This document shows positions 1 to 64,000 of a stretch of DNA of 64,000 bases, in pieces (positions within the stretch are counted from its first letter, which is position 1; each line of letters starts with the position of its first letter). Under the pieces are notes generated by a model. The model saw only the letters and a program-made list of their open reading frames with translations, did no database searches and was not told the origin of the DNA. The translations under genes were made by a program, and so were the position numbers. Source of the DNA: a phage; the sequence record PZ445451.1; one strand, 5' to 3'.

Positions 1-1
1 T

Positions 2-337
2 TGTGCAAGCGGTAAAAAACATGTTGTTACAGTAGGTGGTGCTTTCTTTAGTGACAACGAGAAAATAAAAGCAACTGTTACAGGTCAAACCTATCTACAG
101 TCTAATGCTTTAAACTGGGCTAGTAATGGCTACGCTAAAGCAGCAGGTACTAAGATTGTTATTCCAGGTGCAGGTGCAAATGGCGGCGATCTTGTGACAA
201 CTATAGCACGTGCTACATACGTGACAAATAGTTTGTACACAATAGATATTGCAGATCCAATTGTAACACCTACAGCAGAGAATACACAAATTAAAGCTCT
301 GAATCCTGTTACTTTTGTTACTGTCAACAATGCTTAA
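2..337 (+). CDS. 3' end of a structural (tail-fibre-like) protein, 5' truncated by window edge
   Basis: Open frame from window start to TAA at 335-337; same orientation as the fibre genes downstream; followed by GC hairpin. Confidence 0.4.
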   Translation, partial: CASGKKHVVTVGGAFFSDNEKIKATVTGQTYLQSNALNWASNGYAKAAGTKIVIPGAGANGGDLVTTIARATYVTNSLYTIDIADPIVTPTAENTQIKALNPVTFVTVNNA

Positions 338-340
338 TTA

Positions 341-361
341 AAAAGGGGCGAAAGCCCCTTT
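341..361 (+). terminator. Hairpin GGGGC-GAAA-GCCCC flanked by A and T runs
   Basis: Perfect 5 bp GC stem with GNRA-like loop directly after stop codon; T-rich 3' side. Confidence 0.5.
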
Positions 362-378
362 ATAAAAGGAGTAGTAAA

Positions 379-2340
379 GTGATTTTAACACGTCCAAATA
401 GTGCCATTGCAGACATGGTAGAGTCTCGCTATAGAAAGCGTAGAAGTTTTGCAAGTGGTTTTACCTTAAGAGATGCTCGTGAAGCATTGCTCTTTGAAGC
501 TGACGGTAACTACTATCAGTGGAAAGGTTCTCTACCTAAAGTTGTACCTGCTAACTCTACTCCTACATCTACTGGAGGGATTTCAGATACAGCTTGGAAA
601 AATGTGGGTAATGCAGATGACATTGCTCAAATAGAATCAGAATTAGATGCTATTGAAGCTGAAATTGAAGATCTTAGAGAATCCATTCCAGAAGCTGGTA
701 AATCAGCTTACCAGATTGCCGTAGACAATGGTTTCCAAGGTACTGAGACAGACTGGTTGGCTTCTTTAAAAGGTGATCCAGGTGCTCCATTAAAGCTGCT
801 AGGGACGCTATCTAATACCAACCAATTACCTGCAACTGGAAACAATGCAGGAGATGCATGGATTGTAGGCGAGAATATGTATGCTTGGGATGGTACTGCT
901 TGGAGAAAAGTAAACTCACAGGGGCCAGAAGGTAAATCTGCTTATGAAGTATGGCTTGCAGCAGGAAATGAAGGTACAGAACTAGATTATCTTGCTTCAA
1001 TTAAAGGTGATAAAGGGGAGCCTGGCCCAGAGGGGCCACAAGGTGTGCCAGGTAATAATGCTAATGGTTTTGATTACCAAGGCGCAGCTAATTCCGTTTC
1101 AGATCTTCCTTCTGCATCTCATGGAAACACATCTCAAGCATGGAGTGTTGGTACATATCTATACGTGTCAAACGGTGTAGAATGGATCAATATGGGCGCT
1201 ATAGTGGGGCCAAAAGGAGATAAAGGCGACAAAGGAGATAAGGGTAATACTGGTGATTCAGCTTATCAAGTCTGGTTAAATGCTGGTAACGTTGGTACTA
1301 TTGACGAATATATTGCCTCTCTGAAAGGAGAAAAAGGTGATAAGGGAGACAAGGGTGATCAAGGTGTACAGGGTATACAAGGCTTGACGGGGCCAACTGG
1401 CGCAGGGTTGACCATTATTGATATTCTGACTAACACTTCTGAACTACCACAAACTGGAGAAGATGGTGATGGTTATCTAATCAATAATGAACTTTGGGTC
1501 TGGTTGCAAGGAGCCACAGAGTGGACAAATGTTGGTCGTTTAGCTGGTACTCCAATCACTGCAAAAGGACACGTTGCGTCTGCAAGTGCGCTTCCTCCTA
1601 CAGCCAATTACGGTGATGCTTATCTGACGGAAGATACAGGTCATCTTTACATTTACACCTATAATGAACAAACTCAAACTGCTGAATATGTAGATATGGG
1701 TAGTTTGAAAGGTGATAAGGGTGAAAAAGGTGACGCTGGTACTAACGGTACAGACGGTGCAACTTGGATTGTTAAAACAACAGATCCAATCTCTAGTGAT
1801 GGTAAACAAGGTGATTATGCCTTTAATATCTCCACTGGTGAGGTGTTCTTAAAAACATCTGCAACTGTCTGGTCTTCTCAAGGTACACTACCTAGTATCA
1901 CAGATGCACCTAGTGATGGTAAGACTTATGCTCGTAAAGATGGGGCATGGGAAGAACTCACTAATTCTGTAGATGGTCAAGATATAGTTCCAACAAAAGT
2001 AACAACTAATTTTATAGAGGTTACAGCATATACCAACAATTCTGTTACAGGGGACTGGACACCTCCAGGAACACATAACATGAATGTGTTGAATCTTACT
2101 GGTAACGCTACTATAAAAGCATGGCCTGGTGTCGAAGATAGTACAAAACCTAAACCATTCTCTGCAATAGTTTATCTTATCCAAGATGCCACTGGAGGTC
2201 GTACTGTTACTTTAGATCCATCTTACAAAGTAATTGGTTCCAGTGATATTAATACAGATCCTAACGGAGTAACAATACTACAACTAACATATTGTGGTGT
2301 TGGTGATTACGTGGATGCTATTGTTGCTAAACGCACATAA
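379..2340 (+). CDS. Tail fibre protein with collagen-like Gly-X-Y tracts
   Basis: GTG start 6 nt after AAAGGAG; GDKGDKGDKG, GEKGDKGDKGDQGVQG and GDKGEKGDAGTNG tracts; three copies of a SAYQxWLxxGxxGT..YxAS(L/I)KG repeat. Confidence 0.8.
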   Translation: MILTRPNSAIADMVESRYRKRRSFASGFTLRDAREALLFEADGNYYQWKGSLPKVVPANSTPTSTGGISDTAWKNVGNADDIAQIESELDAIEAEIEDLRESIPEAGKSAYQIAVDNGFQGTETDWLASLKGDPGAPLKLLGTLSNTNQLPATGNNAGDAWIVGENMYAWDGTAWRKVNSQGPEGKSAYEVWLAAGNEGTELDYLASIKGDKGEPGPEGPQGVPGNNANGFDYQGAANSVSDLPSASHGNTSQAWSVGTYLYVSNGVEWINMGAIVGPKGDKGDKGDKGNTGDSAYQVWLNAGNVGTIDEYIASLKGEKGDKGDKGDQGVQGIQGLTGPTGAGLTIIDILTNTSELPQTGEDGDGYLINNELWVWLQGATEWTNVGRLAGTPITAKGHVASASALPPTANYGDAYLTEDTGHLYIYTYNEQTQTAEYVDMGSLKGDKGEKGDAGTNGTDGATWIVKTTDPISSDGKQGDYAFNISTGEVFLKTSATVWSSQGTLPSITDAPSDGKTYARKDGAWEELTNSVDGQDIVPTKVTTNFIEVTAYTNNSVTGDWTPPGTHNMNVLNLTGNATIKAWPGVEDSTKPKPFSAIVYLIQDATGGRTVTLDPSYKVIGSSDINTDPNGVTILQLTYCGVGDYVDAIVAKRT

Positions 2341-2343
2341 TCA

Positions 2344-2368
2344 AAGCCCCTTCGGGGGCTTATTGTTT
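2344..2368 (+). terminator. Hairpin AAGCCCC-TTCG-GGGGCTT after fibre gene
   Basis: 7 bp stem with TTCG loop 4 nt after stop; short T-rich tail, so possibly attenuating rather than full terminator. Confidence 0.4.
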
Positions 2369-2379
2369 AAGGAGATTAA

Positions 2380-5199
2380 ATGTATCCTATTCCTCTATTT
2401 ATGTCAACAACACCAGCTTCAGTAGTAACAGCTACATCTATAACTACTTCCTCTATTGGTATTGCAATAGTTGGTGGTAAAAAACAACTGACATACACAG
2501 TTACACCGGAAGATGGTGCATTATTTGATATAGCTTTTTCATCTTCAGATAATACCAAAATGGTTATAGATAATAGTGGTATGATGGAGTTTGTTGCCGA
2601 AGGTGGTTTTGATGCAATAATGACAGCTAAAAATAATTTAGGTGCTGTCTTAACTGATCAATCTGGTGGTTATGCTTCAGAATTAAGTGTGTACACTGAA
2701 AGTCTATCGGCTATGGATGTAGGCACTACTCAACAGTTAGTTGCTACAATCAGTCCAGAAGGTGCTAAAGACCTTCCAGATATGGTAATTACATACACCA
2801 CAACAGATCCAGAAGTAGCTACTGTAAGCCCTACAGGGTTAATAACTGCTCTTAAAGATGGCGGTTGCCGTATAGGTTGTACTGCAACGTATCAAGGAAC
2901 AGTTGTGGCCTCTGATAGGTCTTATTTAGGTGTTAATGCTATTCCTGTTATTTCTAATGTAACAGCCGTGGCAAACAGTTATGGAGACGTTCGTGTTGCT
3001 TGGGATGTAACTGATCCACTAGACGGTGATACTTATACTGTAGAAGTATTAGATTTAAGTGATAATAGTGTTCAGTGGACTACAACAACCACGAATACTC
3101 ATGCTTACTTTGATATCTCTGACTCTATTCCTCTTTATGGGTTTGCTCCAACATACCTTAAAATTAGCGTTAAGAGCACCAAAGCAGCAGCCGTTATCTT
3201 TAATAACTCAATAGCTACAGATGATTCATTCATTAAAGAAGTTATTGTCTTTGCTGGACAAGATAACGTAAATGCACACTTTACAGAACTATCTGGTGCA
3301 AATAAAGCAGCAATGAGTAGCACAACAGCCCGTAATGCATATGCTGCGCAACGTGGTTTAGCAAATGCTGAAGTTCTTCCGTTAAATACAGCTTCTGGAT
3401 CATCAGCAGCAGATAAATATGCTGACGATAAAGCTGGAACAGGTACACCAGACAATTACTGGTATGATCTGGATAACACAGCAGATGGGCCATGCTTAAC
3501 TAACTTTATCACTAAAGTCACACCTTATGCAAGTAAGGTTAAAGCAATTATTTGGGGACAAGGTGAAAATGATGCTGTATCAGCATCTTCGACTGTTGCA
3601 GGTAGGTACAGTAACACTACACGTTACCATGATGCTACGATAGCTATCTTTGATAAGATGCGTACAATAGTTCCTGCTTCTCAAGCAAAAATTGTTTGGC
3701 AGATCCTAGGACGTTCTTATTTATATGGTGTAGAAGTTAATGGTGTGGATTGGCAGAAGTACAGAAATGTACAAAGAACCATCTCTACAGCACGTGATGA
3801 TGTTATCATTGGTTCTTGGGTAGATGGTGCTGAACGTTACAGTGGCTATGTTTATGAAGAAGGTATTGATGGTCGTATCCATTATGTTTCTTCTGTATAC
3901 CAAACAGCAGCTACAAAACTTGCTAAATCGGCAGCAGACGGTACAGACTTAACATCAACGTCACCTGTTTGGGTTGATATGGCTGTTCCAACTGGAGCAA
4001 CAGCCACTTCCCAATCTAATCAAGATACAATTTTAGCATGGGATGCTCAAGGCTATAGTAAACACTACTTCCGTAATATTAACGTCTTAACCGCATCTGT
4101 ATTAACTGAACAAACGCTTAATACGAACAGTTATACGTTTACCTATGCAGATCAAGTAGAACAATATGGTTTTGCAGCAGGAACTGCTATATTTGATGTT
4201 GCATATTATGACGAAGCAAATGATGTGTTATCTCCTTTAGTACGTTTTAATGTTAATATTACAGCAGGAACCGAAGAAGATAAACCTGTCGTGATGGACT
4301 ATGATTTGACGCAAGAAACTCTCCCATCAGATGTTAAGGTTAATGGTGGGAACTCTTTTGCTCGTGCCTCTGGAGATAAACTTGTAGCCACTAACACCTT
4401 GGTTGCCCCGTTGGAGTATGTTGGTACTACCCCTGTAGGTAGACGTGTAACAGCTAACACAGCTACACAAATTTTTGTCAACAACGCCTTAACAAGTGCA
4501 AGCCCGTGGGTAAAGACCAACTTAACTGTTGCAGCTTCATCTGATAACTCTCCGGCTGGAACTACTGCTAATGTATTCAAATTAACTCCGACTACAACCT
4601 CTGGTAGTCATATCTTAACTGCAACATATACTAACGCGTACAACATATCTGCCGGACGTAACTGGTCTGCCTCTGTTTTCTTGAAAGCGAACGGGATTAC
4701 TAAGGCCAAACTAAGATTAAAAGCAGGAACTGAAGTTAATGAGGGTACTTTTGATTTAGCAGCAGGTACATTCACAGGAAGTGAAGCTAATATTATATCT
4801 ATGGGCAACGGTTGGTATCGTGCTATTCTGCATAAAACAGGGATAGCCAAACAGTCCTCCATAAGTTTTGAAATAATTGCCTTGGATGCAACTGGTGCGG
4901 AGATTTTCGCTGGAAATGGTACTAGTAACCTTGCAGTTTGGTTGCCACAGCTTGAAGGTGCTTCTACAGGAGAAACATCAAAAGCTGGATCGCCTTATGT
5001 CTGCACATATCCTGGAAATTTAGGAGGAGTATCCTTCACTATACCAAGGAACGGACATACTGGTGTGGATGTTTACTATTCCAACGGAGACGTTGTTCGT
5101 GACGTATTCTCTGGTACGGCATCTACTTGGACAATAAACTACTCCAGCTTGTACGATTGGGGATCAGTCTTTATTACAGGTTTGAAATATTACGACTAA
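2380..5199 (+). CDS. Tail fibre/tailspike with Ig-like domain and SGNH/sialate-O-acetylesterase-like motifs
   Basis: ATG after AAGGAG; Big_2-like segment (VGTTQQLVATISPEG...VATVSPTGLITALKDGG); FAGQDN and WGQGEND motifs resembling SGNH esterase blocks; 939 aa. Confidence 0.65.
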   Translation: MYPIPLFMSTTPASVVTATSITTSSIGIAIVGGKKQLTYTVTPEDGALFDIAFSSSDNTKMVIDNSGMMEFVAEGGFDAIMTAKNNLGAVLTDQSGGYASELSVYTESLSAMDVGTTQQLVATISPEGAKDLPDMVITYTTTDPEVATVSPTGLITALKDGGCRIGCTATYQGTVVASDRSYLGVNAIPVISNVTAVANSYGDVRVAWDVTDPLDGDTYTVEVLDLSDNSVQWTTTTTNTHAYFDISDSIPLYGFAPTYLKISVKSTKAAAVIFNNSIATDDSFIKEVIVFAGQDNVNAHFTELSGANKAAMSSTTARNAYAAQRGLANAEVLPLNTASGSSAADKYADDKAGTGTPDNYWYDLDNTADGPCLTNFITKVTPYASKVKAIIWGQGENDAVSASSTVAGRYSNTTRYHDATIAIFDKMRTIVPASQAKIVWQILGRSYLYGVEVNGVDWQKYRNVQRTISTARDDVIIGSWVDGAERYSGYVYEEGIDGRIHYVSSVYQTAATKLAKSAADGTDLTSTSPVWVDMAVPTGATATSQSNQDTILAWDAQGYSKHYFRNINVLTASVLTEQTLNTNSYTFTYADQVEQYGFAAGTAIFDVAYYDEANDVLSPLVRFNVNITAGTEEDKPVVMDYDLTQETLPSDVKVNGGNSFARASGDKLVATNTLVAPLEYVGTTPVGRRVTANTATQIFVNNALTSASPWVKTNLTVAASSDNSPAGTTANVFKLTPTTTSGSHILTATYTNAYNISAGRNWSASVFLKANGITKAKLRLKAGTEVNEGTFDLAAGTFTGSEANIISMGNGWYRAILHKTGIAKQSSISFEIIALDATGAEIFAGNGTSNLAVWLPQLEGASTGETSKAGSPYVCTYPGNLGGVSFTIPRNGHTGVDVYYSNGDVVRDVFSGTASTWTINYSSLYDWGSVFITGLKYYD

Positions 5200-5228
5200 T
5201 AAAAAAGGAGCCATTAGGCTCCTTTTCT
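5200..5228 (+). terminator. Bidirectional hairpin AAGGAGCC-ATTA-GGCTCCTT between converging genes
   Basis: 8 bp stem flanked by A run upstream and T run downstream, between + gene ending 5199 and - gene ending 5235. Confidence 0.6.
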
Positions 5229-5234
5229 TTTATC

Positions 5235-5666
5235 TTAATCAGTGAAAATTACGCTTACATCTTCTTTAGAAAAGAGTTTATGATCTTCACCTTTTGTCTC
5301 AAGAGTTTCATACAGGTTAAGAAGTTCTGAAACATCTTTCTCTACCAGTTTCTTCAATGTTGCAATTTTCTGTTTGCGATTCTTAATACGTTCAGCTACA
5401 ACCTTACGTTGGTATCCAGCAGTACGATAACCTGAGAAAGTTACACCAGTGAGACTTGCAGTTACAGGATCGTAATGACGTTCAATCTGAAATTTATTAA
5501 AAGGTACAGCGTCATCACGAATAATCTTACCGCCATTACTTACTTGACGAAGACCAGTAACTTGTTCCAGTCGTGCCATAGAAATCTTTGGAGATAGACC
5601 AGAATCCAGGTTCATACCGTTGTTAATCAGTGCTTTCAGGGTGATTTTGCTGTTCAGTGTACTCAT
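5235..5666 (-). CDS. Hypothetical protein
   Basis: 143 aa ORF with GGAGG 9 nt upstream of ATG; start overlaps 3' end of methyltransferase gene. Confidence 0.5.
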   Translation of the reverse strand: MSTLNSKITLKALINNGMNLDSGLSPKISMARLEQVTGLRQVSNGGKIIRDDAVPFNKFQIERHYDPVTASLTGVTFSGYRTAGYQRKVVAERIKNRKQKIATLKKLVEKDVSELLNLYETLETKGEDHKLFSKEDVSVIFTD

Positions 5667-6354
5667 TTAGTCGTTCCTCCGCTTGCTTAAAAATATTTAC
5701 ATCGGCTTCACAGCCTAAGTATTCTCTACCTGTTAAAAGTGCCGCAACTTGTGTTGTTGCACTTCCAGAGAAGAAGTCTAAGATTACATCTCCTTCGTTG
5801 GTATGTATATTAATAAGGTCACAAAACAAAGTCAAGTGTTTTTGTGTTGGATGAAAACGATCTGCTCCTTGATAGATAGGATACTCAAACACACCCTTAT
5901 GGTAGGAAGCATTGAAGGTTGGCTTCGAACCTTTAACACAAACAATAGCCATCTCTTTAGCGTTACTAAGATAGTTAACACCGCTGTTGATGGGTACAGG
6001 GTTTGTTTTAATCCATTCAATAGTACGGAACATACGAAAACCAAGCGGTTCAAGGATTTCACGTAGCTCCTGGATCTTCCAGATATCATACCAAACTATG
6101 CAAGTACCACCTTTTCTAAGCACCCTATAGGCTTCTTTGAATACTTCTTTAAAGTAAGGAATATCTACAACATCCCAATCACCAAAGTTGTAAGATACAC
6201 GGAATCTATCTGTATCTTTTCCAGTAGGCTCTCCAGATTGAAAATTTGTGTCACGAGAAATAGCATATGGTGGATCAGTAAGAATCAAATCTACACTATT
6301 GCTTTCGAGGGTTTGCAGGTAGTTTAATGCGGTGTTGTTTACAAATTCGCTCAT
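5623..6354 (-). CDS. DNA methyltransferase (DPPY motif, N6-adenine or N4-cytosine class)
   Basis: LILTDPPYA near N-terminus and FFSGSATT SAM-binding motif near C-terminus; motif order typical of beta-class amino-methyltransferases. Confidence 0.8.
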   Translation of the reverse strand: MSEFVNNTALNYLQTLESNSVDLILTDPPYAISRDTNFQSGEPTGKDTDRFRVSYNFGDWDVVDIPYFKEVFKEAYRVLRKGGTCIVWYDIWKIQELREILEPLGFRMFRTIEWIKTNPVPINSGVNYLSNAKEMAIVCVKGSKPTFNASYHKGVFEYPIYQGADRFHPTQKHLTLFCDLINIHTNEGDVILDFFSGSATTQVAALLTGREYLGCEADVNIFKQAEERLNEYTEQQNHPESTD

Positions 6355-6372
6355 TATATCTCCTTCAAAGAA

Positions 6373-6392
6373 AAGGAGCCGTTAGGCTCCTT
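6373..6392 (-). terminator. Hairpin AAGGAGCC-GTTA-GGCTCCTT followed by T run on minus strand
   Basis: Near-identical stem to the 5205-5224 hairpin; lies after the SSB gene. Confidence 0.5.
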
Positions 6393-6414
6393 ATATTTAC
6401 ACAATATTTAATTA

Positions 6415-7362
6415 TTAGAAACAGTGCAGGAAGTTTCGACCATACTGCAAACCAATAGGAGCAAATGGGATATCATCATCGAAATCTTGAACAACAGGTT
6501 CTGGTTCTTTCGGTGCTGGCTCTTTCTTCTCTACTTTTTTAGTTTCTTTCTTAACTTCTTGTACTGGGATAGACATTCCACGGATAGCAGCAGCTACTTT
6601 ATCAGACAAAGCAAGAACTTCACGAGCAGCTTCAATAATCTCTTCTGCCGTTACAGTTTTACCTGTATGATCACGACAAGCGTTAAGAATTGCGTGTCCA
6701 ACTGAAGCACCAAGATCATAGTCAGTTACATCAACGCCACGATCTTTAGCAATTTCAGCTTTCAGAGTAACAGTTGCAGATTGTACCACACCAGCCAAGT
6801 CGAAAGCATCACCTTTCACACCAGCACGTAGAAGCTCCAGAGCGCCGTTTACAGCGTGTCCTGTTTCAATCCCTACGGTATCACGTTTTTTGTAGTTAGG
6901 CTTGCTACCGTCATTATTAGAGGGCTTATTTCCACCTTTTGAAGAGGATTGTGCTTGCTGAACACCTTCTGTTGAAAGAATAGTGATTTTACCTTTAGAG
7001 GAATTATAGTATGTTTTGCCATTCCATTCAGAAGGTTTAACATCCATAGTTAGTTCTACACCTTTTTCGATAGTAACCCATTTATCACCATCTTTAACTT
7101 GCAGGTTTTCATGTTCTGGGTGCAGTTTAACTTCACCTAAGCTAACCCAAACACCTTTATCATCAGCACCAGCACCTTTCTCTTTAATAAGCAGAGATGC
7201 TTTGTGAGTTGATTCAATTTTCTTATCTGGTTGACCTGCAACCTTAATATAAGAGACTTTCATTTCATCAAACTTATCCAGTTTGACATATTCAACGATA
7301 CCTTCAGCCCAGAATGCTTCTTTTTTAGTACGACGGTCGATTTCAGAATTAATTACTGGCAT
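6415..7362 (-). CDS. ssb: Single-stranded DNA-binding protein
   Basis: C-terminal acidic tail QDFDDDIPF typical of SSB partner-binding tips; Gly/Ser/Asn-rich linker; sits in replication module. Confidence 0.7.
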   Translation of the reverse strand: MPVINSEIDRRTKKEAFWAEGIVEYVKLDKFDEMKVSYIKVAGQPDKKIESTHKASLLIKEKGAGADDKGVWVSLGEVKLHPEHENLQVKDGDKWVTIEKGVELTMDVKPSEWNGKTYYNSSKGKITILSTEGVQQAQSSSKGGNKPSNNDGSKPNYKKRDTVGIETGHAVNGALELLRAGVKGDAFDLAGVVQSATVTLKAEIAKDRGVDVTDYDLGASVGHAILNACRDHTGKTVTAEEIIEAAREVLALSDKVAAAIRGMSIPVQEVKKETKKVEKKEPAPKEPEPVVQDFDDDIPFAPIGLQYGRNFLHCF

Positions 7363-7378
7363 AAATTCTCCTCTATAA

Positions 7379-7777
7379 TTACATTACTTTAACACAAAAC
7401 TCTCGTAAAAGAGTAGCGTCAGTTTCTTCCAACAGGTATTTACCAAGACCAATACCAAATCCTATTTCACCACTTTCAAAATGGAGGATTTGTATCTTTT
7501 CTCCACCAAGGTTAATTACTTTTGCTTTTCCAGGATTATCCAAAACATCTCGTATTGTATCCTGTAGTAACATAAGCTCACGTTTTGTGATAGTGGTTTC
7601 AGATATCTCTTTGTTTTCTACTCTCACTGTTAAACGATTGTATCCACCAAAGAGACATAGTATTTGAATAAAAAAGGTATTATCTTGAGGTTCAACATCT
7701 TTTTTAGTTAGTTCAAGACGATTAGTTTCTCTACTGTAGAACGTCTCGACTAAGATTTTAGAACGATTATCTGTCAT
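7379..7777 (-). CDS. Hypothetical protein
   Basis: 132 aa ORF in co-directional gene string; no recognisable motif. Confidence 0.5.
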   Translation of the reverse strand: MTDNRSKILVETFYSRETNRLELTKKDVEPQDNTFFIQILCLFGGYNRLTVRVENKEISETTITKRELMLLQDTIRDVLDNPGKAKVINLGGEKIQILHFESGEIGFGIGLGKYLLEETDATLLREFCVKVM

Positions 7778-7820
7778 TCAAGTCCTCATAATAACACATA
7801 ATTGTAAGGTTTGTCAACAC

Positions 7821-8414
7821 TTAAATCTTAAATTCTTCGTTGTTAAGTGAATCCAGTGTACGTACTTCTGGTTCTTTGGGGATGAAAACGTCTTTTACAA
7901 AGCGGAACATAGGGAAACGTTCTGCCATTTTACGGACGTGTGCTTCTTTACCTGTGTAGCGGTGATTAATAGTACAAATATTAGTTTTCAGCGCAAATTC
8001 AAAATCTGGATGATATACATAATTTTGACCATCCCAGTAACACAGGCAAATAGCTACGTCAAAGTTCCATACGATTTCACTGCGTACACCTTCTTCCATG
8101 ATCATAAAGTTAAACTTAAGATCTTTATAGTATGCTTCAAATACCCATTTCAAATGTGGTAGTTCGGCATAAGTGTGTTCTGTTTGCTTAGTAAGTTGTT
8201 TAACATTACGTGCACCAACACCCAACATCAAAAATTTCTCTACTAGTACGAGTGTATTGTGGTTAGGCATACGCAAGTAAATATCAATATCTTGCGCAGG
8301 TTTCTCTAATCGCCAATCACGTACAGCGCCGCCAGCTACAATTGCAAACGGATCTACCAGTTGGCACATACGTAATACTTCTAAAGCTCGTACTTTTTGA
8401 TCTTCAATATTCAT
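7821..8414 (-). CDS. Pol-beta-type nucleotidyltransferase, CCA-adding/poly(A)-polymerase head-like
   Basis: AIVAGGAVRDW...DIDIY matches the GGxVRD...DxD head-domain signature; start moved to internal ATG 7 nt after AGGAG. Confidence 0.55.
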   Translation of the reverse strand: MNIEDQKVRALEVLRMCQLVDPFAIVAGGAVRDWRLEKPAQDIDIYLRMPNHNTLVLVEKFLMLGVGARNVKQLTKQTEHTYAELPHLKWVFEAYYKDLKFNFMIMEEGVRSEIVWNFDVAICLCYWDGQNYVYHPDFEFALKTNICTINHRYTGKEAHVRKMAERFPMFRFVKDVFIPKEPEVRTLDSLNNEEFKI

Positions 8415-8422
8415 ATTTTCTC

Positions 8423-9010
8423 CTATCGTTTCCACTCTTTGTGTTGTTCTACATGCTCAAGCATTTCATTATATAGTGCTTTAAGATGTGGAACAACTCT
8501 TTCATCTTCAGTTTCAAAGAATTTTGTAAGCTGCTCTGCTTTAGCTTTCAACCAGCAAAGATGCGCTTCAATTTCAGTATTAAAACGTCCCAGCGTTTTT
8601 ATGCGACTGTCTACTTTTATATTGGCTTTGTATTTATTACGATCTTTTTCGTAACTACATCCCACCATAGTCCCATGAGATCTTTTACTTACTCTATAAG
8701 CTAAGAACTTATTAAGATCTCCTGTTACTAAAAGACAGGTATTGGGAGAGTAAACTCTCCCTCCTATAATATCTTTATCAAGTTCTAAGTTTTCCCAGTC
8801 ATCCCAAGTTTGCAACCAGGAATAGAAATTGGAGAACAACTTCCATTCTTCACAAACTGTCACCCCATTATAACAAGGATCACGTTCTTGTTGACAAGGG
8901 GAGTAACACCTCCCCAACATAGACATCCATTTCATATAAGCAGGGTGCATAGTTCCTCTAGGAGATCTTACAGTAAAATCTCCATCAAAAATACCATGAC
9001 CATATACCAT
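8423..9010 (-). CDS. Putative freestanding homing-endonuclease-like / AP2-type DNA-binding protein
   Basis: YMKWMSMLGRCY...YNGVTVCEEWKLFSNFYSW resembles the N-terminal DNA-binding module of phage HNH/AP2 homing endonucleases; AAGGAG RBS. Confidence 0.4.
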   Translation of the reverse strand: MVYGHGIFDGDFTVRSPRGTMHPAYMKWMSMLGRCYSPCQQERDPCYNGVTVCEEWKLFSNFYSWLQTWDDWENLELDKDIIGGRVYSPNTCLLVTGDLNKFLAYRVSKRSHGTMVGCSYEKDRNKYKANIKVDSRIKTLGRFNTEIEAHLCWLKAKAEQLTKFFETEDERVVPHLKALYNEMLEHVEQHKEWKR

Positions 9011-9039
9011 AAAAACTCCTTATAAAACAATATGTTAGA

Positions 9040-12000
9040 CTAATGACAACTGGCCCATGAGTTACCAACATCGTACCCAGCAGTGAGAGGTACATTAAGA
9101 TTGTAATACTCACCAGCTTTATTAACAGCGATAGATGCTAATTCTCCAGCACGACTGTAGGCTGTAAACCAACCACCTTTCGGAGATTCATGTACGTTCG
9201 CCCAAATCTTGCCAGTACGTTTCTCTTCCTCTTCTTTCCAGGCATTAACTTTATCCAAACATTCTTTATCAATTTTCTTTTGTTCTTCTGGATCATCAAC
9301 TTGAGTCCAACCTAAAGATTCTTTAGAGAACCATTTAAAATGCACCAGATCACGAGTTACTTCAAGTTGTGCTTCATCGTGATATGCAATCATTTGTTGA
9401 ACGAATGACTTATTTTTCCAGTCATCAACAAAAAAGTCAACAGCTAATCCTTCTTCTTCGATAAGATCGTCGTAGATAACCATTGCTCTTTTTGCACAAA
9501 TAACACCACCACTCTGGAACAGAGAGTTAAGTATTGCGTGTGCAGATCGTGTAGGTACTTTTCTACCATCAATACCGAGAATGTATTTCTTACCTGTTTT
9601 AACCCAAAAGTCATGCAGACGTTCTTTAAGAAGCGCAAGAGGTTTTGCAGCTTCCCAGAAAGCATCGTATACAAGCTGTCCTGTATACATATCACTACCT
9701 ATAGTTTTTGCTACTTTTGCAGCTTGAGCACCATAAGTAATACCATACTTAACAGATTTAGCAGGGCTTCGTTCAAACTTACGACCAATAGTGTCAGAAA
9801 TACGTCGAGCCATCATTGTATGAACATCATTAGGTTTTTCCAATAATAGAGCATTACAATATTCGTGTGGTTCCTGCTCGTACCGCCAACAATTCCCTGT
9901 AATCGTGATGCAGTCTTTCTGACGCATAACCCATGTACCGAGTTCTGTTTGTGGACACCAAACATCTTCTACACCCCATTCTTCAATAGTCAGACTTTGA
10001 ACAGGGATGTGAGAGCGGTTAGCCAACGTTGCCACTTTTACTTTCTGGTCTTTCGTATTGAAGGCTACAGAAATATTACCCCCATGAACCAGGTATGAGG
10101 CAGTTAAGGCTGCTTCAAAAAGTTCTCCTGGGTTCTGCGCCCAGCGCCAAACAGGTTTTTGTTTATGTTTGTGCCAGTAACCATCCGCAATCAAAAAACC
10201 TTCCAAGAAAGCCACACGCTCGGCATGAGACATATTAACTACACGTTCTACCCACGGAACATCCCATTTACCTTGTTGAACAGAAGTTAAACTATTTACT
10301 TGATCTTGTTCCATGTTAAATGGAGCATTACAAATAATGTTATCTCCTGTGCAAAGCTCGGCAGTTGTTCTGACTTTAGGCACATAAGTATTCCCTGTAC
10401 TACGAGTATTAACATACCAACGGTGATCTGCTGTTGCACGATAAGTATGGGATTTTCCTTTAATCTCAAACGTCTTACTATTTTTATAGAAGACCTTACC
10501 TTTTACTTTAGTCCATTCTTTAAGTCCTGTTTCTGGGTTATATCCTAAGATTTCATCCCCTTCTTGTAGATCGTGATAACCAACCCAACCTTTACGGGTT
10601 AGTGCTTGTGCATCCATAGGTACACAGTAGTGTGATTCTATTTTTGCCTCAAGAGAATCAAAGTCATAACCAATTTGGAAGTATTTTGGAACTTCTACAC
10701 CAAATAAGTTACGCATTTCATATCCGTACAGAGATGTTACACGTGGGATATTTGCTACTAACCTATGTTTCATACGAGATGTAGCTGCATCACACGTTGC
10801 AGCAGGAGTTGGTATACGACCATCAGCCCTTACTGCTGCCAGATAACCTTTATCGTAATCCTCTTCATCTTCTTCCCAATCAGCACCACCACCTAGAATA
10901 GAGTTCCTACGGTGTTTATACGTAAGATACTGCACAATCTGCGTAGCATAAGGAAACTTTTCACCCAGTGCTTCCAAGTTAGGACAAATATCTTTCTCTT
11001 GCCCTTTTGTAAAGGAAGGGTTCGTAAGCACTTTAACACCACGACCTTTAGCTTTAGCAATACGATCTCTTAGTTTCCATTCCAAAGTTTCTGGTGTGCA
11101 CTCCAGATGATCACATCTGTCCTGGCAGAAGTTAGATGCTAACGTTTGATCAACATAGTCACGAATAGCTTTCTCCATTTGTGCTTCATCTTTCTTAATC
11201 TTAGTGCCAGATTTAAGAGTGATATCTTTATCTTTGTATTCAGATGGACTCCAACCTAAACCAACTAACCAGTTTTTAATATGTGTAGTGTCGTCTAAAG
11301 TAGCAGGTACTGTAGGATCACAAATAGGTTCTTCTGCTGGAATAGGGAGTTTAAACTCTTTACCTAAAGCAAATAACCACCAACCATCTTCTTTTTGTAC
11401 AAGTTCACCAGAATGTTTCTCTGCAAACTTTATCATGTTACTTGAAGGTTCACCATTCTTTTTAAACTGTAGTTTAGGTGGAATGAATGATTTCAAATAA
11501 CCTTTGGTAGCAGGTTTAGGAGGTAGCACAGGTTCTGCCTCTAAACGACATGCTTCCATTCGAGCATCCAGATCACGAATATTATCTTCTGCTTGTTTCA
11601 TATTGAAAGCAAAGCCACGGTGCTCTTGACGTGTAATAATATCAGCTACACGTTGTTCTAAGTTAAATGGTTCAGACCACTTATTATAATCACCCCACTC
11701 TTCCATCAAATAACGGAACACTGCGGTGTTAGCTTTGTTATCGTAAATACAGTAATACAGCATATCTGCTGCAAATGTTTTAAATCTTTCAGTTTCAGGG
11801 ATGTTTTTTCTAAAATCAATTTTAACATCCCCTCCAGCTTTCTTAGATAACTCTGCCAGACTATGACCACCGAAGCGATCAGGGTTTAGTGTCTTACTTA
11901 AGATCATAGTATCACAAATTTCAATGTTACTATTACCCCAAGTATTGTACTTAATACTGTAGTTGAGTTTAAAAAATAATTTAATTGCCAGTAAGTCGAA

Positions 12001-12354
12001 GTTAATGATGTTGTGTCCAACTACTTTGGTAATTTTATAGTTTGAATTACCTTTAAATTTACCTGTTCCATTTACAAAATCAGGAAAATCTTTAAGAGGG
12101 AAATGGGTATATTCTAAATGCTCATATTCCTCCAATCGGTATTCATACTTTCCGTCAGTCTCAATATACGGACGACCATCGAAAAGATATTTATCACCAT
12201 CATGGAAAGCAATAATCTCTCCAGTATCATGACTTTCGCACACAATACAGTGCATTGCAAAACTATCTTTTAAACGATATGGACTTGCCAAGTAATCTAC
12301 ACTTTCGTCATTAAGCAAGTTGTTACTTTCAATGTCGAAAGTAAAAGCTCCCAT
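9040..12354 (-). CDS. DNA polymerase family A with 3'-5' exonuclease domain, interrupted by an intein
   Basis: Motif A GYDFDSLEAKIESHY, motif B RSPAKSVKYGITYG, motif C AYHDE; AAGGAGG RBS; 245-residue insert between motifs A and B. Confidence 0.9.
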   Translation of the reverse strand: MGAFTFDIESNNLLNDESVDYLASPYRLKDSFAMHCIVCESHDTGEIIAFHDGDKYLFDGRPYIETDGKYEYRLEEYEHLEYTHFPLKDFPDFVNGTGKFKGNSNYKITKVVGHNIINFDLLAIKLFFKLNYSIKYNTWGNSNIEICDTMILSKTLNPDRFGGHSLAELSKKAGGDVKIDFRKNIPETERFKTFAADMLYYCIYDNKANTAVFRYLMEEWGDYNKWSEPFNLEQRVADIITRQEHRGFAFNMKQAEDNIRDLDARMEACRLEAEPVLPPKPATKGYLKSFIPPKLQFKKNGEPSSNMIKFAEKHSGELVQKEDGWWLFALGKEFKLPIPAEEPICDPTVPATLDDTTHIKNWLVGLGWSPSEYKDKDITLKSGTKIKKDEAQMEKAIRDYVDQTLASNFCQDRCDHLECTPETLEWKLRDRIAKAKGRGVKVLTNPSFTKGQEKDICPNLEALGEKFPYATQIVQYLTYKHRRNSILGGGADWEEDEEDYDKGYLAAVRADGRIPTPAATCDAATSRMKHRLVANIPRVTSLYGYEMRNLFGVEVPKYFQIGYDFDSLEAKIESHYCVPMDAQALTRKGWVGYHDLQEGDEILGYNPETGLKEWTKVKGKVFYKNSKTFEIKGKSHTYRATADHRWYVNTRSTGNTYVPKVRTTAELCTGDNIICNAPFNMEQDQVNSLTSVQQGKWDVPWVERVVNMSHAERVAFLEGFLIADGYWHKHKQKPVWRWAQNPGELFEAALTASYLVHGGNISVAFNTKDQKVKVATLANRSHIPVQSLTIEEWGVEDVWCPQTELGTWVMRQKDCITITGNCWRYEQEPHEYCNALLLEKPNDVHTMMARRISDTIGRKFERSPAKSVKYGITYGAQAAKVAKTIGSDMYTGQLVYDAFWEAAKPLALLKERLHDFWVKTGKKYILGIDGRKVPTRSAHAILNSLFQSGGVICAKRAMVIYDDLIEEEGLAVDFFVDDWKNKSFVQQMIAYHDEAQLEVTRDLVHFKWFSKESLGWTQVDDPEEQKKIDKECLDKVNAWKEEEEKRTGKIWANVHESPKGGWFTAYSRAGELASIAVNKAGEYYNLNVPLTAGYDVGNSWASCH
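9892..10626 (-). mobile_element. Intein in DNA polymerase with LAGLIDADG-like homing-endonuclease motif
   Basis: Starts with Cys right after motif A, TADH block B, LEGFLIADGY motif, ends ...ITITGN followed by Cys; removal restores normal A-to-B spacing. Confidence 0.65.
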
Positions 12355-12422
12355 TCTCCCTCCTTAAAATATTTCTAAAGTCTTAATTTGTTAATACTGT
12401 ACCACAAATTAATTGTTTTGTA

Positions 12423-12440
12423 AAGGGGCTTTCGCCCCTT
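12423..12440 (-). terminator. Hairpin AAGGGGC-TTTC-GCCCCTT upstream of polymerase gene
   Basis: GC stem with flanking A/T runs between two minus-strand genes. Confidence 0.45.
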
Positions 12441-12444
12441 CTTG

Positions 12445-12840
12445 TTATTTATTGTCAGCACTTAGTTGTACTTTAATAAGGCAATTAGGGACACCATTGG
12501 TATTTCTCAAGCCTACACGGTCAATTTTAACTGTTCCTGTTAAGCCACTAAAAGTGGAAACAATGTTATTAATGTTTTCATCCTTACTAGCGATATCAAG
12601 AACAACTTTATCACTAACATTTTTCAGCATACGATCTACAAGCTCTCCCACAAAACCACTGGTAGTTTGAATGAGAAGGTATAGGCAACCATCCTCAAAC
12701 CACAAATGTTCACCATAAGCATAACCGTATGGTTCTAATTCTAATCCGTCTTGAAATTTAAACTTAGCAATAGTTTTCGTATAATCATATGCTAAAGCAG
12801 AAGGGCATACCCCATAGAGGATGTTTTCGTTGTCTTTCAT
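12445..12840 (-). CDS. Hypothetical protein
   Basis: Start moved to internal ATG (MKDNENILYG) preceded by AAGGAG, which removes overlap with primase-helicase. Confidence 0.5.
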   Translation of the reverse strand: MKDNENILYGVCPSALAYDYTKTIAKFKFQDGLELEPYGYAYGEHLWFEDGCLYLLIQTTSGFVGELVDRMLKNVSDKVVLDIASKDENINNIVSTFSGLTGTVKIDRVGLRNTNGVPNCLIKVQLSADNK

Positions 12841-12850
12841 ATTTTTCTCC

Positions 12851-14623
12851 TTAATAAGAACCAGCAGAAATATTTTCTGGGTTACTTGTGTATTGATCGT
12901 AATCGTGAAGTGTAGCTGTTTTAATCTCATAGAAGAAACTACCTGCTGCACCAGTCTCTGAGAACTCACGGTTCTTTAGGATGTAGCAATATGTGCGGTT
13001 ACGTTCCATAGGATCTTCAGCTTGTTTATCACGCTCCAGCGCAATTGTGATACCAGCACCTTTAGCAAGGAAGCTACTACCCATTGCATCATCTTCTACA
13101 ATATGCTCATTACTATTGTTAGAAGACTTTTTAACGTGTGAAATTACAACAATGGTTATTGCGTACTCTTTCATAATGCGTTTGAGCCACGTCGCAAGTT
13201 CCTCTTGTTGTGACACGTCCATACCAGAAAGCAAATCAGAATAAGGGTCGATAACAAGAATGGTTACTCCGAAATAAATAATCATTTCCAGAACCTTCTC
13301 TTTAATCACATCTACGTTAGCTCCACGATCATCACAAACATAGAAACGTGGTGTTCCATCTTCCCGTTCGTAAAAATCACGAATCTTTTCTTCATTATCT
13401 TTTAAAATCTTTTCCTTCTCTTCTTTCGTTTTACGGTGAAGAGGGATATGCAAGAATGAAGACAGTAAGTTACGAGAATACTTCTTATACGTTGCCTCCA
13501 AAGATAAAATACCAAGAGTATGTTCTGGGTGTGCAAGAATAATGTGTTTCGTAATCTCGTTAACCAACAGTGTCTTACCGATACTTGTTTTTGCAAGTAT
13601 AACAGTAATTTCTTCTTCTACCAAGCCTCCACCTAACATATTCGAAGCAACACGCATGAATGGAGGAAGGGTGATCATTTTAGCTTCCAAGCATTCCAAG
13701 GCTGCTTCATACAGTACGTTAGAAGCGTAAACACCAGCAGGTGTGTACAGTTTAGCTTTGAAAAAGCGATCAATAAAATGATCAATTTTTCCTTCTACTA
13801 GTGCTTGGTTAGGATCTTTAACATCCGTTAGTTCCATCACGTAAACTTTATTACGTGGTAAGATTTTAACACATTTCTCAACTGCTGCACGTCCAGCTTC
13901 ATCATTATCCATACATAGAACAATCTTTTTAAATTGATCTAAGAATTTATAACGATGTTGAAGCTGCTTATGCAGAGATGTTTCGCCACAAGTACCAGAT
14001 ACTACAGCAGGAACAGGATATTTACCACCCTTGTTATAATCTTTTAGCATCTGTGTTGCAGCCAGCATATCGTGTTCACCACCAACGATTAGAATAGTAC
14101 CGCTGTGGTTACGATATTTAAACTCCCCAAAAAGATCACAATCCTTTCCTGTTTCACCGATAGGATGTGAGAAATCTTTTGGATCGATACGTTGTTTATA
14201 CCCAGCAATATTGTAATCTTTAGTTGTAGGGTATAGTGTTGAAATTACTTCGCCAGTAGCTTCATCGTACATATAGCGTACACCGAAAGGCTTAGAGATA
14301 TCTTCACGAATACCGCGATAACCTTTTGGATTAGTTCCAGTGCTGGCTTTTAGTTTATCATGTACTTCTGGATTAAACTCACTACCCAAGATATCCTCCT
14401 CTTCAATTTCTTCGCCGTGTGCATTTAACCATTTTTGATCAGGGATAGTAAAGCCACAAGAAAAACAATGTGCGCCTCGATGGTCTTCATCGGCATCTAA
14501 GCCATATACCATCAAATTGTTTTGTGATCGATCACGCCCTCCTTTCATACAACGAGGACACCCAGTATGTCCTTCTTGACTTAGATCAATGTTATACCCA
14601 TATTTATTTACAACATAAGACAC
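12851..14623 (-). CDS. Bifunctional primase-helicase (T7 gp4-like)
   Basis: N-terminal zinc ribbon CPRCMKGG...HCFSCGF, TOPRIM-like CMDNDEAG, Walker A AKTSIGKT and DnaB-like C-terminal domain. Confidence 0.85.
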   Translation of the reverse strand: MSYVVNKYGYNIDLSQEGHTGCPRCMKGGRDRSQNNLMVYGLDADEDHRGAHCFSCGFTIPDQKWLNAHGEEIEEEDILGSEFNPEVHDKLKASTGTNPKGYRGIREDISKPFGVRYMYDEATGEVISTLYPTTKDYNIAGYKQRIDPKDFSHPIGETGKDCDLFGEFKYRNHSGTILIVGGEHDMLAATQMLKDYNKGGKYPVPAVVSGTCGETSLHKQLQHRYKFLDQFKKIVLCMDNDEAGRAAVEKCVKILPRNKVYVMELTDVKDPNQALVEGKIDHFIDRFFKAKLYTPAGVYASNVLYEAALECLEAKMITLPPFMRVASNMLGGGLVEEEITVILAKTSIGKTLLVNEITKHIILAHPEHTLGILSLEATYKKYSRNLLSSFLHIPLHRKTKEEKEKILKDNEEKIRDFYEREDGTPRFYVCDDRGANVDVIKEKVLEMIIYFGVTILVIDPYSDLLSGMDVSQQEELATWLKRIMKEYAITIVVISHVKKSSNNSNEHIVEDDAMGSSFLAKGAGITIALERDKQAEDPMERNRTYCYILKNREFSETGAAGSFFYEIKTATLHDYDQYTSNPENISAGSY

Positions 14624-14635
14624 AGGATTCTCCTA

Positions 14636-14905
14636 CTAAAATGATTCGTTTGTCTCCATAATATATTGCATTTCCAAATCTTCCATATGTTTCTTAAATT
14701 GGTAAACAATTTCCGATGGGGAAATATCTATATCAAAAAGTTCTTTTGTACCAGAATAAAATCTAATACCATCAACAATAAGACCACCATAATAATCCCA
14801 ATCACTTTCTCGTGAGAAAGGGTTAGGTTCTTCATAATAGTAATCTACTTCAACAATAATAGGCTCTTTATTATCTTGTTTATACTCAAAATCAAAAGTG
14901 TTCAT
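14636..14905 (-). CDS. Hypothetical acidic protein
   Basis: 89 aa ORF packed between primase-helicase and glycosyltransferase genes. Confidence 0.45.
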   Translation of the reverse strand: MNTFDFEYKQDNKEPIIVEVDYYYEEPNPFSRESDWDYYGGLIVDGIRFYSGTKELFDIDISPSEIVYQFKKHMEDLEMQYIMETNESF

Positions 14906-15849
14906 TATAAATCCTCGATAAGCAGTCTGCGGGTTTCATTTAAATCATCAATATTGTAGTTATCTCTTACATACTTAGCAAGAGCCAATCCTTTCTCAAT
15001 ACAAACATCAGGAGATTCGATTAAGTATTCTACAATATCTTTCCACTCTTTAACTGAATCAGCAAAGAAGATTAGATCTTTAAATTCTTCAGTATAATAG
15101 TTCTCTCGTGGCGAACAAACGAGTGGCAAACCTTTAGCACCAGCTTCAAGAATTTTTAAATTACTTTTGGCATTATTAAAATGATTATTTACTAACGGAG
15201 CTATGGAGATTTGATGACCATCGTATGCTTCCATATAACACTCATAAGGACGAATACCTTCATAAACACAATCTGGTTGAATATTTTCTTTAATTTGCAA
15301 CCATTGAGCACTACTCAACTCTTCGTGATCTCTACGAAATCCACATAAAGTTAAATCTTTACCAAAATCAGGAAGAATTGCTAAATCATGTTTATGTGTT
15401 TCACTTCCCGCCCAAACCAGTGGACTTTTAGAATAACGATCTTTAGTAAGAACAAACTGTCCTTCATCAAAAGGTAATCCGTTAGGCACAATATGTACAT
15501 TATCATTGTATTGGCTTAATTCAACCTTTAATGCCGGAGTTGTTGTAGTTACAAGATCGCTTCTTTCAAGGAACCATTTTAGGTCATCTCGGATTTGATT
15601 TTCAAATAGTCCTTCAAGCATATGCCCTTCAGGAATAATTAAAGAATCATCCAGATCCATTACCAATTTAAACCCAAGTTGTTTAAGAGCCAGGAAACCT
15701 GGCTTTCCACGTGTTGGTACTCCATTGAACACAAAAATATTATGCTTAGGATTAATGGTCAGTTTGCGTTTATATGGCAAAATGATTCTATGAAAATCAC
15801 ATACACTATACTTTTCATTTCCGCGTGTGTCAAGAATAATATTAGGCAT
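14905..15849 (-). CDS. Glycosyltransferase, GT-B fold (paralog 1)
   Basis: C-terminal SNLKILEAGAKGLPLVCSP donor-binding-like motif; shares blocks CD(F/Y)HRI, VFN(G/R)V, DLDD, LTKDRYS with the adjacent gene. Confidence 0.55.
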   Translation of the reverse strand: MPNIILDTRGNEKYSVCDFHRIILPYKRKLTINPKHNIFVFNGVPTRGKPGFLALKQLGFKLVMDLDDSLIIPEGHMLEGLFENQIRDDLKWFLERSDLVTTTTPALKVELSQYNDNVHIVPNGLPFDEGQFVLTKDRYSKSPLVWAGSETHKHDLAILPDFGKDLTLCGFRRDHEELSSAQWLQIKENIQPDCVYEGIRPYECYMEAYDGHQISIAPLVNNHFNNAKSNLKILEAGAKGLPLVCSPRENYYTEEFKDLIFFADSVKEWKDIVEYLIESPDVCIEKGLALAKYVRDNYNIDDLNETRRLLIEDL

Positions 15850-15860
15850 ATAACTCCTTG

Positions 15861-16835
15861 TTAAAGACTTTCAATAACTTGACGACGCAGTTCATTGGCA
15901 TCTGCAAGATTATAATTAAGACGAACGTGTTCTGCAAGCATCATACCACGATCTTCTGTGTATCTAGGGTTCCTCATTAGCTTGACAACTTCATAATGCC
16001 AAGATGCTTTAGAGTCTGCATAGATAACAGCCTTTGCATCTACCGGATTGAAGTACGGCAGCACAGGAGAACAGATAATAGGAAGACCCTTTGCACCTGC
16101 TTCCAAAATCTTCAAATTGCTTTTACAGTTGTTGAAGTCATTATCTACCAGAGGAGCAATTGCAATACTGTGACCGTCATACACAGACATATACTCACCT
16201 AAATTTTTAATAGCTGGTTTATACTGTGCATTTGGAATTTTACGTTTTATTTTAACCCACTCCGCAGTAGTTAGATACTGACTGTTATTTCCAACAGGTG
16301 CAGAAGGATACACTTCATACCCTGCAATTGTCAATAGTGTATCATCAAATGTATTAGCTACAAGAGATAAATCAGGTTCATGGCTTGCTCCTCCAGCCCA
16401 AACAATAGGCGTGTCAGAATAACGGTCTTTTGTTAAAGTAAATTGACCTTCGTCGTAAGGCAGTGCGTTTCTAATAACGACAACATTACGATTTAAATGA
16501 CGAATTTTGTAAGCTAGGTATTCTGTTGTTACTGTAACAACATCTGCTAACTTAACCATCTCTACAATAGTTTTTGAGTGATTAGTAAATACGCCAGCCA
16601 TATAATGTTCAGGATTAAGCGAATAAAAATCATCTAAATCAACAATAATCTTAACACCTTGTGCCTTCAGGCGTTTAACTTCGTCTGATCCACGAGAATA
16701 CACTCTATTAAAAACTAAAACGTCTTTCTTAGGCTTAAACGTATTTCCCGCAAATGGCATTACAATACGATGGTAATCACAACCACTGCCTAACTTATTA
16801 TCACACTTAAGTACAGGAGTATTAGGATTTACCAT
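15861..16835 (-). CDS. Glycosyltransferase, GT-B fold (paralog 2)
   Basis: Same blocks as 14905-15849 including SNLKILEAGAKGLPIICSP; start set at internal ATG 6 nt after AGGAGG. Confidence 0.55.
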   Translation of the reverse strand: MVNPNTPVLKCDNKLGSGCDYHRIVMPFAGNTFKPKKDVLVFNRVYSRGSDEVKRLKAQGVKIIVDLDDFYSLNPEHYMAGVFTNHSKTIVEMVKLADVVTVTTEYLAYKIRHLNRNVVVIRNALPYDEGQFTLTKDRYSDTPIVWAGGASHEPDLSLVANTFDDTLLTIAGYEVYPSAPVGNNSQYLTTAEWVKIKRKIPNAQYKPAIKNLGEYMSVYDGHSIAIAPLVDNDFNNCKSNLKILEAGAKGLPIICSPVLPYFNPVDAKAVIYADSKASWHYEVVKLMRNPRYTEDRGMMLAEHVRLNYNLADANELRRQVIESL

Positions 16836-17508
16836 ATTTTTGAGCCTCCTCATAAGAGATAAAAGTTTTACCATTGCGAAGATCCTCCAGTGATTGTTTA
16901 TATTGTTCCCAGTTTACACCAATCCCCTGTTCTTTCTCTTCTTTTGACAGATTCGCAAAAGGTAAAGGATTATCTCCAAACACATCGTCAGGATGGATAA
17001 ACGCCATAATTCGAATAGGACATGGTACACCGAGAATGCCTCGGTTCAAACCTGCCAGTGGAACGCGCTGAATCCACTCTGCATCTTCATATCCATAACC
17101 GTGGGTGTATGAGCGGAAATAGCCAGCTTTCTCAATAACTGCACGGGAATACATACCAAACTGGCACATACCTAGTTCCCAAATAACCACCTCCCCTTCA
17201 ATACCTTTTACTTTATCTTTAAAGTATTCAGGCATACCAAAGAAATCCCAACCATTTTCCTTTGCCTGTTTTACAAAATATGTTTCCCACCCTGGAACAA
17301 CAGGGTAGCAATCATCATCAAAAATAAACCAGTAGTCATACCCTTCATCATAAAACTTTTTCATCAGTTCATTACGGGCATATGCAACACCTTTTCGTTC
17401 ACGATCATACTGTACAACAAAAGTAGCATTAGGATCAGTCACAAGATAATCTTTAAGAGGACGCTTACCTACAGTAATAACACCAACACCAATTTTTGTA
17501 TTTTCCAA
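16822..17508 (-). CDS. Glycosyltransferase, GT-A fold (family-2-like)
   Basis: FIFDDDCYP DxD-type motif and YGYEDAEW motif. Confidence 0.6.
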   Translation of the reverse strand: MENTKIGVGVITVGKRPLKDYLVTDPNATFVVQYDRERKGVAYARNELMKKFYDEGYDYWFIFDDDCYPVVPGWETYFVKQAKENGWDFFGMPEYFKDKVKGIEGEVVIWELGMCQFGMYSRAVIEKAGYFRSYTHGYGYEDAEWIQRVPLAGLNRGILGVPCPIRIMAFIHPDDVFGDNPLPFANLSKEEKEQGIGVNWEQYKQSLEDLRNGKTFISYEEAQKYGKS

Positions 17509-17517
17509 AATAACTCC

Positions 17518-18081
17518 TTAAATAATTTTATTCATGTCTTGACAATGTAAAAGGTGTGAAACAGCTTTTCTAGGATCATCATTACCTAAACGGTAGGTGT
17601 GAAATAAATATAACCCACGTAATAAACCTAGCCTTTTGTTGTTAGCATGTAATGCTTTAGAGAAAATTATATCAAACTGTATTGACCTTTCCTCAAAAGG
17701 GATTTCATTCCACAGACTCTTACGAAAGAGAAGAAAGAATCCTGCTAAGATAGCATCTGTAGGTACTTCCTCTATTGAGTTTCCCCATTCTAGATGTGCT
17801 CTTTTTGCAATCTCAATGTGGTGTAATATATTCGGATCTTCACTTCTTTCATTATTAAATAATTGATATGTTGATCCCAATCTGTTACAAGATGCACCAA
17901 GAACATCAAAATCAGGATTTGAACGGACAATTGATTCCAGCCAAGCAGGTTGTTCTGGAAGAAGAAACATTGTATCAATGTCTCTTAGGCAAATCCAACT
18001 ATCTTCTGGTAAGACACTTATTGTGTCATTGATACCTTTTCCAATATCTCCAGAAAGATAGGGAGTTATGTGAAATATCAT
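17518..18081 (-). CDS. Putative small glycosyltransferase-like protein
   Basis: ICLRDIDTMF DxD-like motif; clustered with three glycosyltransferases; weak assignment. Confidence 0.3.
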   Translation of the reverse strand: MIFHITPYLSGDIGKGINDTISVLPEDSWICLRDIDTMFLLPEQPAWLESIVRSNPDFDVLGASCNRLGSTYQLFNNERSEDPNILHHIEIAKRAHLEWGNSIEEVPTDAILAGFFLLFRKSLWNEIPFEERSIQFDIIFSKALHANNKRLGLLRGLYLFHTYRLGNDDPRKAVSHLLHCQDMNKII

Positions 18082-18138
18082 ACTCCCTCCGTATTATTAC
18101 TTTAGCATTTTTAGACTAAAAAGTCAAAATGGTTTTAC

Positions 18139-18333
18139 CTATTGATTACGTTTTGCGAGTTCCATTTGGATAGCTAAACTGTGATCTCGTGCTTCCATAT
18201 ACTCTTTATATGTTTCATTAAGATGATCACGACAAACATCACGCAGTTTAATCAGTTTATCTGTAGGGATACCACTAAGATCATCCCAAGATTTTACAAC
18301 TTCACCAGTATCATTGATCCCAATGGTTTTCAT
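18139..18333 (-). CDS. Hypothetical small protein
   Basis: 64 aa ORF in operon context. Confidence 0.4.
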   Translation of the reverse strand: MKTIGINDTGEVVKSWDDLSGIPTDKLIKLRDVCRDHLNETYKEYMEARDHSLAIQMELAKRNQ

Positions 18334-18589
18334 CTACAACCTCCTTAATTGCTACAGCACAGTTTTTGCAGATACACTGCCCTTTACCTTTAGAAATCTG
18401 GATGTAAGGTTCATTTTCATTTTCGCCCTTACGTGAGTCATATATTACAGAATTGAAGCACACAACGCAAATATTTTTTAAGATTGTATACTTATCAACT
18501 TTCTTTTTTGTTTTAAAGTTAACTTCAATAACATCAGCCATCAGTGTAACACTCCCAGTATATTGCTTTGTGACATAACCATAGAACAT
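18311..18589 (-). CDS. Cys-rich small protein, probable zinc ribbon
   Basis: CVVCFN...CICKNC paired CxxC motifs. Confidence 0.4.
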   Translation of the reverse strand: MFYGYVTKQYTGSVTLMADVIEVNFKTKKKVDKYTILKNICVVCFNSVIYDSRKGENENEPYIQISKGKGQCICKNCAVAIKEVVDENHWDQ

Positions 18590-18819
18590 TCAACATTATC
18601 GTGACTACGTGAAAAACGTTCCCAAACATCTTCATCGACTCGTAAAGCTATACAAGGATAGACGTTATCATTGATCATTTCAATTGAATAAACATCCACA
18701 TTGTCTTCGTCTTCGATGAACATCATTGCAAACTGTTCTAAATGTTTCCTAATGTAATGTACATCCTCTTCTGTAAGACCAATAACAAGATAACTTGCAA
18801 CGATAACGCCATCTTTCAT
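18541..18819 (-). CDS. Hypothetical small protein
   Basis: 92 aa ORF in operon context. Confidence 0.4.
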   Translation of the reverse strand: MKDGVIVASYLVIGLTEEDVHYIRKHLEQFAMMFIEDEDNVDVYSIEMINDNVYPCIALRVDEDVWERFSRSHDNVECSMVMSQSNILGVLH

Positions 18820-18829
18820 CTATATCTCC

Positions 18830-19339
18830 TTAGCGATAGAATTGATGTTCTTTGTAGCGGTACACTAGAACCATATCTTTTTCCCAGTGTGCTCTTATTG
18901 TAGATTTTTTAAAGTATAATGCTCCTTTTGTAATATCTAATGCAATTCGTAATTCTGGAAAATGCGTATCGAGATAAAGTAGACGTTCTGCTATAGCCTT
19001 AGCTTCCTTCCACTTATCACGTTCCATAACGTTGAATGTCTTTGTGTAAGAGAATTGTCCTTTTTGAAACAAAACTTCTTTTATAGTATCAGGGAAATAT
19101 GAATCTCTAGCCCTATTCAATACTACATTACCAACAGCAGACATACCGCGCTTTCCTTGATTACGACTTTCTGCATAGATTGCACAAGCTAATAGATTTT
19201 CTTTACTATCACGCTTTGTACACTTGTGAACTACTTTAGCAGTTTTTACGTTTGCAGCTTCGGCTTGCGCCACAACAGGTGTAAATGTAAAAGCAGTTAA
19301 GGATAGTAACGCAATTGCGACAAAGGTTTTTATTGACAA
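18830..19339 (-). CDS. Secreted cell-wall hydrolase (SleB-like), candidate endolysin
   Basis: Signal peptide MSIKTFVAIALLSLTAFTFTPVVAQA; CAIYAESRNQGKRGMSAVGNVVLNRAR...QKGQFS matches cell-wall hydrolase signature. Confidence 0.65.
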   Translation of the reverse strand: MSIKTFVAIALLSLTAFTFTPVVAQAEAANVKTAKVVHKCTKRDSKENLLACAIYAESRNQGKRGMSAVGNVVLNRARDSYFPDTIKEVLFQKGQFSYTKTFNVMERDKWKEAKAIAERLLYLDTHFPELRIALDITKGALYFKKSTIRAHWEKDMVLVYRYKEHQFYR

Positions 19340-19402
19340 ACTTGCCTCCTATTTTGTTAAACGAACTTTTATTGTAACACAGAAGAGGCTGTTTTGCAAG
19401 TG

Positions 19403-19421
19403 GAGGGGGATTATCCCCCTC
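19403..19421 (-). terminator. GC hairpin GAGGGGGA-TTA-TCCCCCTC
   Basis: 8 bp stem between two minus-strand genes; no clear U tract, so may be a stability or processing element. Confidence 0.3.
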
Positions 19422-19431
19422 TTAGACTCTG

Positions 19432-20034
19432 TTAGATATTGTAAACCTTTGTATGAGTTACTACACCATCTTCTACAAAATCAATACGTTCTTGATCCGT
19501 AACTAGTGCAGACAACACTTTAAATTTAATTTTTACACGTTCAAAAGCTGGTTGACCATCTTTAAGATAATTATGTTCGGTTGTCACTGTCTTGTTTACA
19601 AAATCAACTTTCGCTTTACCGTTTTCGCGCAAGTGGAATGTTTTTCCTGCTTTATACACAATTTCAACATTACCTTCGAGAGTAATTCCTTCAAAAAGTT
19701 CACCCTCTTCTTCATTTTCTTCACTTTTGAACAGACGACGAAACTCTTCCATATCAAGATAAACAACATCTTCAGAACAACTATCAGTAAGGTATGTCTT
19801 ACCATCCATTAACCCGAAATATTGCCAGATCGCAGAATAAACATCACTAGTTGATCCAAGGGTTTCCCTGAGTTTAGTTCCACGGATTACCTCATAAACT
19901 TCAAAACTGAAACCAGACTGCAAAGCATTAAACAGTACATCACTAACTTCTAAAGCATAATCTTCATTGTTGTCAATATCCACAAGAAAATTGCCGCTAC
20001 GAATAAGTTTTTGACCTTCTAAAGTAATACCCAT
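19432..20034 (-). CDS. Hypothetical protein
   Basis: 200 aa ORF; no recognisable motif. Confidence 0.5.
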   Translation of the reverse strand: MGITLEGQKLIRSGNFLVDIDNNEDYALEVSDVLFNALQSGFSFEVYEVIRGTKLRETLGSTSDVYSAIWQYFGLMDGKTYLTDSCSEDVVYLDMEEFRRLFKSEENEEEGELFEGITLEGNVEIVYKAGKTFHLRENGKAKVDFVNKTVTTEHNYLKDGQPAFERVKIKFKVLSALVTDQERIDFVEDGVVTHTKVYNI

Positions 20035-20061
20035 TGTTTTCTCCTCTTCTATTTAAAATAT

Positions 20062-20077
20062 GCGCCCCGAAGGGCGC
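20062..20077 (-). terminator. Hairpin GCGCCC-CGAA-GGGCGC after TerD gene
   Basis: 6 bp GC stem directly downstream of the TerD stop, followed by T-rich stretch on minus strand. Confidence 0.35.
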
Positions 20078-20086
20078 TATGATTTA

Positions 20087-20683
20087 TTACTCGAACCAAT
20101 CGTCGCCAGCGCCAAACGCTTTAACTACATCGTAAATGTCAAGCCCAGCTTTACCTACACCATATGCTTTCAGTTTCCATTCACTGTCTTCCCGTACCAG
20201 GGAGGCAACGTGGCAAATGGTGTTACCTGCAAGTTCTGGAGCCAAGAAGTCAAAGTCCAGCAGTTCAACATTACGTTCATCATCGAAGATTTTAAGGAAA
20301 CCTTCGGTAGCGTGACCAAGGCGTTTCTTACCCGTTTCGTCATCAATAGTAATTACGAATGCAATTTCCTGTGCTTCAGCAGAGATATTATCCAGTGTAA
20401 CATCAATCTGCTCCATTTGTCCTACACCGTCACGAACATCTTCACCTGCAAAAGTAGAACGTTCAGGATCAAATTTCTGTGCGTAGCATACCAGGTGGCG
20501 AGGAGACAACAGTTCCGGCAGACCAGATGCATTGTGTCGGCAAATCAGAGCACTAACATCCAGATCCAGTTTTTCGTTAGATTTCCAAGAGAATTCCAGA
20601 CGAATACGTTTCAGTGCTGGTGCGATCTTTTTCAGAGAAACTTTTTCGCTAGAACCTTTTTTCAGGGAAATTTTCTGAGTCAT
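20087..20683 (-). CDS. terD: TerD-family protein
   Basis: Blocks LDLDVSALIC, GEDVRDGVGQMEQIDVTL, acidic IDDETG and C-terminal WKLKAYGVGKAGLDIYDVVKAFG match the TerD fold pattern. Confidence 0.8.
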   Translation of the reverse strand: MTQKISLKKGSSEKVSLKKIAPALKRIRLEFSWKSNEKLDLDVSALICRHNASGLPELLSPRHLVCYAQKFDPERSTFAGEDVRDGVGQMEQIDVTLDNISAEAQEIAFVITIDDETGKKRLGHATEGFLKIFDDERNVELLDFDFLAPELAGNTICHVASLVREDSEWKLKAYGVGKAGLDIYDVVKAFGAGDDWFE

Positions 20684-20755
20684 AATTTATTATCTCCTTT
20701 GTTGTTAATTTACGTTGTCTATTTTACTAATCTTTTCTACAAAGTCAAGCGTTTT

Positions 20756-21550
20756 TTACGCTTTTGCTCCAAATTTTTTAACCCACTCACCAAACTCTTC
20801 GGATAGTAGTTTATCGTAAAGTTCTTCGTCAGACAAGGACAAATCTGCAATACCGATAAAATCAACATTATCATATTCTTTTGCCAAGTCTTTCAGGAAT
20901 TTAAAGTTTGCATTACCTACACCAACCATAAACCAGTAAACAGGTGTATTGCGGTGTTTGTTCAGTAAGCTACGTACTGCTGAAGTATCCATGTTCTCCC
21001 CGTCAGTTTGGAAGAAAATCATTGCAGGAGTACGATCAACTTGTGCATCAGTATCTACAACCTGTTCTACAACAGTACGTGTAACTTCTACAAGTTCTTT
21101 TTTACCAGTTAGTTTAGCAAGGAAACCCTTAGCCGGAACTTCTTCATACTCAACGACTTCGCGTGTAATATTTTTCATAGGTACACTACCGAAGTATGTA
21201 TCATAGATCTCTTGCATTACTGGGGCATAAGCTGTACCACCATTGATGCAAACATTAGACATACAAGAGCCGACATAATCATCATATACATCAGCCGTTG
21301 CAGGAGGCAGTTCAAAAGAAGAACTATTGAAAGCCCACATGTCAATCTGTGCATTATCATCAAACTTCATACCAAACGGCAGCAGCTTACCTACAAAATC
21401 ACTAACAGTGCCATCACGATACAGCTCACACATACTACCCGAAATGTCTAAGGCGCTACCGACACGAAGAACAACATCGTTAATCTTTTTCTTACGCAGA
21501 GATACAGTAAGAGTTTCTTGACGTTTTTTAAGACTGATTTTATTGGACAT
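20756..21550 (-). CDS. von Willebrand factor A domain protein (TerY-like)
   Basis: MIDAS-type DISGSM motif, later FQTDGE; adjacent to TerD as in bacterial ter loci. Confidence 0.7.
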   Translation of the reverse strand: MSNKISLKKRQETLTVSLRKKKINDVVLRVGSALDISGSMCELYRDGTVSDFVGKLLPFGMKFDDNAQIDMWAFNSSSFELPPATADVYDDYVGSCMSNVCINGGTAYAPVMQEIYDTYFGSVPMKNITREVVEYEEVPAKGFLAKLTGKKELVEVTRTVVEQVVDTDAQVDRTPAMIFFQTDGENMDTSAVRSLLNKHRNTPVYWFMVGVGNANFKFLKDLAKEYDNVDFIGIADLSLSDEELYDKLLSEEFGEWVKKFGAKA

Positions 21551-21551
21551 A

Positions 21552-21821
21552 TTATTTCTCCTTTCTGAGTGTAATGTTAGTAACTTCTAAATCCACTTCT
21601 ACCATTTCTGTATCATATGAAATACAGCTAAGTTGACCTCTTTGTGAACCGTTCAGACACATCGCTTGGTTTGTATTAACCTTAATAAACACTAAGTTTC
21701 TGAACGTATCTAAACCAGAATCTTGATAGGCAACATAATATACAAATGTATCACCTGCGTCAAGTTCTCCAAAACATTTAGGTTCATCTGATTTGTCGTC
21801 TTTGATATTAAATTTAAGCAC
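21552..21821 (-). CDS. Hypothetical protein
   Basis: 89 aa ORF within Ter-like cluster. Confidence 0.45.
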   Translation of the reverse strand: MLKFNIKDDKSDEPKCFGELDAGDTFVYYVAYQDSGLDTFRNLVFIKVNTNQAMCLNGSQRGQLSCISYDTEMVEVDLEVTNITLRKEK

Positions 21822-22377
21822 TATCTCCTCCTTTACCTACTTTCCAACCTAAATAGAAAGCCTCTCTGGTGATTTTTTGCAACTCGTTTAAAGAGATAGT
21901 TACAACTAAATCATCTTCAATTTCTAGCTTTGAGTCTTCTTCTGTCTCAATGCAAGTATTATGCACTTTGTGGTAAGGATTGTCAACACGTTTAAATTTA
22001 TTATTTTCAGTGCTGAAGAAGCAATCTGGATCTTCTTCTCCATCACCCCAACCCTGGTTAGGGTCTTCTTCAGATCTTTCTGTTGGGATTTCACCTGTAA
22101 AGTGCTCTTCTAACACCATAGCAATACCATCCCCAAGATCGGAAGAGAACATCAAATTACAAACTTCTTCCCAAGGCATAGACCACTTGAATCTTTTACG
22201 ATTGCCATGTTTATCTTCTTCGTTAGAGAAAACACTACCATAGCTATCATAATTGCCATACATCTCTTCAACAACTTTACCACCTTTCAAAAGAAATAGG
22301 TAGCAAGGAGAGCCATCGAAAGAGGTAGAAAGAGCAGCATTACCAGACTCTTTGCACAAGAAACTAAAACATCCCAT
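21814..22377 (-). CDS. Hypothetical acidic protein
   Basis: 187 aa ORF within Ter-like cluster. Confidence 0.5.
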   Translation of the reverse strand: MGCFSFLCKESGNAALSTSFDGSPCYLFLLKGGKVVEEMYGNYDSYGSVFSNEEDKHGNRKRFKWSMPWEEVCNLMFSSDLGDGIAMVLEEHFTGEIPTERSEEDPNQGWGDGEEDPDCFFSTENNKFKRVDNPYHKVHNTCIETEEDSKLEIEDDLVVTISLNELQKITREAFYLGWKVGKGGDSA

Positions 22378-22577
22378 TATACACCAGCCTTAAGATCAAT
22401 TATAGCCAAAGTTGTTTCAGAGTGTGTTTGCTCGTCTACAGGTGCAGTCATATGATAATACAAAAAATCTTCAACATCATACCAATCTGACTCTTGACCT
22501 TGTTTCCAACCATCAATGAAAGCATCTTCCATAATGGTTTGTAACTCTTCACGAGTTAAGTGAATATCTTTACTCAT
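22377..22577 (-). CDS. Hypothetical small protein
   Basis: 66 aa ORF with start/stop overlap to neighbours. Confidence 0.4.
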   Translation of the reverse strand: MSKDIHLTREELQTIMEDAFIDGWKQGQESDWYDVEDFLYYHMTAPVDEQTHSETTLAIIDLKAGV

Positions 22578-22810
22578 TACACATTCTCCTCTTTTACCAA
22601 TTCCATCGTTGAACTATCAAAACCATCTTTAGAAGAATAGGTATAGACAGAACGTAGTTCTCGCAGGACAGTAAATACATTAGGATCATCTAACCAAGCA
22701 TCCTGGAGGAGAACATAACGATCTTCATTGTCGTACTGGACAGCGATCATAGAACCAGACAGTTTGTAAATTTTAATATTCATAATATATTTCTCCTTAA
22801 AGTAGACCAC
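22577..22810 (-). CDS. Hypothetical small protein
   Basis: 77 aa ORF, translationally coupled. Confidence 0.4.
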   Translation of the reverse strand: MVYFKEKYIMNIKIYKLSGSMIAVQYDNEDRYVLLQDAWLDDPNVFTVLRELRSVYTYSSKDGFDSSTMELVKEENV

Positions 22811-23900
22811 GTTTAACAGTTTGAATCATACCATCTTCAAGAGATTGCACTTCTTGAATGTAATCAATACGAGCAGCACGGGCTTCAGTGTTGATTCGGT
22901 TAGTTTCTTCCAACATTTTAACTAAGTTTTCTTGATCACGACGTAATGTTTCAATATCCAATACTTGACGATTAGCAAGTTGTGTAGCTTCAATCTGGTT
23001 TTGTGCAGCCAGATCACTACCCATTGCAATAGCAGCATTAAATTCATTCAGTACGTTGTTCTGTGTATCGGCTGCTTTCTTCTGGCGTAGACTTTCAATA
23101 TACATAGAAAAGTTTGCAGAGTAAGCAGGGATAACGTTATTCACAATATTACGGGCTGATCGCATCAAACTTGCAGATACTTTCTGCATACTTTGTACAC
23201 GTGGCCCCATCTGAACACAGAGTAAACGTAAGGCTTTCAGGTCTGCAATACGAATTTCAAGCAGATCCATAGTATCACGAGTACGTTTACGCTCTTCTAC
23301 TTCATTTTCAGGTAGTGTATTAAGGCGAACTTCTTCTTTTTCATAAGTAGCTGTTAGAAGCTCTATATCCCTGTTTAAGCTAAGAGCATATTTTGCAATA
23401 GCCTCTTCTAAACGTTGCAGATATCGTAAAGAATCTTCTTCTTTTTTCAAGTCTGTTTGGAGTATCTTTACCAAACCTTCAATACGGTTATTGATGGTGT
23501 CAAATTCTCCAAACAAATCTTCTTTCATACCTAAAACTTTCTTAACTAGTTTACCTAAACCTTTAGATTGTTTAATAGAGTTAGGATCAAGTTGCTTTGC
23601 TTGCTTAATAAGTGCAGTTAAACGTTCACTCATTTCATCTCCCTGAGATGAACGCTGGTGTTTAAGCACTTCAGCATTAAGGTTACGAAGAGTAAGTCCT
23701 GCATCAGCACCAACCTGTTCAATCTCTTCACGAGACATTGGAGGCAGCATTTGTACAGGGCGTGCAACAGCAGGGGCATATACAGGACTTGCATCCATAG
23801 CACTTGGAGCAAACAAAGACTTACTTTTTTCTGTTGTTGCCGTGAATACACTCATTTCAGACGGTTTGCTTTTTACGGCACTGATAAAAGGACTGGACAT
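22797..23900 (-). CDS. TelA-like (toxic anion resistance family) coiled-coil protein
   Basis: 367 aa largely alpha-helical/coiled-coil protein of TelA size, flanked by TerD, vWA and TerC genes; assignment from context and composition. Confidence 0.45.
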   Translation of the reverse strand: MSSPFISAVKSKPSEMSVFTATTEKSKSLFAPSAMDASPVYAPAVARPVQMLPPMSREEIEQVGADAGLTLRNLNAEVLKHQRSSQGDEMSERLTALIKQAKQLDPNSIKQSKGLGKLVKKVLGMKEDLFGEFDTINNRIEGLVKILQTDLKKEEDSLRYLQRLEEAIAKYALSLNRDIELLTATYEKEEVRLNTLPENEVEERKRTRDTMDLLEIRIADLKALRLLCVQMGPRVQSMQKVSASLMRSARNIVNNVIPAYSANFSMYIESLRQKKAADTQNNVLNEFNAAIAMGSDLAAQNQIEATQLANRQVLDIETLRRDQENLVKMLEETNRINTEARAARIDYIQEVQSLEDGMIQTVKRGLL

Positions 23901-23968
23901 TCAATTTCCTCCATATTCTTTAGTAGATGGTGATACCTCTGTACCACCATCATAACACAAATTAAGTA

Positions 23969-24820
23969 TTAAACAAACATATCTAAATAATTTGTAGTAA
24001 TAAATGCTCCATCTGCTTCCAGATTAACATAACCAGTAGCATTAGTGGTTAAGAAATCCAGATCGAAGGACTCTTTAACACCACGTACCTCAACACGAGA
24101 AATATCGAATACAGGTAGTGTAACAGCCTCTTCGTGCAATACCGTACCTTTGTAGGTTGCCTTAATGATAAACTTGATATTACCCGTTCCCGCATCATAC
24201 AAAACACTTTCAAAGCCTTTGAGAGTATACTTATCACCAGAGGTGAAGTGCAAAGTTGCTTTGTTTACAGTACGTTTTTTACGAGGAGTTCCTTTCACAC
24301 GTTTATGATCACTACGTTTTTTGTATTTAGGAATGAATACAAACGATACACTCTCAAGAAAGGTATCAACATCAAGGATTTTAATATCCTCTGTTGCAGC
24401 AAATTTTGAAGTCGTTGCATCAAAATGCTTTTCCCTGCGATCATACATAAAGATATCAAAACGATCTTCTAAATCAAACAAATTATGTATCTTAATTTCA
24501 GAATGTTTGCACATTGCAGCAACCTTAAACTCTTCAAAACGTGGGTGTTCTACAAGCTCTTCAAGTTTTACACCAAAGACAGTATATTGCTTCGAAGTCT
24601 TTTCTGGTGTTGGCATTACAGAAGCATAGTCCCCGATTGCGCTCTTAAAGCAAAATTGCTCTTGACCTGTATTTTTACCAACGAATTTACAGTATTCGTC
24701 ATCGTGCATACTTTCTTTGGTAGTACCAACAAACTCAAAACCATCTTTATTCTTCTCAAGAATTTCTTGATTAAAGATCCAACCTTCCAGGCGATACACT
24801 TTACCAACTTCTAGTTTCAT
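23969..24820 (-). CDS. Hypothetical protein
   Basis: 283 aa ORF within Ter-like cluster. Confidence 0.5.
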   Translation of the reverse strand: MKLEVGKVYRLEGWIFNQEILEKNKDGFEFVGTTKESMHDDEYCKFVGKNTGQEQFCFKSAIGDYASVMPTPEKTSKQYTVFGVKLEELVEHPRFEEFKVAAMCKHSEIKIHNLFDLEDRFDIFMYDRREKHFDATTSKFAATEDIKILDVDTFLESVSFVFIPKYKKRSDHKRVKGTPRKKRTVNKATLHFTSGDKYTLKGFESVLYDAGTGNIKFIIKATYKGTVLHEEAVTLPVFDISRVEVRGVKESFDLDFLTTNATGYVNLEADGAFITTNYLDMFV

Positions 24821-24855
24821 CTGTTTCTCCTTCTTATTTAATCTGTATTAAATTA

Positions 24856-25446
24856 TTAACGACGACGTGAGCTACTAAAACTACGTTTCGACGAAGAATA
24901 ACTTTTCGAAGACTTACTATAAGAGCTAATAGGACTTGAGTAAGACTTACGAGCAGAGTAATCACTATTCACTTTTGTTGTTGATGGGCGTGAATACGTT
25001 TGTACACTTTGCTGCTTAATTGTGTTTTGTTTAGTGGTTGTATATGTATTTACAGGTTTATCATAAAAACTACGCTTTTGTGTTGTATATGATTTACTGT
25101 TAGTTGTAGGAGCAGCATTGTTATTAATAATGGTTGTATTGCTACCGCCATCTCTATAACCACCACCGCCACTATTACCACTCAACATATGACCAAGAAG
25201 CATACCTGTAGCAAATTCACCTACACCAGAAGAACTACTACCACCTCCTTGCACAACAACTGTTGAAGGTTGTGCAGGTGCTGCTTGAACAACTTGAGGT
25301 GCAGGTTGATTTACATATTGTTCATCTACCATCTGATTTGGTGTTTGTTGGTAACGTTGATTTTGTACATTTTCAGAATCATCACAACCTACCAGCAATG
25401 CACTACCTAATACAACTGCAACAATAAAAGATTTAATGTTTTTCAT
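24856..25446 (-). CDS. Lipoprotein with low-complexity Q/S/T-rich region
   Basis: Start at internal ATG after GAGGG; signal peptide ending in LLVGC lipobox; serine-rich basic tail. Confidence 0.55.
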   Translation of the reverse strand: MKNIKSFIVAVVLGSALLVGCDDSENVQNQRYQQTPNQMVDEQYVNQPAPQVVQAAPAQPSTVVVQGGGSSSSGVGEFATGMLLGHMLSGNSGGGGYRDGGSNTTIINNNAAPTTNSKSYTTQKRSFYDKPVNTYTTTKQNTIKQQSVQTYSRPSTTKVNSDYSARKSYSSPISSYSKSSKSYSSSKRSFSSSRRR

Positions 25447-25639
25447 TTGTAACCCTCTCATTTAAAGTCTCAACACAATTTTTAAAATCCCTAGAGAAAC
25501 AATACATCTGTTCTCCGTTCCTGTTGATAGTAATTGTATGGTTATCAATGTATGTTGTCAAGATAAAAATCAAACAAAATAACCCTAAAGCAAAACAAAT
25601 ATTTTCAAACAGAATCCAAAGAACACGTAAAACCACCAT
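25433..25639 (-). CDS. Small membrane protein
   Basis: 68 aa ORF with one hydrophobic helix (FALGLFCLIFILTTYI). Confidence 0.35.
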   Translation of the reverse strand: MVVLRVLWILFENICFALGLFCLIFILTTYIDNHTITINRNGEQMYCFSRDFKNCVETLNERVTNEKH

Positions 25640-25654
25640 CAGATCACCTCAACA

Positions 25655-25672
25655 AAGCCCCCGAAGGGGCTT
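25655..25672 (-). terminator. Hairpin AAGCCCC-CGAA-GGGGCTT after TerC gene
   Basis: 7 bp stem followed by TTTGTT on minus strand. Confidence 0.5.
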
Positions 25673-25678
25673 AATGAA

Positions 25679-26656
25679 TTAAGCAACAGTCTGGTCTTCT
25701 TTTTCAGGGAAGATTAAACTTGCAATAACACCCAGCCCCAGAGTACCTAACACAATATACATACTGATCGTCGGATCAATGTGTGCTGGCAGGAAACTCA
25801 CTTTTGCGTGCAGAGTTTCTGCAAACGGGTGATACATCAGTTTTACACCCACAAATACCAGGACTACGATAACTGCTTTCTCCAGATGAACCAAATATTT
25901 CAGTGCAACACTAAGGACAAAGAACAGAGCACGTAGACCTAAAATTGCACACAGCATTGAAGAAAATACAAGCAGAGGTTCTTGTGTCACTGCAATTACT
26001 GCTGGAACAGAGTCTACTGCAAAGATTACGTCAACCATTTCCATTACAAACACACAAACCAGAGCCGGAGTTGCTACACGAACACCATTTTTGATTGTGA
26101 AGAACTTCTCACCATCCATCTGATCAGATACAGGGAACAGCTTACGAACAATGCGAGTAACCCAGTGTTTAGAGTAATCAACTTCTGCGTCATTATCTCC
26201 AGCGAATACCATTTTAGCTGCACAGAAAAGGATGACCGCACCGAAGAAGATATTAACATACCAGCCCAAACTCAACAAGTAAGTGCCTACTGCTACAAAC
26301 ACACCTCGGAAGACAATCGCACCTGCAATACCCCAAAGTAGAATCTTGTGTTGCAAGTGTGTGCTTTTAATACCAAAACTTGCGAATACTGCCACAAATA
26401 CTACTAAGTTATCTACAGAAAGAGATTTCTCCAACACATACCCACTCAAGAACAAGCTCGCAAAATCAGCACCGTGTTGGAAGTATACAAAACCATAGTA
26501 GGCTAATGATACCCCAATCCAGAAAATTGACCAACCAACTGCCGATTTAAATGAAATCTCTTTGTTTTCTCTGTGTCCAAAGAAATCAATACAAATCGAC
26601 AACACTAAAATACCCACTAAAACAACCACATCAATAATTGGGAAACCCAGTTGCAT
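25679..26656 (-). CDS. terC: TerC-family integral membrane protein
   Basis: Multi-pass membrane protein with SLSVDNLVVFVAVFASFGI, the DNxxVF signature of TerC. Confidence 0.85.
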   Translation of the reverse strand: MQLGFPIIDVVVLVGILVLSICIDFFGHRENKEISFKSAVGWSIFWIGVSLAYYGFVYFQHGADFASLFLSGYVLEKSLSVDNLVVFVAVFASFGIKSTHLQHKILLWGIAGAIVFRGVFVAVGTYLLSLGWYVNIFFGAVILFCAAKMVFAGDNDAEVDYSKHWVTRIVRKLFPVSDQMDGEKFFTIKNGVRVATPALVCVFVMEMVDVIFAVDSVPAVIAVTQEPLLVFSSMLCAILGLRALFFVLSVALKYLVHLEKAVIVVLVFVGVKLMYHPFAETLHAKVSFLPAHIDPTISMYIVLGTLGLGVIASLIFPEKEDQTVA

Positions 26657-26733
26657 TCTCTTCTCCTCTTTAATGCGGAGGACAATCCTCCGCTCTATGT
26701 CTTATACTATAAACTGTTTTTAAAGAAAGTCAA

Positions 26734-26982
26734 CTAGTTCAGTTCTGTAATTTTAAGTTTATCTTCTTTGTTAATGATAGGGAAAGCTACAGCATCACCT
26801 ACATCATCAATAAAGCAAATAGCAAGACCACCTTCCACTTTGCTAACCTGACCGTTAAAGGCATGATACGGGGCAGGAACTTCATCCCCATCTTCAATGA
26901 GAATAGCCTCGTAAACCTTGCCGATAGTACAATCACGGGTGTTTATAAATTTTTCAAGCACTTCAACATTTACTTTACGCAT
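26734..26982 (-). CDS. Hypothetical small protein
   Basis: 82 aa ORF upstream of TerC. Confidence 0.45.
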   Translation of the reverse strand: MRKVNVEVLEKFINTRDCTIGKVYEAILIEDGDEVPAPYHAFNGQVSKVEGGLAICFIDDVGDAVAFPIINKEDKLKITELN

Positions 26983-26996
26983 ATAAAGATCCTCTC

Positions 26997-27203
26997 TTAT
27001 TTGTTAGATTGAAAGATACCACGGAGTACCGCAAGAATGAACGTCACACAGACTACACTCCAAAACGTTACAGGAACATGATGCCAGTCTAAGCCGATAA
27101 TGTCAATCATATAATTGTATGCTAAAAGCAGTAGCCAACTAGGGATTAACACAATCAAGAACACAACAATAAAACAACCTAATACTGCTAAAACACCTGC
27201 CAT
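26997..27203 (-). CDS. Small two-helix membrane protein
   Basis: 68 aa, two hydrophobic segments. Confidence 0.45.
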   Translation of the reverse strand: MAGVLAVLGCFIVVFLIVLIPSWLLLLAYNYMIDIIGLDWHHVPVTFWSVVCVTFILAVLRGIFQSNK

Positions 27204-27212
27204 ACTTTCTCC

Positions 27213-27929
27213 TTATTTCAGTTTGTAAACAATTACATTTAAACCTTTGTTTACTAGAGTTTCTTCGATCATAAGTTTTACAATATTCCAAGAACCTCCA
27301 GCCAAACCACAACCAAGCATTGGTAAACCTACAATTTTACCGCCTGAAGATACAACATCGTCTCCCATACTATCTAGCGCATTGTAGATAGCTTCATAAT
27401 TCAGGTCACGCTTACCTTCCTCACGACTACTATAACCATATTGTCCATATAAATTATAAATTGTCAAATTGTTTTCTGTATATTTGGTAAACGTACCTAA
27501 TTTTTTATAATCACCACGTTTAGTGGCACAATCTGCTTTAAACGCACCAGGCCACTTGCTTTTAATTTTTGGTGCAATACCACTACCCATAGTGCAAAAA
27601 CAGTTACAGCAGTGTGCTATAGCGTCTATATCGCCTCTCTCGGCTGCTGCTAAAAGATCACCGTATACCTCAACGATACCTGCTGGATAACTTGTTACAA
27701 TTTCATCTTCCCAGTACATTTTCTCTACACCACCGATCAGTGCAAAGTTTTGTGTAATGCGATCATCAATATAGTTAAGACCTGAAACATACACAGCGTA
27801 TTCATCCTGTGCTGTAATACCTTGCACACGAATTCTTAAGACACCATCTTTATCTGTTGCTACACGCCCAAAATCTTTTTCTGTAATATTGGTGATAGGA
27901 TCTCCGAAAGTCATTACTTTATTAGACAT
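27213..27929 (-). CDS. Rossmann-like nucleotide-processing domain protein (macro- or LOG/SLOG-like)
   Basis: DAIAHCCNCFCTMGSGIA and VGLPMLGCGLAGGSW Gly-rich loops resembling macro or LOG motifs; start set at ATG after AAGGGG, overlapping PRTase stop by 8 nt. Confidence 0.45.
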   Translation of the reverse strand: MSNKVMTFGDPITNITEKDFGRVATDKDGVLRIRVQGITAQDEYAVYVSGLNYIDDRITQNFALIGGVEKMYWEDEIVTSYPAGIVEVYGDLLAAAERGDIDAIAHCCNCFCTMGSGIAPKIKSKWPGAFKADCATKRGDYKKLGTFTKYTENNLTIYNLYGQYGYSSREEGKRDLNYEAIYNALDSMGDDVVSSGGKIVGLPMLGCGLAGGSWNIVKLMIEETLVNKGLNVIVYKLK

Positions 27930-28779
27930 AATAATCCCCTTTAACATTAGATTTGTTGATAATGTTGCTTTCAAAAAATTGACGTAGGAAATCAAAGTTC
28001 TCTTTGTATTTTTCAACGTTATTGTAACCTTCTGCAAGGCAACCAAAGAACAGTTGTTCTACATAATACAAAGGAAGTTGTGAAAGTGCAATTTTAAAAT
28101 CAACTTCGCTTTGACTCATTAGATACTTAATAGGACGAACCAAACATTTAGCATCAGTTTCTTGCTTAATCATTTTAATAAAAGCTGCCAGATTGTTGAT
28201 ATAGTTGAAGTTAAGTGCAGCTTCGGTATTGGCTTCTGTACCTTCATACTTTGCAAAGTACAGGAAAAACGTATCGTTTTCAACACCTTCTTTGTCTAAA
28301 ATTTCAATAAGTTTTTCTTCGTGTGTTCCTGTAATATTAACATCATCAATGAAAATCAGAGTTTTATTACCCCAGAAATCACGATTGATAGAGAAAGTGT
28401 CACCATCGATCAAAGCCTTACGATCTTCTTTGCTAAGAAATCCATAATCATTAATGTAGCTCACTTTACGATGAACGATATCCCACTCCACTGCTTTACC
28501 TCCTTTGATAGAGATTAGGTAGTTGAGGTGATCTACAAAATGTTCAGATAACACTGTAGCTGCATTTTTCACATAGTTATATGGAGATGGAATAACAACA
28601 AAACTTTCATTTACCAGTCGTTCTTCATACTTAGAAAAGAAACTTTCAGCCAGAATGCGCCCCATTCTTTTTGCTGCCTGGTTACTGCCAAACTTTAGCT
28701 TGGAATAATCTGCAATGTTAAATTTTGCTTCCTTCAGGTTAGTAAAAGTATTAGCAAAATGTTGAATTTGATTACGCAT
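27922..28779 (-). CDS. Type I phosphoribosyltransferase-domain protein
   Basis: PRPP-binding signature LIFIDDVNITGTHEE. Confidence 0.6.
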   Translation of the reverse strand: MRNQIQHFANTFTNLKEAKFNIADYSKLKFGSNQAAKRMGRILAESFFSKYEERLVNESFVVIPSPYNYVKNAATVLSEHFVDHLNYLISIKGGKAVEWDIVHRKVSYINDYGFLSKEDRKALIDGDTFSINRDFWGNKTLIFIDDVNITGTHEEKLIEILDKEGVENDTFFLYFAKYEGTEANTEAALNFNYINNLAAFIKMIKQETDAKCLVRPIKYLMSQSEVDFKIALSQLPLYYVEQLFFGCLAEGYNNVEKYKENFDFLRQFFESNIINKSNVKGDYYV

Positions 28780-29428
28780 TAATAAGTTCCTCTTTTTTAA
28801 GTTTAGCCAACAAGTCTTCTGGATTAATAATATGACAGAACTTCATCCCTATGTCAACAGCTTTTCCATCATAGATCAAACTATCTCCAACGTGTAAGAT
28901 CTCCTCTGGTGCGAGATCAAACGTTACCATTTCATCAAAAGAGAGTTTAAAAAACCTGGGATCTGGTTTACACAAGCAAAACTCATCAGAAAAATGCATA
29001 AAGTCAAATGGTAATTTTGTCAAGCCAGAATATACAGCTAAGAAACTACCAGGTACAAAATTGGTATTGCTTTTAATACTCAAAGAATAGGTTGAACTTA
29101 GCTCTTCCAACTTCTTGCAAAGTTCAGGGTTTAATGTTGGAGGATGTTTTATAAACATTGCTAAACAGTCTCTTTTTAACCCATCCACCTTATCAAGATC
29201 AATGTTCAAATGAGCAGAAAGTGTTTCCCAAGCATTTCTAGATGTTCCACAAATGCCTTTTTCTGCTTTTAAATCCAAGAGAGTTTTTACCTCTTTATAT
29301 ACGGTAGCTGCTTCTACCTCAGAACAAGAGGCATACTCGGCAATAACCTTGTTGCGTTCTTCTGCATACAAAGGATTAGCAGTAATAAGAGTATTCCATA
29401 CATCAAAAGAAATATGCTTAACAGTCAT
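28772..29428 (-). CDS. HAD-superfamily hydrolase (phosphatase-like)
   Basis: N-terminal ISFDVWNTLI motif I-like block and C-terminal HVGDSLIYDGK motif IV-like block; overlaps PRTase start by 8 nt. Confidence 0.55.
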   Translation of the reverse strand: MTVKHISFDVWNTLITANPLYAEERNKVIAEYASCSEVEAATVYKEVKTLLDLKAEKGICGTSRNAWETLSAHLNIDLDKVDGLKRDCLAMFIKHPPTLNPELCKKLEELSSTYSLSIKSNTNFVPGSFLAVYSGLTKLPFDFMHFSDEFCLCKPDPRFFKLSFDEMVTFDLAPEEILHVGDSLIYDGKAVDIGMKFCHIINPEDLLAKLKKEELINA

Positions 29429-29429
29429 T

Positions 29430-29585
29430 TTAATCCTCCGTCCAAAAGAATATCATCTGCTTAATTTTATTAATCTCTTGATGTAGTAACTTTCCAGCAT
29501 GTGATTGATCTTTAATATTGACAGCAAGAATTTCAAGCTCCGTCAGTTTTTCTTGGATAGCTTTATATTCATCATCTGTAAGCAT
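29430..29585 (-). CDS. Small coiled-coil ORF (51 aa), not in ORF track
   Basis: ATG after AAGGGGAAG; stop overlaps the RBS of the HAD gene. Confidence 0.3.
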   Translation of the reverse strand: MLTDDEYKAIQEKLTELEILAVNIKDQSHAGKLLHQEINKIKQMIFFWTED

Positions 29586-29596
29586 TTTCTTCCCCT

Positions 29597-29800
29597 TTAG
29601 AATGGTAATCTTTGTATATCACTTATCCCCACACCAAGAAGTCTAGCAATATCCTTATCTAAAAGCAACTCTTTTTGTTCTAAAATGTTAATCAGATCTC
29701 CTAATACTTCTTTAATGTCACGATCATTTTTAGCAACGTGACCACCTGCTGTATCAACTTTATCTTTAAAAACAAAATAATGATCCATAATACCCTCCAT
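29597..29800 (-). CDS. Hypothetical small protein
   Basis: 67 aa ORF directly after terminator hairpin. Confidence 0.4.
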   Translation of the reverse strand: MEGIMDHYFVFKDKVDTAGGHVAKNDRDIKEVLGDLINILEQKELLLDKDIARLLGVGISDIQRLPF

Positions 29801-29807
29801 ATAAATA

Positions 29808-29827
29808 AAGGAGGCTTTCGCCTCCTT
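29808..29827 (-). terminator. Hairpin AAGGAGGC-TTTC-GCCTCCTT after ATPase gene
   Basis: 8 bp stem followed by T-rich run on minus strand. Confidence 0.55.
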
Positions 29828-29834
29828 TTATCAC

Positions 29835-30995
29835 TTAGTAAGAACGACCACCAAACACATACTCTGTGTAGTTTTTACGTTCTTTGTTTTTAATAACAAC
29901 TTCAATGTTGTTACCTTTATCATCGGTGAACATAAAGTGATAACCGTCACCACCCATTGTACGAATGTGTTTTTCATCATACGTTAGCAAGATACGGTCT
30001 ACACCCCAGTAGTAGTCACCTTCTTCATCTTTATCTTCTACGGTAACAATCCCTTCCATTTCAGGAAGATGCTCTTCACCTAGTTTATGGTCTACAGCTA
30101 CAACATAACGATTACCGCTAAACAAACCTTGTGCTGTCATACCGTCAATATCGGTATCTGACGAAACATCTCCTGTACGATCTACACCGTTAACTTTCAG
30201 AAGTTTAACCTCTTTTGCAGCATAGCGGTGTTCAGTAATACTGATACCCATCAATGCAAGTGCATCAGAGAATTTGTCATTAGGGTAACGGTTAAGTTCT
30301 TCTACTAATGACTGAACAATATCAAAGTTCAAATCCACGGAGAGATTATAAAGCGTTTCAAAATCTGGTAAGAAGGCTTTGTTCTCCAGATTTTTAGCCA
30401 GATAATCATCCATAGTAGCTTTAGGTAGTTTCTTATAGCTAAAACTGTAGAAAATACGGCTAGGACGATTACGCAAAAATTCTGATACATAACCATCATT
30501 TTTAGTCAATACAAACAGTTTGTCGTAGCCACCAACACCATCCAGCAGGGTAAGCAAACCATCTTGTGCATCTTTTTCAGCATACAGTTTATCAAATTCA
30601 TCGATCATAATCATCACAGGTTGTGTGATTTTAGACATAAAATTGATAAAGCCTTCACCATTAAAAGCACTACCGATAGAAATAGTAGGAATACCCATTT
30701 CACGAAGAGCAGAAGACAGCATTTTAGCTTGCAAAGTTTTACCGCTACCTTTCGTACCTTCAAGGAGAACACCTGTGTTTTTACCTTTGCGGCTAAGGAA
30801 CGTTTTGATAATACGTTCTGATTTATCATCAGTATCACCGTATGTTACTGAAGGGACTTCCATATCGTTTTTAGGATACAGGAAGAACTCACCACTTTGA
30901 GTAACACCTACACCAAAAGTTCCTGCTGGAATTTCTTCAATATCTGTACCAGATTTCTGACGCAGAAAGATTTGATTGCCGAATACTGTAAACAT
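29835..30995 (-). CDS. P-loop NTPase (AAA-like), paralog of 46733-47860
   Basis: Walker A GTKGSGKT, Walker B IMIDEFDK, LLTLLDG and NRPSRIFY blocks shared with the plus-strand paralog. Confidence 0.6.
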   Translation of the reverse strand: MFTVFGNQIFLRQKSGTDIEEIPAGTFGVGVTQSGEFFLYPKNDMEVPSVTYGDTDDKSERIIKTFLSRKGKNTGVLLEGTKGSGKTLQAKMLSSALREMGIPTISIGSAFNGEGFINFMSKITQPVMIMIDEFDKLYAEKDAQDGLLTLLDGVGGYDKLFVLTKNDGYVSEFLRNRPSRIFYSFSYKKLPKATMDDYLAKNLENKAFLPDFETLYNLSVDLNFDIVQSLVEELNRYPNDKFSDALALMGISITEHRYAAKEVKLLKVNGVDRTGDVSSDTDIDGMTAQGLFSGNRYVVAVDHKLGEEHLPEMEGIVTVEDKDEEGDYYWGVDRILLTYDEKHIRTMGGDGYHFMFTDDKGNNIEVVIKNKERKNYTEYVFGGRSY

Positions 30996-31015
30996 AGTTT
31001 TCTCCTCTATTTAAT

Positions 31016-31486
31016 TTAGTCAGATTCCCAAATGTTGTCTTTCTTAACCCACATTCGTTGATTATCTGAACCTCTATAACGTTTCGTTGTTGGTTGATTC
31101 ATATCATACTTACCATCTATCACTATGTCAACCAGTTTTTTAATTTTCTCTGGAATTTCTTCAAAAAGATATCCTGTATATAAGACAATATCTTTTTTGT
31201 TTCCAAAACAATCTCTTACCTTCTCAAGAACATACTCTACAGTGTCAATGTTCTCTTTGTCAAGAGGTTCACCACCTAAAACTGTTAATCCTTTAATGAA
31301 AGGTCGAGATAAATCTTCCAAGATAAGATCTAATGTTTCAGCAGTGAACTCTTGTCCGTAGTTATACGACCAGGCTTTCTGGTTAAAGCAGCCACGGCAA
31401 CCGTGGCTACAACCGCTCACCCACAAAGAGCATCTTACACCGTCACCGTTGAGCATGTCAACAGGTTCATATCCGGCGTAATTCAA
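31016..31486 (-). CDS. nrdG: Anaerobic ribonucleotide reductase activating protein (radical SAM)
   Basis: CSHGCRGCFN radical-SAM cluster motif near N-terminus; ATGA overlap with nrdD stop. Confidence 0.85.
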   Translation of the reverse strand: MNYAGYEPVDMLNGDGVRCSLWVSGCSHGCRGCFNQKAWSYNYGQEFTAETLDLILEDLSRPFIKGLTVLGGEPLDKENIDTVEYVLEKVRDCFGNKKDIVLYTGYLFEEIPEKIKKLVDIVIDGKYDMNQPTTKRYRGSDNQRMWVKKDNIWESD

Positions 31487-33282
31487 AAGTGTTTCTCCCT
31501 TTCTAGTACCTCTTGCATTTTACCTTTATTATAAGGGCGAGAGTTAGGAGCAGAAAGGTATCCTGACACTCTTCTGATCACAGATATGGATTCTTCTTCA
31601 TGATTTCCACAACTTGGACACTCGAAGCCTTTAGCTGTTGCCTTAAATTCACCATGAAAACCACATTTGAAACACTGATCTACAGGTTGGTTCACGCCAA
31701 AATAAGGAATTTTGTTGTAGGCATAATCTACAAGAGTTTCCAGTGCTTGCAAGTTATTTTTAAGGTTTGGTGTTTCTACATAACCTATGTTCCCACCATT
31801 ACTAATTTGTGCAAAACCTTCCTCATAATCCCATTTTTGGAACGGGGTAGTGTGCATCCATACAGGTTGATGGAAAGAGTTTGTCAAGTAGTCACGATCA
31901 ATAGAACCAGGATAGCGATCATTTAATGCTTTGGCAAATTTATAGCACAAGGATTCTGCTGGTGTTCCATACAAACTAAAAGCTAAACCAGAACGTTCTT
32001 TAAATGTGCAACAGATATCCTTCATATATTGAAGGATGTTTTTACCCATTGCTTTTGGATTGGTGTTATTTGGGTATAAAATCTCCATAGCTTCTGCTAA
32101 ACCTACATAACCGATACTAATAGAGGCATAACCACCTTCAAATAGTTTACCAATCTCTTCATTAGCTTCTAGTCGAGCTAAAGCCCCTTCCATAAACAAT
32201 GTAGGGTTTTGAGATGCTTTGGTATGTCTAATACGGTTAACACGTAGCATATGTGCCTTATACGCCATCTCCATATGTTGTTCCAGCAGTTCAGTAAATA
32301 AGATGCCCTTTTCACGGGATTCTGCTGCAATGATAGGTAAGTTTAAAGAAACTACGCCTAAATTGAAACGACCATCATATTTTTCACCTTGCTCTGTTGC
32401 ATAGTATGACAAGAAACTACGGCAACCCATGCTTGTGACGCGACCATCTGAAGATCCTGTAACTTCTTTGTTTAAAGGTACAGAGATAAAATCAGGATAA
32501 ATGCGTTCAGCACAACACTCCATTGCCAGTTGCTTCAGATCATAGTTTGGATCGCCAGCTTTCATGTTAACACCATCTTCCAAGAAGAAGATAACTTTAG
32601 GAAACACAGGAGTTACCCTATCTTTTCCTAATCCTTGTTTGTGCACCATTAGGTAGTTTTTAGTGATCATTCTACCAAAAGCAGAGGTATCCAAACCTAA
32701 ACTAATTGTTATAAAAGGTGACTGACCATTTACACTCATTAGGGTGTTCACCTGGTAGATTAAAGTTTGCATTGCATCATAGACCTGTTTATCTACCATA
32801 CGCATAGCAATATCATAATCGCCAACATCGGCATATATTTTATTAAAACTTGCTTTAACGTATTGACTAAGCCCAGTATCAATATGTGCACAAGTTTGTC
32901 CACCATATTGGCTAGAAGCTACTGCTTGAATAATTTGAGTTAGGACAGTAGTCGCTACACCGATAGACTTTGGTTTTTCAATATGTGCATTACCAATACG
33001 GAAACCGTTCTCAAGCATATCTTGGTAATTTACCAGGCAACAATTAGTTAGAGGTGAGAGTAAATAATCTAAATCGTGAATGTGACCATACCCACTTTTA
33101 TGCCATTCTGCCAGATCTTCCGGTAAAATATGGGTCATTGCCATGTGCTTGCTTAGGATACCTGCTAGTAAGTCTCGGTGAGTATTAACAATCATTGCAG
33201 GTTTGTTTGCATTTTCACGAGTAAATTCTTCGGATGTTTGTTCGAGGAATCCGATTACATCCTCATATAGTTTTTGGGTCAT
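31483..33282 (-). CDS. nrdD: Anaerobic ribonucleoside-triphosphate reductase
   Basis: C-terminal zinc ribbon CFKCGFHGEF...CPSCGN and glycyl-radical motif RRVSGY; start set at ATG 5 nt after GGAGG instead of track start inside hairpin. Confidence 0.9.
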   Translation of the reverse strand: MTQKLYEDVIGFLEQTSEEFTRENANKPAMIVNTHRDLLAGILSKHMAMTHILPEDLAEWHKSGYGHIHDLDYLLSPLTNCCLVNYQDMLENGFRIGNAHIEKPKSIGVATTVLTQIIQAVASSQYGGQTCAHIDTGLSQYVKASFNKIYADVGDYDIAMRMVDKQVYDAMQTLIYQVNTLMSVNGQSPFITISLGLDTSAFGRMITKNYLMVHKQGLGKDRVTPVFPKVIFFLEDGVNMKAGDPNYDLKQLAMECCAERIYPDFISVPLNKEVTGSSDGRVTSMGCRSFLSYYATEQGEKYDGRFNLGVVSLNLPIIAAESREKGILFTELLEQHMEMAYKAHMLRVNRIRHTKASQNPTLFMEGALARLEANEEIGKLFEGGYASISIGYVGLAEAMEILYPNNTNPKAMGKNILQYMKDICCTFKERSGLAFSLYGTPAESLCYKFAKALNDRYPGSIDRDYLTNSFHQPVWMHTTPFQKWDYEEGFAQISNGGNIGYVETPNLKNNLQALETLVDYAYNKIPYFGVNQPVDQCFKCGFHGEFKATAKGFECPSCGNHEEESISVIRRVSGYLSAPNSRPYNKGKMQEVLEREKHF

Positions 33283-33301
33283 TAATCCTCCGTGGAAAAT
33301 A

Positions 33302-33324
33302 AAAGCCAGCATTAAGCTGGCTTT
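33302..33324 (-). terminator. Hairpin AAAGCCAGC-ATTAA-GCTGGCTTT upstream of nrdD
   Basis: 9 bp stem followed by TTATTTTCC on minus strand. Confidence 0.55.
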
Positions 33325-33371
33325 AGGGTGGATCTTTATTTTAAATCTTTTTCGTAAGATTGTCCTTGATC

Positions 33372-34322
33372 TTAGTCAAGGTTTTTGGTAATACGTGTAC
33401 AACCATCAGAAGTCAAACCGTCAACTTGAGTTTCCCAAGTGCCATGAATATTTCGGAACAATGTTGTTACACCTTTTGGTTCATTAATAATGATTGCCAT
33501 AACAAGTTTAGGATCGATAACAGACATAATCTTTTCCTCAATACCCTCTGTAATAACATTATTACGCACAATATTAATTACATCTTCTTGTACAGAAAGG
33601 GTACTTACGTTCTTAAGAGTATATACCTGCTGCGTAGTGTAAATGATACGAACATAACTTACAGAACGAGTAGGCACAGGTTTACGCGGTCGGCGAAAAC
33701 GTGGTTTTGGTGAAGATTCAGTCTTACTTTCATTTTTTGAATAATACTCCTCAAACAGTTTAGTAAATGTTTTTACATCAACTACAAACCGATCTTTCCT
33801 ATATGGAGAATTCTTATGTGCACCATTAATACCACTGTTTTCATCGAAGAAAGTAATGTTTTCTTCAGTTGAATACATTAGATAATGATCTGCATTTTTC
33901 CAATGTGGTTGTGGACAATGAGGATTACAAACGGAAAGCAAGTAATTAATATTTTCTTCCGTGGCCTCAGTATCAAGGAAACACGTATTATGCACAGTCA
34001 GTTGTACTTTTTCAGCCATATCTTTTTCTTTATCCTCTTTAGCAAGATATTCAGTACGAATAATCTCCAGAAAACCTTCAGGTGTTACTTCCATAAATTT
34101 ATATTCAGGATGAAGCTCCATATATTCAAATCCACAACCATCTAATTGCTGTAGAAAGTTAGGGTAGAAGAACAAATCATTAACACTGTGAATCAGATCA
34201 TTGATTTCTGCTTCAGTTGTGTAACCAAAACTCTTGTGAATTGCTTCGTTAAGAATATGCAGGATACCCATCTCTTCTGCTGCTTTTTTAACTTCCAGTT
34301 TATTAGCGTAAAATGCAATCAT
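33372..34322 (-). CDS. Hypothetical protein
   Basis: 316 aa ORF; no recognisable motif. Confidence 0.5.
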   Translation of the reverse strand: MIAFYANKLEVKKAAEEMGILHILNEAIHKSFGYTTEAEINDLIHSVNDLFFYPNFLQQLDGCGFEYMELHPEYKFMEVTPEGFLEIIRTEYLAKEDKEKDMAEKVQLTVHNTCFLDTEATEENINYLLSVCNPHCPQPHWKNADHYLMYSTEENITFFDENSGINGAHKNSPYRKDRFVVDVKTFTKLFEEYYSKNESKTESSPKPRFRRPRKPVPTRSVSYVRIIYTTQQVYTLKNVSTLSVQEDVINIVRNNVITEGIEEKIMSVIDPKLVMAIIINEPKGVTTLFRNIHGTWETQVDGLTSDGCTRITKNLD

Positions 34323-34339
34323 TATGTTCTCCTTCTAAA

Positions 34340-34774
34340 TTAGTTTAAAATTTCTTTTGCAATGGTAGAAGCAAGTTTTCCATCATATTGATTCGGATAC
34401 TCTGCTTTAAGGTGTTTCATCATATCTGGCATTTTCTTGCCTGTCAAGGCAAATTCTTCAGCAATAGCTCGAAGATCATCTTCAGATAGCATTTCTGGTA
34501 AATATTTTTCCAGAATGGTGATATCACGCATAGCTCGCTCACATTTGCTAATGGAGGCATTAACTTTCTTAAGCGAGTCTAGTTCCTCTTTAGCGTGTGC
34601 AATACCAATCTTAACAATGTTAATCATAATATCATCTTCTGATTTATTCAGATTTGCCTTTTGAGTACGAGCAAGGTCAAACTCACCAATAATATTAGTT
34701 AACAAAGCAAAAGCACCCTTATCGGTTGTACGTGCTAAGATACGATCTGCTTTCATTTGTGTCACAATAGACAT
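34340..34774 (-). CDS. GatB/YqeY-domain protein
   Basis: ILEKYLPEMLSEDDLRAIAEEFALTGKK...GKLASTIAKEIL matches the C-terminal signature of YqeY/GatB-type domains. Confidence 0.55.
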   Translation of the reverse strand: MSIVTQMKADRILARTTDKGAFALLTNIIGEFDLARTQKANLNKSEDDIMINIVKIGIAHAKEELDSLKKVNASISKCERAMRDITILEKYLPEMLSEDDLRAIAEEFALTGKKMPDMMKHLKAEYPNQYDGKLASTIAKEILN

Positions 34775-34786
34775 TCTATTCTCCTC

Positions 34787-35359
34787 TTATTTGCTAATGC
34801 TTTGAATCTTATTTACAACACGGTTTATTGCCAGTGAAGCCCTAGGCTCCGCAATACCTGTTGCATAGATATAAGGATGACCTTTTGGAGACTCCCTCAT
34901 ACCGAATGAACCTAATTCTAAACCATATTCATCCTCTACGTCAACCCCAATATTAGTGGGTACTAAATATGTTTTAACTCCATAATAAGTAGAGAAGAAA
35001 CAGCGCATAGCGTTAGCATACTCTTCAATTGTAGCATCAGGGTAGAACTCAATCAACTCCAATTTCAAGAAAATATTAAAATGGGTATCATCTAAATTTT
35101 CTTCTGTGCGGTAACATGGTGTTAGTGCCATATACGGATTACCTACTGCAAATTCAAAACCATCCTTCTCCATTTGCAGGAAAGATTGTTCTGCACTAGC
35201 TACATAGTATTTACCGTTAGGATGCCCTAATGGGCGATCCTCTTTATTTTCTGGTAGTGTATACGCCAGTATATCAGCATCCACGAGATATGGAACTTCT
35301 AACATTTGTGCAAATCGACCATAGTAATCAATAGCTTGAGCTATTACTGCAACATTCAT
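34787..35359 (-). CDS. Minimal class II aminoacyl-tRNA-synthetase-like catalytic core (class IIb-like)
   Basis: CYRTEENLDDTHFNIFLKLE resembles class IIb motif 2 (FRNEG...HNPEFTMLE); GIAEPRASLAI resembles motif 3; only 190 aa, no anticodon-binding domain. Confidence 0.45.
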   Translation of the reverse strand: MNVAVIAQAIDYYGRFAQMLEVPYLVDADILAYTLPENKEDRPLGHPNGKYYVASAEQSFLQMEKDGFEFAVGNPYMALTPCYRTEENLDDTHFNIFLKLELIEFYPDATIEEYANAMRCFFSTYYGVKTYLVPTNIGVDVEDEYGLELGSFGMRESPKGHPYIYATGIAEPRASLAINRVVNKIQSISK

Positions 35360-35607
35360 GATCGACCTCCATTGCGGAATGCACGTTTAGTAATGTTTGA
35401 CATAGTGATCAAATCTTGAAGCGTCATACCAGGAAAATGCTGTTCAAGAACACCTTCAACAGCGCCTACAATATCTGATAACTCAATAAGTTGCATCAGC
35501 TTGCAATCTTGATCAATAGCATCTTGAAGTTCATAAAGCTCTTCTTGAATCTTAGCAACAGAACCATATTCCTCTTTGCTAATCTCCTTCAAATGATACC
35601 CTGCCAC
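35356..35607 (-). CDS. Small all-alpha protein, possibly MazG-like NTP pyrophosphohydrolase
   Basis: EExxExxDAI...ELSDIVGAVEG acidic helix pattern; weak. Confidence 0.3.
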   Translation of the reverse strand: MAGYHLKEISKEEYGSVAKIQEELYELQDAIDQDCKLMQLIELSDIVGAVEGVLEQHFPGMTLQDLITMSNITKRAFRNGGRS

Positions 35608-35617
35608 TTTAACCCCC

Positions 35618-38392
35618 TTAGTTTATCAGTTTATTTATGTCTGGTAAAAGATTTATTTCACCTAAGAAATCACCTTCACCTTCCTCTAGCCAACTCTCAT
35701 ATGCTTGTGCATGATTATAGTTACCATCAAAAGAATCTGCAACAAATTTTTCTACAGTTTTTCGAGATGTGCCAGCGCCAAATACACCAAGTTTAATACT
35801 ATTGATCGGTAAAGTGGTGCTTGTTGGTACTTTCTCTGTTGCAACACGGTTGATATCTATAATCTCCTGTACGGTTGTGTTCCATTGTAAGCATTTAACA
35901 CAACGGGTATGCGCTACATACAGTAGGTTTCGCTCTGCCTCTTCCAGTCCTACCCATTCACCAGTTTTTTTATCATAATTGGAAGGAAAATCATTAGCAA
36001 CAATAACCTGATCCCACTCCAAACCTTTAGACTTGTGTGCTGTAGTCAATGTGACTTTTGCTGTAGGAGAATTTCTATGCGTTCTAAGTGTATGTGCTAT
36101 AGTGTTTGCCTTGCCAGAAACTACGATGTTTAACAAGCGTTTAGCATCTGGATCAGCCTCTGCACACTCAACAAATTCATTCCAGTCTGCGTAAGGTAAT
36201 ACAGTTTCATGTTTTACTTTCTCAATATCTCCTCTCCGAAGAGCATTAACACTATCTACCATAGAGATAAAATCCCTGGTATCTACGTTAATAATAATTT
36301 CTTCCCCATCTGCAATACGATCCATTGCCTCCATAAGCAAGGTTAAATTCTTGCGAAAGATGATAGTGTAAGGTTTTGTATAGTCTACAACATCTGATTT
36401 GTAGCTACCTACTACAGTATCAAAGCCTTTACCAACCAAAGGATGACGCAAAGGTTCTTTATCGCTTAAAATCATATTGGCAATGTTTGCCACTTTGGGG
36501 CCAAAACGGAAGCAAGCAGTTAATGGAAGCTCTGCCCCATACTTAGCTGTTTCAATCATCATATTAGAGCTACCTCTAAATTGATAAATGCAGTTGTGGC
36601 TAAGAATTTCATTGCCAAAGAAGTTAGCAGTATCCTCTACTTCAATATCATAATAGATACCCTCACTATCTACAATGTCCACAATCTCTTCTGCCGTTAC
36701 AGTATCACCATCTTTTACCAACACAGACATGCCTTTAAACAAACCCGCTGCCGGAATTAAGTTATATTTGGCACTGTTCACAGAGGACATGCATTCTTTT
36801 AAAGATGCAAACGGAACTATTTCAAGGATCTTTTGTGCAAAACTCAATGCTTCACGATAAGAATTGAAATATTTACGTACACGGTAACGACCTTCCAATT
36901 TAGCAGCACTTACGCTTACACCTGCTTTAATCAGTGAAGAATAGATCGGCATTTCACTTTCTGTCCACTCAAAACTAACTTGTGTTCCTTTACAACCTTG
37001 TGCTCGCAAAGTCACTGTTAGCATTTTTCTTTCATCTACTGCACAATTGATGCTGTGCCAGTGTGGATAAGCAAAATGATAATCTTTATCCTCTAAAAGT
37101 TTAAAACCATTTTGTCCGAATTGTTCAAAGATGTTATTGATCCTTTCTTGATTAATGCCGCGTGAACTTGCTTCAAATACACAAGTAGGAATGCCATATT
37201 GTAAACTGTATGCCATTTCTTTTTCCATAGCAGCTTCACGGTTTTCAACAATATCCAACACCCATAATTTCTGTGCTTTTTCAGAACGTGTACGTTGCCC
37301 CAGTTTAGAAAAACCTTCTTTATCATCGAATTTGTTAGTGATCCCTACTCGGAAACCTAAATCTTTCCTCCACATTAGGTATACCACCATCTGATCATCT
37401 TTCAGAACATAGGATGAAGCCCAAATACGATGGTTATGTGTCATATCTAAAGTTTTACCTGTGGCAGTAATAATATTCCTACCTTTTGTACGTGTAGATA
37501 AAGTCTTATTTGTTACTTTTCTAAATGTAATTTTACCATTAGAATAAGACTCTACCTTATCACCGATTTGTAGGTCTTTCATTGTAACCTGACCATTCTC
37601 GGTATTAAGTACCGTGTTTTCCGACACACATTGGAATTCATCGCCCACTACCACAATTTGTTTTGCAGATTTAGCATTTCGCAGAATAGACAAGAATGCA
37701 GGGTTAACATCCTGGAATTCATCACCAAAAATAATGTCATAACCAAGATCAGCACCTGATAACTCAAACAATTTTACATAGGTGTCATGCGTCATCAAAG
37801 TATCTGTGTTAGGATCAATGCGCTCTCGCCACAATTGTTTTGCATACTTAACTACTTCTGTAATTAGTTTGTGTTCGTTAATACCTTTTCTTTTAATATC
37901 TGCAAGATGTACACCAGGGAAATGTTTACGGCTGATAAAAGGATCATCCGAAAATTCAAACTTACCTACGGTTTGCTTGATCATTAAACCAATCATAGCA
38001 CGAGTTAAAAGTGTTTTCCCTCGTTTATCAATAAGATTATTAATCTTAAATTTCTTTGCTATCTCACTACCTGTACCTGCAACGTTAACATACTGTCCTT
38101 CTGGTCGTGACAGTTTTGCACGTAAACGATGATCCAGGAATTGATAGCAAATGGAATGCAATGTACGGCATTCTACATTTGGTGGCATCTTACGCCGTGC
38201 TTCTTCTGCCATGCTTTTATTGAAAGCTAAGTAAAGAATGCGATCTTCTGTACTGTTAGCCAGCAAATAAAGTGTTGACGTTTTGCCTGATCCAGATTTA
38301 GCTTGGATAGTTAAAAAACGATGGTCTGGAAAAGCCTCCTTAATAGCTGTTTGCTCTTCTGTTGGAGTAAAACTCAACTCTTTCTTAGCCAT
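35618..38392 (-). CDS. UvrD/Rep-family (SF1) DNA helicase interrupted by an intein
   Basis: Walker A AKSGSGKT, motif II IIFGDEFQD, motif III split as VVVGDEFQ / CIYQFRGSS by a 346-residue insert; start set at ATG after AGAGAGG. Confidence 0.85.
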   Translation of the reverse strand: MAKKELSFTPTEEQTAIKEAFPDHRFLTIQAKSGSGKTSTLYLLANSTEDRILYLAFNKSMAEEARRKMPPNVECRTLHSICYQFLDHRLRAKLSRPEGQYVNVAGTGSEIAKKFKINNLIDKRGKTLLTRAMIGLMIKQTVGKFEFSDDPFISRKHFPGVHLADIKRKGINEHKLITEVVKYAKQLWRERIDPNTDTLMTHDTYVKLFELSGADLGYDIIFGDEFQDVNPAFLSILRNAKSAKQIVVVGDEFQCVSENTVLNTENGQVTMKDLQIGDKVESYSNGKITFRKVTNKTLSTRTKGRNIITATGKTLDMTHNHRIWASSYVLKDDQMVVYLMWRKDLGFRVGITNKFDDKEGFSKLGQRTRSEKAQKLWVLDIVENREAAMEKEMAYSLQYGIPTCVFEASSRGINQERINNIFEQFGQNGFKLLEDKDYHFAYPHWHSINCAVDERKMLTVTLRAQGCKGTQVSFEWTESEMPIYSSLIKAGVSVSAAKLEGRYRVRKYFNSYREALSFAQKILEIVPFASLKECMSSVNSAKYNLIPAAGLFKGMSVLVKDGDTVTAEEIVDIVDSEGIYYDIEVEDTANFFGNEILSHNCIYQFRGSSNMMIETAKYGAELPLTACFRFGPKVANIANMILSDKEPLRHPLVGKGFDTVVGSYKSDVVDYTKPYTIIFRKNLTLLMEAMDRIADGEEIIINVDTRDFISMVDSVNALRRGDIEKVKHETVLPYADWNEFVECAEADPDAKRLLNIVVSGKANTIAHTLRTHRNSPTAKVTLTTAHKSKGLEWDQVIVANDFPSNYDKKTGEWVGLEEAERNLLYVAHTRCVKCLQWNTTVQEIIDINRVATEKVPTSTTLPINSIKLGVFGAGTSRKTVEKFVADSFDGNYNHAQAYESWLEEGEGDFLGEINLLPDINKLIN
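36593..37630 (-). mobile_element. Intein in helicase motif III
   Basis: Begins CVSENTVLN, block B THNH, ends YYDIEVEDTANFFGNEILSHN followed by Cys; excision rebuilds canonical GDxxQ-IYxFRG. Confidence 0.65.
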
Positions 38393-38393
38393 T

Positions 38394-38870
38394 TCAACCT
38401 CTCTTAATTTGTTTAACAAGCATAGGAACAAAATCTCGTTTTAAAATTTGTTCAATAATGTGATCAGGTAGCTGTTGGAAATTATAATTAAAAGCTACTG
38501 TCTCACCTTTAGGTGTTTCTACCCGCACATATAACATGTTACGAAGTTTATCCACTTGTGCTGTATATTCTAAACCACGTAATTGATGCATTGCAAACAT
38601 CAAATCATCAGGTTCAGTTTGGAATCTATCACTTGTCTGCATCAAGGATAAGGTAAAAGGTAGATTTTCCCTAAGAGCTACCTTCTTAGGCACTAATGAA
38701 GGGAAATACTCCCCAATAACTTCCTGTGTAAGCTGAATACACTCTTTTTCAAGCTGGTTTTGTTCCTTGAGTTCACAAACACTTTTTTGTAAAGTGTTAA
38801 CCTCTTTTTGCAAGGCTGCTAGTTGAGCATTTAACTTTCTTTTTTGATTACGACCAAAACGTTTAGACAT
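38394..38870 (-). CDS. Hypothetical protein with N-terminal coiled coil
   Basis: 158 aa ORF. Confidence 0.5.
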   Translation of the reverse strand: MSKRFGRNQKRKLNAQLAALQKEVNTLQKSVCELKEQNQLEKECIQLTQEVIGEYFPSLVPKKVALRENLPFTLSLMQTSDRFQTEPDDLMFAMHQLRGLEYTAQVDKLRNMLYVRVETPKGETVAFNYNFQQLPDHIIEQILKRDFVPMLVKQIKRG

Positions 38871-38878
38871 ATTTCCCC

Positions 38879-39394
38879 CTAGTAAAACCCCTTAACAATT
38901 TGTATTAACTCGGCACAACGATTGACCAACTTTTCCTCGTACAATACACGTTGTGGCATATGTTGTATAATATACTCCATTTGCTCATGCCATGTCCACT
39001 TTTCTTTTTTGTCCGGGATAACATCACTAGCACGAGAATTATCTTTTAATGTTTGTATAATCCAATTGCTTGGAAAGTGCTCTCCACCTTTCTTAAATGG
39101 TTTATAGTGGCCTAGAGTGAATTGAGAATCCCCTGTTAGAGCACCCAATTTATTTAGATGGATAATCAAACTACGAAACACGTAGTATTCATAGATGTTA
39201 TCCACCGTATAGCAAGCATAATATTTCAAGATGCCCTTATCTCGCGGATACTTACCAACATCCAGATTGCACCAGTTGACATTTTCTGGATCATAGTGGT
39301 GTTCCTTAAGCCATATTTCTCTTTCATCAAAGTCTGGATATATTACCGCCCTGCTTACAGAGTCAACAAGTGGAGATTGAGCATCAAAAAACAT
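38879..39394 (-). CDS. Hypothetical protein
   Basis: 171 aa ORF. Confidence 0.5.
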   Translation of the reverse strand: MFFDAQSPLVDSVSRAVIYPDFDEREIWLKEHHYDPENVNWCNLDVGKYPRDKGILKYYACYTVDNIYEYYVFRSLIIHLNKLGALTGDSQFTLGHYKPFKKGGEHFPSNWIIQTLKDNSRASDVIPDKKEKWTWHEQMEYIIQHMPQRVLYEEKLVNRCAELIQIVKGFY

Positions 39395-39415
39395 TATATT
39401 TTCCTTATTGGTTTG

Positions 39416-39856
39416 TTAAACGTTTTCTAAATCTTTTAAGGCATTACCCAACGTTAGAACAATAACATCGTTTGCTGCCTCTTCCCCATTGATATTGGTG
39501 AAATTTGGTGTGACAAAAGTAACCATATAAAACTCGTCCACCTGGAAGATAGCAATAACACCATCCATCTTAACATCTTGACGAAAGGAAAAACCAATCA
39601 TCTTCTCTTGCAAAGGCATCTCCCCTTCCTTCATTACCGCTAGGGAGTTTTCAGGAATGTTATATTTATCTGCTCCGATGTAGATGTACGTAATGTTATC
39701 TTTATCGTGATGATACAGGGTTGCTTTTTCCATATCTAAACCTGACAGATCAAATACGTTAATTTCTTGTGTAGTCTTCATAAATATCCTCCCAAATCCA
39801 ATAATCATCTGTGTAAGTAGGATGCCTTTTATCCCACTCTGTTCTAGCCCAAGCAA
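39416..39856 (-). CDS. Hypothetical protein (start uncertain)
   Basis: Track ORF overlaps upstream gene by about 100 nt; true start probably an internal ATG near 39781-39808. Confidence 0.4.
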   Translation of the reverse strand: MLGLEQSGIKGILLTQMIIGFGRIFMKTTQEINVFDLSGLDMEKATLYHHDKDNITYIYIGADKYNIPENSLAVMKEGEMPLQEKMIGFSFRQDVKMDGVIAIFQVDEFYMVTFVTPNFTNINGEEAANDVIVLTLGNALKDLENV

Positions 39857-40145
39857 CCGCTGCTACCAACACATCACCATGACAAGGTTGAGGTGAGCAG
39901 AAGCAAACTAAGTCTTTCCCTTCTAATTCTAACAAATCCTCAAGAGTGATTTTACCACAACGAATTTGTTCCCACAACCACTCTTTATATCTTTGTATAG
40001 TTGATCCTCGTGGTTCATCATCCTTTAACTTGAAAGGATTTGCAAACTTTGAGGCTTTTAACCCCATATGAGGCATAGCTCTGCCAATGTACACTGCACC
40101 TTCAGGTATTACTTTACCTAAGTGGTAAAAATTTAATACTTTCAT
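39759..40145 (-). CDS. Hypothetical Cys/His-motif protein
   Basis: LVCFCSPQPCHGDVL motif suggests metal binding. Confidence 0.45.
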   Translation of the reverse strand: MKVLNFYHLGKVIPEGAVYIGRAMPHMGLKASKFANPFKLKDDEPRGSTIQRYKEWLWEQIRCGKITLEDLLELEGKDLVCFCSPQPCHGDVLVAAVAWARTEWDKRHPTYTDDYWIWEDIYEDYTRN

Positions 40146-40146
40146 A

Positions 40147-40497
40147 TTAACCCAAACACATCTGCGCGATCAAGCCTTGTATAAATTTATTAGCTTCTTT
40201 ACTGTCGTAGTCAGTCTCTTCTGGATATCCATCTTCATCGTACACAACTGTACCTTCAATATACCCTGCCTCAATTAAGGCGCGGATCATATCAAATTGC
40301 CAGCATGAGTTACCAAATGGACGTTTACCATTAAAACACTCTTCTTCTCTCCATAACGTAGAGAGTAGTTGTCGGAAATATTCCCGTACAGTGACAGTAC
40401 CAAGATCTGAATCCTCAAACATAACATCCAGGGCATCAGGATTGCTTTTCTCTACATAAGGAATATATTTAACACCATTAATAGTTACATCAAGCAT
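40147..40497 (-). CDS. Hypothetical protein
   Basis: 116 aa ORF. Confidence 0.45.
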   Translation of the reverse strand: MLDVTINGVKYIPYVEKSNPDALDVMFEDSDLGTVTVREYFRQLLSTLWREEECFNGKRPFGNSCWQFDMIRALIEAGYIEGTVVYDEDGYPEETDYDSKEANKFIQGLIAQMCLG

Positions 40498-40869
40498 TTA
40501 TTTCTCCTTATCATCATATTCTAGGAACATATCTGCACGATATGCTTTACGCTCTTCAAACTTAGCAGGATCTACAACAATAAGCAATACAAGGTTAACA
40601 TCTAAATACTTTTTAACAAATAGAAATAAATCTTTTCCACAGTTAAAACCTACACCAGTATAGGCATCCCCATATTGATCTACTGATTTAATCTTCTTAC
40701 TAACCGTACATTCTATGCTATTCTTTTCTTCTTGGTATAAGGCTTTCCCACCCCAATATGTAAAGAATTTAGTACCGTCAGCACCAAGTTTAAAACCCTC
40801 TGTTGCATGTCCCGCAAATGAAAGTAAGCATAACCAAGTGATCATCAGGTACTTTAGCATTTTAACCAC
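40498..40869 (-). CDS. Secreted small protein
   Basis: N-terminal signal peptide MVKMLKYLMITWLCLLSFAGHA. Confidence 0.45.
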   Translation of the reverse strand: MVKMLKYLMITWLCLLSFAGHATEGFKLGADGTKFFTYWGGKALYQEEKNSIECTVSKKIKSVDQYGDAYTGVGFNCGKDLFLFVKKYLDVNLVLLIVVDPAKFEERKAYRADMFLEYDDKEK

Positions 40870-41344
40870 CTAATTGCAAATGTTTAGAAAGAACAATATC
40901 CCACTGATCACCACAACCGTTATCTATGCGGAACATAATGTACGTATCATCTTCTTCTACGACATATAATACCTCATAGGAATTACAACAGCCTTCCCAA
41001 TTTTTAACAGCCTCTGGTGTATCATGTGTAAAAATTTCATTACCATCATATGACCAAAACAAAGGAGTAAGGTTTTCGAACGTCAGTGAAGTAGGGTTCA
41101 CTTCGTCTTTAACTGCTTCCTCATATTCCTTATGCGTTTGTACTGCTTTAGTTAGTGTACTCATGTCTATCTCCTTTTCTCCTTCTTGACTATGGAGGAT
41201 AGCGAACTCTCTAAACTCCACCTCACGCCATGTTTTCAGGTAGTGCTTTATAATTTGATCAACATCTGCCTGTTCAACGTTACTTTTCAAGCAATAGTAG
41301 TCATGGTCTTCACCCATTCTACCCCATATGCTATACATTGTCAT
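40862..41344 (-). CDS. Hypothetical protein
   Basis: 160 aa ORF. Confidence 0.45.
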   Translation of the reverse strand: MTMYSIWGRMGEDHDYYCLKSNVEQADVDQIIKHYLKTWREVEFREFAILHSQEGEKEIDMSTLTKAVQTHKEYEEAVKDEVNPTSLTFENLTPLFWSYDGNEIFTHDTPEAVKNWEGCCNSYEVLYVVEEDDTYIMFRIDNGCGDQWDIVLSKHLQLGG

Positions 41345-41612
41345 CTGATTGATCCTTCACATTGTTCTTGGCATACACAGGAATAACATCATGGTGATCT
41401 TTATTACTTTCGTCTGTTAAAGCCCAAAACAACTTACCTGCCGGATGTTTAAAGATGTAAGCAATAGGTTCCTCTTCCTGTGCTTCTTTGCTACGGATGC
41501 CATCCCGCCAGGCAAGCCAAGTGTAGATCATCATCTCTTGACGTTCTTCTTCATTAGGCCACAGATGGGGTAGAAAGTTTTTATCAAACCATTGCTTAAA
41601 CTCTTCAGTCAT
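41331..41612 (-). CDS. Hypothetical protein
   Basis: 93 aa ORF. Confidence 0.45.
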   Translation of the reverse strand: MTEEFKQWFDKNFLPHLWPNEEERQEMMIYTWLAWRDGIRSKEAQEEEPIAYIFKHPAGKLFWALTDESNKDHHDVIPVYAKNNVKDQSDDNV

Positions 41613-41622
41613 AGTCTACTCC

Positions 41623-41787
41623 TTAGCGTACAAAGTTAACTTCTGCTTCTTTCAGCTTTGACACTTCTACATAACCACCATGATCATCTTTAATCCATTC
41701 TTTTCCTTTACGGATGATAACAGGATATGTAGAGTGAGTAAGTTTAGGTACAGATCTTTTTGTTTTAGTGATAGAAATGTTTTGCAT
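41623..41787 (-). CDS. Small basic ORF (54 aa), not in ORF track
   Basis: ATG 6 nt after AAGGAG on minus strand. Confidence 0.35.
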   Translation of the reverse strand: MQNISITKTKRSVPKLTHSTYPVIIRKGKEWIKDDHGGYVEVSKLKEAEVNFVR

Positions 41788-41847
41788 AGTAATCTCCTTA
41801 GTAAATTTTACATAGAGTCTAGATTATTTAGTAGGTAGAGTCAATAA

Positions 41848-42114
41848 CTAATTACTGTTAGATCTGTACTCTGTCTTCCATTCACAATGGTAAACTTCAA
41901 CAGGTTCTAACTTCCAGTGTTCAGGAACTAGTTCAGGACAATATCTACAAAAGAGAAATAGATAGATAACTAAGACAGGTATTAAATAGTAAAATGGTAT
42001 ACGATCATAACCATACTTACGAGATAACATGTAGACATATAGATAGGGTATAACAATTAATCCTATAACTATAAGTAAGAAGAGAAGTATAAACCTTAGT
42101 GTAGTAACATCCAT
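41848..42114 (-). CDS. Small two-helix membrane protein
   Basis: 88 aa, two long hydrophobic segments. Confidence 0.45.
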   Translation of the reverse strand: MDVTTLRFILLFLLIVIGLIVIPYLYVYMLSRKYGYDRIPFYYLIPVLVIYLFLFCRYCPELVPEHWKLEPVEVYHCEWKTEYRSNSN

Positions 42115-42278
42115 AGTATTCTCCTATACAGTAATATACTCTGTTCCTGCCCCTCCATGAGTGACAGGAACAATATCTATAGAGAATACTAACTCGCTTC
42201 GCTCGTCACCTTTCAGGTTTAGGGTAGCATGTTTTTCTGAAAAAGTCAATACTCTCCACAAAACTTTACAAAATACTT

Positions 42279-42551
42279 TTACATAGGTACAACAGAGTCT
42301 GTTTTGAAGTCGTACATATGATTTACACCTGTGATTTTTGACATAGAGATCGCACGTTTAGCACCTGCAATTACCTGGTCTGTCTTCTTAATCTCTTCAC
42401 GGAACTTACGCACAGTTAGAGAGAAGAAACGATGATCCATCCATTGACGATTCACACGATCACGCTTGAAGTGACGGAAATCTTCAATCTGTTTATTGCG
42501 CAATCGGCGCAGTACATGCAATAATTTATAGTAAGGGTGTTTATTTTTCAT
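42279..42551 (-). CDS. Small basic protein, possible nucleic-acid binder
   Basis: 90 aa, rich in R/K. Confidence 0.4.
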   Translation of the reverse strand: MKNKHPYYKLLHVLRRLRNKQIEDFRHFKRDRVNRQWMDHRFFSLTVRKFREEIKKTDQVIAGAKRAISMSKITGVNHMYDFKTDSVVPM

Positions 42552-42554
42552 AAT

Positions 42555-42983
42555 TTATTCTCCAAATCGAAAATCGTCAATATCATCAAACCATACACAA
42601 TGGCGAGTCCTTTCTTTTTCTGTTGCAGACATTGTTTCAACAGCTTTAGGACTAAGCACAACAGGAATGTAACGAACAGGTCGTTCATAGTAGTAGCCAT
42701 ACTTTTCTGTATTAGCTGCCTCAAAGACTTTACGGCGTTCTTCAAGATCTTCTATGGTGAATCCTACCATATAACCATCATGTTTGCTACCCCATCCTTC
42801 CTCACTTTCAACAATCGGGATATAAAAGCCGTTACGCGTCCCTGACGCTGGTTTTTCTTGAGCCTGAAGGCAAGCCTCCCATCCTGCTTTAAAGACGTTA
42901 TAGAGCGATTTACGCACGTTATGAGTGCCGCTTTCGCTTGCTGGATAGAGTTCATTAAATTTATCTTGGATTTGTTGTGTCAT
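42555..42983 (-). CDS. Hypothetical protein
   Basis: 142 aa ORF. Confidence 0.45.
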   Translation of the reverse strand: MTQQIQDKFNELYPASESGTHNVRKSLYNVFKAGWEACLQAQEKPASGTRNGFYIPIVESEEGWGSKHDGYMVGFTIEDLEERRKVFEAANTEKYGYYYERPVRYIPVVLSPKAVETMSATEKERTRHCVWFDDIDDFRFGE

Positions 42984-43126
42984 ACTCGCCCCTTAGTGAT
43001 TATTTGACCAGCTAAACAAATAGCTTGTAGTACAATAAAGAAGTAGCCTAATTTTACACTACCCAATACCCAGAATGCAATGTTTGCAAACAAACAAAAA
43101 GCAATATTAAGTCTAAAGAATAACAT

Positions 43127-43327
43127 TTAATCCCCTTCATATTTAGGTAAAGGCATATATGCCACAATAGGAGGGTAATCAAAGTGAAAATGATGGTTCA
43201 CCACAATAATCTTACCAGACATACTTTTATGCACTTCACAATACCCTTTTTCACCATCTTCCATTACCACCACATACTCACCTAGTGGGATATCGTATGG
43301 ATCTTCTACTTTTACCCATTCTGTCAT
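43127..43327 (-). CDS. Hypothetical small protein
   Basis: 66 aa ORF. Confidence 0.4.
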   Translation of the reverse strand: MTEWVKVEDPYDIPLGEYVVVMEDGEKGYCEVHKSMSGKIIVVNHHFHFDYPPIVAYMPLPKYEGD

Positions 43328-43593
43328 TTTGGAAATACCTCTTGTCCATCTTCATGCATTTGTAGTAAAGTTTCACAGATTTCATACACATTCTGGTATG
43401 TTACAACTGAGAGATCAGATTCTTGATCTTCGACAAGCATAGCACAAAGAGCTTTAATGTCAATACCTTTACAATGTTCCGTAGCTACACGGTACATTTC
43501 ACCATCCTCCCAAACAATTGGTTGCGGGAGCAAAACATCTGTACCATCTTCACAAGTTACAATGTAGTCTGCAATATTATCACGAATTTTCAT
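43324..43593 (-). CDS. Hypothetical small protein
   Basis: 89 aa ORF with ATGA coupling. Confidence 0.4.
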   Translation of the reverse strand: MKIRDNIADYIVTCEDGTDVLLPQPIVWEDGEMYRVATEHCKGIDIKALCAMLVEDQESDLSVVTYQNVYEICETLLQMHEDGQEVFPK

Positions 43594-43847
43594 TGTACTA
43601 CCCCCTTAAATCCAGATGTACTGCCAGTTTTAACTTTTGCTTTAAGATGTTCCAACTCTACCATAGGTGTTGCTACTTGTATAGGATTTTCCTCAACCTC
43701 ATAAATATAATATTCATAATAAGCATACTTACCAATAGAGTGCAGATACTTAATTGCATGTTCAGGCGAATCTGCTTCAACATACCCTAAATCTTTTGTG
43801 GTACGACCTTCGCAATCACCTTCGGTAGTTACATGATAAAGTGTCAT
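43590..43847 (-). CDS. Hypothetical small protein
   Basis: 85 aa ORF. Confidence 0.4.
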   Translation of the reverse strand: MTLYHVTTEGDCEGRTTKDLGYVEADSPEHAIKYLHSIGKYAYYEYYIYEVEENPIQVATPMVELEHLKAKVKTGSTSGFKGVVQ

Positions 43848-43996
43848 AAAACCTCCTCATAGTAAGGTAAAGCCTTGATCAGTTGTTCTGAAGTGCCATT
43901 TTGCACCCACGTAACACCATTGTCAACAGAAACATACCCTTTTTTGTCAATAAATTTACGCAGACAGTCAGTGAACTTGTTTTTGTAGATAACCAT
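43844..43996 (-). CDS. Small ORF (50 aa), not in ORF track
   Basis: ATG after AAGGAG; stop overlaps next start (ATGA). Confidence 0.35.
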   Translation of the reverse strand: MVIYKNKFTDCLRKFIDKKGYVSVDNGVTWVQNGTSEQLIKALPYYEEVL

Positions 43997-44010
43997 GTTT
44001 ACTCCTTTGT

Positions 44011-44196
44011 CTATTGTTCTTTCTCAACTTTACGCAGTTCATCTCGGCAATTGTTTTGATATTTTTGATCATTTAGTTCCTCCTTTGTAAGGACTGTAAT
44101 TAGTAGTTCATTAACAAGTTTTGGAATTGATTTCCCTTCTGCCTTTGCGCGATTTAACAACGCGTTATAAGTTGCAGAGTCAAAATTAATATTCAT
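44011..44196 (-). CDS. Ribbon-helix-helix-like small DNA-binding protein
   Basis: MNINFDSATYNALLNRAKAEGKSIPKLVNELL resembles CopG/Arc-type RHH N-terminus. Confidence 0.4.
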   Translation of the reverse strand: MNINFDSATYNALLNRAKAEGKSIPKLVNELLITVLTKEELNDQKYQNNCRDELRKVEKEQ

Positions 44197-44211
44197 TTGG
44201 TTTTCTCCTTA

Positions 44212-44568
44212 TTACATCCACAGATTATGGAAATACTTAGCAAACAAAATACGACCTTCTAAACGATCTTGCCGTTGTTTTTCATTAACTTCTTCCGGTG
44301 GAGTTGAGTCCTTAAAAGAAGACTCCATTTTTTCAAGAATTTCTAACCAGTGTTCTGCTGCTCGTTCTTCCATATAAGGTAGATAGTCACCTTTAGCGTG
44401 TGGGTACATCCGACGAAGTAACCCACTAGGAATTTTAATATTGTTTGTGGCTATCACTTTTGCACGATACGCAGAAAGTGCATTGTAGATCAGTTTACTT
44501 AGTGTCACATCTAGATCAAGAAGATCACTCTCTTCAAATTGAATTTCATCGTGTACAATTTTCATCAT
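44212..44568 (-). CDS. Hypothetical protein
   Basis: 118 aa ORF. Confidence 0.45.
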   Translation of the reverse strand: MMKIVHDEIQFEESDLLDLDVTLSKLIYNALSAYRAKVIATNNIKIPSGLLRRMYPHAKGDYLPYMEERAAEHWLEILEKMESSFKDSTPPEEVNEKQRQDRLEGRILFAKYFHNLWM

Positions 44569-44849
44569 GCCTTCTCCCGATCTGCGTCTAATTTCAACAA
44601 GAAAGCTGTATACTCTTCCGAACCTTGGTGTAAAAACATGCGATAAGAGCTTACCAGTTTTTTCGTTGTTGTATAACGTTCCATTTCCCCAACAATACCT
44701 CCACCCAGTGTGTAGAGCACAACACCCTCAAACCCAACATGAGTTACTACTTCAACCAAATCTGTGTTATCCCAATGGTAGTTAGGTGACACAATAAGAT
44801 CGCCAACTGTCAGTTTAATGTTTGCTGCTTCGTCTTGTGAATAGTACAT
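44565..44849 (-). CDS. Hypothetical protein
   Basis: 94 aa ORF. Confidence 0.45.
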   Translation of the reverse strand: MYYSQDEAANIKLTVGDLIVSPNYHWDNTDLVEVVTHVGFEGVVLYTLGGGIVGEMERYTTTKKLVSSYRMFLHQGSEEYTAFLLKLDADREKA

Positions 44850-44861
44850 TTTGTTCTCCTC

Positions 44862-45152
44862 TCACATTAAGACACGTTTTGTACCGATGGGAGCATTGTC
44901 GAACATGTTTATCACTTTGTCAAGTTTGTGTACTAACTCGTTCGTAATGTTCCACTCTTTGTATGATCTCCATTGTTTCTTATTCTCACCTACCTGGTGT
45001 AAAACTTTGATTGGTGCATTCAAACGTACATTGCGTTCTTTGTCCTCTTCAAAAGAGGCTAACCATTTTTCGTTATGCCCATGAACAGCAATAATAATGC
45101 CAAAACCATCAAAAGTTTCTGTAATATTCTTAGTTGCTAGTGTGATGTTCAT
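44862..45152 (-). CDS. Hypothetical protein, first gene of the minus-strand block
   Basis: 96 aa ORF next to divergent intergenic region. Confidence 0.45.
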   Translation of the reverse strand: MNITLATKNITETFDGFGIIIAVHGHNEKWLASFEEDKERNVRLNAPIKVLHQVGENKKQWRSYKEWNITNELVHKLDKVINMFDNAPIGTKRVLM

Positions 45153-45210
45153 ATCTAACCTCTTTTGTTACGATACACACAGAGTACCAGAAATTAATTT
45201 CAGATCAAGT

Positions 45211-45239
45211 ATTGACATACTGTTTTATTGTGCTAATCT
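45211..45239 (+). promoter_or_regulatory. Candidate sigma70-like promoter for the plus-strand block
   Basis: TTGACA at 45211-45216, weak -10 (TAATCT) about 16-17 nt downstream, in divergent intergenic region. Confidence 0.3.
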
Positions 45240-45271
45240 TAATGCATACACAAACGAGAGGAGATAAACGA

Positions 45272-45823
45272 ATGCAAAACACCGATCTGACTTGGATAGA
45301 AGCTAAAGAAGCCATGTTAAAAGGCAAACGCGTTAAACATAAATACTTTTGCGAAGGAGAATGGTTTGAAATGCGTAACCGATCCCTTGTAGATGAAAAA
45401 GGGAATGACATGGGACAATGGTTCAAAAATGAAATTTGGCAGGGAACAGGTTGGTCTATAGTTGAAGAGCAGCCTAGCCCAAGCGCACTGTTTAGCCCTA
45501 TTATGTATCGCGTTATCGGTGCTTTAGTTGTTGATCACGGGATTGCAGTGGAAAAAGAATGCTGGGAAGAGGTATCTTTTTTCAACCTGGCTTCTTATGC
45601 AAAAAGCCATATGCACTTGTTTGAAGAAGGGGATGAATTTGTTCTTCGTATGCGATATGGCAAAGAATTCAGATTACCACTTGATAATGATGTAGACACT
45701 GTTGTAAAATGGTTAGCAGAGCATTACGCTTACGATGCAATTTGTGGTCGCAGCTTCGGCAACGAACGCTGGGACATGATTTGTGAAAAATATGATTTTG
45801 AGCCGGAGTACGGAGTTTTATAA
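45272..45823 (+). CDS. DUF2829/Tad2-like N-terminal domain fused to an unknown C-terminal domain
   Basis: Start at ATG after GAGAGGAG; LTWIEAKEAMLKGKRVKHKYF...WQGTGWSIVEE recalled as matching the DUF2829 pattern. Confidence 0.4.
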   Translation: MQNTDLTWIEAKEAMLKGKRVKHKYFCEGEWFEMRNRSLVDEKGNDMGQWFKNEIWQGTGWSIVEEQPSPSALFSPIMYRVIGALVVDHGIAVEKECWEEVSFFNLASYAKSHMHLFEEGDEFVLRMRYGKEFRLPLDNDVDTVVKWLAEHYAYDAICGRSFGNERWDMICEKYDFEPEYGVL

Positions 45824-46074
45824 TGTTAAGTATCAAACCTAAAATGATAACAGCAGATGAAGCAGACTTTATTTTCAAATGTGGACGTGTATGGAGAGAA
45901 TTCACAAAAGGGAATGAAGTGGTGGTTGTTGTCGAACACAAGATATCTATCCAGGATCTGTTTGGACAATATGTTGATGTTATTAAATTAGGTATTGACA
46001 AGGGTTTAGTTGAGGTGTTAACATTAGATCAAGTTGAAGCAGAGCACCTCGATAAAGTGGTGGTTGAATTTTAA
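45823..46074 (+). CDS. Hypothetical small protein
   Basis: 83 aa ORF, start overlaps upstream stop. Confidence 0.4.
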   Translation: MLSIKPKMITADEADFIFKCGRVWREFTKGNEVVVVVEHKISIQDLFGQYVDVIKLGIDKGLVEVLTLDQVEAEHLDKVVVEF

Positions 46075-46094
46075 AATACAGACGGGAGAAAGGT

Positions 46095-46268
46095 ATGAGT
46101 TTCTTTGTTACAGTATTTATGGCTATCTGGATTGTAGTCTCACTCGTTCTTTTCCTGGTGGGTTGTCTGGAAGAGATTAAGAAAGCGGTTATTTGCGGTT
46201 TCTTTGGCTTTATTATCTCTCCTGCCTGGATGTGGTTCTTCATTATGATTGGTTTCCTTAAAAGGTAA
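46095..46268 (+). CDS. Small membrane protein (57 aa), not in ORF track
   Basis: Two hydrophobic helices. Confidence 0.4.
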   Translation: MSFFVTVFMAIWIVVSLVLFLVGCLEEIKKAVICGFFGFIISPAWMWFFIMIGFLKR

Positions 46269-46282
46269 GTGAGGAATAAAGA

Positions 46283-46720
46283 ATGAGTAAAACAAACGCA
46301 ATCGCAGATAAAGCAACGGATGTACTTCTGAACATGGTTAACGTCACTATTCAAACAATGAGTGATGTTGTGGAGTTTGGAAAACAACAAATTCCAGAAG
46401 TAATCCATCAATTATTAGTGTGGAAAGCAGTATCCGCAGGTTTATGGCAACTTTTTAGTATTTGCTTTATGCTTATTACTTTTATTGCTGTGCGGAACAT
46501 CGTAAAAGCAATTAAAGATAAAGAATGCCTGTGGTCACGAGATCGTTATGGTGAAGTATCTGCTTTACCTATTGTTGGTCTTGTTGTCTGTGCTTTCTTT
46601 TTCTTTTTAGGGTTTGTTATTTTCTTTTCGAATTTTGATTGGCTAAAAATCATTATTGCACCAAAAGTGTATCTGATTGAATTTGCTGCTGATTTAATTC
46701 GTTCATCTCAACAAAGATAA
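46283..46720 (+). CDS. Membrane protein, two transmembrane segments
   Basis: 145 aa with LWQLFSICFMLITFIAV and IVGLVVCAFFFFLGFVIFF hydrophobic segments. Confidence 0.5.
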   Translation: MSKTNAIADKATDVLLNMVNVTIQTMSDVVEFGKQQIPEVIHQLLVWKAVSAGLWQLFSICFMLITFIAVRNIVKAIKDKECLWSRDRYGEVSALPIVGLVVCAFFFFLGFVIFFSNFDWLKIIIAPKVYLIEFAADLIRSSQQR

Positions 46721-46732
46721 AAGGAGTTTAAA

Positions 46733-47860
46733 ATGAAATACACGATTTATGGTGATATTGTAAGTGTAAATAAAGATATGGGCGTGGAATCTAACTATCT
46801 TCCACCTGGATTCTATACTGTTAGTCGTGATCCCCTTGGCAATTATTTTTTAAGCCGTGGTAATCTGACAGGTGTACCGGATGTTCTGTATGGTGAAACA
46901 GAAAAACGAGCAAATCACGTTATTCGTACATTCCATCGCCGGAGTGCACAAGGTAAAAATACAGGCTTGCTTCTGACAGGAACTAAGGGCAGTGGTAAAA
47001 CTATGTTAGCCAAACTCATTAGTCGTGACCTTGTAGAAGAAGGTATTCCAACTATTATGGTTACTCAAGCCTACAGTGATGCTAATTTCATTGAACTTAT
47101 TAGCAAGATCACAGACAAAGCAGTCATTATTTTTGACGAGTTTGATAAAGTATATGAGAAGAAACAAGATCAAGAAGCACTTCTCACTTTATTAGATGGT
47201 ACTGGCAGTGGTAATAAACTGTTTATTCTGACTAAAAACAGTGGTTTTATCTCTGAATTCTTTTTAAATCGTCCTAGTCGTGTGTTTTATAATTTTAATT
47301 ATGATAAAATCTCACTAGAAACTATGATTGACTATTTAGATAAAAACCTGGATAACAAAGCACACTTTGATAATTTCCAAAGACTTTGGGATGTAAGTTT
47401 AGAGTTGTCCTTTGATGTGATCCAAGGTATAGTAGAAGAACTTAATTTCTATCCTGATTTATCCTTTAAAGAATGCATCTCTATGATGGGCGTTTCTTTG
47501 GGTGGTGGTAATAAATGGGATATCAGCAGCGTTGTTATTAATGGAAAACTTCAGAAAGTTAGCTGGGTATCTAGTTGGCATAACTTCACACCTGCAATCT
47601 TTTTAGGTGGTTCGTGCACACTAGACGTGTACTTGTCATCTCCAAGTGATGCAGACTCTAAAGAAGCCCTTGCTAATAGCTCTTACGTGGTTTTTGATGA
47701 TGAAGGCGATGCTCGAATTCCATTGAATGCGACAAAAATGAAAGCAGATCTTATTACAGGCGGTAAAATAGTTGTGTTTAGTGATGATCCAGAAGATTCT
47801 TTCCGTATTGTTCTGGAACCAACTATCACCAATGGTGCAACTTTGGCAAGTGTGTTTTAA
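46733..47860 (+). CDS. P-loop NTPase (AAA-like), paralog of 29835-30995
   Basis: Walker A GTKGSGKT, Walker B IIFDEFDK, LLTLLDG and NRPSRVFY blocks shared with the minus-strand paralog. Confidence 0.6.
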   Translation: MKYTIYGDIVSVNKDMGVESNYLPPGFYTVSRDPLGNYFLSRGNLTGVPDVLYGETEKRANHVIRTFHRRSAQGKNTGLLLTGTKGSGKTMLAKLISRDLVEEGIPTIMVTQAYSDANFIELISKITDKAVIIFDEFDKVYEKKQDQEALLTLLDGTGSGNKLFILTKNSGFISEFFLNRPSRVFYNFNYDKISLETMIDYLDKNLDNKAHFDNFQRLWDVSLELSFDVIQGIVEELNFYPDLSFKECISMMGVSLGGGNKWDISSVVINGKLQKVSWVSSWHNFTPAIFLGGSCTLDVYLSSPSDADSKEALANSSYVVFDDEGDARIPLNATKMKADLITGGKIVVFSDDPEDSFRIVLEPTITNGATLASVF

Positions 47861-47875
47861 GTAAGCCAGCAAATA

Positions 47876-47900
47876 AAAACCCGCTTCGGCGGGTTTTCTT
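47876..47900 (+). terminator. Rho-independent terminator AAAACCCGC-TTCG-GCGGGTTTT
   Basis: 9 bp stem with TTCG loop followed by T run. Confidence 0.6.
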
Positions 47901-47934
47901 GTATTAATACCAGATTTAATAAGAGGAGTAATAG

Positions 47935-49338
47935 ATGACAGCACCAAAATCATGGGAACAATATAAAGAAGAATTAACACCCCTTGCTAAAAATCACAAT
48001 ATTCAAATCCTGGGTTATGTTGGGGAATGGAAAGGGAGCAAGACTAAACTTAAACTATCTTGCCCTGATCATGGAGAGTGGGAAAGTACCACAATCGCTA
48101 AATTTAAAACTAAAGGCAGTAAATGTTGCCCCGATTGCAATGGTCGTAGAAAAGTAACAGAAGAAAAGGAATGTATTTCCCTTGTTGATATTGCTAAAGA
48201 AAGAGGGTTTACTTTTATAGGTCTTGCCGAGGAGTGGCGAGGTGTGCGAACAAAAATTCGCATAGTTTGCCCTAAACATGGAGAGTGGAACACCACGCAC
48301 ATTATTGATTTTAGGAATGGACGTGGTTGTCCTATCTGTTCTGGTAAGAAGCCGTTAACATGGGAAACAGAATTACCGATCTTGGCAGAGATAGCACAGA
48401 AGAAGGGGTATCAGGTGTTAGGGTACGTTGGAAAATGGAAAGGGTGTTACACAAAACTTGATTTGTTGTGTCATTGTGGGAACAGATGGGATACTACAAG
48501 TATTAACAGTTTTAAAAATGGCAATGGTTGTCCTTTATGTAGGAGGGAGAATATAAGGAAGGCAAAAACAATATCCGACGATCAACATATTGCAGATTTC
48601 TTTTCTACAGGGAAATTTAAGGAAGGCACTATCTTCACCAATACAGGGAAACGTAGTTGTAGTAAATCAGGAGATATTATCTGGATGATCGAGTGTCCTG
48701 TTTGCTCCCATGATGAATATGTTCAAGCAGGTGTTTGCGATGGTAAATTTTACTCTAGAGGAAGTGATCTTAAACAAGGAAGTATCCCTTGCCGCTGTGC
48801 AACTAGCTATCATTATACAGAAAATCAGATTACCTACAAAGTGAGAAAGGAAATAGAAAAGAAAGGGTATGTCTGGGTAGATTGGATTACCAAACCATCT
48901 TCTATAGGTAAGTTTAAATATCTTTGTCTTGTACATGGGGAGCAGATAGGGAGTGCTCGTAACTTATTAACTCAAGGGTGTGGGTGTTCACAGTGTGCTG
49001 GTCATAGTCAACAGCAATTATATATTAATATTGTTAAAGATAATGATATTACAGTTGCTCTTAAGTTTGGCATAGCTAAAGATAGTGACAGGCGATTAAA
49101 CAGTCAAAATAGCCGTAATCTGTTTTTTATGGAGCGTATTTGTTTATATGATTTTAGTACAGTGAAACAGTGTAAGGCTGCTGAAAGAGCTATAAAGAAA
49201 AAATTAAAAACTGGTATCTTAACAGCAAGAGAGTTGAAAGATGGTTATACAGAAACAGTAAGTGTTTCTGATTTGGAAAATCTTCAAAAAATTATTACAC
49301 AATATGGTGGCAAATTAGTATACAGTAAGGAGATGTAA
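47935..49338 (+). CDS. Tandem zinc-ribbon repeat protein with C-terminal T5orf172/GIY-YIG-like domain
   Basis: At least four repeats of CPxHGEW...F(K/R)xGxGCPxC; C-terminus QQQLYINIVKDNDITVALKFGIAKDSDRRLNSQNSRNL resembles T5orf172-type domain. Confidence 0.45.
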   Translation: MTAPKSWEQYKEELTPLAKNHNIQILGYVGEWKGSKTKLKLSCPDHGEWESTTIAKFKTKGSKCCPDCNGRRKVTEEKECISLVDIAKERGFTFIGLAEEWRGVRTKIRIVCPKHGEWNTTHIIDFRNGRGCPICSGKKPLTWETELPILAEIAQKKGYQVLGYVGKWKGCYTKLDLLCHCGNRWDTTSINSFKNGNGCPLCRRENIRKAKTISDDQHIADFFSTGKFKEGTIFTNTGKRSCSKSGDIIWMIECPVCSHDEYVQAGVCDGKFYSRGSDLKQGSIPCRCATSYHYTENQITYKVRKEIEKKGYVWVDWITKPSSIGKFKYLCLVHGEQIGSARNLLTQGCGCSQCAGHSQQQLYINIVKDNDITVALKFGIAKDSDRRLNSQNSRNLFFMERICLYDFSTVKQCKAAERAIKKKLKTGILTARELKDGYTETVSVSDLENLQKIITQYGGKLVYSKEM

Positions 49339-49890
49339 ATGCGGATTACTGATAAGTATGTGTTCTTCTTTTCAGCAAAAGATGAATTTAGCAACTGGTA
49401 TCTATCATCTTTTATTGAACCTTTAGCACCCAAGTATAATAATTCTATTACAAGTTCTGTTGAATTTACTTGTGTGGAACAATATATGATGTGGAGAAAA
49501 GCATGTTTGTTTTATGATTACAGTATTGCATCTTCTATTTTAACCGGAGATCTAAGATATACAGGAGAAAAAGAACAAGCATATTATAAGCGACTAGGCA
49601 GATTAGTTAAAGATTATGATGAAGATACCTGGACTTCTTTACGGGAGAAGATTGTCAAACGTGGTTTGTATCTTAAATACACACAAAATGAAGATCTCAA
49701 AAATAAACTTATAGCCTACGCAGATAAGGAGTTCGTAGAGGCAAGCCCCTATGATTCTATTTATGGTATCAAAATGGGGATGTGGGATCGTGATGTGGAA
49801 AATAAGGACTGTTGGAAAGGACAAAATCTTTTAGGAAAATGGCATACAGACCTTGCTGTTTATCTAAAAACACAATCTGATATTTCCTGA
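49339..49890 (+). CDS. NADAR (YbiA-like) domain protein
   Basis: FFFSAKDEFSNWY, CVEQYMMWRKACLF and DSIYGIK...GQNLLGKWHTDL align with the conserved YbiA blocks. Confidence 0.6.
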   Translation: MRITDKYVFFFSAKDEFSNWYLSSFIEPLAPKYNNSITSSVEFTCVEQYMMWRKACLFYDYSIASSILTGDLRYTGEKEQAYYKRLGRLVKDYDEDTWTSLREKIVKRGLYLKYTQNEDLKNKLIAYADKEFVEASPYDSIYGIKMGMWDRDVENKDCWKGQNLLGKWHTDLAVYLKTQSDIS

Positions 49891-50103
49891 TATTTTGAAA
49901 ATTTTTATTTTTATAAAAAGGGGTGTGGGTTTCATGTACGGAAATTCACCCTCTGCACAGTATATCCAGAGTAAGTAGTATTCTACACCCTGTTAATAAA
50001 GTATTTAATTTGTTTGTTGGACTATGGTATCTGATCTTTAAAAGGCATACTATCTCTTAACTACTACTTATAACAAAACAGTAAAATCATTTTTATAAAA
50101 AGG

Positions 50104-50310
50104 ACAAAATTATTTAAAGTTTTTACAGATTTTTGGATACAAATTTTGAAAATGAAAAGTTCAAGTTTGGTCAAAATTATTTAAAGTTTTTGTACGTATT
50201 TCTATCCAGATTTTGAAAATGAAAACTTCAATTTTTTAAAAATTCCCCAGTTTATTTAAAGTTTTTTTGCCTTTTTCCGTAGAAAAATCAAAAATGAAAA
50301 GTTCAATTTC
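50104..50310. repeat. Three AT-rich tandem repeat units of about 65-80 bp
   Basis: Each unit has TATTTAAAGTTTTT (50112, 50177, 50253) and TTTTGAAAATGAAAA(G/C)TTCAA (50144, 50211, about 50290); the latter holds the inverted pair TTGAA...TTCAA. Confidence 0.6.
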
Positions 50311-50326
50311 GTGTTTTTATAGGTGT

Positions 50327-50445
50327 GCGTATGATAATCATTCTCATTTGTAAATGAGAATCATTATCATTTAATTATGTAAGTGATAATCATTCTCAGT
50401 AAGAGAATGAGAATCATTAGCAAATGAGAATTTTTCTCATTTAGA
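50327..50445. promoter_or_regulatory. Cluster of Fur-box-like palindromes
   Basis: GTATGATAATCATTCTCATTT-GTA-AATGAGAATCATTATC near-perfect palindrome; GATAATCATTCTCA...GAGAATGAGAATCATTA; AATGAGAA-TTT-TTCTCATT; 13-15 of 19 identity to GATAATGATAATCATTATC. Confidence 0.45.
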
Positions 50446-50703
50446 GAATAACGCGCAGGGGCGGTGTTTGTCTCGCGCTCCCGTGTCCCCTCGCCATACA
50501 ATAAGAATAGCATAACCAACAACAAAAGCAAGCGATTATTTTTATCTTTACATTTCTTTACAAATTTATTTTAGACGAGCTACCGGCGATCAACCTTCCA
50601 ACCAGTGCCCCCTGGTATGTTAGCCCCGCCTTTACGCCGTGGGGGTGGCGTTTCCTCTTCTGTATGTAAAACAGTATAAGCCCGATCCCTGGGCTTGTCA
50701 AGA

Positions 50704-50970
50704 TTATTTTTTGTTTTCTTGCCAGGAAAGGACACCTAACCAAAAATACATATCGCCCCGCGCCCCTGGCGGGATCTTGCTTTCCCCGCCGCCACTGCAA
50801 GCCCATAAATAACCATCAGCGAACGGATCAAAATGTTCTATCTCTTCCACCTTATGATCGCCCAGGTTGAGAACGGTTTCAATCTTTAAGCCCGTTGCGC
50901 TTGCTACCTGGTGCACCGTGCCGCCTTGCCAGCCCAATGAGTGCATGAGATGTAAAGGAGTATTTGTCAT
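50704..50970 (-). CDS. Hypothetical protein inside GC-rich island (possible moron)
   Basis: 88 aa minus-strand ORF with RBS-like AAAGAAAGGG; surrounding 0.6 kb is visibly more GC-rich than flanks. Confidence 0.4.
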   Translation of the reverse strand: MTNTPLHLMHSLGWQGGTVHQVASATGLKIETVLNLGDHKVEEIEHFDPFADGYLWACSGGGESKIPPGARGDMYFWLGVLSWQENKK

Positions 50971-51078
50971 GGTATCGCCCTTTCTTTGATGTGCGCCCTG
51001 GTTGGCGCGGTAGAAAGATAATAGCCGTTTCCTTTATAGATAGCAAGCAAAAAAGAAATGAAAAAAGATTAAAAATGG

Positions 51079-51107
51079 TTGACGTTACCAGGATAATAAC
51101 ATATTAT
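51079..51107 (+). promoter_or_regulatory. sigma70-like promoter TTGACG-17-TATTAT
   Basis: Good -35/-10 match with 17 bp spacer upstream of the early gene array. Confidence 0.45.
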
Positions 51108-51234
51108 TCATCTTGTCGAGGGGGGCAAGGCACAACGACAATAAATAAAAGGCGGGTGCAATGCAGGACGGGCAAAGGTGAGGATCTCCATAATCCACCG
51201 TCACAATAACATTACTTATAAAAGGTTGATAACG

Positions 51235-51330
51235 ATGATCAAGAAAGAAAACAGCTTGACGGTTGGAACGATTAACGCTATCATTCTAGCCGTTCCATTT
51301 TGGATTGTAGTAGCGGTTGTTATTTTCTAA
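51235..51330 (+). CDS. Small hydrophobic peptide (31 aa), not in ORF track
   Basis: MIKKENSLTVGTINAIILAVPFWIVVAVVIF, one transmembrane helix. Confidence 0.35.
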   Translation: MIKKENSLTVGTINAIILAVPFWIVVAVVIF

Positions 51331-51339
51331 AAAATATTC

Positions 51340-51395
51340 TTGACAACGTTTTTTAATCTGATAAGATGTATCACATAGGGCGGCAATAGTGCCGC
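51340..51395 (+). promoter_or_regulatory. Promoter plus 5' stem-loop unit (PeSL-like)
   Basis: TTGACA 51340-51345, 16 bp spacer, TAAGAT, then CACATAGGGCGGCAATAGTGCCGC hairpin at predicted transcript 5' end. Confidence 0.65.
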
Positions 51396-51419
51396 TCATA
51401 ACAGAAGAGAGAAATAATC

Positions 51420-51692
51420 ATGGCATCATATAGCGCATCAATGATCGTAACGGGCATGACTGGTAAACCTATGCGCGGTGGCGGATCTTTCGCTAACATC
51501 AATATTGATGGGCGTTTATCCCTGGATGCAGCGATCACCGTGGCACGGGAAACATTTAAAAAAGAATGTAATTTCAATAAACAAGATTATCTCGGCTTCG
51601 TTATTGAAAAAACAGCGCGCTTTGTTGATTATAAAAGCCCGAAAATGATCGACACTACACTAAAAGCGCAAGATGTAGCATTTTTGCTTTAA
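51420..51692 (+). CDS. Early protein, unknown function
   Basis: 90 aa ORF downstream of PeSL unit with A/G-rich RBS. Confidence 0.55.
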   Translation: MASYSASMIVTGMTGKPMRGGGSFANINIDGRLSLDAAITVARETFKKECNFNKQDYLGFVIEKTARFVDYKSPKMIDTTLKAQDVAFLL

Positions 51693-51695
51693 GGC

Positions 51696-51755
51696 TTGAC
51701 ACTGAAAAATAATTTAGTAATATATACCACATAGGGCGGGAAATGGTTTCCCGCC
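51696..51755 (+). promoter_or_regulatory. Promoter plus 5' stem-loop unit (PeSL-like)
   Basis: TTGACA 51696-51701, 16 bp, TAATAT, then CACATAGGGCGGGAAATGGTTTCCCGCC hairpin 51735-51755. Confidence 0.7.
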
Positions 51756-51777
51756 AAATCAAAGAAAGGGTAACACA

Positions 51778-52140
51778 ATGAGCAAGCAAATCAATACTAT
51801 CATGTTAAACCTGGTATCTTTCCGCGATGACGTGAAAAATCTTTCGCGTGATGCAGTGGATGCACGGATCGAAAGCTATCGCACACAGATCGCAACATTA
51901 CCGTTAAAACGTGATCAACATGCCGCTAATATGATGCTTGGTGCTATGATTAAAAAGATGATTCAGTGTGATCTTACCCTGGCTTATGAATATGCTGGCG
52001 ATCTCTTTGTAACGTATAATAAGCCCGTTCCAGGTATGAGCACCACGGAAGAATTGCATGCCTTAAATTTGCGACAAGATGCATGGGATAACATGCGCCG
52101 TGTTATGGTATGGGCCGAAAGCGGTAAAATTTACGAATAA
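51778..52140 (+). CDS. Early protein, unknown function
   Basis: 120 aa ORF, RBS AAAGAAAGGG. Confidence 0.55.
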   Translation: MSKQINTIMLNLVSFRDDVKNLSRDAVDARIESYRTQIATLPLKRDQHAANMMLGAMIKKMIQCDLTLAYEYAGDLFVTYNKPVPGMSTTEELHALNLRQDAWDNMRRVMVWAESGKIYE

Positions 52141-52146
52141 AAACGG

Positions 52147-52200
52147 TTGACATTGCACTAAAACCTGATAAGCTATCTTAAAGCGGGAATTGTTCCCGCT
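52147..52200 (+). promoter_or_regulatory. Promoter plus 5' stem-loop unit (PeSL-like)
   Basis: TTGACA 52147-52152, TAAGCT -10, hairpin AGCGGGAA-TTG-TTCCCGCT 52182-52200. Confidence 0.6.
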
Positions 52201-52218
52201 TACATAGGATAAAACTTT

Positions 52219-52365
52219 ATGAAACAATATGTAATGAGTATCCACACCAAAAACGGCGCTACTGTTACGACTCCGGCACGGTTTGCACTTGTAAACCGTT
52301 GCAAGAGACTAAAACGAGAGTTAAAAAATAACCGTGCAACGGGCTTTAAACGCTGGGGAGGATAA
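52219..52365 (+). CDS. Small basic ORF (48 aa), not in ORF track
   Basis: MKQYVMSIHTKNGATVTT...RWGG; its last codons contain GGAGG 6 nt before the TTG start of the next ORF. Confidence 0.4.
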   Translation: MKQYVMSIHTKNGATVTTPARFALVNRCKRLKRELKNNRATGFKRWGG

Positions 52366-52367
52366 TC

Positions 52368-52628
52368 TTGTTTTTTCTAAAAGTTTGTGATAATGTGATC
52401 GCTTTTGAACATGCTACAACGTTCGACCTGGCGAGATACGCTATCAGGTTTAAAGATAATGTTTATCCCCGTGCTGGCGGCGGTTACACTATTTTTAATC
52501 ACCGTAACGCTCAATTAACGGATATAACTAATCCAGATCCTGGAGTGTATCGGATAGGCTGGCTACCGTCAAAAGACGCTGCAAGCATGTTTAAGGTGTG
52601 TAAACTACTAACAGAAGAGGCGAACTAA
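52368..52628 (+). CDS. Early protein, TTG start, translationally coupled
   Basis: 86 aa frame with no in-frame ATG near 5' end; GGAGG 6 nt upstream of TTG. Confidence 0.45.
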   Translation: MFFLKVCDNVIAFEHATTFDLARYAIRFKDNVYPRAGGGYTIFNHRNAQLTDITNPDPGVYRIGWLPSKDAASMFKVCKLLTEEAN

Positions 52629-52629
52629 C

Positions 52630-53184
52630 ATGGGGCGTGAATATGTGATCCAGTCCTGGGTAAAGCATGATGCTAATGATCCGCGCATAATACCAGATGA
52701 CATGATCGATCACATGGTAGGGTATAGCGGGGAGCAGATAGGAAATCGAGCGGCAAAGAGCAACGGCAACACCAGGACGCGATCCGTTCGTCCTGGATGG
52801 CTGGCGAATGGTAACGCTGACATTGCAAGCGCCGCAGATCCAAGCGATGACGCTAAAAATAATCCCTTGTACAGCATTGATCCGGCTTTTAAGGTGTTGG
52901 AAGAGTATCCCGCTAAATTAGCCGCACTAGATAAGGCATACGAAGAAAAGCGCATGGCCTGGACTGTATACAACACCGCTAAAATGGTGCTAGATGCAAA
53001 ACTAATTAAAGCCCAGGAGAAGATCAATAAACTTGTTACCATAGCGCAAGAGGAAGACCAGGGCGACCAGGAGGAAGAGGAAGAAATCATGCCTACCCTG
53101 GAAGAGGAAGAGATCCAGCCATACATGCCGACAGAAGAGGAAAAAAGACAAGCCCTAAAAAATTATGAAAATTGCATTGTGTAA
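52630..53184 (+). CDS. Early protein with strongly acidic C-terminal tail
   Basis: 184 aa; EEDQGDQEEEEEIMPTLEEEEIQPYMPTEEE tail; ATG overlaps previous stop. Confidence 0.55.
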   Translation: MGREYVIQSWVKHDANDPRIIPDDMIDHMVGYSGEQIGNRAAKSNGNTRTRSVRPGWLANGNADIASAADPSDDAKNNPLYSIDPAFKVLEEYPAKLAALDKAYEEKRMAWTVYNTAKMVLDAKLIKAQEKINKLVTIAQEEDQGDQEEEEEIMPTLEEEEIQPYMPTEEEKRQALKNYENCIV

Positions 53185-53187
53185 GGC

Positions 53188-53243
53188 TTGACATATGCAA
53201 ACAAGCCCCGTAATATGTACCACATAAAGCGGGGCAACGCCCC
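53188..53243 (+). promoter_or_regulatory. Promoter plus short stem-loop
   Basis: TTGACA 53188-53193, 17 bp, TAATAT, then GGGGC-AAC-GCCCC hairpin. Confidence 0.5.
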
Positions 53244-53265
53244 ATAAGGTGAAATAAAAAATCAC

Positions 53266-53293
53266 TTGACACCTGAAATCAGTAAGCTATAAT
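53266..53293 (+). promoter_or_regulatory. Consensus sigma70 promoter TTGACA-16-TATAAT
   Basis: Perfect -35 and -10 hexamers with 16 bp spacer; no following hairpin. Confidence 0.65.
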
Positions 53294-53330
53294 GCTTATA
53301 TAGATTGAAACATTACTAAGGAATAAAAGC

Positions 53331-53510
53331 ATGGCTATTATTGCAAAGACTGAGATCGTAGGTTTAGATTCTATCATCCTGGCATATGAGGAAGCTATAG
53401 AAATGTATGTGGTTTCCTATGGTGATTATATCCGTGAATATAAATCTATTGATCTAGCTTTTGAATGCTATATTCGCCAGGTCAATAAAGCATATGATGA
53501 TTATCGTTAA
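53331..53510 (+). CDS. Small ORF (59 aa), not in ORF track
   Basis: ATG after GGAATAAAAGC; downstream of consensus promoter. Confidence 0.4.
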   Translation: MAIIAKTEIVGLDSIILAYEEAIEMYVVSYGDYIREYKSIDLAFECYIRQVNKAYDDYR

Positions 53511-53529
53511 AAGTTTTAGTCTTGTGCTA

Positions 53530-53558
53530 TTGACAACGAACGATAGTACAAGCATAAT
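53530..53558 (+). promoter_or_regulatory. sigma70-like promoter TTGACA-17-CATAAT
   Basis: Good -35, acceptable -10; no clear hairpin. Confidence 0.5.
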
Positions 53559-53605
53559 AACTTTTATCGGGAATACTCCTAACTAATCAAAAGAGATTAA
53601 AGACT

Positions 53606-53971
53606 ATGGCTAAAAATATCAATGTTTCTGCTTATGCTACCCTGGCTAACACTGCTAAAATTGAACTATCCAGCATTGAAGCGGTACATATTAGCGCCCG
53701 TCGCTGGTTTCAAAAGTCTTATGGTAATACTTATTTCTCTTTGATGGTTGACGTTGAGATCGGCGGTAAACTGATCGAAGTAGTTAACGTTCCGTTTCAA
53801 TATGGTTATGGGGATCATTTTGATACCGTTGCCCTAGAAGAGTTTAGCAAGGTTATCAACCTGGAAGGTAAAGAGTTTTCAAATTATGCTTACCTTTCCC
53901 GCTTTTGCCGTGATAATGGGATCGCTGTATACAGTCATGCAAGCGATGTAAAACGTAAAAAAGATTTATAA
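53606..53971 (+). CDS. Early protein, unknown function
   Basis: 121 aa ORF, RBS AAAGAG. Confidence 0.55.
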   Translation: MAKNINVSAYATLANTAKIELSSIEAVHISARRWFQKSYGNTYFSLMVDVEIGGKLIEVVNVPFQYGYGDHFDTVALEEFSKVINLEGKEFSNYAYLSRFCRDNGIAVYSHASDVKRKKDL

Positions 53972-53977
53972 AAAGCA

Positions 53978-54035
53978 TTGACAGCACGAATAAAAAGCAT
54001 ATAATACTTATATCGAGAGCGGGAATAGTTCCCGC
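53978..54035 (+). promoter_or_regulatory. Promoter plus 5' stem-loop unit (PeSL-like)
   Basis: TTGACA-16-TATAAT (53978-54005), hairpin GCGGGAA-TAG-TTCCCGC 54019-54035. Confidence 0.7.
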
Positions 54036-54059
54036 CTCACTGAAAAAGAGATTAACATC

Positions 54060-54299
54060 ATGGCTAAATCTAAAATGTACAACGGTCACAAAAATAAAAC
54101 TCATTGGAATGTAAGCCTTTGGATTAATAATGATGAATCGTTATACTTATACGCTGTAGGTTTAATAAATGAGTGCGGCAATAAAGATAAAGCGGCGGAT
54201 CTGATGTGCTACAGATTAAAACAGGATGGAATCACTCATACACCTGATGGTTTCAAGTATAGTAAAACTGCAATCCGTGCCGCTATGGTAGGAATGTAA
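54060..54299 (+). CDS. Early protein, unknown function
   Basis: 79 aa ORF downstream of PeSL unit. Confidence 0.55.
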   Translation: MAKSKMYNGHKNKTHWNVSLWINNDESLYLYAVGLINECGNKDKAADLMCYRLKQDGITHTPDGFKYSKTAIRAAMVGM

Positions 54300-54308
54300 T
54301 AAAAGCAG

Positions 54309-54368
54309 TTGACAACGTTTTTTAATCTGGTATAGTTTATCGCATAGGGCGGGAAATGGTTTCCCGCC
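54309..54368 (+). promoter_or_regulatory. Promoter plus 5' stem-loop unit (PeSL-like)
   Basis: TTGACA-16-TATAGT, hairpin GGCGGGAAA-TGG-TTTCCCGCC 54348-54368; core identical to the 51696 unit. Confidence 0.7.
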
Positions 54369-54390
54369 AAATCAAAGAAAGGTTATCATT

Positions 54391-54618
54391 ATGGCTATCG
54401 TTATTGTTCGCGTATCCGGCACGGTTGGAATCTCCCAGGTAGTAGCAGTTATCACCGAGAAGAAAGGGGATGATCTTCACTCCTCATTGAATAGCTGGGC
54501 GGTCGCTAACTTTGGGCAATGGTCGAGCGTTGAGTACATCGAATCCTACCAGGTGCCAACGATTAGCCTGACCGATCTCAACGTTGATCGTCTGTTATGC
54601 CTGGATCAATTAAACTAA
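54391..54618 (+). CDS. Early protein, unknown function
   Basis: 75 aa ORF, RBS AAAGAAAGG. Confidence 0.55.
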   Translation: MAIVIVRVSGTVGISQVVAVITEKKGDDLHSSLNSWAVANFGQWSSVEYIESYQVPTISLTDLNVDRLLCLDQLN

Positions 54619-54626
54619 AAATAATA

Positions 54627-54684
54627 TTGACAAGACAACTAAAATTAGTAAAATGTAATTCATAGGGCGGCAATAGTGCCGCCC
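54627..54684 (+). promoter_or_regulatory. Promoter plus 5' stem-loop unit (PeSL-like)
   Basis: TTGACA-16-TAAAAT, hairpin GGGCGGCA-ATAG-TGCCGCCC 54665-54684. Confidence 0.65.
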
Positions 54685-54705
54685 CTAGTAAGAGAGATTA
54701 TCAAA

Positions 54706-54921
54706 ATGGCTAATATCCGCACCTTGTTAAAAAATGCAAAGCAAGTTTTATTTTCAGATGACGAGTATTTCAACAAAGACATTACAGGCGTGAAAAATTT
54801 AAAAGACGTGAAGGATGTTATCGGTATCCGTGGATCTTTACGTAAAGGTGACATATACGGTAACAAGGTGCAATATAAACTGTCAAAAGATTATGATTTT
54901 ACTTTGACAATTATTTCATAA
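54706..54921 (+). CDS. Early protein, unknown function
   Basis: 71 aa from ATG (MANIRTLLKN); the track start lies inside the 5' hairpin. Confidence 0.5.
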   Translation: MANIRTLLKNAKQVLFSDDEYFNKDITGVKNLKDVKDVIGIRGSLRKGDIYGNKVQYKLSKDYDFTLTIIS

Positions 54922-54927
54922 AACTAC

Positions 54928-54988
54928 TTGTAAACCTGGTAAAATAAAGTAAACTATATTCATCAAGGCGGTGGAATAGCCCACCGCC
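54928..54988 (+). promoter_or_regulatory. Weaker promoter plus 5' stem-loop unit
   Basis: TTGTAA-16-TAAACT, hairpin GGCGGTGG-AATAGC-CCACCGCC 54967-54988. Confidence 0.5.
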
Positions 54989-55012
54989 TAACAAAGAGAA
55001 GAGGAAAACATC

Positions 55013-55183
55013 ATGATCACTTTCACTACCCGTGAAGCCGCTCGCAACGTTGCACGTAAAGTTAACGCCGCCAACCTGGGCGCTACGCTTAAAGCCCCGG
55101 TGAAAGATGAATCAGGAAAATGGATCTTTCCTGGTCTGCGTCACGCTGATAAGCTGGGAACATTAACGTTAAAAAATAAATAA
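55013..55183 (+). CDS. Small ORF (56 aa), not in ORF track
   Basis: MITFTTREAARNVARKVNAANLGATLKAP...; RBS AGAGAAGAGGA. Confidence 0.45.
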   Translation: MITFTTREAARNVARKVNAANLGATLKAPVKDESGKWIFPGLRHADKLGTLTLKNK

Positions 55184-55190
55184 TATCCGC

Positions 55191-55249
55191 TTGACAGTAG
55201 CATCGTTTATAAGTAAAGTAACAACAACGGCGGGAAATGGTTTCCCGCC
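55191..55249 (+). promoter_or_regulatory. Promoter plus 5' stem-loop unit (PeSL-like)
   Basis: TTGACA-17-TAAAGT, hairpin GGCGGGAAA-TGG-TTTCCCGCC 55229-55249. Confidence 0.7.
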
Positions 55250-55269
55250 ATCAATAAAGAGATAAGATT

Positions 55270-55629
55270 ATGAAATCAGTAAAAGCAATTAAAACTTACA
55301 TTGTGTCGGCTATTTCTTTTGATGGTACTACAACCGAAAAAGAAAAAATCACCGAACTGATGCGCCGTTTTAACTCTGAATACTGGTATCAATCTAATCG
55401 TGATCGTTATAATAACAATATGGTACAAGCTGTTAAAAGCTGGTTACAAGGTTTACCGTCAGATATCAATATCGCTTTTAATTATAACGAGATCGATCAA
55501 TTATTAATTGAATGGAAGTACATAAAAGAAACAAGCAAAGAAACAACCGTTACCCGTGAGCGGGAAAATTATTGGTTATATATTGCAAGCATGATCGTAA
55601 CTTTGGCAAAATATCATAACGTAGCGTAA
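55270..55629 (+). CDS. Early protein, unknown function
   Basis: 119 aa ORF, RBS AAAGAGATAAG. Confidence 0.55.
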   Translation: MKSVKAIKTYIVSAISFDGTTTEKEKITELMRRFNSEYWYQSNRDRYNNNMVQAVKSWLQGLPSDINIAFNYNEIDQLLIEWKYIKETSKETTVTRERENYWLYIASMIVTLAKYHNVA

Positions 55630-55643
55630 TCGAGAGGAAAAAC

Positions 55644-55781
55644 ATGAACGCATCACAGCAGATCGAAAAATTCAACCGCAACAAAGCGAGTAAAGATTGG
55701 AACGAAGAGATCACCAAGAAAGGCGACAAGCGGAACAAAACAAAAAGAGATCGCAGCAGCAAAAGATACTGGAACGAATAA
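55644..55781 (+). CDS. Small lysine/arginine-rich ORF (45 aa), not in ORF track
   Basis: ATG after GAGAGGAAA; followed by terminator. Confidence 0.4.
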   Translation: MNASQQIEKFNRNKASKDWNEEITKKGDKRNKTKRDRSSKRYWNE

Positions 55782-55786
55782 CAAAA

Positions 55787-55810
55787 AAGGGCGCAATAAG
55801 CGCCCTTTTA
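55787..55810 (+). terminator. Rho-independent terminator AAGGGCGC-AATAA-GCGCCCTT + TTT
   Basis: 8 bp GC stem followed by T run. Confidence 0.65.
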
Positions 55811-55899
55811 GCTTATATAGAGGCTTGTTGCTTATAGGCAAGGGTAACGCCAGGATAAGCCTATAAACCACGTTAGACGGCTTTACAGGAGCTTTAAAA

Positions 55900-56082
55900 A
55901 TGAAATTAGAGGAAATAAGCAAGGCACTAGCCCAGGGGCAAAGGTTATGCGCCCGATATCGTGATCAATATGGCTTCATAACTAGCGGCGTGATCCTGGG
56001 GATGGAAGGCAATAAGATTTTTATTGACACGTTGAAAAACGTTGTATATAGTGACAATATAATCTCAATAAAACATATATGA
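55900..56082 (+). CDS. Hypothetical small protein
   Basis: 60 aa ORF after ACAGGAG RBS. Confidence 0.45.
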   Translation: MKLEEISKALAQGQRLCARYRDQYGFITSGVILGMEGNKIFIDTLKNVVYSDNIISIKHI

Positions 56083-56492
56083 GGCAAGAAATGAAAAAAT
56101 TATTGATCGCTGGTTTACTCTCTTTTGGCATGGTTGGAACATCTAGCGCGGCGATATCCTCCACAGTAGCAGAATTAAGCGCCGTTGATGCAATGGAAAA
56201 CGTCATGATCATTAATAATGCGATCCCCGATGAAATCATGGAGGATTCACACATGATCGCTTATGGTGCTGTTACACAACTAACGGCAAAAATAGATAAA
56301 TCTATTGTTAATGGCTTAAATGAAGATGTACCATGTGAAATTATTACCAGTGTGCTCACTACTCAAAATTTTACGCCGTGGCTAAAAAGTATTCAAAAAG
56401 TACACAGTACAGCCGCAGATCGTAGCAATGAAAAACTAGTGTCAGCACTTGCAACGTATACCCTAGCAAAATGCACCGAAATAAAAGATTGA
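56079..56492 (+). CDS. Secreted/periplasmic small protein
   Basis: ATGA-coupled start; signal peptide MKKLLIAGLLSFGMVGTSSAA (second in-frame ATG at 56091 also possible). Confidence 0.55.
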   Translation: MRQEMKKLLIAGLLSFGMVGTSSAAISSTVAELSAVDAMENVMIINNAIPDEIMEDSHMIAYGAVTQLTAKIDKSIVNGLNEDVPCEIITSVLTTQNFTPWLKSIQKVHSTAADRSNEKLVSALATYTLAKCTEIKD

Positions 56493-56539
56493 CAACATAG
56501 AAAGCACGTTATAAGATACACACAACAAAGGAGAACTAC

Positions 56540-56842
56540 ATGAACGGCATAGCTAAAACGTTTTTTCTTTTTTCTGGTGTAAATGATCCATCAATAAAAG
56601 TCGATAGCGTAAAAGAAAACAATACTATCACCGCTAAATTGTTTCAAGATGAAACAAATAACGTGCTAATCATTAATCTTAAAGAAATAACAAAAGGTTA
56701 TTATACTATTGCTTACCATGCGATCTATAATGCTGGTACTAGTGAGGAAGTGCAAACAAGCAACAACGAAAGCGCGGCGCTACCTGGTGATCTGGTGCTG
56801 GGCGTTATCAGTTTAATTGTCAATGATTTTTTTAAGGAGTAA
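56540..56842 (+). CDS. Hypothetical protein
   Basis: 100 aa ORF after AAGGAG RBS. Confidence 0.5.
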   Translation: MNGIAKTFFLFSGVNDPSIKVDSVKENNTITAKLFQDETNNVLIINLKEITKGYYTIAYHAIYNAGTSEEVQTSNNESAALPGDLVLGVISLIVNDFFKE

Positions 56843-56846
56843 AACC

Positions 56847-56942
56847 ATGCCCTATTTACATTTATTTTTCGGTATCTTATTGACAGGATCTTTTTTCTTC
56901 TGTATGCTTGTTTCTATTGTAAACCACGTTTTAAAACATTAA
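56847..56942 (+). CDS. Hydrophobic micro-ORF (31 aa), not in ORF track
   Basis: MPYLHLFFGILLTGSFFFCMLVSIVNHVLKH; ATG 7 nt after AAGGAG. Confidence 0.4.
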   Translation: MPYLHLFFGILLTGSFFFCMLVSIVNHVLKH

Positions 56943-56951
56943 GGAAACAGC

Positions 56952-57071
56952 ATGAAAATTATTCCCGTACAGTATAGCGTAATAAATCCAGCATATGAGG
57001 AAGGAAGGAAAACAAGCATGGCTTTATGTTGTATTGCTACTATAGCCATGTTATTATACACTGTGTTTTAA
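56952..57071 (+). CDS. Micro-ORF with hydrophobic C-terminus (39 aa), not in ORF track
   Basis: MKIIPVQYSVINPAYEEGRKTSMALCCIATIAMLLYTVF; RBS AAGGAAAC. Confidence 0.35.
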   Translation: MKIIPVQYSVINPAYEEGRKTSMALCCIATIAMLLYTVF

Positions 57072-57100
57072 TAGGTTTTATAGTTGTACGCTTTAAAGGC

Positions 57101-57128
57101 TTGACAATTTTTTGTTATGCTTTAAAAT
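57101..57128 (+). promoter_or_regulatory. sigma70-like promoter TTGACA-16-TAAAAT
   Basis: Good -35/-10; following hairpin degenerate (CGGC-AAAG-GCCG). Confidence 0.5.
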
Positions 57129-57171
57129 ATATCTTGAAAACGGCAAAGGCCGCAAACAAAAGGGTAAAATT

Positions 57172-57495
57172 ATGAAATCTGTGATCGGTGTTTATTTGGA
57201 TAATTCTGATTTTTTCTATCATCGCGCTCGTTTCCTTGATGCTATTGATATGATAGAATCAGGCTTTAAAGAATACCGCCTTGCACATGATGACCTGGAA
57301 GCATTACAGGGCAATAGTGTTTTTACATTGCAAGCGAAAGCACTATGTAAAAGCCGGATCGACATTGCGAGCAAAAAGATAGAACGCGGCATGTCCTGGT
57401 TGCGCACCGCAGAAATCAACATGGGGCAATGGTACGGCAAAAACTTAGAAAATAAACATACCTTTGTCAATGTAGAAAATATTGAAGATTATTGA
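57172..57495 (+). CDS. Early protein, unknown function
   Basis: 107 aa from ATG (MKSVIGVYLD) after AAAGGG; track start lies upstream of the predicted transcript start. Confidence 0.5.
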   Translation: MKSVIGVYLDNSDFFYHRARFLDAIDMIESGFKEYRLAHDDLEALQGNSVFTLQAKALCKSRIDIASKKIERGMSWLRTAEINMGQWYGKNLENKHTFVNVENIEDY

Positions 57496-57557
57496 TTGAC
57501 AGCACATCTAACGAGTAGTATATTGTATCTCATAGAGCGGGGAAATGGTTTCCCCGC
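57496..57557 (+). promoter_or_regulatory. Promoter plus 5' stem-loop unit (PeSL-like)
   Basis: TTGACA-17-TATATT, hairpin GCGGGGAAA-TGG-TTTCCCCGC 57537-57557 (compensatory G:C relative to other copies). Confidence 0.7.
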
Positions 57558-57577
57558 CTTAAAAGAAGAGATAAGCT

Positions 57578-57862
57578 ATGAAGATCACAAAAGCACTTTC
57601 CAACTATGCAGCACGTCGCGGATTATGCTTATCCGTTGAAAACTTAGGGAAAGAAGATTTTTTGTGTTTTTGGGAGCTTGAAAATGAAAGTGAATGGTTG
57701 TTCTCTTATTCTATCTGCGAAGATCAAAACGGTTGTTTGTTAACCTGGCGCGGTAATATCTATCTACCGGAAGAAATCAAAGAAGAATTGCCAGGCACGA
57801 TCATGACTGAGAAACAGCTTAAGGAAGTGATTAATTTTGTAGGGCAAAACATTAAAAAATAA
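57578..57862 (+). CDS. Early protein, unknown function
   Basis: 94 aa ORF, RBS AAGAAGAGATAAG. Confidence 0.55.
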   Translation: MKITKALSNYAARRGLCLSVENLGKEDFLCFWELENESEWLFSYSICEDQNGCLLTWRGNIYLPEEIKEELPGTIMTEKQLKEVINFVGQNIKK

Positions 57863-57863
57863 T

Positions 57864-57920
57864 TTGACACTAGGCAAACAACGTAGTAAAGTTTATCACA
57901 TAGGGCGGCAATAGTGCCGC
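57864..57920 (+). promoter_or_regulatory. Promoter plus 5' stem-loop unit (PeSL-like)
   Basis: TTGACA-17-TAAAGT, hairpin GCGGCA-ATAG-TGCCGC 57905-57920; near-identical to the 51340 unit. Confidence 0.65.
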
Positions 57921-57943
57921 TCATAACAGAAGAGAAACAAATC

Positions 57944-58114
57944 ATGATCCCGACTATGTTTTATGTATCGCGCAAAGGTCACAATATTTTTTGGTCTGAA
58001 GATTTAAATGAAGCCATGACGTTTGCCCGTGATCGTGTTGCTATCGGTGGCGTTAACATTACTGTAACCGATGAAAACGGCATTGAATACTATAACGGCG
58101 ACGATGAAGAGTAA
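57944..58114 (+). CDS. Early small protein (56 aa)
   Basis: ATG (MIPTMFYVSRKG); track GTG start lies inside the 5' hairpin. Confidence 0.5.
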   Translation: MIPTMFYVSRKGHNIFWSEDLNEAMTFARDRVAIGGVNITVTDENGIEYYNGDDEE

Positions 58115-58121
58115 TTAATAA

Positions 58122-58142
58122 GGCGGGGGAGTATTCCCCGCC
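58122..58142 (+). other. PeSL-type hairpin without an upstream promoter
   Basis: GGCGGGG-GAGTATT-CCCCGCC directly after a stop codon and 20 nt before next ATG; no TTGACA/-10 upstream. Confidence 0.45.
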
Positions 58143-58161
58143 GTCAATAAAGAGGTAAATC

Positions 58162-58431
58162 ATGAAAATATCTTTGGACGTTGCAATCAAGGCCATCGAA
58201 TCCGGTTACACCCTGGTAAAAGATGATAAGGCTAAAATAGTGCATCATGTTAACAAGGAAACAGGCGAAAGCATGATCACATATAAAGCCGCCTACTTTC
58301 TCCAATCAGTAGCAGATCCGCGCGTACAACGCCAGGTTACAGCGGCTATTGCTAAAAAATTATGTGCTTTACAGGGCACAAGTTTTAACGAGATCGCCCC
58401 GTGTTTTGACTGGTCGAGCTTGAAAAAATAG
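58162..58431 (+). CDS. Early protein, unknown function
   Basis: 89 aa ORF, RBS AAAGAGG. Confidence 0.55.
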   Translation: MKISLDVAIKAIESGYTLVKDDKAKIVHHVNKETGESMITYKAAYFLQSVADPRVQRQVTAAIAKKLCALQGTSFNEIAPCFDWSSLKK

Positions 58432-58432
58432 T

Positions 58433-58494
58433 TTGACAATATGCTGTTATCTGGTAAAGTGTACGACATAGGGCGAGGCAATAAGGCAACGCCC
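58433..58494 (+). promoter_or_regulatory. Promoter plus divergent 5' stem-loop
   Basis: TTGACA-16-TAAAGT, then ATAGGGCGAGGCAATAAGGCAACGCCC imperfect hairpin. Confidence 0.5.
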
Positions 58495-58513
58495 ATTAAT
58501 GAGGGGTAGAATC

Positions 58514-58618
58514 ATGTTAGAGAAAATTTTCACGGTTGTAATAGTGGGCCTGGCGTTATCGGTTGGATTGGTTGCAACTATGGCTAACATGATCCTATCT
58601 TCCCACGGTATTGGATAA
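58514..58618 (+). CDS. Hydrophobic micro-ORF (34 aa), not in ORF track
   Basis: MLEKIFTVVIVGLALSVGLVATMANMILSSHGIG; RBS GAGGGG. Confidence 0.4.
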   Translation: MLEKIFTVVIVGLALSVGLVATMANMILSSHGIG

Positions 58619-58628
58619 GGTGAATCAA

Positions 58629-58844
58629 ATGATCACGAATAAGACAGGTAAAACAGAATTTTTACGCAGCTTGCAAATAGGTAAACCTGAGATCTGGCAT
58701 TGCACTAAATCCGCGCATAATGAAATGAAAGATTTTACCGCTACTTTACAACGTGTTAAAATATCTATCACACAGAAAAAAGCCTTGTTAGTAGTAGAAA
58801 ACGAGATCCCGCAAACCATTATTATTGTCGAGCGTACAGCATGA
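58629..58844 (+). CDS. Early small protein (71 aa)
   Basis: ATG 6 nt after AAGGTG; track TTG start less likely. Confidence 0.5.
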   Translation: MITNKTGKTEFLRSLQIGKPEIWHCTKSAHNEMKDFTATLQRVKISITQKKALLVVENEIPQTIIIVERTA

Positions 58845-59227
58845 AAACTGAAATCATTAACGAAATGATCAACGGCTATAAAGAAGCCTTTATTTTTGCC
58901 GAACCAGCGACGGATCACAATGGGGAATATATTGAGAATCTAGACGATTATGATTTTTCTCCTAGCGCCCTGAAACGTATTACCAGCGATGTGACCGCCT
59001 TTTGTAGTGCCAATGTTGCCGCTATCTCTGAGGCAATGAGCGACGGCGCTACAGCAAACCAGATCGGGAATGATTTACATTTTACCCGTAACGGTCACGG
59101 CGTAGGTTTTTGGGATCGCCCTGAAATATACACTACTAACACCGCCAACCGTTTAACTGATGCAGCTAAATTAATGCCATTGGTGCATGCTTACATTGGT
59201 GAAGATAATTTGATTTATATTGACTAA
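58841..59227 (+). CDS. Early protein, unknown function
   Basis: 128 aa ORF, ATGA-coupled to previous gene. Confidence 0.55.
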   Translation: MKTEIINEMINGYKEAFIFAEPATDHNGEYIENLDDYDFSPSALKRITSDVTAFCSANVAAISEAMSDGATANQIGNDLHFTRNGHGVGFWDRPEIYTTNTANRLTDAAKLMPLVHAYIGEDNLIYID

Positions 59228-59232
59228 AAGTG

Positions 59233-59290
59233 TTGACACCGATCCCCAATATGTTATTATTTACCACGTAAGCGGGAAATGGTTTCCCGC
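59233..59290 (+). promoter_or_regulatory. Promoter plus 5' stem-loop unit (PeSL-like)
   Basis: TTGACA-16-TATTAT, hairpin GCGGGAAA-TGG-TTTCCCGC 59272-59290. Confidence 0.7.
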
Positions 59291-59314
59291 CAGGTAATCA
59301 AAAAGGTAAATACT

Positions 59315-59704
59315 ATGCGCAACCTGGTTTCTGTTTCTAACGTTGAAAAATTTCAATCTTTACAGGGTATCGTTAACAACGTAGCGCCTTTTTTAGTCAA
59401 CGGCTTGATTGCAAAGATGAAAAATAAACATCATGCGGCATGGTCTGCTTACTGCTTTGATAATGATGAAAAAGCGGCTGAAATGATGCTAAATATGCTG
59501 TTAGACAGTGTAGAATCATCTTTACCGGAAAACATCGCAGAAGAGATCACCTATCGTTATAATATGGCGATCACTTACCAGGAGGTTGCGCAATTTAATA
59601 TGATGGACGATGACGAACAACAGGATCAGGAAATGTTTTGGGAGTATGCTGATCGTCAATCGGCTTTTGATGAAAAATTAGCGATGTATTATAACGAATA
59701 TTAA
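59315..59704 (+). CDS. Early protein with acidic segment
   Basis: 129 aa from ATG after AAAAAGG; track start lies inside promoter/hairpin. Confidence 0.55.
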   Translation: MRNLVSVSNVEKFQSLQGIVNNVAPFLVNGLIAKMKNKHHAAWSAYCFDNDEKAAEMMLNMLLDSVESSLPENIAEEITYRYNMAITYQEVAQFNMMDDDEQQDQEMFWEYADRQSAFDEKLAMYYNEY

Positions 59705-59717
59705 TACACGGTAAAAG

Positions 59718-59745
59718 AAAGGGGCGCACTAAGCGCCCTTTTTTG
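59718..59745 (+). terminator. Rho-independent terminator GGGCGC-ACTAA-GCGCCC + TTTTTT
   Basis: GC stem followed by six T. Confidence 0.65.
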
Positions 59746-60089
59746 TATTCTTTTTTCACGATGGAAACAACACGTAAAGAATAGGCGTAAAGGTGGCGTA
59801 AAACCATCTAAAACCGACTGTAACCGCTTAAACAAGGTAGGAATGATTAATCACCTTACCAGGGTGAAAAAGCTGTTATAAAGCTACCTAGAGCGTTTAA
59901 AGCACATAGGGAATAATTTGCTTTTTATCTTGCCTTTTATCCTGCTTTTGATTATTATTATGGAACGGGCGGCACCTGGGGACAGGGGAAGATAATCACC
60001 GGAAGATCCCGCTATATATTGATAGCTAATACCTATTAAACAACAAAACATCAAAGGAATAAACTATCAAATCTTTACAATCCTACCTA

Positions 60090-60150
60090 TTGACACAGGA
60101 TCACCCTTATACTAATATGTATCCCGTAGGGCGGGAAATGGTTTCCCGCT
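60090..60150 (+). promoter_or_regulatory. Promoter plus 5' stem-loop unit (PeSL-like)
   Basis: TTGACA-17-TAATAT, hairpin GCGGGAAA-TGG-TTTCCCGC 60130-60150. Confidence 0.7.
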
Positions 60151-60168
60151 TGATATAGGAATCATACC

Positions 60169-60402
60169 ATGATCGAACAAATTAAAAGCACTACACCAAA
60201 TGTTAACGGCAATGTTTCACACTTTATCGGTGATAATGAAAGGGGCACACCATACGCCGCCGTAACCGTGCAACCTAATGGCGATTATTGGTTTACCGTG
60301 TACGGATCATACTCTTTCGGACGCCCGGCACATGATAAGATCTTGCAAGCGGTTAAACCTGCGGGGAAGAATATCACAGCAGAAAAATTTTATAAAAAAT
60401 AG
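60169..60402 (+). CDS. Early protein, unknown function
   Basis: 77 aa ORF. Confidence 0.55.
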   Translation: MIEQIKSTTPNVNGNVSHFIGDNERGTPYAAVTVQPNGDYWFTVYGSYSFGRPAHDKILQAVKPAGKNITAEKFYKK

Positions 60403-60403
60403 C

Positions 60404-60432
60404 TTGCTTTATTTCTTCTGTTAACTTATAGT
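60404..60432 (+). promoter_or_regulatory. sigma70-like promoter TTGCTT-17-TATAGT
   Basis: Acceptable -35/-10; downstream GTAGGGC start conserved but hairpin degenerate. Confidence 0.4.
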
Positions 60433-60477
60433 TATCGCGTAGGGCAAACAATTTTAAACGGTAAACGAGGAATCACC

Positions 60478-60861
60478 ATGAGCAATATCATCAACCTGGC
60501 AGCGACTGTAAACGGTAAAGATTTTAACGGCGCTGTAGACCGTGATCCTATGTGGTGCTTATCAGTGTTTAAAGGCGACCTGGTTGAAGTTAGAACAACC
60601 GAAGGCTATAGCGATGATTATAAATGCGAGATCCATTTACATAACTGGTACACGGGGAAAACTTATGCGCTGAATCACGCATTTATCGGGAAAATTGAAT
60701 ATCGCGAAATGATCGACGAAGAAACGGGGCAAGATTTTAGCGATTATGTTTATATCCGTTCAGAAACATTAGCCGAACGCTTGATCGAGAAAATGAAAGC
60801 AAAAAATAAAATTAATTTAGCTCATTGGCTTGATATAACAAATGATCCGGCTTACAAGTAA
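60478..60861 (+). CDS. Early protein, unknown function
   Basis: 127 aa ORF, RBS ACGAGGAA. Confidence 0.55.
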   Translation: MSNIINLAATVNGKDFNGAVDRDPMWCLSVFKGDLVEVRTTEGYSDDYKCEIHLHNWYTGKTYALNHAFIGKIEYREMIDEETGQDFSDYVYIRSETLAERLIEKMKAKNKINLAHWLDITNDPAYK

Positions 60862-60876
60862 ATAACATTTCACACC

Positions 60877-60903
60877 AGGGCGCACAAAGCGCCCTTTCTT
60901 TTT
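60877..60903 (+). terminator. Rho-independent terminator AGGGCGC-ACAAA-GCGCCCT + TTCTTTTT
   Basis: 7 bp GC stem and T-rich tail ending the early gene array. Confidence 0.65.
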
Positions 60904-61106
60904 ACCTAAATAAAGATGATAGCTTTTACCTATCAAAAACGTTCACCGAAAAAAGTGAATAGATCGCGGTATCGAGCTAATCAAGGAGCAGATGAACAAC
61001 CATACCATGAAGATCATAAGGCGCTTACAACGTGTTTTAGACCGCTTATTTTTAATTTCTCAATGTAACTATCGGGCAAAAACAGCCTTTTTCTTGTCTT
61101 TCCTCT

Positions 61107-61182
61107 TAAATGATAATCATTCTTATTTATAGCTGATTATTTATGCAATAAACTGCATAATGCAATAATGATAATCATTCTT
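61107..61182. promoter_or_regulatory. Two Fur-box-like sites
   Basis: AAATGATAATCATTCTTA (61108-61125) and AATAATGATAATCATTCTT (61164-61182); the latter matches the Fur consensus at 16 of 19 positions. Confidence 0.45.
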
Positions 61183-61573
61183 AACTTATGACCATCTAAC
61201 CTATAAAATAATAAGTTATCTAACTAAATTAAAACTAATTATCCCACCTTTATTTATAACTTACTTTTACTATCTCATTGATAACCTTATATTAAACAAC
61301 AATAACCAATATAAATCATTACTAAGCTAACTATAATCTATCTAACCCTTAAAACTATAACTATAATCTATCGAATTGTTGCACAAAGTAACTATTAAAT
61401 TGTTAGTAACTTTACTAAATAATTAATATCCTATCTATTTATGATCTAATCTTTACCTTACTATCTATTACCTAAATAACCATTTCATACAGAAATTATT
61501 TCATACAATAACTATAACAAGAAATATAATTCGCAAGCGTATCATTAGCAGCCTATGCCGGACACATAGGCGG

Positions 61574-61719
61574 CTAATAATAACGCAACTACACACCCCA
61601 CATAATAACCATCACCGATAGTTATTATTTGTGCTTATGTAGCTTGCAACAATTGCAAGCGCAACAATATACATGGTATATTGTATCCCTTACATTGTTG
61701 CGGTGCGTTATTATTAGCT
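61574..61719. repeat. Long nested imperfect palindrome
   Basis: Outer arms GCTAATAATAACGC (61574-61587) and GCGTTATTATTAGC (61706-61719); inner CGCAACAATA / CATTGTTGCG; GCTTGCAA-CAA-TTGCAAGC at 61643-61661. Confidence 0.6.
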
Positions 61720-62045
61720 AATGTTTGGAACATTGGCTATAATATAAGCTACATATAATAAGCTATACAATAATAAACATAATGAATAATGACACTGATG
61801 ATCATAATGCGCCACCTTCCAGGGGGCGCTATGTGAACACAAAGAAATCTTTCTTGTCAAGAAAAATATCACCATTATTGCGCAAAATTATTTATATCTG
61901 AACAGATGATTTTTCATACTATTGCCCCCTATAGTATCCCTATTTGTTGTAATGTATTCCCCTATTTGTTGAGCCTACTCTCTTAAAAGCGCAATAAATT
62001 AGAATTATCTTGATTTTTAGGTAGTTTTATAGTATAGAAAATATG

Positions 62046-62064
62046 CAAATGATAATCATTATCA
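62046..62064. promoter_or_regulatory. Fur-box-like site
   Basis: GCAAATGATAATCATTATC matches GATAATGATAATCATTATC at 17 of 19 positions. Confidence 0.5.
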
Positions 62065-62240
62065 GCTATCTTCCACAGGTGGCACTATTTCACGCCAGAT
62101 CATTTCATTTGGCAAGGTGTATATAGATGTTTAGAAATGCCAAGCCATTGATTTACTTAGAATTTATCTGTTTTGTTGTGAGTAGTGCCTTTCTTGCTCA
62201 GAAAATAATCAAAAGTCTTATAAGTCATTGAATGATAATG

Positions 62241-62259
62241 CAAATGATAATTATTCTCA
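62241..62259. promoter_or_regulatory. Fur-box-like site
   Basis: GCAAATGATAATTATTCTC, 15 of 19 match; preceded by another AATGATAAT half-site at 62232-62240. Confidence 0.4.
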
Positions 62260-62380
62260 TTGATATTTGAGGGGGACGGTCGGCAGAAATCGGGGGCGCT
62301 AAAAATCGCGTTAAGCACCTCTCGCAAGCGAGCAGTATTTTGCGGCAAGTTATTGATATTATTGGCTTTACGCTTATGGA

Positions 62381-62490
62381 AAGGGGGTGTGTCGAAATAA
62401 ATCGGGTATACCGGAAAATTTTTGTGGCATAGATATTTATTTGTCTATATTATGTACAAAGGGGTGTGTTAAAAATAATAGGTATATATA
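62381..62490. repeat. Two copies of a roughly 30 bp direct repeat
   Basis: AAAGGGGGTGTGTCGAAATAAATCGGGTATA (62381-62411) and AAAGGGGTGTGTTAAAAATAATAGGTATAT (62459-62488), about 80 percent identical. Confidence 0.5.
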
Positions 62491-62717
62491 GAATAATTGA
62501 TAGGGAAATCCTATACTAATCCCTCCATTAATGATGTTCCTAGGTTGCTGTTCTTGTAACAGATGAAAAGACGCTGTATGATGTGTGGCATGAGACGTAA
62601 ATTTATAAGATGCAAATAATGCTTGCATTGAATAGAAATGTCTGTATAGTGGTTTGCATACCGCGCACGACGCGTTTCCATTTTCAATAAAATGTTAGCA
62701 TTATGGGGAGGTAGAAA

Positions 62718-63179
62718 ATGAGACAACTATCTATACTGGAAGCACATGTGCAATGTGTTGCAGATTATGTCAAAGAACACTCAAGTTTGTTGGATGTAAC
62801 CTGTGCAGTGCAAAATGATGTAGGTATTGTCTGTGTGCGACATATCTTATCTGAAACTCGTTATGAAGTATTTCGTGCCAAGTTGTTTGGATGTGATCAA
62901 GTGCATGTAAACTTCTTGGATTCCAATTTTCGTTATGCTTTAGAAAATATTGATGATTATCTTCCTTGCTCTCCGACCGGATATGTGATGATAGCAGCAA
63001 ATGAAGTAACACCAAACAACAGTGAGCGGGAAACTTTGTTACGGAAGAAAATACGCCAACTGCAAGTGTTGAATGAACTGAAAGAAGAGATTGAAAAAGA
63101 ACTGAAAGAAGATTTTGGTATGCTTCCAAAAGACGCTTTGAAATGGTTTGATGAACTAGGAGAGGAAAGTTATGAATAA
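62718..63179 (+). CDS. Hypothetical protein with C-terminal coiled coil
   Basis: 153 aa ORF after GGGGAGG RBS. Confidence 0.55.
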   Translation: MRQLSILEAHVQCVADYVKEHSSLLDVTCAVQNDVGIVCVRHILSETRYEVFRAKLFGCDQVHVNFLDSNFRYALENIDDYLPCSPTGYVMIAANEVTPNNSERETLLRKKIRQLQVLNELKEEIEKELKEDFGMLPKDALKWFDELGEESYE

Positions 63180-63348
63180 AGAAACTACTGTGTACTTAGT
63201 AACAAAGAATACCCCAGGCTGGAGCCAATGCAGCACTGTCCCTTACAAGATCTGTGCAACATTAGAACTAGCACAACGTGCAGAAGCAGAAGTGAATGCC
63301 ATGCAATACAGCTATGGTGAAATCATTCCTTTTACTCTTGAACAATAA
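63172..63348 (+). CDS. Small ORF (58 aa), not in ORF track
   Basis: ATG inside the last codons of the upstream gene, after GGAGAGGAAAG. Confidence 0.4.
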   Translation: MNKETTVYLVTKNTPGWSQCSTVPYKICATLELAQRAEAEVNAMQYSYGEIIPFTLEQ

Positions 63349-63359
63349 GGAGTTGTGTA

Positions 63360-63812
63360 ATGTTTGAAATTGGTAAAGTGTATCGTTTTAAAAACCCATC
63401 TTATATCCGTAAGTTTGCTAACGTGTCTGAGTGCAATAGCAGGATTGCTTCTTTTTTAGGTGATTCATATTTTCGTGTATTAGATGTGGATGATTGGTAT
63501 GGTGTCACTGCTTTGCAATCCTTAGCAGGAGAACAAGAAATTATCGCTCAAAATGAAGGAGACTTTCTTCAGTGTTACACGTTGCTTGCAAAAAGTGAGT
63601 TTGAGTATTTTGTAGAAGTCTTAGAGGAAGCACCAAAAAGTAAACACGAAGAGAAATACCTGCTTGTAGTGGATGGAGTTCCGATCATGGAAACCATCTC
63701 CCGTGAGGAAGTTGAAAAAGAGGCGAAACGTTACAAGCTGGATCGTACACAGAGTGTAGTTGAAGTCTATTCTCTTGTTGGTGTTGCAGATATTAGTGTG
63801 AACATCGTATAA
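63360..63812 (+). CDS. Hypothetical protein
   Basis: 150 aa ORF after AAGGAG RBS. Confidence 0.55.
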   Translation: MFEIGKVYRFKNPSYIRKFANVSECNSRIASFLGDSYFRVLDVDDWYGVTALQSLAGEQEIIAQNEGDFLQCYTLLAKSEFEYFVEVLEEAPKSKHEEKYLLVVDGVPIMETISREEVEKEAKRYKLDRTQSVVEVYSLVGVADISVNIV

Positions 63813-63860
63813 TATATGTGTAATGACAGATACATTCTTCGTGTATCTGATAAGTCTCCT

Positions 63861-64000
63861 ATGTTTGACTGGCGGGGTTGGTGGCTACTAGCTCCGATGC
63901 AAGGTCTGACAGACGTGGAAAAGGAGGCTTATGTGTATACAAAAGAAGAGATAGAAGATAGCCTTTATTTGACAGATAACATTAAGAATGGTATCTTTGA
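63861..64000 (+). CDS. Hypothetical protein, 3' truncated by window edge
   Basis: Open frame from ATG 63861 to window end; weak RBS. Confidence 0.3.
   Translation, partial: MFDWRGWWLLAPMQGLTDVEKEAYVYTKEEIEDSLYLTDNIKNGIF

Follow-up and report, generated by a model that had tools for sequence, protein, structure and literature searches.

A conserved 39-residue membrane microprotein gene, predicted from sequence and missing from annotation, behind a genus-restricted micro-ORF in Escherichia phage PaulScherrer

Two adjacent hydrophobic micro-ORFs, designated here ORF-A and ORF-B, were analyzed in Escherichia phage PaulScherrer (Bas60), a virulent, phi92-like Justusliebigvirus that infects E. coli; the window was the whole stretch of 64,000 nucleotides from record PZ445451.1. 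By its conservation across phage lineages ORF-B is validated as a genuine gene, and its product is a predicted membrane microprotein. The 39-aa gene is missing in PaulScherrer and in all other Justusliebigvirus records inspected, several of which have a 49-aa CDS instead. ORF-A, a candidate gene, is an orphan confined to Justusliebigvirus that lies over a putative promoter. An earlier note had placed both ORFs with exact coordinates and had credited them with good ribosome-binding sites and transmembrane-like helices, which we could confirm: AAGGAG precedes the ATG of ORF-A by 7 nt and AAGGA that of ORF-B by 6 nt, and the best 17-residue Kyte-Doolittle windows had means of 2.35 (ORF-A) and 2.29 (ORF-B). 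The features of the region are the following:

51235..51330, + strand: 31-aa micro-ORF bas60_0114 with a C-terminal hydrophobic stretch, unrelated, in 114 phage records
56489..56517, + strand: sigma-70-like promoter, TTGACA-17-TAAGAT, 5′ of the 100-aa gene (consensus match)
56540..56842, + strand: 100-aa gene, phi92 gp240-like, phrog_10737 (PHROG E=7e-42), function unknown
56834..56839, + strand: Shine-Dalgarno AAGGAG of ORF-A, within the last two codons of the 100-aa gene, invariant in 16 genomes
56847-56942, + strand: ORF-A, 31 aa, ATG start, MPYLHLFFGILLTGSFFFCMLVSIVNHVLKH, GenBank bas60_0131, hypothetical protein
56880..56908, + strand: sigma-70-like promoter, TTGACA-17-TATGCT, inside ORF-A (consensus match)
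56941..56945, + strand: Shine-Dalgarno AAGGA of ORF-B, overlapping the TAA stop of ORF-A
56952-57071, + strand: ORF-B, 39 aa, ATG start, MKIIPVQYSVINPAYEEGRKTSMALCCIATIAMLLYTVF, phrog_10979 member, no GenBank annotation
56967..57017, + strand: conserved N-terminal motif of ORF-B, residues 6-22, VQYSVINPAYEEGRKTS (from information content, 66 members)
57018..57068, + strand: C-terminal hydrophobic anchor of ORF-B, residues 23-39, ending at the last residue
57026..57175, + strand: GenBank CDS bas60_0132, 49 aa, in another frame than ORF-B, no family match
57101..57128, + strand: sigma-70-like promoter, TTGACA-16-TAAAAT, for the next gene at 57172-57495 (consensus match)
58514..58618, + strand: 34-aa hydrophobic micro-ORF, phrog_14631 (PHROG E=1.7e-22), unrelated

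ORF-A and ORF-B lie in a run of small + strand genes, almost each of which is preceded by a near-consensus sigma-70 promoter. Matches to the sigma-70 consensus placed near-consensus promoters at 56489, 56880 and 57101, and no terminator-like sites were found on the + strand between 54.6 and 59.6 kb. The promoter at 56489 is the likely transcript start for the 100-aa gene, ORF-A and ORF-B together, and the predicted promoter at 57101..57128 marks the 3′ boundary of the unit. From these consensus matches we infer early timing and co-transcription of ORF-A and ORF-B. The earlier note had spoken of an early operon; the setting is indeed early-like (promoters, no terminator, a homologue of T7 gene 1.1), with the timing itself read from promoter sequence only. 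The T7 gene 1.1 homologue lies close to the block, and a nearby gp239-like protein carries a signal peptide. Neither a transcriptome of this phage group nor a functional study of the ORF-A and ORF-B genes was found in the literature. The 100-aa gp240-like gene showed a strong frame-specific synonymous excess within Justusliebigvirus and is kept as the gene next upstream of ORF-B in rV5-like phages. Its product has 36-37% identity to phAPEC8 gp260 and to the counterpart in phiWec186, and in both phages an ORF-B homologue comes next. When the product was modelled by AlphaFold2 from the single sequence, the pLDDT was 45 and the model unusable.

Profile searches assigned ORF-B to phrog_10979, a family labelled "membrane protein" by prediction and placed in the category moron, auxiliary metabolic gene and host takeover. 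The match (E=3.3e-8, 34 bits) aligned residues 6-38 with positions 6-38 of the 39-position profile, and the architecture of the family (about 32-41 aa, N-terminal motif, terminal helix) was found in ORF-B as well. A profile made from family members recovered ORF-B-like proteins with E values down to 1e-18. By tblastn, matches of 43-52% identity were obtained in Phapecoctavirus, Rosemountvirus and jumbo phage GAP32, whose homologues are annotated as "membrane protein" or left unannotated, and the family also occurs in uncultured phages. Examples are phAPEC8 gp259 (YP_007348372.1), which has the same gene order as ORF-B, and WNT48773.1 of Salmonella phage SPLA9. The order of a gp240-like gene followed by an ORF-B homologue is kept in phAPEC8, phiWec186 and five metagenomic lineages; besides this gene, a partner in rV5-like phages only, no conserved partner of ORF-B was found across the phage groups.

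The family comprised 36 clusters in a set of 5.8 billion proteins and 38 representatives at 50% identity, and all relatives were of 32-58 aa save two artefactual matches. The top representative match (P0038, 843 aa) was rejected as a repeat protein whose unit contains "TVNPVYNSSK", and the other (P0063) as an assembly artefact. A padded ORF-B query against the protein clusters returned near-identical ORF-B clusters only, and IMG/VR contributed 2 further close relatives and 8 further family loci. Within Justusliebigvirus, ORF-B was intact in all 26 copies, with a synonymous excess that was not significant (P=0.14). When 185,579 species genomes were searched for the family, the single match lay on a contig of a metagenome-assembled genome, and the DNA of ORF-A and ORF-B had no match in 5,426 E. 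coli genomes. As judged from these searches, the ORF-B family is essentially absent from bacterial genomes and limited to virulent phages.

Alignment of 66 family members indicated that conservation in the ORF-B family lies in the motif rather than in the helix. The motif consensus reads V-E-Y-T-x-x-N-P-A-Y-x-E-G-R-x-M, in which positions 1-4, 7-10, 12-14 and 16 carry about 3-4 bits each, compared with about 1.2-3.0 bits, mostly below 2.6, for the helix columns; V6, Y8 and N12 were invariant in alignment A2. Within the genus, 7 of the 9 amino-acid changes in ORF-B fall in the anchor, most of them staying hydrophobic. AlphaFold2 modelled residues 13-38 as a continuous helix (pLDDT 88). Basic residues lie N-terminal to this helix and nothing lies C-terminal to it, and the median number of residues past the hydrophobic run in the family is 0. 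Hydrophobicity and the positive-inside rule thus predict a tail-anchored inner-membrane microprotein with its motif in the cytoplasm (N-in). Searched against PDB sequences, the family profile produced insignificant matches to designed helical channels (E=2.4-7.5). The N-terminal tryptic peptides expected from the sequence are IIPVQYSVINPAYEEGR, or IIPVQYSVINPAYEEGRK if R19-K20 is left uncut.

The explanation that we prefer, to which as a whole we give about even credence, starts from a small early transcription unit that would run from the promoter at 56489 through the 100-aa gp240-like gene and ORF-A to ORF-B, within a sigma-70-driven accessory-gene region of this phi92-like virulent phage. 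ORF-B would be inserted tail-first into the inner membrane, so that its motif sits at the cytoplasmic membrane surface; the helix would be a generic anchor and the motif would provide specificity, by binding and then inhibiting or redirecting a conserved enterobacterial protein that works on the cytoplasmic side of the inner membrane. Both the N-in topology and a host target for the motif are what we infer. The predicted anatomy and the phage-only occurrence favour a cytoplasmic motif that is tethered to the membrane and binds to a factor of the host. ORF-A would be a young, genus-specific hydrophobic micro-ORF that arose over a former ORF-B promoter.

ORF-A is essentially one membrane helix, after which only NHVLKH follows. 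It consists of 48% T, and we estimate that a 31-codon frame of this composition has a chance of about 20% of staying open. Since an open frame in such T-rich sequence is almost automatically hydrophobic and not rare, ORF-A is unusual only in its ATG, its consensus ribosome-binding site and its tight packing between genes. The consensus AAGGAG, together with an ATG 4 nt past the stop of the 100-aa gene, makes it probable that ORF-A is translated by coupling to that gene. ATG, Shine-Dalgarno and the stop that forms the next ribosome-binding site were invariant in 16 genomes.

By tblastn, ORF-A was found in 56 records, all of Justusliebigvirus, and it matched no family in PHROG, Pfam, NCBIfam or PADLOC. 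No PHROG was hit below E=0.27, so ORF-A did not qualify as a member of phrog_10979, and a paralogous relationship to ORF-B was rejected because the PHROG of the latter was not matched. The peptide had no match in 72,556 plasmids. A protein-cluster search with padded ORF-A returned a frameshifted 43-aa variant as its sole match and no 31-aa copy, possibly owing to a length cut-off, so that this search says little on homologues. ORF-A was intact in 25 of 26 copies, with 3 synonymous and 4 conservative changes (P=0.15, not significant), and its frame alone shows a synonymous-to-nonsynonymous pattern in the coding direction; eight additional Justusliebigvirus genomes added no new variable site. 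One metagenomic contig carried ORF-A frameshifted by a T6-to-T7 change, with ORF-B intact. ORF-A and ORF-B share a frame, separated by TAA GGA AAC AGC. A readthrough fusion of the two was rejected because in other phages the ORF-B homologues begin at this methionine although no ORF-A precedes them, and because the TAA is conserved.

In a rival reading ORF-A would be no functional gene, and the 109-nt junction would be a T-rich ORF-B promoter with its 5′ leader in which one frame is open by chance, any peptide being a by-product. We regard this reading as a serious one, with a probability somewhat short of even. ORF-A contains the site TTGACA-17-TATGCT, whose spacing from the next ATG is the usual one (the -10 hexamer ends 43 nt 5′ of the ORF-B start), at the position where sister lineages carry the promoter of their ORF-B homologue. 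At the same junction, the sister lineages phAPEC8, phiWec186, L035, L036 and L039 have a promoter without an ORF, and L038 has neither. The T content makes an open hydrophobic frame cheap, and the non-significant synonymous excess, the frameshifted natural copy and the lack of any homologue found outside Justusliebigvirus point the same way. Against it, the start and stop signals of ORF-A are invariant, all but one of the 26 copies are intact and all of its amino-acid changes are conservative. The promoter hexamers inside it are themselves not conserved and vary across the genus (TTGTCA, TTAACA and TTGACG; TATACT).

Two further results argue against a chance frame. Micro-ORFs were counted between 49 and 64 kb as frames of 25-50 codons with an ATG, a Shine-Dalgarno 4-10 nt 5′ and a hydrophobic window scoring 2.0 or more. 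Three were found (ORF-A, ORF-B and 58514-58618), all on the + strand in gaps between larger genes, whereas 200 dinucleotide-preserving shuffles of this 15-kb region gave a mean of 0.12 such ORFs and never reached 3 on the + strand. In addition, contigs L037, L040, L044 and L045 have an unrelated hydrophobic micro-ORF of 27-32 aa at the same junction, with a frame-specific synonymous excess (7 synonymous to 5 nonsynonymous changes, P=0.008) and a stop kept as TAA or TAG; by these substitution patterns the micro-ORF of this uncultured lineage is under purifying selection. That ORF-A is a diverged orthologue of the L037/L040 micro-ORF was rejected, since the sequences show no similarity and the shared -35 hexamer is read in different frames.

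A bolder extension of the preferred explanation, which we consider possible but doubtful, combines two claims. The ORF-B family would be a counter-defence or host-takeover device of unrelated virulent enterobacterial myoviruses (rV5-like, Rosemountvirus and GAP32-like jumbo phages) that neutralises one conserved host factor through its cytoplasmic-face motif by an undescribed mechanism, and its promoter would have been overprinted by new hydrophobic micro-genes at least twice independently, once by ORF-A and once by the 27-32-aa ORF of L037, L040, L044 and L045. If true, the junction would be a natural example in phages of membrane peptides born de novo from promoter DNA.

Superinfection exclusion, in which ORF-A, ORF-B or both would block the DNA entry of a later phage at the inner membrane in the manner of T4 Imm, appears unlikely. 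Both peptides are small and predicted to be early-expressed and membrane-embedded, and the signal peptide of the gp239-like protein indicates that envelope-directed early functions exist in the block. Nevertheless, the conserved part of ORF-B is predicted to be cytoplasmic, no similarity to known exclusion or defence families was detected in Pfam, NCBIfam or PADLOC, and prophages and host genomes, in which exclusion genes are frequent, lack the family. This absence, together with the predicted lack of periplasm-exposed residues in ORF-B, argues against exclusion of a periplasm-facing or prophage type.

Another role proposed for ORF-A, that of a translated leader which delivers ribosomes to ORF-B and sets its level irrespective of the peptide sequence, we hold to be improbable. 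The spacing is tight, with a gap of 4 nt on the 5′ side and a stop that overlaps the ORF-B Shine-Dalgarno, and the micro-ORF of L037, L040 and L045 shares this layout: its last codons provide GAGGG and its stop lies 4 nt before the ATG of the ORF-B homologue. A spacer, however, requires neither hydrophobic residues nor the frame-specific purifying selection seen on the amino acids of the sister lineage, and elsewhere the homologue of ORF-B makes do with a promoter and ribosome-binding site of its own.

Quite improbable, in our judgement, is that the peptides damage membranes as toxins or as holin- or antiholin-like proteins, depolarising or permeabilising the inner membrane for host shut-off or lysis timing. 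Type I toxins and small holins typically have short hydrophobic helices, and the designed helical channels mentioned above were the weak, non-significant PDB matches of the ORF-B helix. That helix is nevertheless the least conserved part of the protein and shows no conserved amphipathicity. Between 55.2 and 58.9 kb every annotated neighbour is a hypothetical protein that belongs to a PHROG of unknown function and has no recognisable lysis function, and no lysis cassette beside an endolysin or spanin was found among them. The charged hydrophilic C-terminal tail of holins and antiholins is likewise absent, ORF-B ending with its helix and ORF-A having the six-residue tail only. Neither the relatives nor the RNA partner of a type I toxin-antitoxin system (Hok, Ldr, Ibs or TisB type) were identified: the E. 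coli genomes (ORF-A/ORF-B DNA) and plasmids (ORF-A peptide) held no relative, the search for an antisense or structured RNA partner was negative, the locus contains no Rfam family and its RNA folding was no better than that of shuffles (z=-0.17 and -0.99).

Finally, it is very improbable that bas60_0132 is the real gene and ORF-B spurious: several pipelines annotate the 49-aa frame (BASEL phages, Nernie, Antha, cardinal) and 24 of 26 copies keep it open, but it has no family match whereas ORF-B has a PHROG match, it is frameshifted by a 1-nt insertion in the other two relatives (L003 and JLBYU50), the 20 nt 5′ of its ATG at 57026 contain no Shine-Dalgarno motif (AGGA, GGAG or GAGG), it reads across the near-consensus promoter 57101-57128, and four other phage groups have ORF-B homologues with no counterpart of its frame. 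On this comparison of the two frames, bas60_0132 is probably a mis-call that displaces ORF-B.

The earlier note had also described the micro-ORFs at 51235-51330 and 58514-58618 as similar to the pair; both are present at these coordinates and alike in kind, but not in sequence. The first is conserved down to 52-55% identity in Klebsiella phages, and the second in 231 phage records, among them those of rV5- and FV3-type phages. In GenBank the latter corresponds to bas60_0137, which starts at 58499, 15 nt before 58514; the PHROG profile begins at residue 6 of that product, so that the internal start at 58514 fits the profile better. A canonical promoter-hairpin cassette lies 5′ of this micro-ORF. 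No Pfam, NCBIfam or PADLOC model matched any of the four micro-ORFs.

The practical result is a correction of the annotation, by which the 39-aa ORF-B gene enters and the probably spurious 49-aa CDS leaves. Proteomic or AlphaFold-Multimer screens on the GenBank proteome are blind to ORF-B because it is missing from the records; one screen of this sort has been published for Bas60 (PMC11564622). ORF-B is a predicted small early accessory protein common to phage groups used in therapy collections, and it reduces to a 16-residue conserved motif and a generic anchor, which makes for a clear hypothesis of the motif as the function. Two unrelated hydrophobic micro-ORFs over the same promoter junction constitute a modest case for the origin of small membrane peptides. 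Small hydrophobic ORFs are common in phage early regions, and the present findings do not change current understanding.

Among known families, phrog_10979 resembles ORF-B in its end-to-end alignment, length, V-E-Y-x-x-x-N-P-x-Y-x-E-G-R motif and C-terminal helix; the Justusliebigvirus proteins differ in having Q for E at motif position 2 and T for M at position 16, and are preceded by ORF-A, whereas the relatives follow a promoter-hairpin cassette. T4 Imm and similar exclusion proteins are small, early-expressed inner-membrane proteins of virulent coliphages; unlike them, ORF-A and ORF-B have no Pfam match, and ORF-B is about half that size with no predicted periplasmic part. Bacterial regulators such as AcrZ, MgrB and MgtS are single-helix peptides of 30-50 residues whose action depends on their binding to a larger membrane protein, the general mode that the earlier note had suggested in naming inhibition of host transporters or defence proteins. 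No homology to them was found; in ORF-B the conserved determinant is a soluble, membrane-adjacent motif rather than the helix, and the family is phage-only. The surroundings of ORF-A and ORF-B, with repeated intergenic cassettes of a sigma-70 promoter and a conserved hairpin between small accessory genes, resemble the PeSL promoter/stem-loop cassettes of T4-type phages (PMC2839356, PMC4122927). In this region the hairpin lies 3′ of the promoter, within the 5′ leader, and gene replacement breakpoints fall at the cassettes, for example in JLBYU50; the ORF-A/ORF-B junction has lost its hairpin. For the kind of mechanism proposed for ORF-B, the likeness is to Gp11 of Staphylococcus phage PhiNM1, a small membrane protein of an early gene that blocks cell division by binding two host proteins, MurG and DivIC, at the membrane (PMC11237401). 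Both would be small, membrane-anchored early products, as predicted for ORF-B; no sequence relationship between the two was detected, host and phage type differ, and the targets of Gp11 are known.

Examination of the sequence, of hydropathy and of shuffled controls confirmed that two adjacent hydrophobic micro-ORFs lie where the earlier note had placed them, with the lengths, ribosome-binding sites and transmembrane-like stretches it had ascribed to them:

56847-56942, + strand: ORF-A, 31 aa, MPYLHLFFGILLTGSFFFCMLVSIVNHVLKH; ATG start, Shine-Dalgarno site, hydrophobic stretch
56952-57071, + strand: ORF-B, 39 aa, MKIIPVQYSVINPAYEEGRKTSMALCCIATIAMLLYTVF; ATG start, Shine-Dalgarno site, hydrophobic stretch
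56880-56908, + strand: promoter-like TTGACA-17-TATGCT inside ORF-A, its -10 hexamer ending 43 nt 5' of the ORF-B ATG

The ATG of ORF-A is located 7 nt 3' of a consensus AAGGAG and 4 nt past the stop codon that ends the 100-aa gene before it (the gp240-like gene), and an AAGGA sequence 6 nt 5' of the ORF-B ATG overlaps the TAA stop of ORF-A. Mean Kyte-Doolittle hydropathy exceeded 2.2 in a 17-residue window in both ORFs. When ORFs of 25-50 codons with an ATG, a Shine-Dalgarno site and a hydrophobic 17-residue window were counted between 49 and 64 kb, 3 were found compared to 0.12 in dinucleotide-preserving shuffles, all of them on the coding strand and in gaps separating larger genes. The stop of ORF-A and the start of ORF-B share a reading frame (TAA GGA AAC AGC ATG, 56940-56954), and readthrough would join them into a two-helix membrane protein of 74 aa; we judged this shared frame coincidental, since ORF-B homologues elsewhere use the same start methionine without any ORF-A.

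Judged by its conservation, ORF-B is a real gene, and it is a new, unannotated member of the known but uncharacterised family phrog_10979 ("membrane protein"), which it matched across the whole profile (E=3.3e-8). By tblastn, ORF-B was intact in all Justusliebigvirus records, and homologues at 43-52% identity were present in three further phage groups: Phapecoctavirus (phAPEC8 gp259, annotated "membrane protein"), Rosemountvirus (e.g. a 41-aa protein of SPLA9) and the Cronobacter jumbo phage GAP32 (an unannotated 32-aa ORF). When 5.8 billion proteins were searched with a profile, 36 clusters were obtained, and HMMER run exhaustively on 1.84 billion representatives gave 38 hits at E<=0.001; all hits except two were of 32-58 aa, and these two were discarded as artefacts, P0038 being a repeat protein and P0063 a product of assembly. 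A homologue (33-38% identity) of the 100-aa gene precedes the ORF-B homologue in phAPEC8, phiWec186 and five metagenomic lineages, so that the synteny of the two genes spans deep divergence. Among 185,579 bacterial species representatives a single hit was obtained, on an 18.5-kb contig of a metagenome-assembled genome, and the DNA of both ORFs had no match among E. coli genomes; by these searches, the family is essentially absent from bacterial genomes.

Over bases 55500-59500 the window shows 100% identity with Escherichia phage PaulScherrer (Bas60, MZ501100.1; record coordinate minus 32675 gives window coordinate), a virulent myovirus of the genus Justusliebigvirus (phi92-like, Stephanstirmvirinae). 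In its GenBank entry ORF-A is bas60_0131, a hypothetical protein, and ORF-B is not annotated, its place being taken by bas60_0132 (57026-57175, 49 aa, different frame). Records of BASEL phages, Nernie, Antha and cardinal likewise annotate ORF-A plus the 49-aa ORF, which there displaces the conserved ORF-B, and both micro-ORFs are unannotated in phi92, Paula, VEcB, alia, UAB_1, PD114, ESCO32, ALITA and others. bas60_0132 and its copies are probably spurious calls, because a 1-nt insertion shifts the frame in 2 of 26 relatives, no ribosome-binding site was seen upstream of the start, the ORF reads through a near-consensus promoter (57101-57128), and it had no match in the PHROG profile search. 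Four records named "Campylobacter phage" (A150, A145, C3 and A110a; MG065639, MG065645, MG065656 and MG065689) share about 97% identity with this E. coli Justusliebigvirus across the region; their host label appears doubtful.

Across 66 members of the ORF-B family, information content is about 3-4 bits at each consensus position of an N-terminal motif, V-E-Y-T-x-x-N-P-A-Y-x-E-G-R-x-M, and the hydrophobic segment that follows carries about 1.2-3.0 bits per position, mostly below 2.6. This segment reaches the C-terminus (median of 0 residues beyond), and basic residues are confined to the part preceding the helix. An AlphaFold2 model built with the family alignment (pLDDT 88) showed residues 1-12 extended and residues 13-38 as a single continuous helix. 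Within Justusliebigvirus, 7 of 9 amino-acid changes fall in the helix, with hydrophobicity mostly retained. ORF-B would thus be a tail-anchored inner-membrane microprotein whose functional, conserved part may be a short cytoplasmic motif tethered to the membrane, the helix acting as a generic anchor. Such an anatomy suggests that a host factor is bound at the cytoplasmic membrane face, and speaks against a role through packing of helices, through a pore or through a block in the periplasm.

ORF-A is, on the present comparisons, an orphan restricted to one genus and overlying a promoter-like site. Its matches were confined to 56 Justusliebigvirus records among 50,697 phage records (tblastn), and none was found on any plasmid or in any protein family. 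It may plausibly be a young micro-gene, or else a by-product of promoter DNA. With a T content of 48%, a long open hydrophobic frame is not improbable (about 20% by an estimate from composition); what sets ORF-A apart is its start signals and how closely its neighbours enclose it. The 26 copies (23 distinct sequences) vary at 7 sites, 3 synonymous and 4 with conservative replacements (P2H, T13S, M20I, K30R), a synonymous excess seen in this frame only and not significant (P=0.15). In the Logan metagenomic assembly SRR15852983, T7 in place of T6 shifts the ORF-A frame, and ORF-B is intact. A structured RNA is no alternative at this locus, because no Rfam match was found there and folding z-scores were -0.17 and -0.99. 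In phage JohannJBalmer (L007), a single T inserted into the 3'-terminal T-run of the gp240-like gene, near 56826, shortens the encoded protein by two residues, leaving the AAGGAG site and the ORF-A start unaffected.

The same junction, with the gp240-like gene on one side and the ORF-B homologue on the other, holds a canonical promoter-hairpin cassette without an ORF in phAPEC8, phiWec186 and two other relatives (L035, L036), a bare promoter (TTGCAT-17-CATAAT) in L039, and a 13-nt gap in L038. In four further relatives (L037, L040, L044, L045) a hydrophobic micro-ORF different from ORF-A (MMFSNLDRELKIKLAIAAVLWIMVFIAIIVRG in L040 and L045; shorter, 27 aa, in L037) overlies the conserved promoter in another frame. 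Given these varied contents, the promoter is the ancestral element of the junction. Between L044 and L045 (positions 1098-1196) the 32-aa micro-ORF differs at 12 of 99 nt, compared to about 0-2.5% in the flanking genes, with 7 synonymous versus 5 conservative changes (P=0.008, that frame only) and the stop kept as TAA or TAG. By this substitution pattern the micro-ORF of the L044/L045 lineage is demonstrably under selection as coding sequence, and hydrophobic micro-ORFs appear to have been overlaid on the junction promoter at least twice. With a second micro-ORF under selection, translation and perhaps function of ORF-A become more likely, though not proven, and we lean slightly towards ORF-A being a functional gene. 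The two contigs are otherwise nearly identical, so that the intact micro-ORF is a local divergence hot-spot, perhaps from allele exchange.

From 50 to 64 kb, nearly all small + strand genes have the same cassette in front of them, in which an A-rich tract is followed by TTGACA-16/17-TAtAaT, a conserved hairpin in the 5' leader and a ribosome-binding site:

51340, 51696, 53978, 54309, 54627, 55191, 57496, 57864, 58433, 59233, 60090 (within 51340-60150), + strand: examples of cassette promoter -35 hexamers
51375, 51731, 54344, 54662, 57532, 57900, 60126 (within 51340-60150), + strand: cassette hairpins
55644-55781: 45-aa ORF, T7 gene 1.1 homologue (Pfam Phage_1_1, E=1.7e-11, above curated cut-off; hypothetical protein in GenBank)
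56079/56091-56492: gp239-like protein, 133-137 aa, N-terminal signal peptide according to the phi92 annotation

The hairpin motif, CATAGGGCGG(G/C)AA(A)T(A/G)GT..CCGCC, was observed 9 times versus 0.24 expected, and promoter-like sites 53 times versus 32.5 in shuffles; the phAPEC8 record names the hairpin "PHIRE promoter". The arrangement is reminiscent of PeSL cassettes in T4-type phages (PMC2839356, PMC4122927), and it may drive gene shuffling. In phage JLBYU50 (L016), compared with the stretch from 57170 onward, the gp241-like gene after promoter 57101 is swapped for an unrelated 85-aa gene, with the breakpoint at the start codon and with ORF-A, ORF-B and the promoter retained, which has the look of a gene exchanged at the border of a cassette. 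No terminator-like site was seen on the + strand between 54.6 and 59.6 kb, and the remaining neighbours all belong to PHROGs without assigned function. The gp239-like protein, the secreted product of a gene predicted to be early, has a signal peptide also in L037, L039 and L040, and its gene stays adjacent to the gp240-like/ORF-B pair. The promoter-rich block of small genes and the T7 gene 1.1 homologue fit an accessory region that would be driven early by the host polymerase, in line with the early setting proposed previously, the timing being a prediction from sequence. A literature search found no transcriptome for this phage group.

The micro-ORFs at 51235-51330 and 58514-58618, which had been called similar, are unrelated in sequence, and both are conserved in phages outside Justusliebigvirus. 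The former occurred in 114 records, with identity falling to 52-55% among Klebsiella phages, and the latter (phrog_14631) in 231 records, rV5- and FV3-type phages included. GenBank starts the latter at 58499 (bas60_0137, 58499-58618); the ATG at 58514 (34 aa), as assumed initially, fits the PHROG profile better and has a GAGGGG ribosome-binding site shortly 3' of the cassette hairpin in its favour.

Thus, the observation of the micro-ORFs holds, and the interpretation given with it is partly supported. The finding is ordinary in kind; it allows the annotation to be corrected and yields a hypothesis that can be cleanly tested, namely that the function of ORF-B resides in the conserved motif and that the helix merely anchors it. 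Context, tail architecture, distribution and the absent RNA partner all argue against membership among holins or type I toxins. T4 Imm-type exclusion proteins and bacterial regulators such as AcrZ and MgrB are looser analogies, and membership in either type was unsupported by Pfam, NCBIfam and PADLOC searches. PhiNM1 Gp11, a small early membrane protein, binds MurG and DivIC, two membrane-associated proteins of its host (PMC11237401). Proteins of this type would be the nearest characterised analogue to the mode of action that we infer for ORF-B.

Follow-up and report, generated by a model that had tools for sequence, protein, structure and literature searches.

What do four close matches to the Fur box, the textbook operator of bacterial iron genes, do in a long non-coding stretch of phage DNA? 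The stretch lies in a window of 64,000 nucleotides (sequence record PZ445451.1) and is 100% identical to its counterpart in PaulScherrer (Bas60, MZ501100.1), a phi92-like Escherichia phage of the genus Justusliebigvirus (Stephanstirmvirinae) in whose record each position equals the window position plus 32675. An earlier note on this DNA had described four further Fur-like matches in the stretch, had likened them to operators and had remarked that, with a cluster at 50.3 kb, they bracket an array of early genes.

Four Fur-like boxes in a non-coding stretch

The stretch (60862-62717) is 1.86 kb long with a GC content of ~0.30 (70% A+T), carries four Fur-box loci (Table 1) and lies between a T4 gp30.8-like gene upstream and a homologue of phi92 gp001, at 62718, downstream. 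The T4 gp30.8-like protein is itself widespread. Two annotated small ORFs, bas60_0145 and bas60_0146, were rejected as genes, being unconserved, and the stretch is called non-coding because in the sister genus one loses the start codon (ATG to ACG) and the other gains an in-frame stop (TAG). Small plus-strand genes occupy 51.2-60.9 kb and are flanked by the 50.3-kb cluster and the boxes of the stretch, so that the bracketing arrangement of the earlier note stands.

Sites were scored against the 19-bp Fur consensus GATAATGATAATCATTATC and against the single-dimer 7-1-7 unit TGATAATnATTATCA, the latter with a threshold of 12/14 or better, and the scores were calibrated on the E. coli ent-fep operators only. 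The expectation for 7-1-7 sites in the stretch came from dinucleotide shuffles of the AT-rich region itself. With up to three mismatches to the 19-mer there were six matches in the window (0.01 expected), and the rest of the genome (100 kb) had none. The 7-1-7 unit, at 12/14 or better, occurred four times in 60862-62717, against 0.05 expected, which bears out the four additional matches of the earlier note, here resolved as four loci, and four times in the 50.3-kb region, against 0.025 expected. The whole window held 10 such sites (0.8 expected), eight of them in these two non-coding regions, together 3.2 kb long, whilst the other 100 kb of the 150-kb genome held two, which is the chance level. 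The best match, in box 3, scores 17/19 as had been noted, although it lies at 62045-62063 and the coordinates first given (62046-62064 for this match) were 1 nt too high; the box contains the perfect 15-mer TGATAATCATTATCA. In box 4 the overlapping 19-mer matches at 62234, 62240 and 62246 score 14, 15 and 14 of 19.

We consider it very improbable that the matches are functionless chance products of AT-rich, repeat-rich non-coding DNA. The 70% A+T content of the region and its many other repeats would favour such an origin, but shuffles with the region's own dinucleotide content give 0.05 sites where four are observed, and the sites are conserved, with turnover, across genera and subfamilies (see below).

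Table 1. Features of the two non-coding regions, in window coordinates.
Feature	Sequence	Position	Strand	Details
Three ~63-bp direct repeats		50098..50310	+	Upstream of the region A array; partly conserved in phAPEC8
Region A, five contiguous Fur-like palindromes		50327..50449	+	7-1-7 cores at 50332, 50355, 50384, 50408, 50425
Conserved structured element		50450..50720	+	Downstream of the array; terminator-like hairpin 50678-50720; candidate non-coding RNA
Terminator		60877-60895		After the T4 gp30.8-like gene; terminator scan
Box 1	TTAAATGATAATCATTCTTA	61106..61125	+	14/19 (61106-61124); 7-1-7 core 61111-61125, 12/14
Conserved inverted repeat	TATGCAATAAACTGCATAA	61142..61160		Between boxes 1 and 2; cross-genus identity 0.91
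Box 2	AATAATGATAATCATTCTTA	61164..61183	+	16/19 (61164-61182); 7-1-7 core 61169-61183, 12/14
AT-rich tract with short repeats		61190-61520		Between boxes 1/2 and the terminal repeat
Conserved stem-loop cluster		61541..61720		Between boxes 1/2 and the terminal repeat; seven pairs with compensatory changes
Direct terminal repeat (DTR) equivalent		61972..62313		342 bp; end-to-end alignment with both annotated 343-bp phi92 repeats
Box 3	GCAAATGATAATCATTATCA	62045..62064	+	17/19 (62045-62063); perfect 7-1-7 at 62050-62064
Box 4, six-hexamer array	AATGATAATGCAAATGATAATTATTCTCATTGATATTTG	62231..62268	+	7-1-7 at 62245-62259, 13/14
Three direct repeats	(A/G)AGGGGG..GT...AAAT..GG	62269..62482	+	At 62269, 62381 and 62458; between the DTR and the gene at 62718

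Other kinds of element were sought in the same DNA. A sigma-70 scan returned 16 promoter-like sites against 14.7 in shuffles, with none convincing at the boxes, and a terminator scan stayed at the chance level except for the terminator listed in Table 1. Rfam scans of both non-coding regions gave sub-threshold eukaryotic matches only and left the element at 50.45-50.72 kb unmatched, whilst a search of the window for tRNA and tmRNA genes found none. Of DnaA boxes there were 12 in the window (10.9 expected) and none in either non-coding region; a replication origin would show DnaA boxes or iterons next to an AT-rich unwinding element, and the repeats present are the short ones of the AT-rich tract and the ~63-bp ones upstream of region A. 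The direct repeats downstream of box 4 are partly conserved.

Position of the boxes relative to the genome terminus

The record of phi92 (FR775895.2) has an annotated left and right direct terminal repeat of 343 bp each, and window positions 61972-62313 are collinear with both and share their boundaries. Several related records end inside 60862-62717 (distant search), and that of BME3, whose DTR was determined as 342 bp by PhageTerm (PMC12210895), ends at the same boundary point. Klebsiella phage phi1_175008, from another genus, has a repeat bounded on both sides at the same points. The start point of MZ501100.1 is arbitrary and the record contains one copy of the repeat. On these alignments, the box-bearing stretch corresponds to the physical genome terminus of phi92-like phages. 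The core of box 3 lies 78-92 nt inside the left DTR boundary and that of box 4 54-68 nt inside the right one, whilst boxes 1 and 2 lie outside the repeat, ~0.8-0.85 kb upstream of it.

The earlier note had placed the boxes in a region 3' of the early cluster and had proposed a comparison with the genome termini of related phages. The region does adjoin the small-gene array, but that description was incomplete, for by homology it is the physical terminus and two of the four boxes are inside the 342-bp DTR; the comparison itself bore fruit, the boundaries agreeing in phi92, BME3 and phi1_175008. Absence of the sites from related phages, which the note would have counted against them, is not what we found, as they are conserved across genera.

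Conservation of the boxes amongst related phages

In Phapecoctavirus (phAPEC8_ev052, ZCKP1 and TSP7_1) the mean cross-genus identity over the region is 51%, and boxes 1, 3 and 4 are retained, box 1 as TGATAACCATTATCA (13/14) and box 4 with its register moved by one 6-nt hexamer relative to the flanks; box 2 is only partly kept. No block of the DTR is better conserved than box 3. At the aligned position phi1_175008 lacks box 3 and has a new TGAGAATCGTTATCA ~25 nt downstream, whilst box 4 is retained. Box 3 is also present in the Klebsiella phage KpS8 (Vequintavirinae), which has additional boxes as well. Overall, sites persist in Phapecoctavirus, in the unclassified Klebsiella genus and in Vequintavirinae of four host genera. 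The boxes rank between the 70th and 90th percentile of conservation and other blocks in the region are equally conserved. The persistence of sites despite diverged flanks, a register shift, a relocation and swaps of strong for weak sites suggests that selection acts on the motif rather than on the sequence.

The companion array at 50.3 kb

Region A lies ~11.9 kb from the right genome end and contains, besides its five palindromes, an in-phase GAGAAT hexamer. Its distance from that end is 7.8% of the genome in phi92, 7.9% in PaulScherrer and 8.7% in phi1_175008. The array is kept in phAPEC8 with strong and weak sites exchanged, and one to four palindromes occur at the same position in W70, Cronobacter CR8 and Pectobacterium CB7, all of them Vequintavirinae. 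The last palindrome, TGA(G/T)AAT(C/T)ATTCTCAT, is invariant, and the extended conserved palindrome, AAATGA(G/T)AAT(C/G)ATT(C/A)TCATTT, outreaches the classical Fur box. The element of ~270 nt that follows the array is strongly conserved and ends in a hairpin and T-run, the stem of which shows compensatory changes.

Comparison with E. coli Fur operators

When scanned likewise, the footprinted E. coli operators scored 16/19 (fepD-entS) and 15/19 (fepB and entC), with fes-fepA worse, so that the phage boxes, at 14-17/19 and 12-14/14, match the consensus at the level of proven sites, and box 3 has 16 contiguous nt in common with the entC box. Overlapping matches are offset by 6 bp at 50327/50333, 50350/50356, 50379/50385 and 62234/62240/62246, and clusters of at least three hexamers with this offset occur at 50.3 kb and in box 4; offsets of 6 (or 3) bp between overlapping sites are a hallmark of real Fur clusters (PMC2189734). 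The likeness to operators that the earlier note had seen is upheld by this equality of consensus match, by the overlaps and by the conservation of the sites. The phage boxes resemble the E. coli operators of entC, fepD-entS, fepB and fhuF in motif, in an equal or better consensus match, in the 6-bp overlaps and in arrays of 30-120 bp (PMC2189734). Unlike them, they belong to the chromosome of a strictly lytic phage, where they occupy a terminal repeat and long untranslated regions, with neither a recognisable overlapping sigma-70 promoter nor an iron-related gene downstream.

A second point of comparison is provided by nohA and nohB, Nu1 homologues of the cryptic lambdoid prophages Qin and DLP12. 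Chen et al. count amongst the strongest Fur clusters of E. coli K-12 those that precede nohB (25.3 bits) and nohA (22.3 bits); Fur shifted the nohA site in gels, and an in vivo selection with Fur yielded this site again, whilst for the nohB site they refer to a paper on the Fur titration assay (PMC2189734). The sequence of the nohA site in NC_000913.3, TGATAATGATTATCA (1636593-1636607), is the same 15-mer as in box 3, and its centre, at 1636600, equals the published coordinate 1634624 plus the version offset of 1976. The region upstream of nohA is a lambda-type cos region. The paper treats the site as a promoter site and mentions neither the cos site nor a phage genome end (PMC2189734).

Related boxes at the ends of lambda and T5

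The lambda genome contains a single perfect 7-1-7 site, at 48452-48466, with the right end 36-50 bp away and cosQ 7 bp downstream. The phage boxes resemble both the nohA/nohB sites and the cos-adjacent box of lambda in the identical core TGATAATCATTATCA, that of box 3, and in lying tens of bp from a physical chromosome end, but lambda has one site at a cos end whereas in PaulScherrer there are nine, and its ends are formed by a short direct terminal repeat.

In T5 the identical perfect 15-mer lies at 233-247 from the left end, inside the dmp gene. The T5 elements described as 'direct repeat C / palindromes E-I' (9468-9637), situated in the left terminal repeat and adjoining the 7.9% nick and the injection-stop (iss) region, are Fur-box-like, and all BLAST-detectable T5 matches fall within the terminal repeats. 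An exact identity of 22 nt links the T5 palindromes to the 50.3-kb array of PaulScherrer, and one of 26 nt links the T5-like phage Gostya9 to phAPEC8. Davison's analysis of the T5 region discusses its palindromes and DnaA boxes and never Fur (bioRxiv 10.1101/866236). The T5 cluster is 7.8-7.9% of the genome from the left end, and in T5 and PaulScherrer alike the palindromes sit ~7.8-7.9% from an end, in a non-coding, repeat-rich stretch of >1 kb, with a single perfect box near that end; like the T5 iss region, region A is a palindrome and repeat cluster ~8% from the end, in an untranslated region enclosing small genes. T5 differs in its 10-kb terminal repeat and proven two-step DNA transfer, and in having DnaA boxes in its region (bioRxiv 10.1101/866236), where PaulScherrer has none in either region. 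No A2 homologue was found outside T5-like genomes, and the A1/A2 genes and paired DnaA boxes of a T5-type iss are not part of the resemblance.

Across IMG/VR, >120 contigs contain the strict 19-nt palindrome. Amongst the 43 contigs retrieved in full, the matches no more than 350 bp from a contig end numbered 14 where 4.5 were expected, an excess to which assembly breaks at repeats could contribute.

Candidate binders

No Fur homologue was found by tblastn of E. coli Fur in the Stephanstirmvirinae and Vequintavirinae records amongst 50,697 phage records, and Pfam returned nothing for the first genes after the repeat or for the minus-strand ORF beside region A. Fur matches of that tblastn search elsewhere were mostly short unannotated records resembling host DNA, not phage genes. 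The T5 A2 protein was considered as a shared binder and rejected, its homologues being confined to T5-like genomes.

The binder of the palindromes might be encoded by the phage, or be some host protein that is not Fur, and serve the biology of the genome end (terminase or small-subunit recognition, end pairing or replication initiation); their likeness to Fur boxes would then be incidental. Two of the boxes are indeed found 54-92 nt in from the DTR boundaries, a part of the repeat in which one would expect packaging signals, the extended palindrome exceeds the length of a Fur box, and the region holds many other conserved repeats and hairpins. We nevertheless hold this to be unlikely, since the motif is common to T5-like (long DTR), lambda-type (cos) and phi92-like (short DTR) phages, whose terminases differ, the five-site array is 11.9 kb from the end, and the lambda-type copy has been published as Fur-bound (PMC2189734). 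The searches for a Fur homologue, with Pfam and for T5 A2 found no shared binder, and DnaA boxes are lacking in both regions. A terminase site of the pac or cos type would be confined to cleavage sites and to one terminase lineage, and the motif is not so confined.

That host Fur binds the phage boxes is, judging from their sequences, likely. Box 3 (17/19 with a perfect 7-1-7) and the others (12-13/14) rival footprinted operators; the sites overlap by the 6-bp architecture, cluster in two non-coding regions and are kept as a motif with turnover; box 3 has the 15-mer that forms the centre of the nohA site, published as Fur-bound (PMC2189734); and our searches found no alternative binder encoded by the phage. 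A common host factor would also explain simply why the palindromes occur in unrelated T5-like phages and the same 15-mer in lambda. Against Fur, the palindrome is longer than the classical Fur box, so that another protein of overlapping specificity is possible, and the identity with the T5-like arrays could reflect horizontal transfer of a module of site plus binder. Lambda and T5 are routinely grown on fur mutants, and any dependence on Fur must therefore be modulatory.

A proposed role for host Fur

The best-supported reading of the boxes, from their sequence and position, is that host Fur binds them as conserved multi-dimer sites, some placed at the terminus and others on the inner side of the right-terminal gene block. 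In this arrangement a host DNA-binding protein would act at cis-acting DNA of a phage end, as does IHF at site I1 of lambda cosB and as has been proposed for the DnaA boxes of the T5 iss, with the difference that the factor here would be Fur, a metal sensor.

The effect of Fur on the boxes, all of which we infer from the observations above, would be as follows. The Fe2+-loaded Fur dimer would bind boxes held at fixed places on the chromosome of phi92-like phages, with a multi-hexamer site near each DTR boundary, two sites ~0.85 kb upstream and the five-site array ~11.9 kb from the right end; each box, consisting of three to six GATAAT-type hexamers, would take up two or more Fur dimers, as natural operators do. 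In an iron-replete cell Fur would sit on the terminal repeat and on both of the long non-coding control regions between which the small genes of the right-terminal block lie, and would repress or insulate transcription that starts in or crosses these regions, including that of the 50.45-50.72 kb element and that entering the first genes after the repeat. In an iron-starved cell Fur would leave the sites. Replicating phage DNA, with at least nine strong sites per genome, would also soak up Fur.

We give about even chances to Fur binding plus such a local regulatory effect being the full explanation. Local iron-responsive repression or insulation is favoured by the fixed position of the last region A palindrome before a conserved, terminated element and by that of box 4 before the conserved TTGATATTTG(A/G)G. 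On the other side, no canonical sigma-70 promoter was found overlapping the boxes, the sites lie in long untranslated regions and not directly upstream of genes, which would suit a cis-acting DNA function equally well, and the equal conservation of other blocks in the region also counts against it.

Fur might instead be bound for the sake of sequestration, its titration de-repressing the iron uptake and sparing systems of the host and thereby feeding the iron-dependent enzymes of the phage. Each genome carries at least nine strong multi-dimer sites, with boxes 3 and 4 duplicated in the terminal repeat; the sites are in non-coding DNA that has no obvious promoters; ribonucleotide reductases of classes I and III are amongst the phage's gene products; and in the Fur titration assay Fur boxes carried on a plasmid relieve the repression of fhuF (PMC2189734). 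A sponge, however, needs no fixed positions relative to DTR boundaries or to a conserved downstream element, lambda has one site only, and the scheme requires host transcription to continue late in infection, all of which makes sequestration rather improbable as the function of the sites.

The parallel between lambda, T5 and phi92 suggests, by analogy, that the boxes may have a role in DNA entry or packaging. The right end of lambda and the left end of T5 are the ends that enter the cell first. A wider and decidedly speculative proposal, to which we give little credence, is that Fur boxes mark the entering end of coliphage chromosomes and that a T5-like first-entering module is present in the phi92-like and rV5-like myoviruses. 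The module would consist of the right-terminal 11.5-13 kb (7.8-8.7% of the genome), whose small genes are all directed to the genome end. The terminal repeat would provide its Fur boxes at the end itself, and on its inner side the cluster of Fur-box palindromes, repeats and hairpins would be the counterpart of the T5 injection stop. The part played by Fur or another binder would then be in DNA entry, in pausing or in the handling of ends or, alternatively, that of a brake in packaging termination just upstream of the cut site, as the position of the lambda box before cosQ would allow.

Implications

The motif and its binder are known; what is new, as far as the literature searched goes, is that a lytic phage has conserved Fur-type boxes within its terminal repeat and that lambda and T5 have counterparts at their ends. 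Apart from PMC2189734, that literature offers nothing on Fur at phage termini, the T5 iss or cosQ, or in the Stephanstirmvirinae; it describes no role of Fur in packaging or injection, and a search of it for transcript data on this phage group found none. The host iron sensor may act on phage genome ends and, if it does, the iron status of the host would be linked to events at the ends of phage DNA. The finding bears on the old problem of the binding partner of the palindromes conserved at the T5 injection stop, and on the unexplained strength of the Fur sites upstream of nohA and nohB, that is, in the neighbourhood of lambda-type cos. Iron is limiting in the gut and in infected tissue, and infection by candidates for phage therapy from the phi92 and rV5 groups may possibly be tuned by iron.

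Fur-like palindromes in other viral genomes

The strict palindrome AATGA(G/T)AATCATT(A/C)TCATT was found in more than 120 viral contigs of IMG/VR, and in those that were fully retrieved it lay ≤350 bp from a contig end 14 times against an expected 4.5, i.e. approximately three times as often. The sequence TAAGTCATTGA is common to the IMG/VR locus L043 and the block immediately upstream of box 4, a Fur-like array inside the terminal repeat of the window. Using an idealised 31-nt box as query, 1104 records of the phages collection were matched, the hosts being mainly Escherichia, Salmonella, Klebsiella and Vibrio, and most of the matches listed had no annotated feature beneath them. T5-like phages of Vibrio and Aeromonas matched this query at ~6.8-9 kb, which is their terminal-repeat region.

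Phage lambda (NC_001416.1) carries a single perfect 7-1-7 (single-dimer) Fur motif genome-wide, at 48452-48466; the right cohesive end is 36-50 bp away, and cosQ begins 7 bp downstream of the motif. The lambda-type site recurs in E. coli K-12 (NC_000913.3, 1636593-1636607) upstream of nohA in prophage Qin, where it has been published as bound by Fur (PMC2189734). The same paper gives the nohB site of DLP12 as 25.3 bits and interprets both the nohA and nohB sites as promoter sites, with cos unmentioned (PMC2189734). In T5 (AY587007.1) a perfect 15-mer identical to that of lambda and nohA is located inside dmp (233-247), 233 bp from the left end. The T5 features annotated at 9468-9637 (direct repeat C, palindromes E-I), which adjoin the 7.9% nick and injection-stop region, are Fur-box-like. 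Every BLAST-detectable match in T5 falls in the terminal repeats.

The right-terminal block and its associated elements

The inner Fur-like array, five palindromes at 50.3 kb in the window, lies 11.5-13 kb from the right physical end, or 7.8-8.7% of the genome, as measured on the window (50327-62313), phi92 (136993-148612) and phi1_175008 (136466-149542). This position resembles the extent of the T5 first-step-transfer segment (7.9%). Between the array and the right end are ~31 small genes, all on the + strand and oriented toward the end, and several of the intergenic regions examined in this block contain a sigma-70-like promoter.

Features of the window and examples of the strict palindrome in IMG/VR
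Feature	Position	Remarks
DnaA box TTATCCACA (consensus) adjoining a Fur-like match (16/19)	37062-37090	DnaA box on minus strand
Three direct repeats, ~63 bp (TTATTTAAAGTTTTT...GAAAATGAAAAGTTCAA)	50098-50310	just upstream of the 50.3-kb array
Conserved element, ~270 nt	50450-50720	directly downstream of the Fur-like array
Four or five conserved stem-loops (cluster)	61541-61720	genera differ by compensatory base changes
Three G-rich direct repeats, GGGGGTGTGTCGAAATAAATCGG type	62269-62482	between terminal repeat and first gene
Strict palindrome, IMG/VR	L043 28-46; L076 9-27; L028 6-24	among loci L017-L136

The DnaA box/Fur-like pair, the only one in coding DNA, is within the intein-containing UvrD/Rep helicase gene. 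The ~63-bp repeats, retained in part by phAPEC8, look iteron-like; no DnaA boxes were found near them. In the stem-loop cluster one stem reads GCCTATG/CATAGGC in one genus vs CGCTACG/CGTAGCG in another, and the loop of the hairpin at 61604-61624 is inverted among close relatives (CACC vs GGTG). The G-rich repeats are partially conserved across genera and could serve as elements of an early promoter or leader.

The ~270-nt element is 74-85% conserved in Stephanstirmvirinae, as well as in Vequintavirinae that infect Escherichia, Klebsiella, Cronobacter, Pectobacterium and Salmonella. It has no annotated feature in most records and no match in Rfam. Its 3' end is a hairpin followed by a T-run, with compensatory changes in the stem, and the element is a candidate phage non-coding RNA that would be controlled by a Fur-type operator.

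Follow-up and report, generated by a model that had tools for sequence, protein, structure and literature searches.

The closest described systems by genome form are T7 and T3, which have linear genomes with short direct terminal repeats (DTRs) and carry cis elements in the unique DNA just left of the repeat. For T7, a DNA intermediate that contains both a hairpin and the terminal repeat is reported in PMC4281155 (citing Chung and Hinkle 1990), a DNA hairpin being implicated in the duplication or processing of the repeat, and T7 maturation is started by pausing of RNA polymerase at the concatemer junction (PMC3276506). In the T7 genome, we located an imperfect palindrome centred ~190 bp left of the right DTR, with 19-nt arms that are 79% complementary (z = -2.05). 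In lambda (cosQ/cosB) and SPP1 (pacL/pacR), conserved cis sites flank the cleavage region, a feature shared with the locus described here. The small terminase or IHF binds the lambda and SPP1 sites as short stretches of duplex that work without intrastrand pairing, and lambda has cohesive ends, not a 342-bp terminal repeat. The parvovirus/AAV ITR is T-shaped, about 125-145 nt long, and combines a long outer stem with internal palindromes and short repeated motifs in the stems. Finally, the pRNA of phi29 is a multi-helix junction of ~120-174 nt closed by a long 5'/3' helix. Its gene lies within a few hundred bases of the genome end, and the RNA acts in packaging.

We analysed a 64-kb stretch of phage DNA (the window), of which positions 60900-62700 are 100% identical to Escherichia phage PaulScherrer (Bas60, MZ501100.1; Justusliebigvirus, Stephanstirmvirinae); a window position equals the MZ501100.1 position minus 32675. 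Cis-acting palindromic DNA beside phage genome ends is a known kind of element. What is new in the element of this locus is its size, its branching, its covariation and its breadth across two phage subfamilies. Our literature search found no paper describing it, and in the records inspected it was not annotated as such, the sequence under the match carrying nothing or small hypothetical ORFs; one Vequintavirus record labels the counterpart 'terminator'.

The palindrome of T7 is a single weak hairpin ~190 bp left of the DTR and shares no sequence with the element, which is a covarying branched structure of 187 nt lying 251-282 bp from the repeat. Because the T7 palindrome is weak and unrelated in sequence, we rejected it as a direct analogue and regard the precedent as positional only. 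Moreover, T7 processing depends on pausing of T7 RNA polymerase (PMC3276506), for which the PaulScherrer group has no known equivalent. The element shares the ITR architecture, with an outer stem enclosing at least two internal palindromes in about 125-145 nt, but not the ITR location. The AAV ITR occupies the very end of a single-stranded DNA genome, is present at both ends and supplies the 3'-OH primer, whereas the element occurs once, at an internal position at least 589 bp from the terminus, in a double-stranded genome of 150 kb.

A branched palindrome in a non-coding gap

The element lies in a non-coding gap of 1.86 kb (60862-62717) that separates two blocks of small genes on the + strand. 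The flanking genes are small hypothetical ORFs and, upstream, a homologue of T4 gp30.8. Every ORF within the gap has 63 aa or fewer, and the preliminary description, which saw no convincing ORFs in the surrounding 1.8 kb, was essentially right on this point. The PaulScherrer GenBank record annotates two tiny hypothetical CDS in the gap (46 aa and 39 aa), and the small ORFs annotated in other records differ from these and do not agree in strand. A coding role of the element itself was rejected, since the ORFs across it are just 30-32 aa long and indels of 19-22 nt between relatives break the frame; the indel lengths in helix P4 also speak against coding, not being multiples of three. The kilobase 61001-62000 has the lowest GC content of the window (0.298). 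The coordinates of the element, its helices and the neighbouring features are given in Table 1.

Table 1. Features of the element and of the surrounding terminus region, in window coordinates
Feature	Position	Strand	Description
Intrinsic terminator	60877-60895		At the end of the upstream gene block; sole terminator-like site in 60400-62800
Full conserved element	61538-61724	+	Covariance-model limits; P0 hairpin plus four-way junction
P0, GC-rich hairpin	61551-61571	+	GCCTATG/CATAGGC, 7-nt loop CCGGACA; immediately 5' of the outer stem
P1 5' arm, outer (closing) stem	61573-61587	+	GCTAATAATAACGCA; perfect 15-nt inverted repeat
P1 3' arm	61704-61718	+	TGCGTTATTATTAGC; perfect 15-nt inverted repeat
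Junction strand	61588-61598	+	AACTACACACC; invariant alignment columns
P2, short helix	61589-61593 / 61638-61642	+	CTACA/TGTAG; carries P2b and hairpin 1
P2b and hairpin 1	61599-61633	+	Basal CACA/TGTG, then 9-11 bp stem, 3-nt loop
P3, perfect 19-bp palindrome	61642-61660	+	GCTTGCAA-N3-TTGCAAGC; 8-bp stem invariant in 25/25 homologues
P4 hairpin	61661-61702	+	GCAACAAT/ATTGTTGC; apical extension; 3' bulge with conserved CTTACA
Two direct repeats	61941-61971	+	TATTTGTTG; abut the DTR left edge (...TGTTG|AGC...)
Direct terminal repeat (DTR)	61972-62313		One copy in this collapsed assembly; edges are the physical genome ends, by transfer from relatives
Three G-rich repeats	62269, 62381, 62458 (span 62269-62482)	+	GGGGGTGTGTCGAAATAAATCGG type; straddle or follow the DTR right edge

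The preliminary description had reported a nested palindrome with 14-bp outer arms at 61574-61719 and an inner inverted repeat, GCTTGCAA-CAA-TTGCAAGC. The outer arms are real and perfect over 15 nt, with 116 nt between them, although they had been placed one base too far right; the inner repeat was recovered as P3. In the whole window, these outer arms are the sole perfect inverted repeat of at least 14 nt with a loop of at most 200 nt. First-order Markov simulations give a chance expectation of 0.025 such repeats per 64 kb, or 0.2 with the base composition of the local AT-rich gap. Folded as single-stranded DNA, 61574-61719 formed an outer stem around three hairpins at -33.7 kcal/mol (z = -7.4), and none of 200 shuffles folded as well. 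The complementary strand folded equally well (z = -9.1), and the fold of the whole element had z scores of -7.45 on the + strand and -9.12 on the - strand. The covariance model matched the element with 161 bits (E = 5e-36), as a single true copy in 64 kb.

The locus had also been called cruciform-capable. As a description, a simple cruciform falls short of the object, which measures 187 nt and consists of an upstream hairpin plus a four-way junction. P3 (8 bp + 3 nt) and hairpin 1 (9-11 bp + 3 nt) are short-spacer inverted repeats that fit the cruciform type, and their flanks are AT-rich. With its outer arms so far apart, the entire structure is not extrudable in one step as a simple cruciform would be. 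The 15-bp closing stem, spanning 116 nt, would form only after the inner hairpins or in single-stranded DNA.

In the 25 sequences aligned, the 7 pairs of P0 are kept throughout, and three of them covary with both sides changed (GC<->CG, CG<->GC, UA<->CG). P0 was rejected as an intrinsic terminator because no T-run follows it on either strand. P1 is likewise paired in all 25 sequences, with 4 covarying pairs and no G.T or mismatch cell. Its compensatory sets are ACGC/GCGT, AGCC/GGCT, CCGC/GCGG and ACAC/GTGT, together with a change from A-T to T-A in phage arall, and its distal 10 bp (GCTAATAATA) are nearly invariant. The junction strand opens a largely conserved tract, AACTACACACCCC (61588-61600), of which the CAACTACAC part is invariant; ACACACCCC (61591-61599) is the reverse complement of GGGGTGTGT. 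The stem of hairpin 1 has been swapped wholesale between lineages with pairing kept (ATAACCATC, GAAACTATT, ATTACTATT, GTGACTATT, GCAACGATT and others), and both sides have changed in 6 of its 9 pairs. The 3-nt loop of P3 is variable, and the exact copy of P3 is unique in the window. P4 varies in length by an indel of 19-22 nt and contains three covarying pairs. In individual folds of most relatives, P2, P3, P4 and P1 are joined with 0 or 1 unpaired base, making a near-perfect four-way junction.

Covariation and reach across phage lineages

The region is present in ~130 GenBank phage genomes. We aligned 25 distinct homologues from Justusliebigvirus, Phapecoctavirus, Klebsiella and Citrobacter relatives, IMG/VR and metagenomes; pattern scans had yielded 4 true homologues among 38 loci in IMG/VR and 10 among 18 loci in metagenomes. 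In the alignment fitted to the covariance model, 95.8% of pair cells are paired, compared with 23-48% when partners are slid, 19 pairs are altered on both sides, and the covariation score of 0.239 was reached by none of 500 shuffles. The fitted alignment is biased towards the structure, and an unfitted MAFFT alignment shows the same picture: 92.8% of pair cells are paired (25-48% with slid partners), 16 pairs are altered on both sides, and the covariation score of 0.204 (0.02-0.05 with slid partners) was again reached in 0 of 500 shuffles. As the homologues are related by descent, these pair-cell counts overstate the number of independent events. Covariation occurs in 5 of 7 helices, and RNAalifold independently recovers the same helices, as do individual folds. 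P2 and P3 never vary and are therefore uninformative on pairing; their invariance suggests sequence-specific recognition. The preliminary description had named lack of conservation in relatives, together with dispensability, as the outcome that would speak against a functional structure; the structure is conserved with many compensatory changes.

The element extends to a second subfamily. The rV5-like phages (Vequintavirus) were reached through a 77-aa neighbour gene, the T4 gp30.8 homologue being of no help with synteny beyond Klebsiella phage FBKp34. In the syntenic non-coding region of the Vequintavirus phage WalterGehring, the covariance model gave a match of 38 bits (E = 3e-8). In the WalterGehring element, which folds with z = -9.5, a GC-rich hairpin precedes outer arms that are perfect over 18 nt and, as in the window, 116 nt apart. 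The element is present in about 120 Vequintavirus records, and that of rV5 has a 33-nt insertion in the distal part of an inner hairpin. FBKp34 gave no covariance-model match, and its syntenic site holds a nested palindrome of different sequence (z = -8.9), composed of outer arms of 27 nt, an inner pair that is perfect over 16 nt and one more hairpin. The rV5-like element is thus homologous and the FBKp34 element analogous. Pairing of the element is kept by selection across two phage subfamilies.

Position beside the genome termini

The DTR positions for PaulScherrer were transferred from relatives. The annotated right DTR of phi92 (FR775895.2), 343 bp long, maps to 61972-62313 at 96.2% identity. 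Position 1 of the BME3 record corresponds to window position 62312, and the DTR of BME3 was determined with PhageTerm to be 342 bp (PMC12210895). At the homologous place, identical sequences stand at both record ends of WPEC4 (Phapecoctavirus-like, 328 bp) and of the Klebsiella relative phi1_175008 (343 bp); in the ESCO5 record, a search for an end duplication found none. The window has a single DTR copy in mid-record because the BASEL genomes were assembled as circles through fusion of the terminal repeat (PMC8594841). According to PMC12695924, the genomes of phiWec186 and phiWec190 have DTRs at their ends. In their records, the element stands 15-20 kb from the record ends, which is at odds with DTR-ended records.

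The gap between element and DTR is 251 bp in phi92, 253 bp in the window, 267 bp in WPEC4, 275 bp in phi1_175008 and 282 bp in BME3. Across three genera, the element stands 251-282 bp left of the DTR in a fixed orientation, the gap length being approximate and the intervening sequence poorly conserved. Like a T7-type pac region, it occupies unique DNA a few hundred bp left of a short DTR. From the right physical end of virion DNA, it is 589-775 bp away (in the window, 62313 - 61724 = 589). In FBKp34, the corresponding gap is about 168 bp, with the DTR placed by its edge motifs alone. The record of the Vequintavirus phage bov10K2, which holds a single copy of the DTR region, opens at a site that looks like the right DTR edge (L075 9002/9003), 658 bp past the element.

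In a multi-genus alignment of the gap, conservation is concentrated in a few islands, namely the element, the two edges of the DTR, Fur-box-like sites and the G-rich repeats. These define a compact set of conserved terminus parts. The left edge reads ...TGTTG|AGC(A/C)... and the right edge ...CGCGTT(A)|AGCACCTCT...; both share GTTR|AGC. The next four bases are ACCT at the right edge in every lineage; at the left edge, this holds outside Justusliebigvirus. At the left edge, BME3 has four copies of TATTTGTTG, and WPEC4 and phi1_175008 read ..ATGTTG| and ..TGTGTTG|, respectively. The core of the G-rich repeats is the inverse of the junction strand of the element. Exact copies of GGGGTGTGT number three in 64 kb, one on the minus strand within the element, where it forms the conserved unpaired junction strand (61591-61599), and two on the plus strand at 62384 and 62461, which is 71 and 148 bp past the DTR. 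WPEC4 and phi1_175008 have equivalents of these sites at +71 and about +141-148 after the DTR. WPEC4 carries TGGGGTGT both in its element and at +141, and phi1_175008 carries a GGGGTGG variant in both its element and its +71 site. Exact 7-mer matching did not recover this motif shared across the DTR in FBKp34 or Vequintavirus. The shared motifs suggest that one factor may bind to the left and to the right of the repeat; alternatively, the G-rich sites past the DTR could be early promoters.

Candidate roles of the element

The preliminary description had listed an origin, a recombination or resolution site, or a packaging signal as possible functions. The general idea of a functional cis-acting structure is supported by its conservation, its single copy and its place beside the DTR. 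The conserved position in several genera favours the packaging or terminus option from that list, while packaging and replication are not distinguished from each other. We tentatively favour, at somewhat less than an even chance, a reading of the sequence evidence in which the element would be a cis-acting DNA signal for concatemer processing or packaging in the genome-terminus region of rV5-like and phi92-like myoviruses. In concatemers, the AT-rich surroundings or passing replication forks would allow the hairpins to form, an event whose occurrence in vivo is assumed in this model. The folded or protein-bound element would then be recognised by, or serve to assemble, the machinery that cuts at both DTR edges, and the same machinery would duplicate the repeat and start or end packaging. 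The inverted copy of GGGGTGTGT in the element and the direct copies past the DTR would permit looping as in SPP1 pac: with a protein bound to the element and to the G-rich sites, the repeat could form a loop between them and the two cut sites would be presented. Beyond the left end stand small ORFs, a gene for a putative DNA-binding protein and one for a transcription factor, which have the look of early genes. If they are early, it is probably the left end that enters the cell first and is the last to be packaged, and packaging would begin at the end that holds the element.

The phi92, phAPEC8 and rV5 groups are widely isolated and present in phage-therapy collections, and the literature found contains no description of how their short DTRs are recognised, cut and duplicated. 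Should the folded DNA itself prove to be the signal, it would be unusually elaborate among the structural signals for packaging or the terminus in tailed phages. It could also serve in practice to locate genome ends in the many assemblies opened at arbitrary positions, and the covariance model could be used to annotate it.

Proximity to the terminus fits a role in replication or priming equally well. In such a role, the hairpins would form on unwound or single-stranded DNA at an origin, priming or fork site, where a lineage-specific initiator or primosome protein would act and synthesis would copy the terminal repeat. The element lies in the most AT-rich kilobase of the window, it is under a Watson-Crick-only constraint, and both of its strands fold. 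Its outer stem around inner palindromes, ~146 nt in all, also recalls the parvovirus terminal hairpins that prime replication. The helix bases carry iteron-like motifs: four copies of ATTAGC lie there within ~180 bp in alternating orientation, and their place is taken by TGTTCG in FBKp34 and by GGCAACTAT in Vequintavirus. This lineage specificity suggests a co-evolving binding protein. However, ATTAGC is not enriched over the whole window, DnaA boxes (at most 1 mismatch) are absent from 60862-62717, and no recognisable initiator gene is adjacent, the neighbours being the small ORFs and the gp30.8 homologue mentioned above. An origin would also not need a fixed position and orientation relative to the DTR. 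We consider this role unlikely, though with an appreciable share of the probability.

It is improbable that one strand of 61538-61724 encodes a structured non-coding RNA of ~150-190 nt, whether regulatory or associated with packaging like the phi29 pRNA. The multi-helix junction, the covariation in most helices and the invariant unpaired segments (CAACTACAC, CTTACA, CCGGACA) would suit an RNA. A perfect TATAAT (61525-61530) stands 7 nt 5' of the start of the model match, but it lacks a -35 partner and is not conserved outside Justusliebigvirus. No conserved sigma-70 promoter was found, promoter-like sites occurring at shuffle frequency. Transcription from upstream would be ended by the strong terminator at 60877-60895, and no terminator follows the structure on either strand, P1 lacking a T-run as P0 does. 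ARAGORN detected no tRNA or tmRNA in the window. Rfam, which includes the phi29 pRNA family, gave no relevant family for 60000-64000 at E <= 10.

The pairing itself also speaks against RNA. The 1367 pair cells include 12 with G.T on the + strand (0.9%), 22 with A.C (1.6%) and 36 with other mismatches, and the 29 pairs of P0, P1 and P3 contain neither G.T nor mismatch cells. P4 is the sole helix with recurrent wobbles, all of them G.T on the + strand, which would fit an RNA. Since A.C on one strand equals G.U on the other, a transcribed strand could be betrayed by an excess of G.T over A.C or the reverse; no such asymmetry was found, and neither strand is favoured. The loops of hairpin 1 and P3 measure 3 nt in 25 of 25 sequences, and loops of this length suit DNA hairpins and cruciforms better than RNA. 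The lack of G.T enrichment and the constant 3-nt loops suggest that selection acts on Watson-Crick complementarity in DNA rather than on RNA. As for a transcribed, pRNA-like RNA associated with packaging or the terminus beside the genome end of a terminase-type myovirus, we regard it as very improbable. The element resembles the phi29 pRNA in its multi-helix junction and its place near a genome end, but lacks an Rfam match, a conserved promoter or terminator, and tolerance of G.U. The phi29 genome is protein-primed, whereas the PaulScherrer group has terminal repeats and, presumably, terminase-type packaging; to our knowledge, pRNA-like packaging RNAs have been described in phi29-like phages only.

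Finally, the repeats might be dimeric operators or architectural protein-binding sites that act as duplex only, for example in early or late transcription control at the genome ends, for which P3 as an invariant 19-bp perfect palindrome (typical of a dimeric operator), the almost invariant distal 10 bp of P1 and the near-consensus Fur boxes and G-rich repeats around the element could be cited; this is quite unlikely, because hairpin 1, P2b, P0, P4 and inner P1 change freely yet stay complementary, which a duplex site does not need, the arms of P1 are 116 bp apart, and the branched architecture persists in FBKp34 and Vequintavirus despite their different sequences.

Fur-box-like sites

The window was searched with the E. 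coli Fur-box sequence, and near-consensus matches were found in excess of expectation. GATAATGATAATCATTATC was matched 6 times at ≤3 mismatches, against 0.01 expected, and the Fur core AATGATAATCATT 30 times at ≤2 mismatches, against 5.9 expected. The matches are concentrated in two places, one intergenic region (50.3 kb) and the terminus region. Two of the boxes lie in the direct terminal repeat (DTR), and both are seen again in the Phapecoctavirus-like phage WPEC4, the Klebsiella phages phi1_175008 and FBKp34, and Vequintavirus. Such sites suggest that the phage genome ends are under iron- and Fur-dependent control, or that host Fur has an architectural use there.

Features of the window and of two related sequences (L074, Klebsiella phage FBKp34; L075, Vequintavirus WalterGehring)
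Feature	Sequence	Position	Remark
Near-consensus Fur boxes		50330-50420; 61109-61121; 61164-61182; 62045-62063; 62243-62261; 37072-37090	Match to E. coli Fur consensus
DTR left-edge motif	..TGTTG|AGCCTACTC	61963-61985	
DTR right-edge motif	..CGCGTT(A)|AGCACCTCTC	62300-62325	
Three G-rich repeats	AAGGGGGTGTGTCGAAATAAATCGG type	62269-62293; 62381-62405; 62458-62482	Overlapping and beyond right DTR edge
GC-rich hairpin	GCGCCACCTTCCAGGGGGCGC	61810-61832	Between element and DTR
bas60_0145, annotated CDS		60992-61132	46 aa
bas60_0146, annotated CDS		61782-61901	39 aa
FBKp34 nested palindrome		L074 4536-4713	Syntenic position; sequence differs from window element
Putative FBKp34 DTR, 342 bp		L074 4882-5223	Inferred from AGCACCT at both edges
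WalterGehring homologous element region		L075 8163-8348; 8419-8510	

Edges of the terminal repeat and their surroundings

The left and right edges of the DTR are similar in motif, and in other genera AGCACCT is found at both edges; the right edge is ambiguous by 1 nt (62312 or 62313). These edge motifs are probably the sites at which terminase cuts or nicks. The G-rich repeats at the right edge, whose position is kept in other genera, could serve as terminase-binding sites or early promoters. The GC-rich hairpin on the other side of the DTR has a comparable counterpart in WPEC4 (CCGCCACAGGCGG), and no T-run follows it in the window sequence.

Counterparts of the branched palindrome

The FBKp34 palindrome contains a repeated motif of its own, TGTTCG/CGAACA, in 6 copies. 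A homologue of the window element, the conserved branched palindrome, is present in rV5-like phages. In WalterGehring it is flanked on both sides by GCAAACGAATGGCATGG, and GTGTGTAAA iterons are located 70-170 bp downstream. One record, that of Murica, has a terminator annotated at the spot of the rV5-like element.

Annotation of the gap and records of relatives

Over the DNA annotated as bas60_0145 and bas60_0146, related records carry other tiny ORFs on varying strands. The two CDSs are probably not genes. Direct terminal repeats have been reported at the ends of the phiWec186 and phiWec190 genomes (PMC12695924), yet in LC739535.1 (phiWec186) and LC739539.1 (phiWec190) a distance of 15-20 kb separates the element from the ends of the record. 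Either these records were opened away from the physical ends, or the termini of that group differ. Several GenBank records named "Campylobacter phage" (MG0656xx) are marked UNVERIFIED, with C. jejuni given as the host. Over this region they match the genomes of E. coli phages of Justusliebigvirus or Vequintavirus at 95-99% identity, and they look mislabelled or like contaminants.
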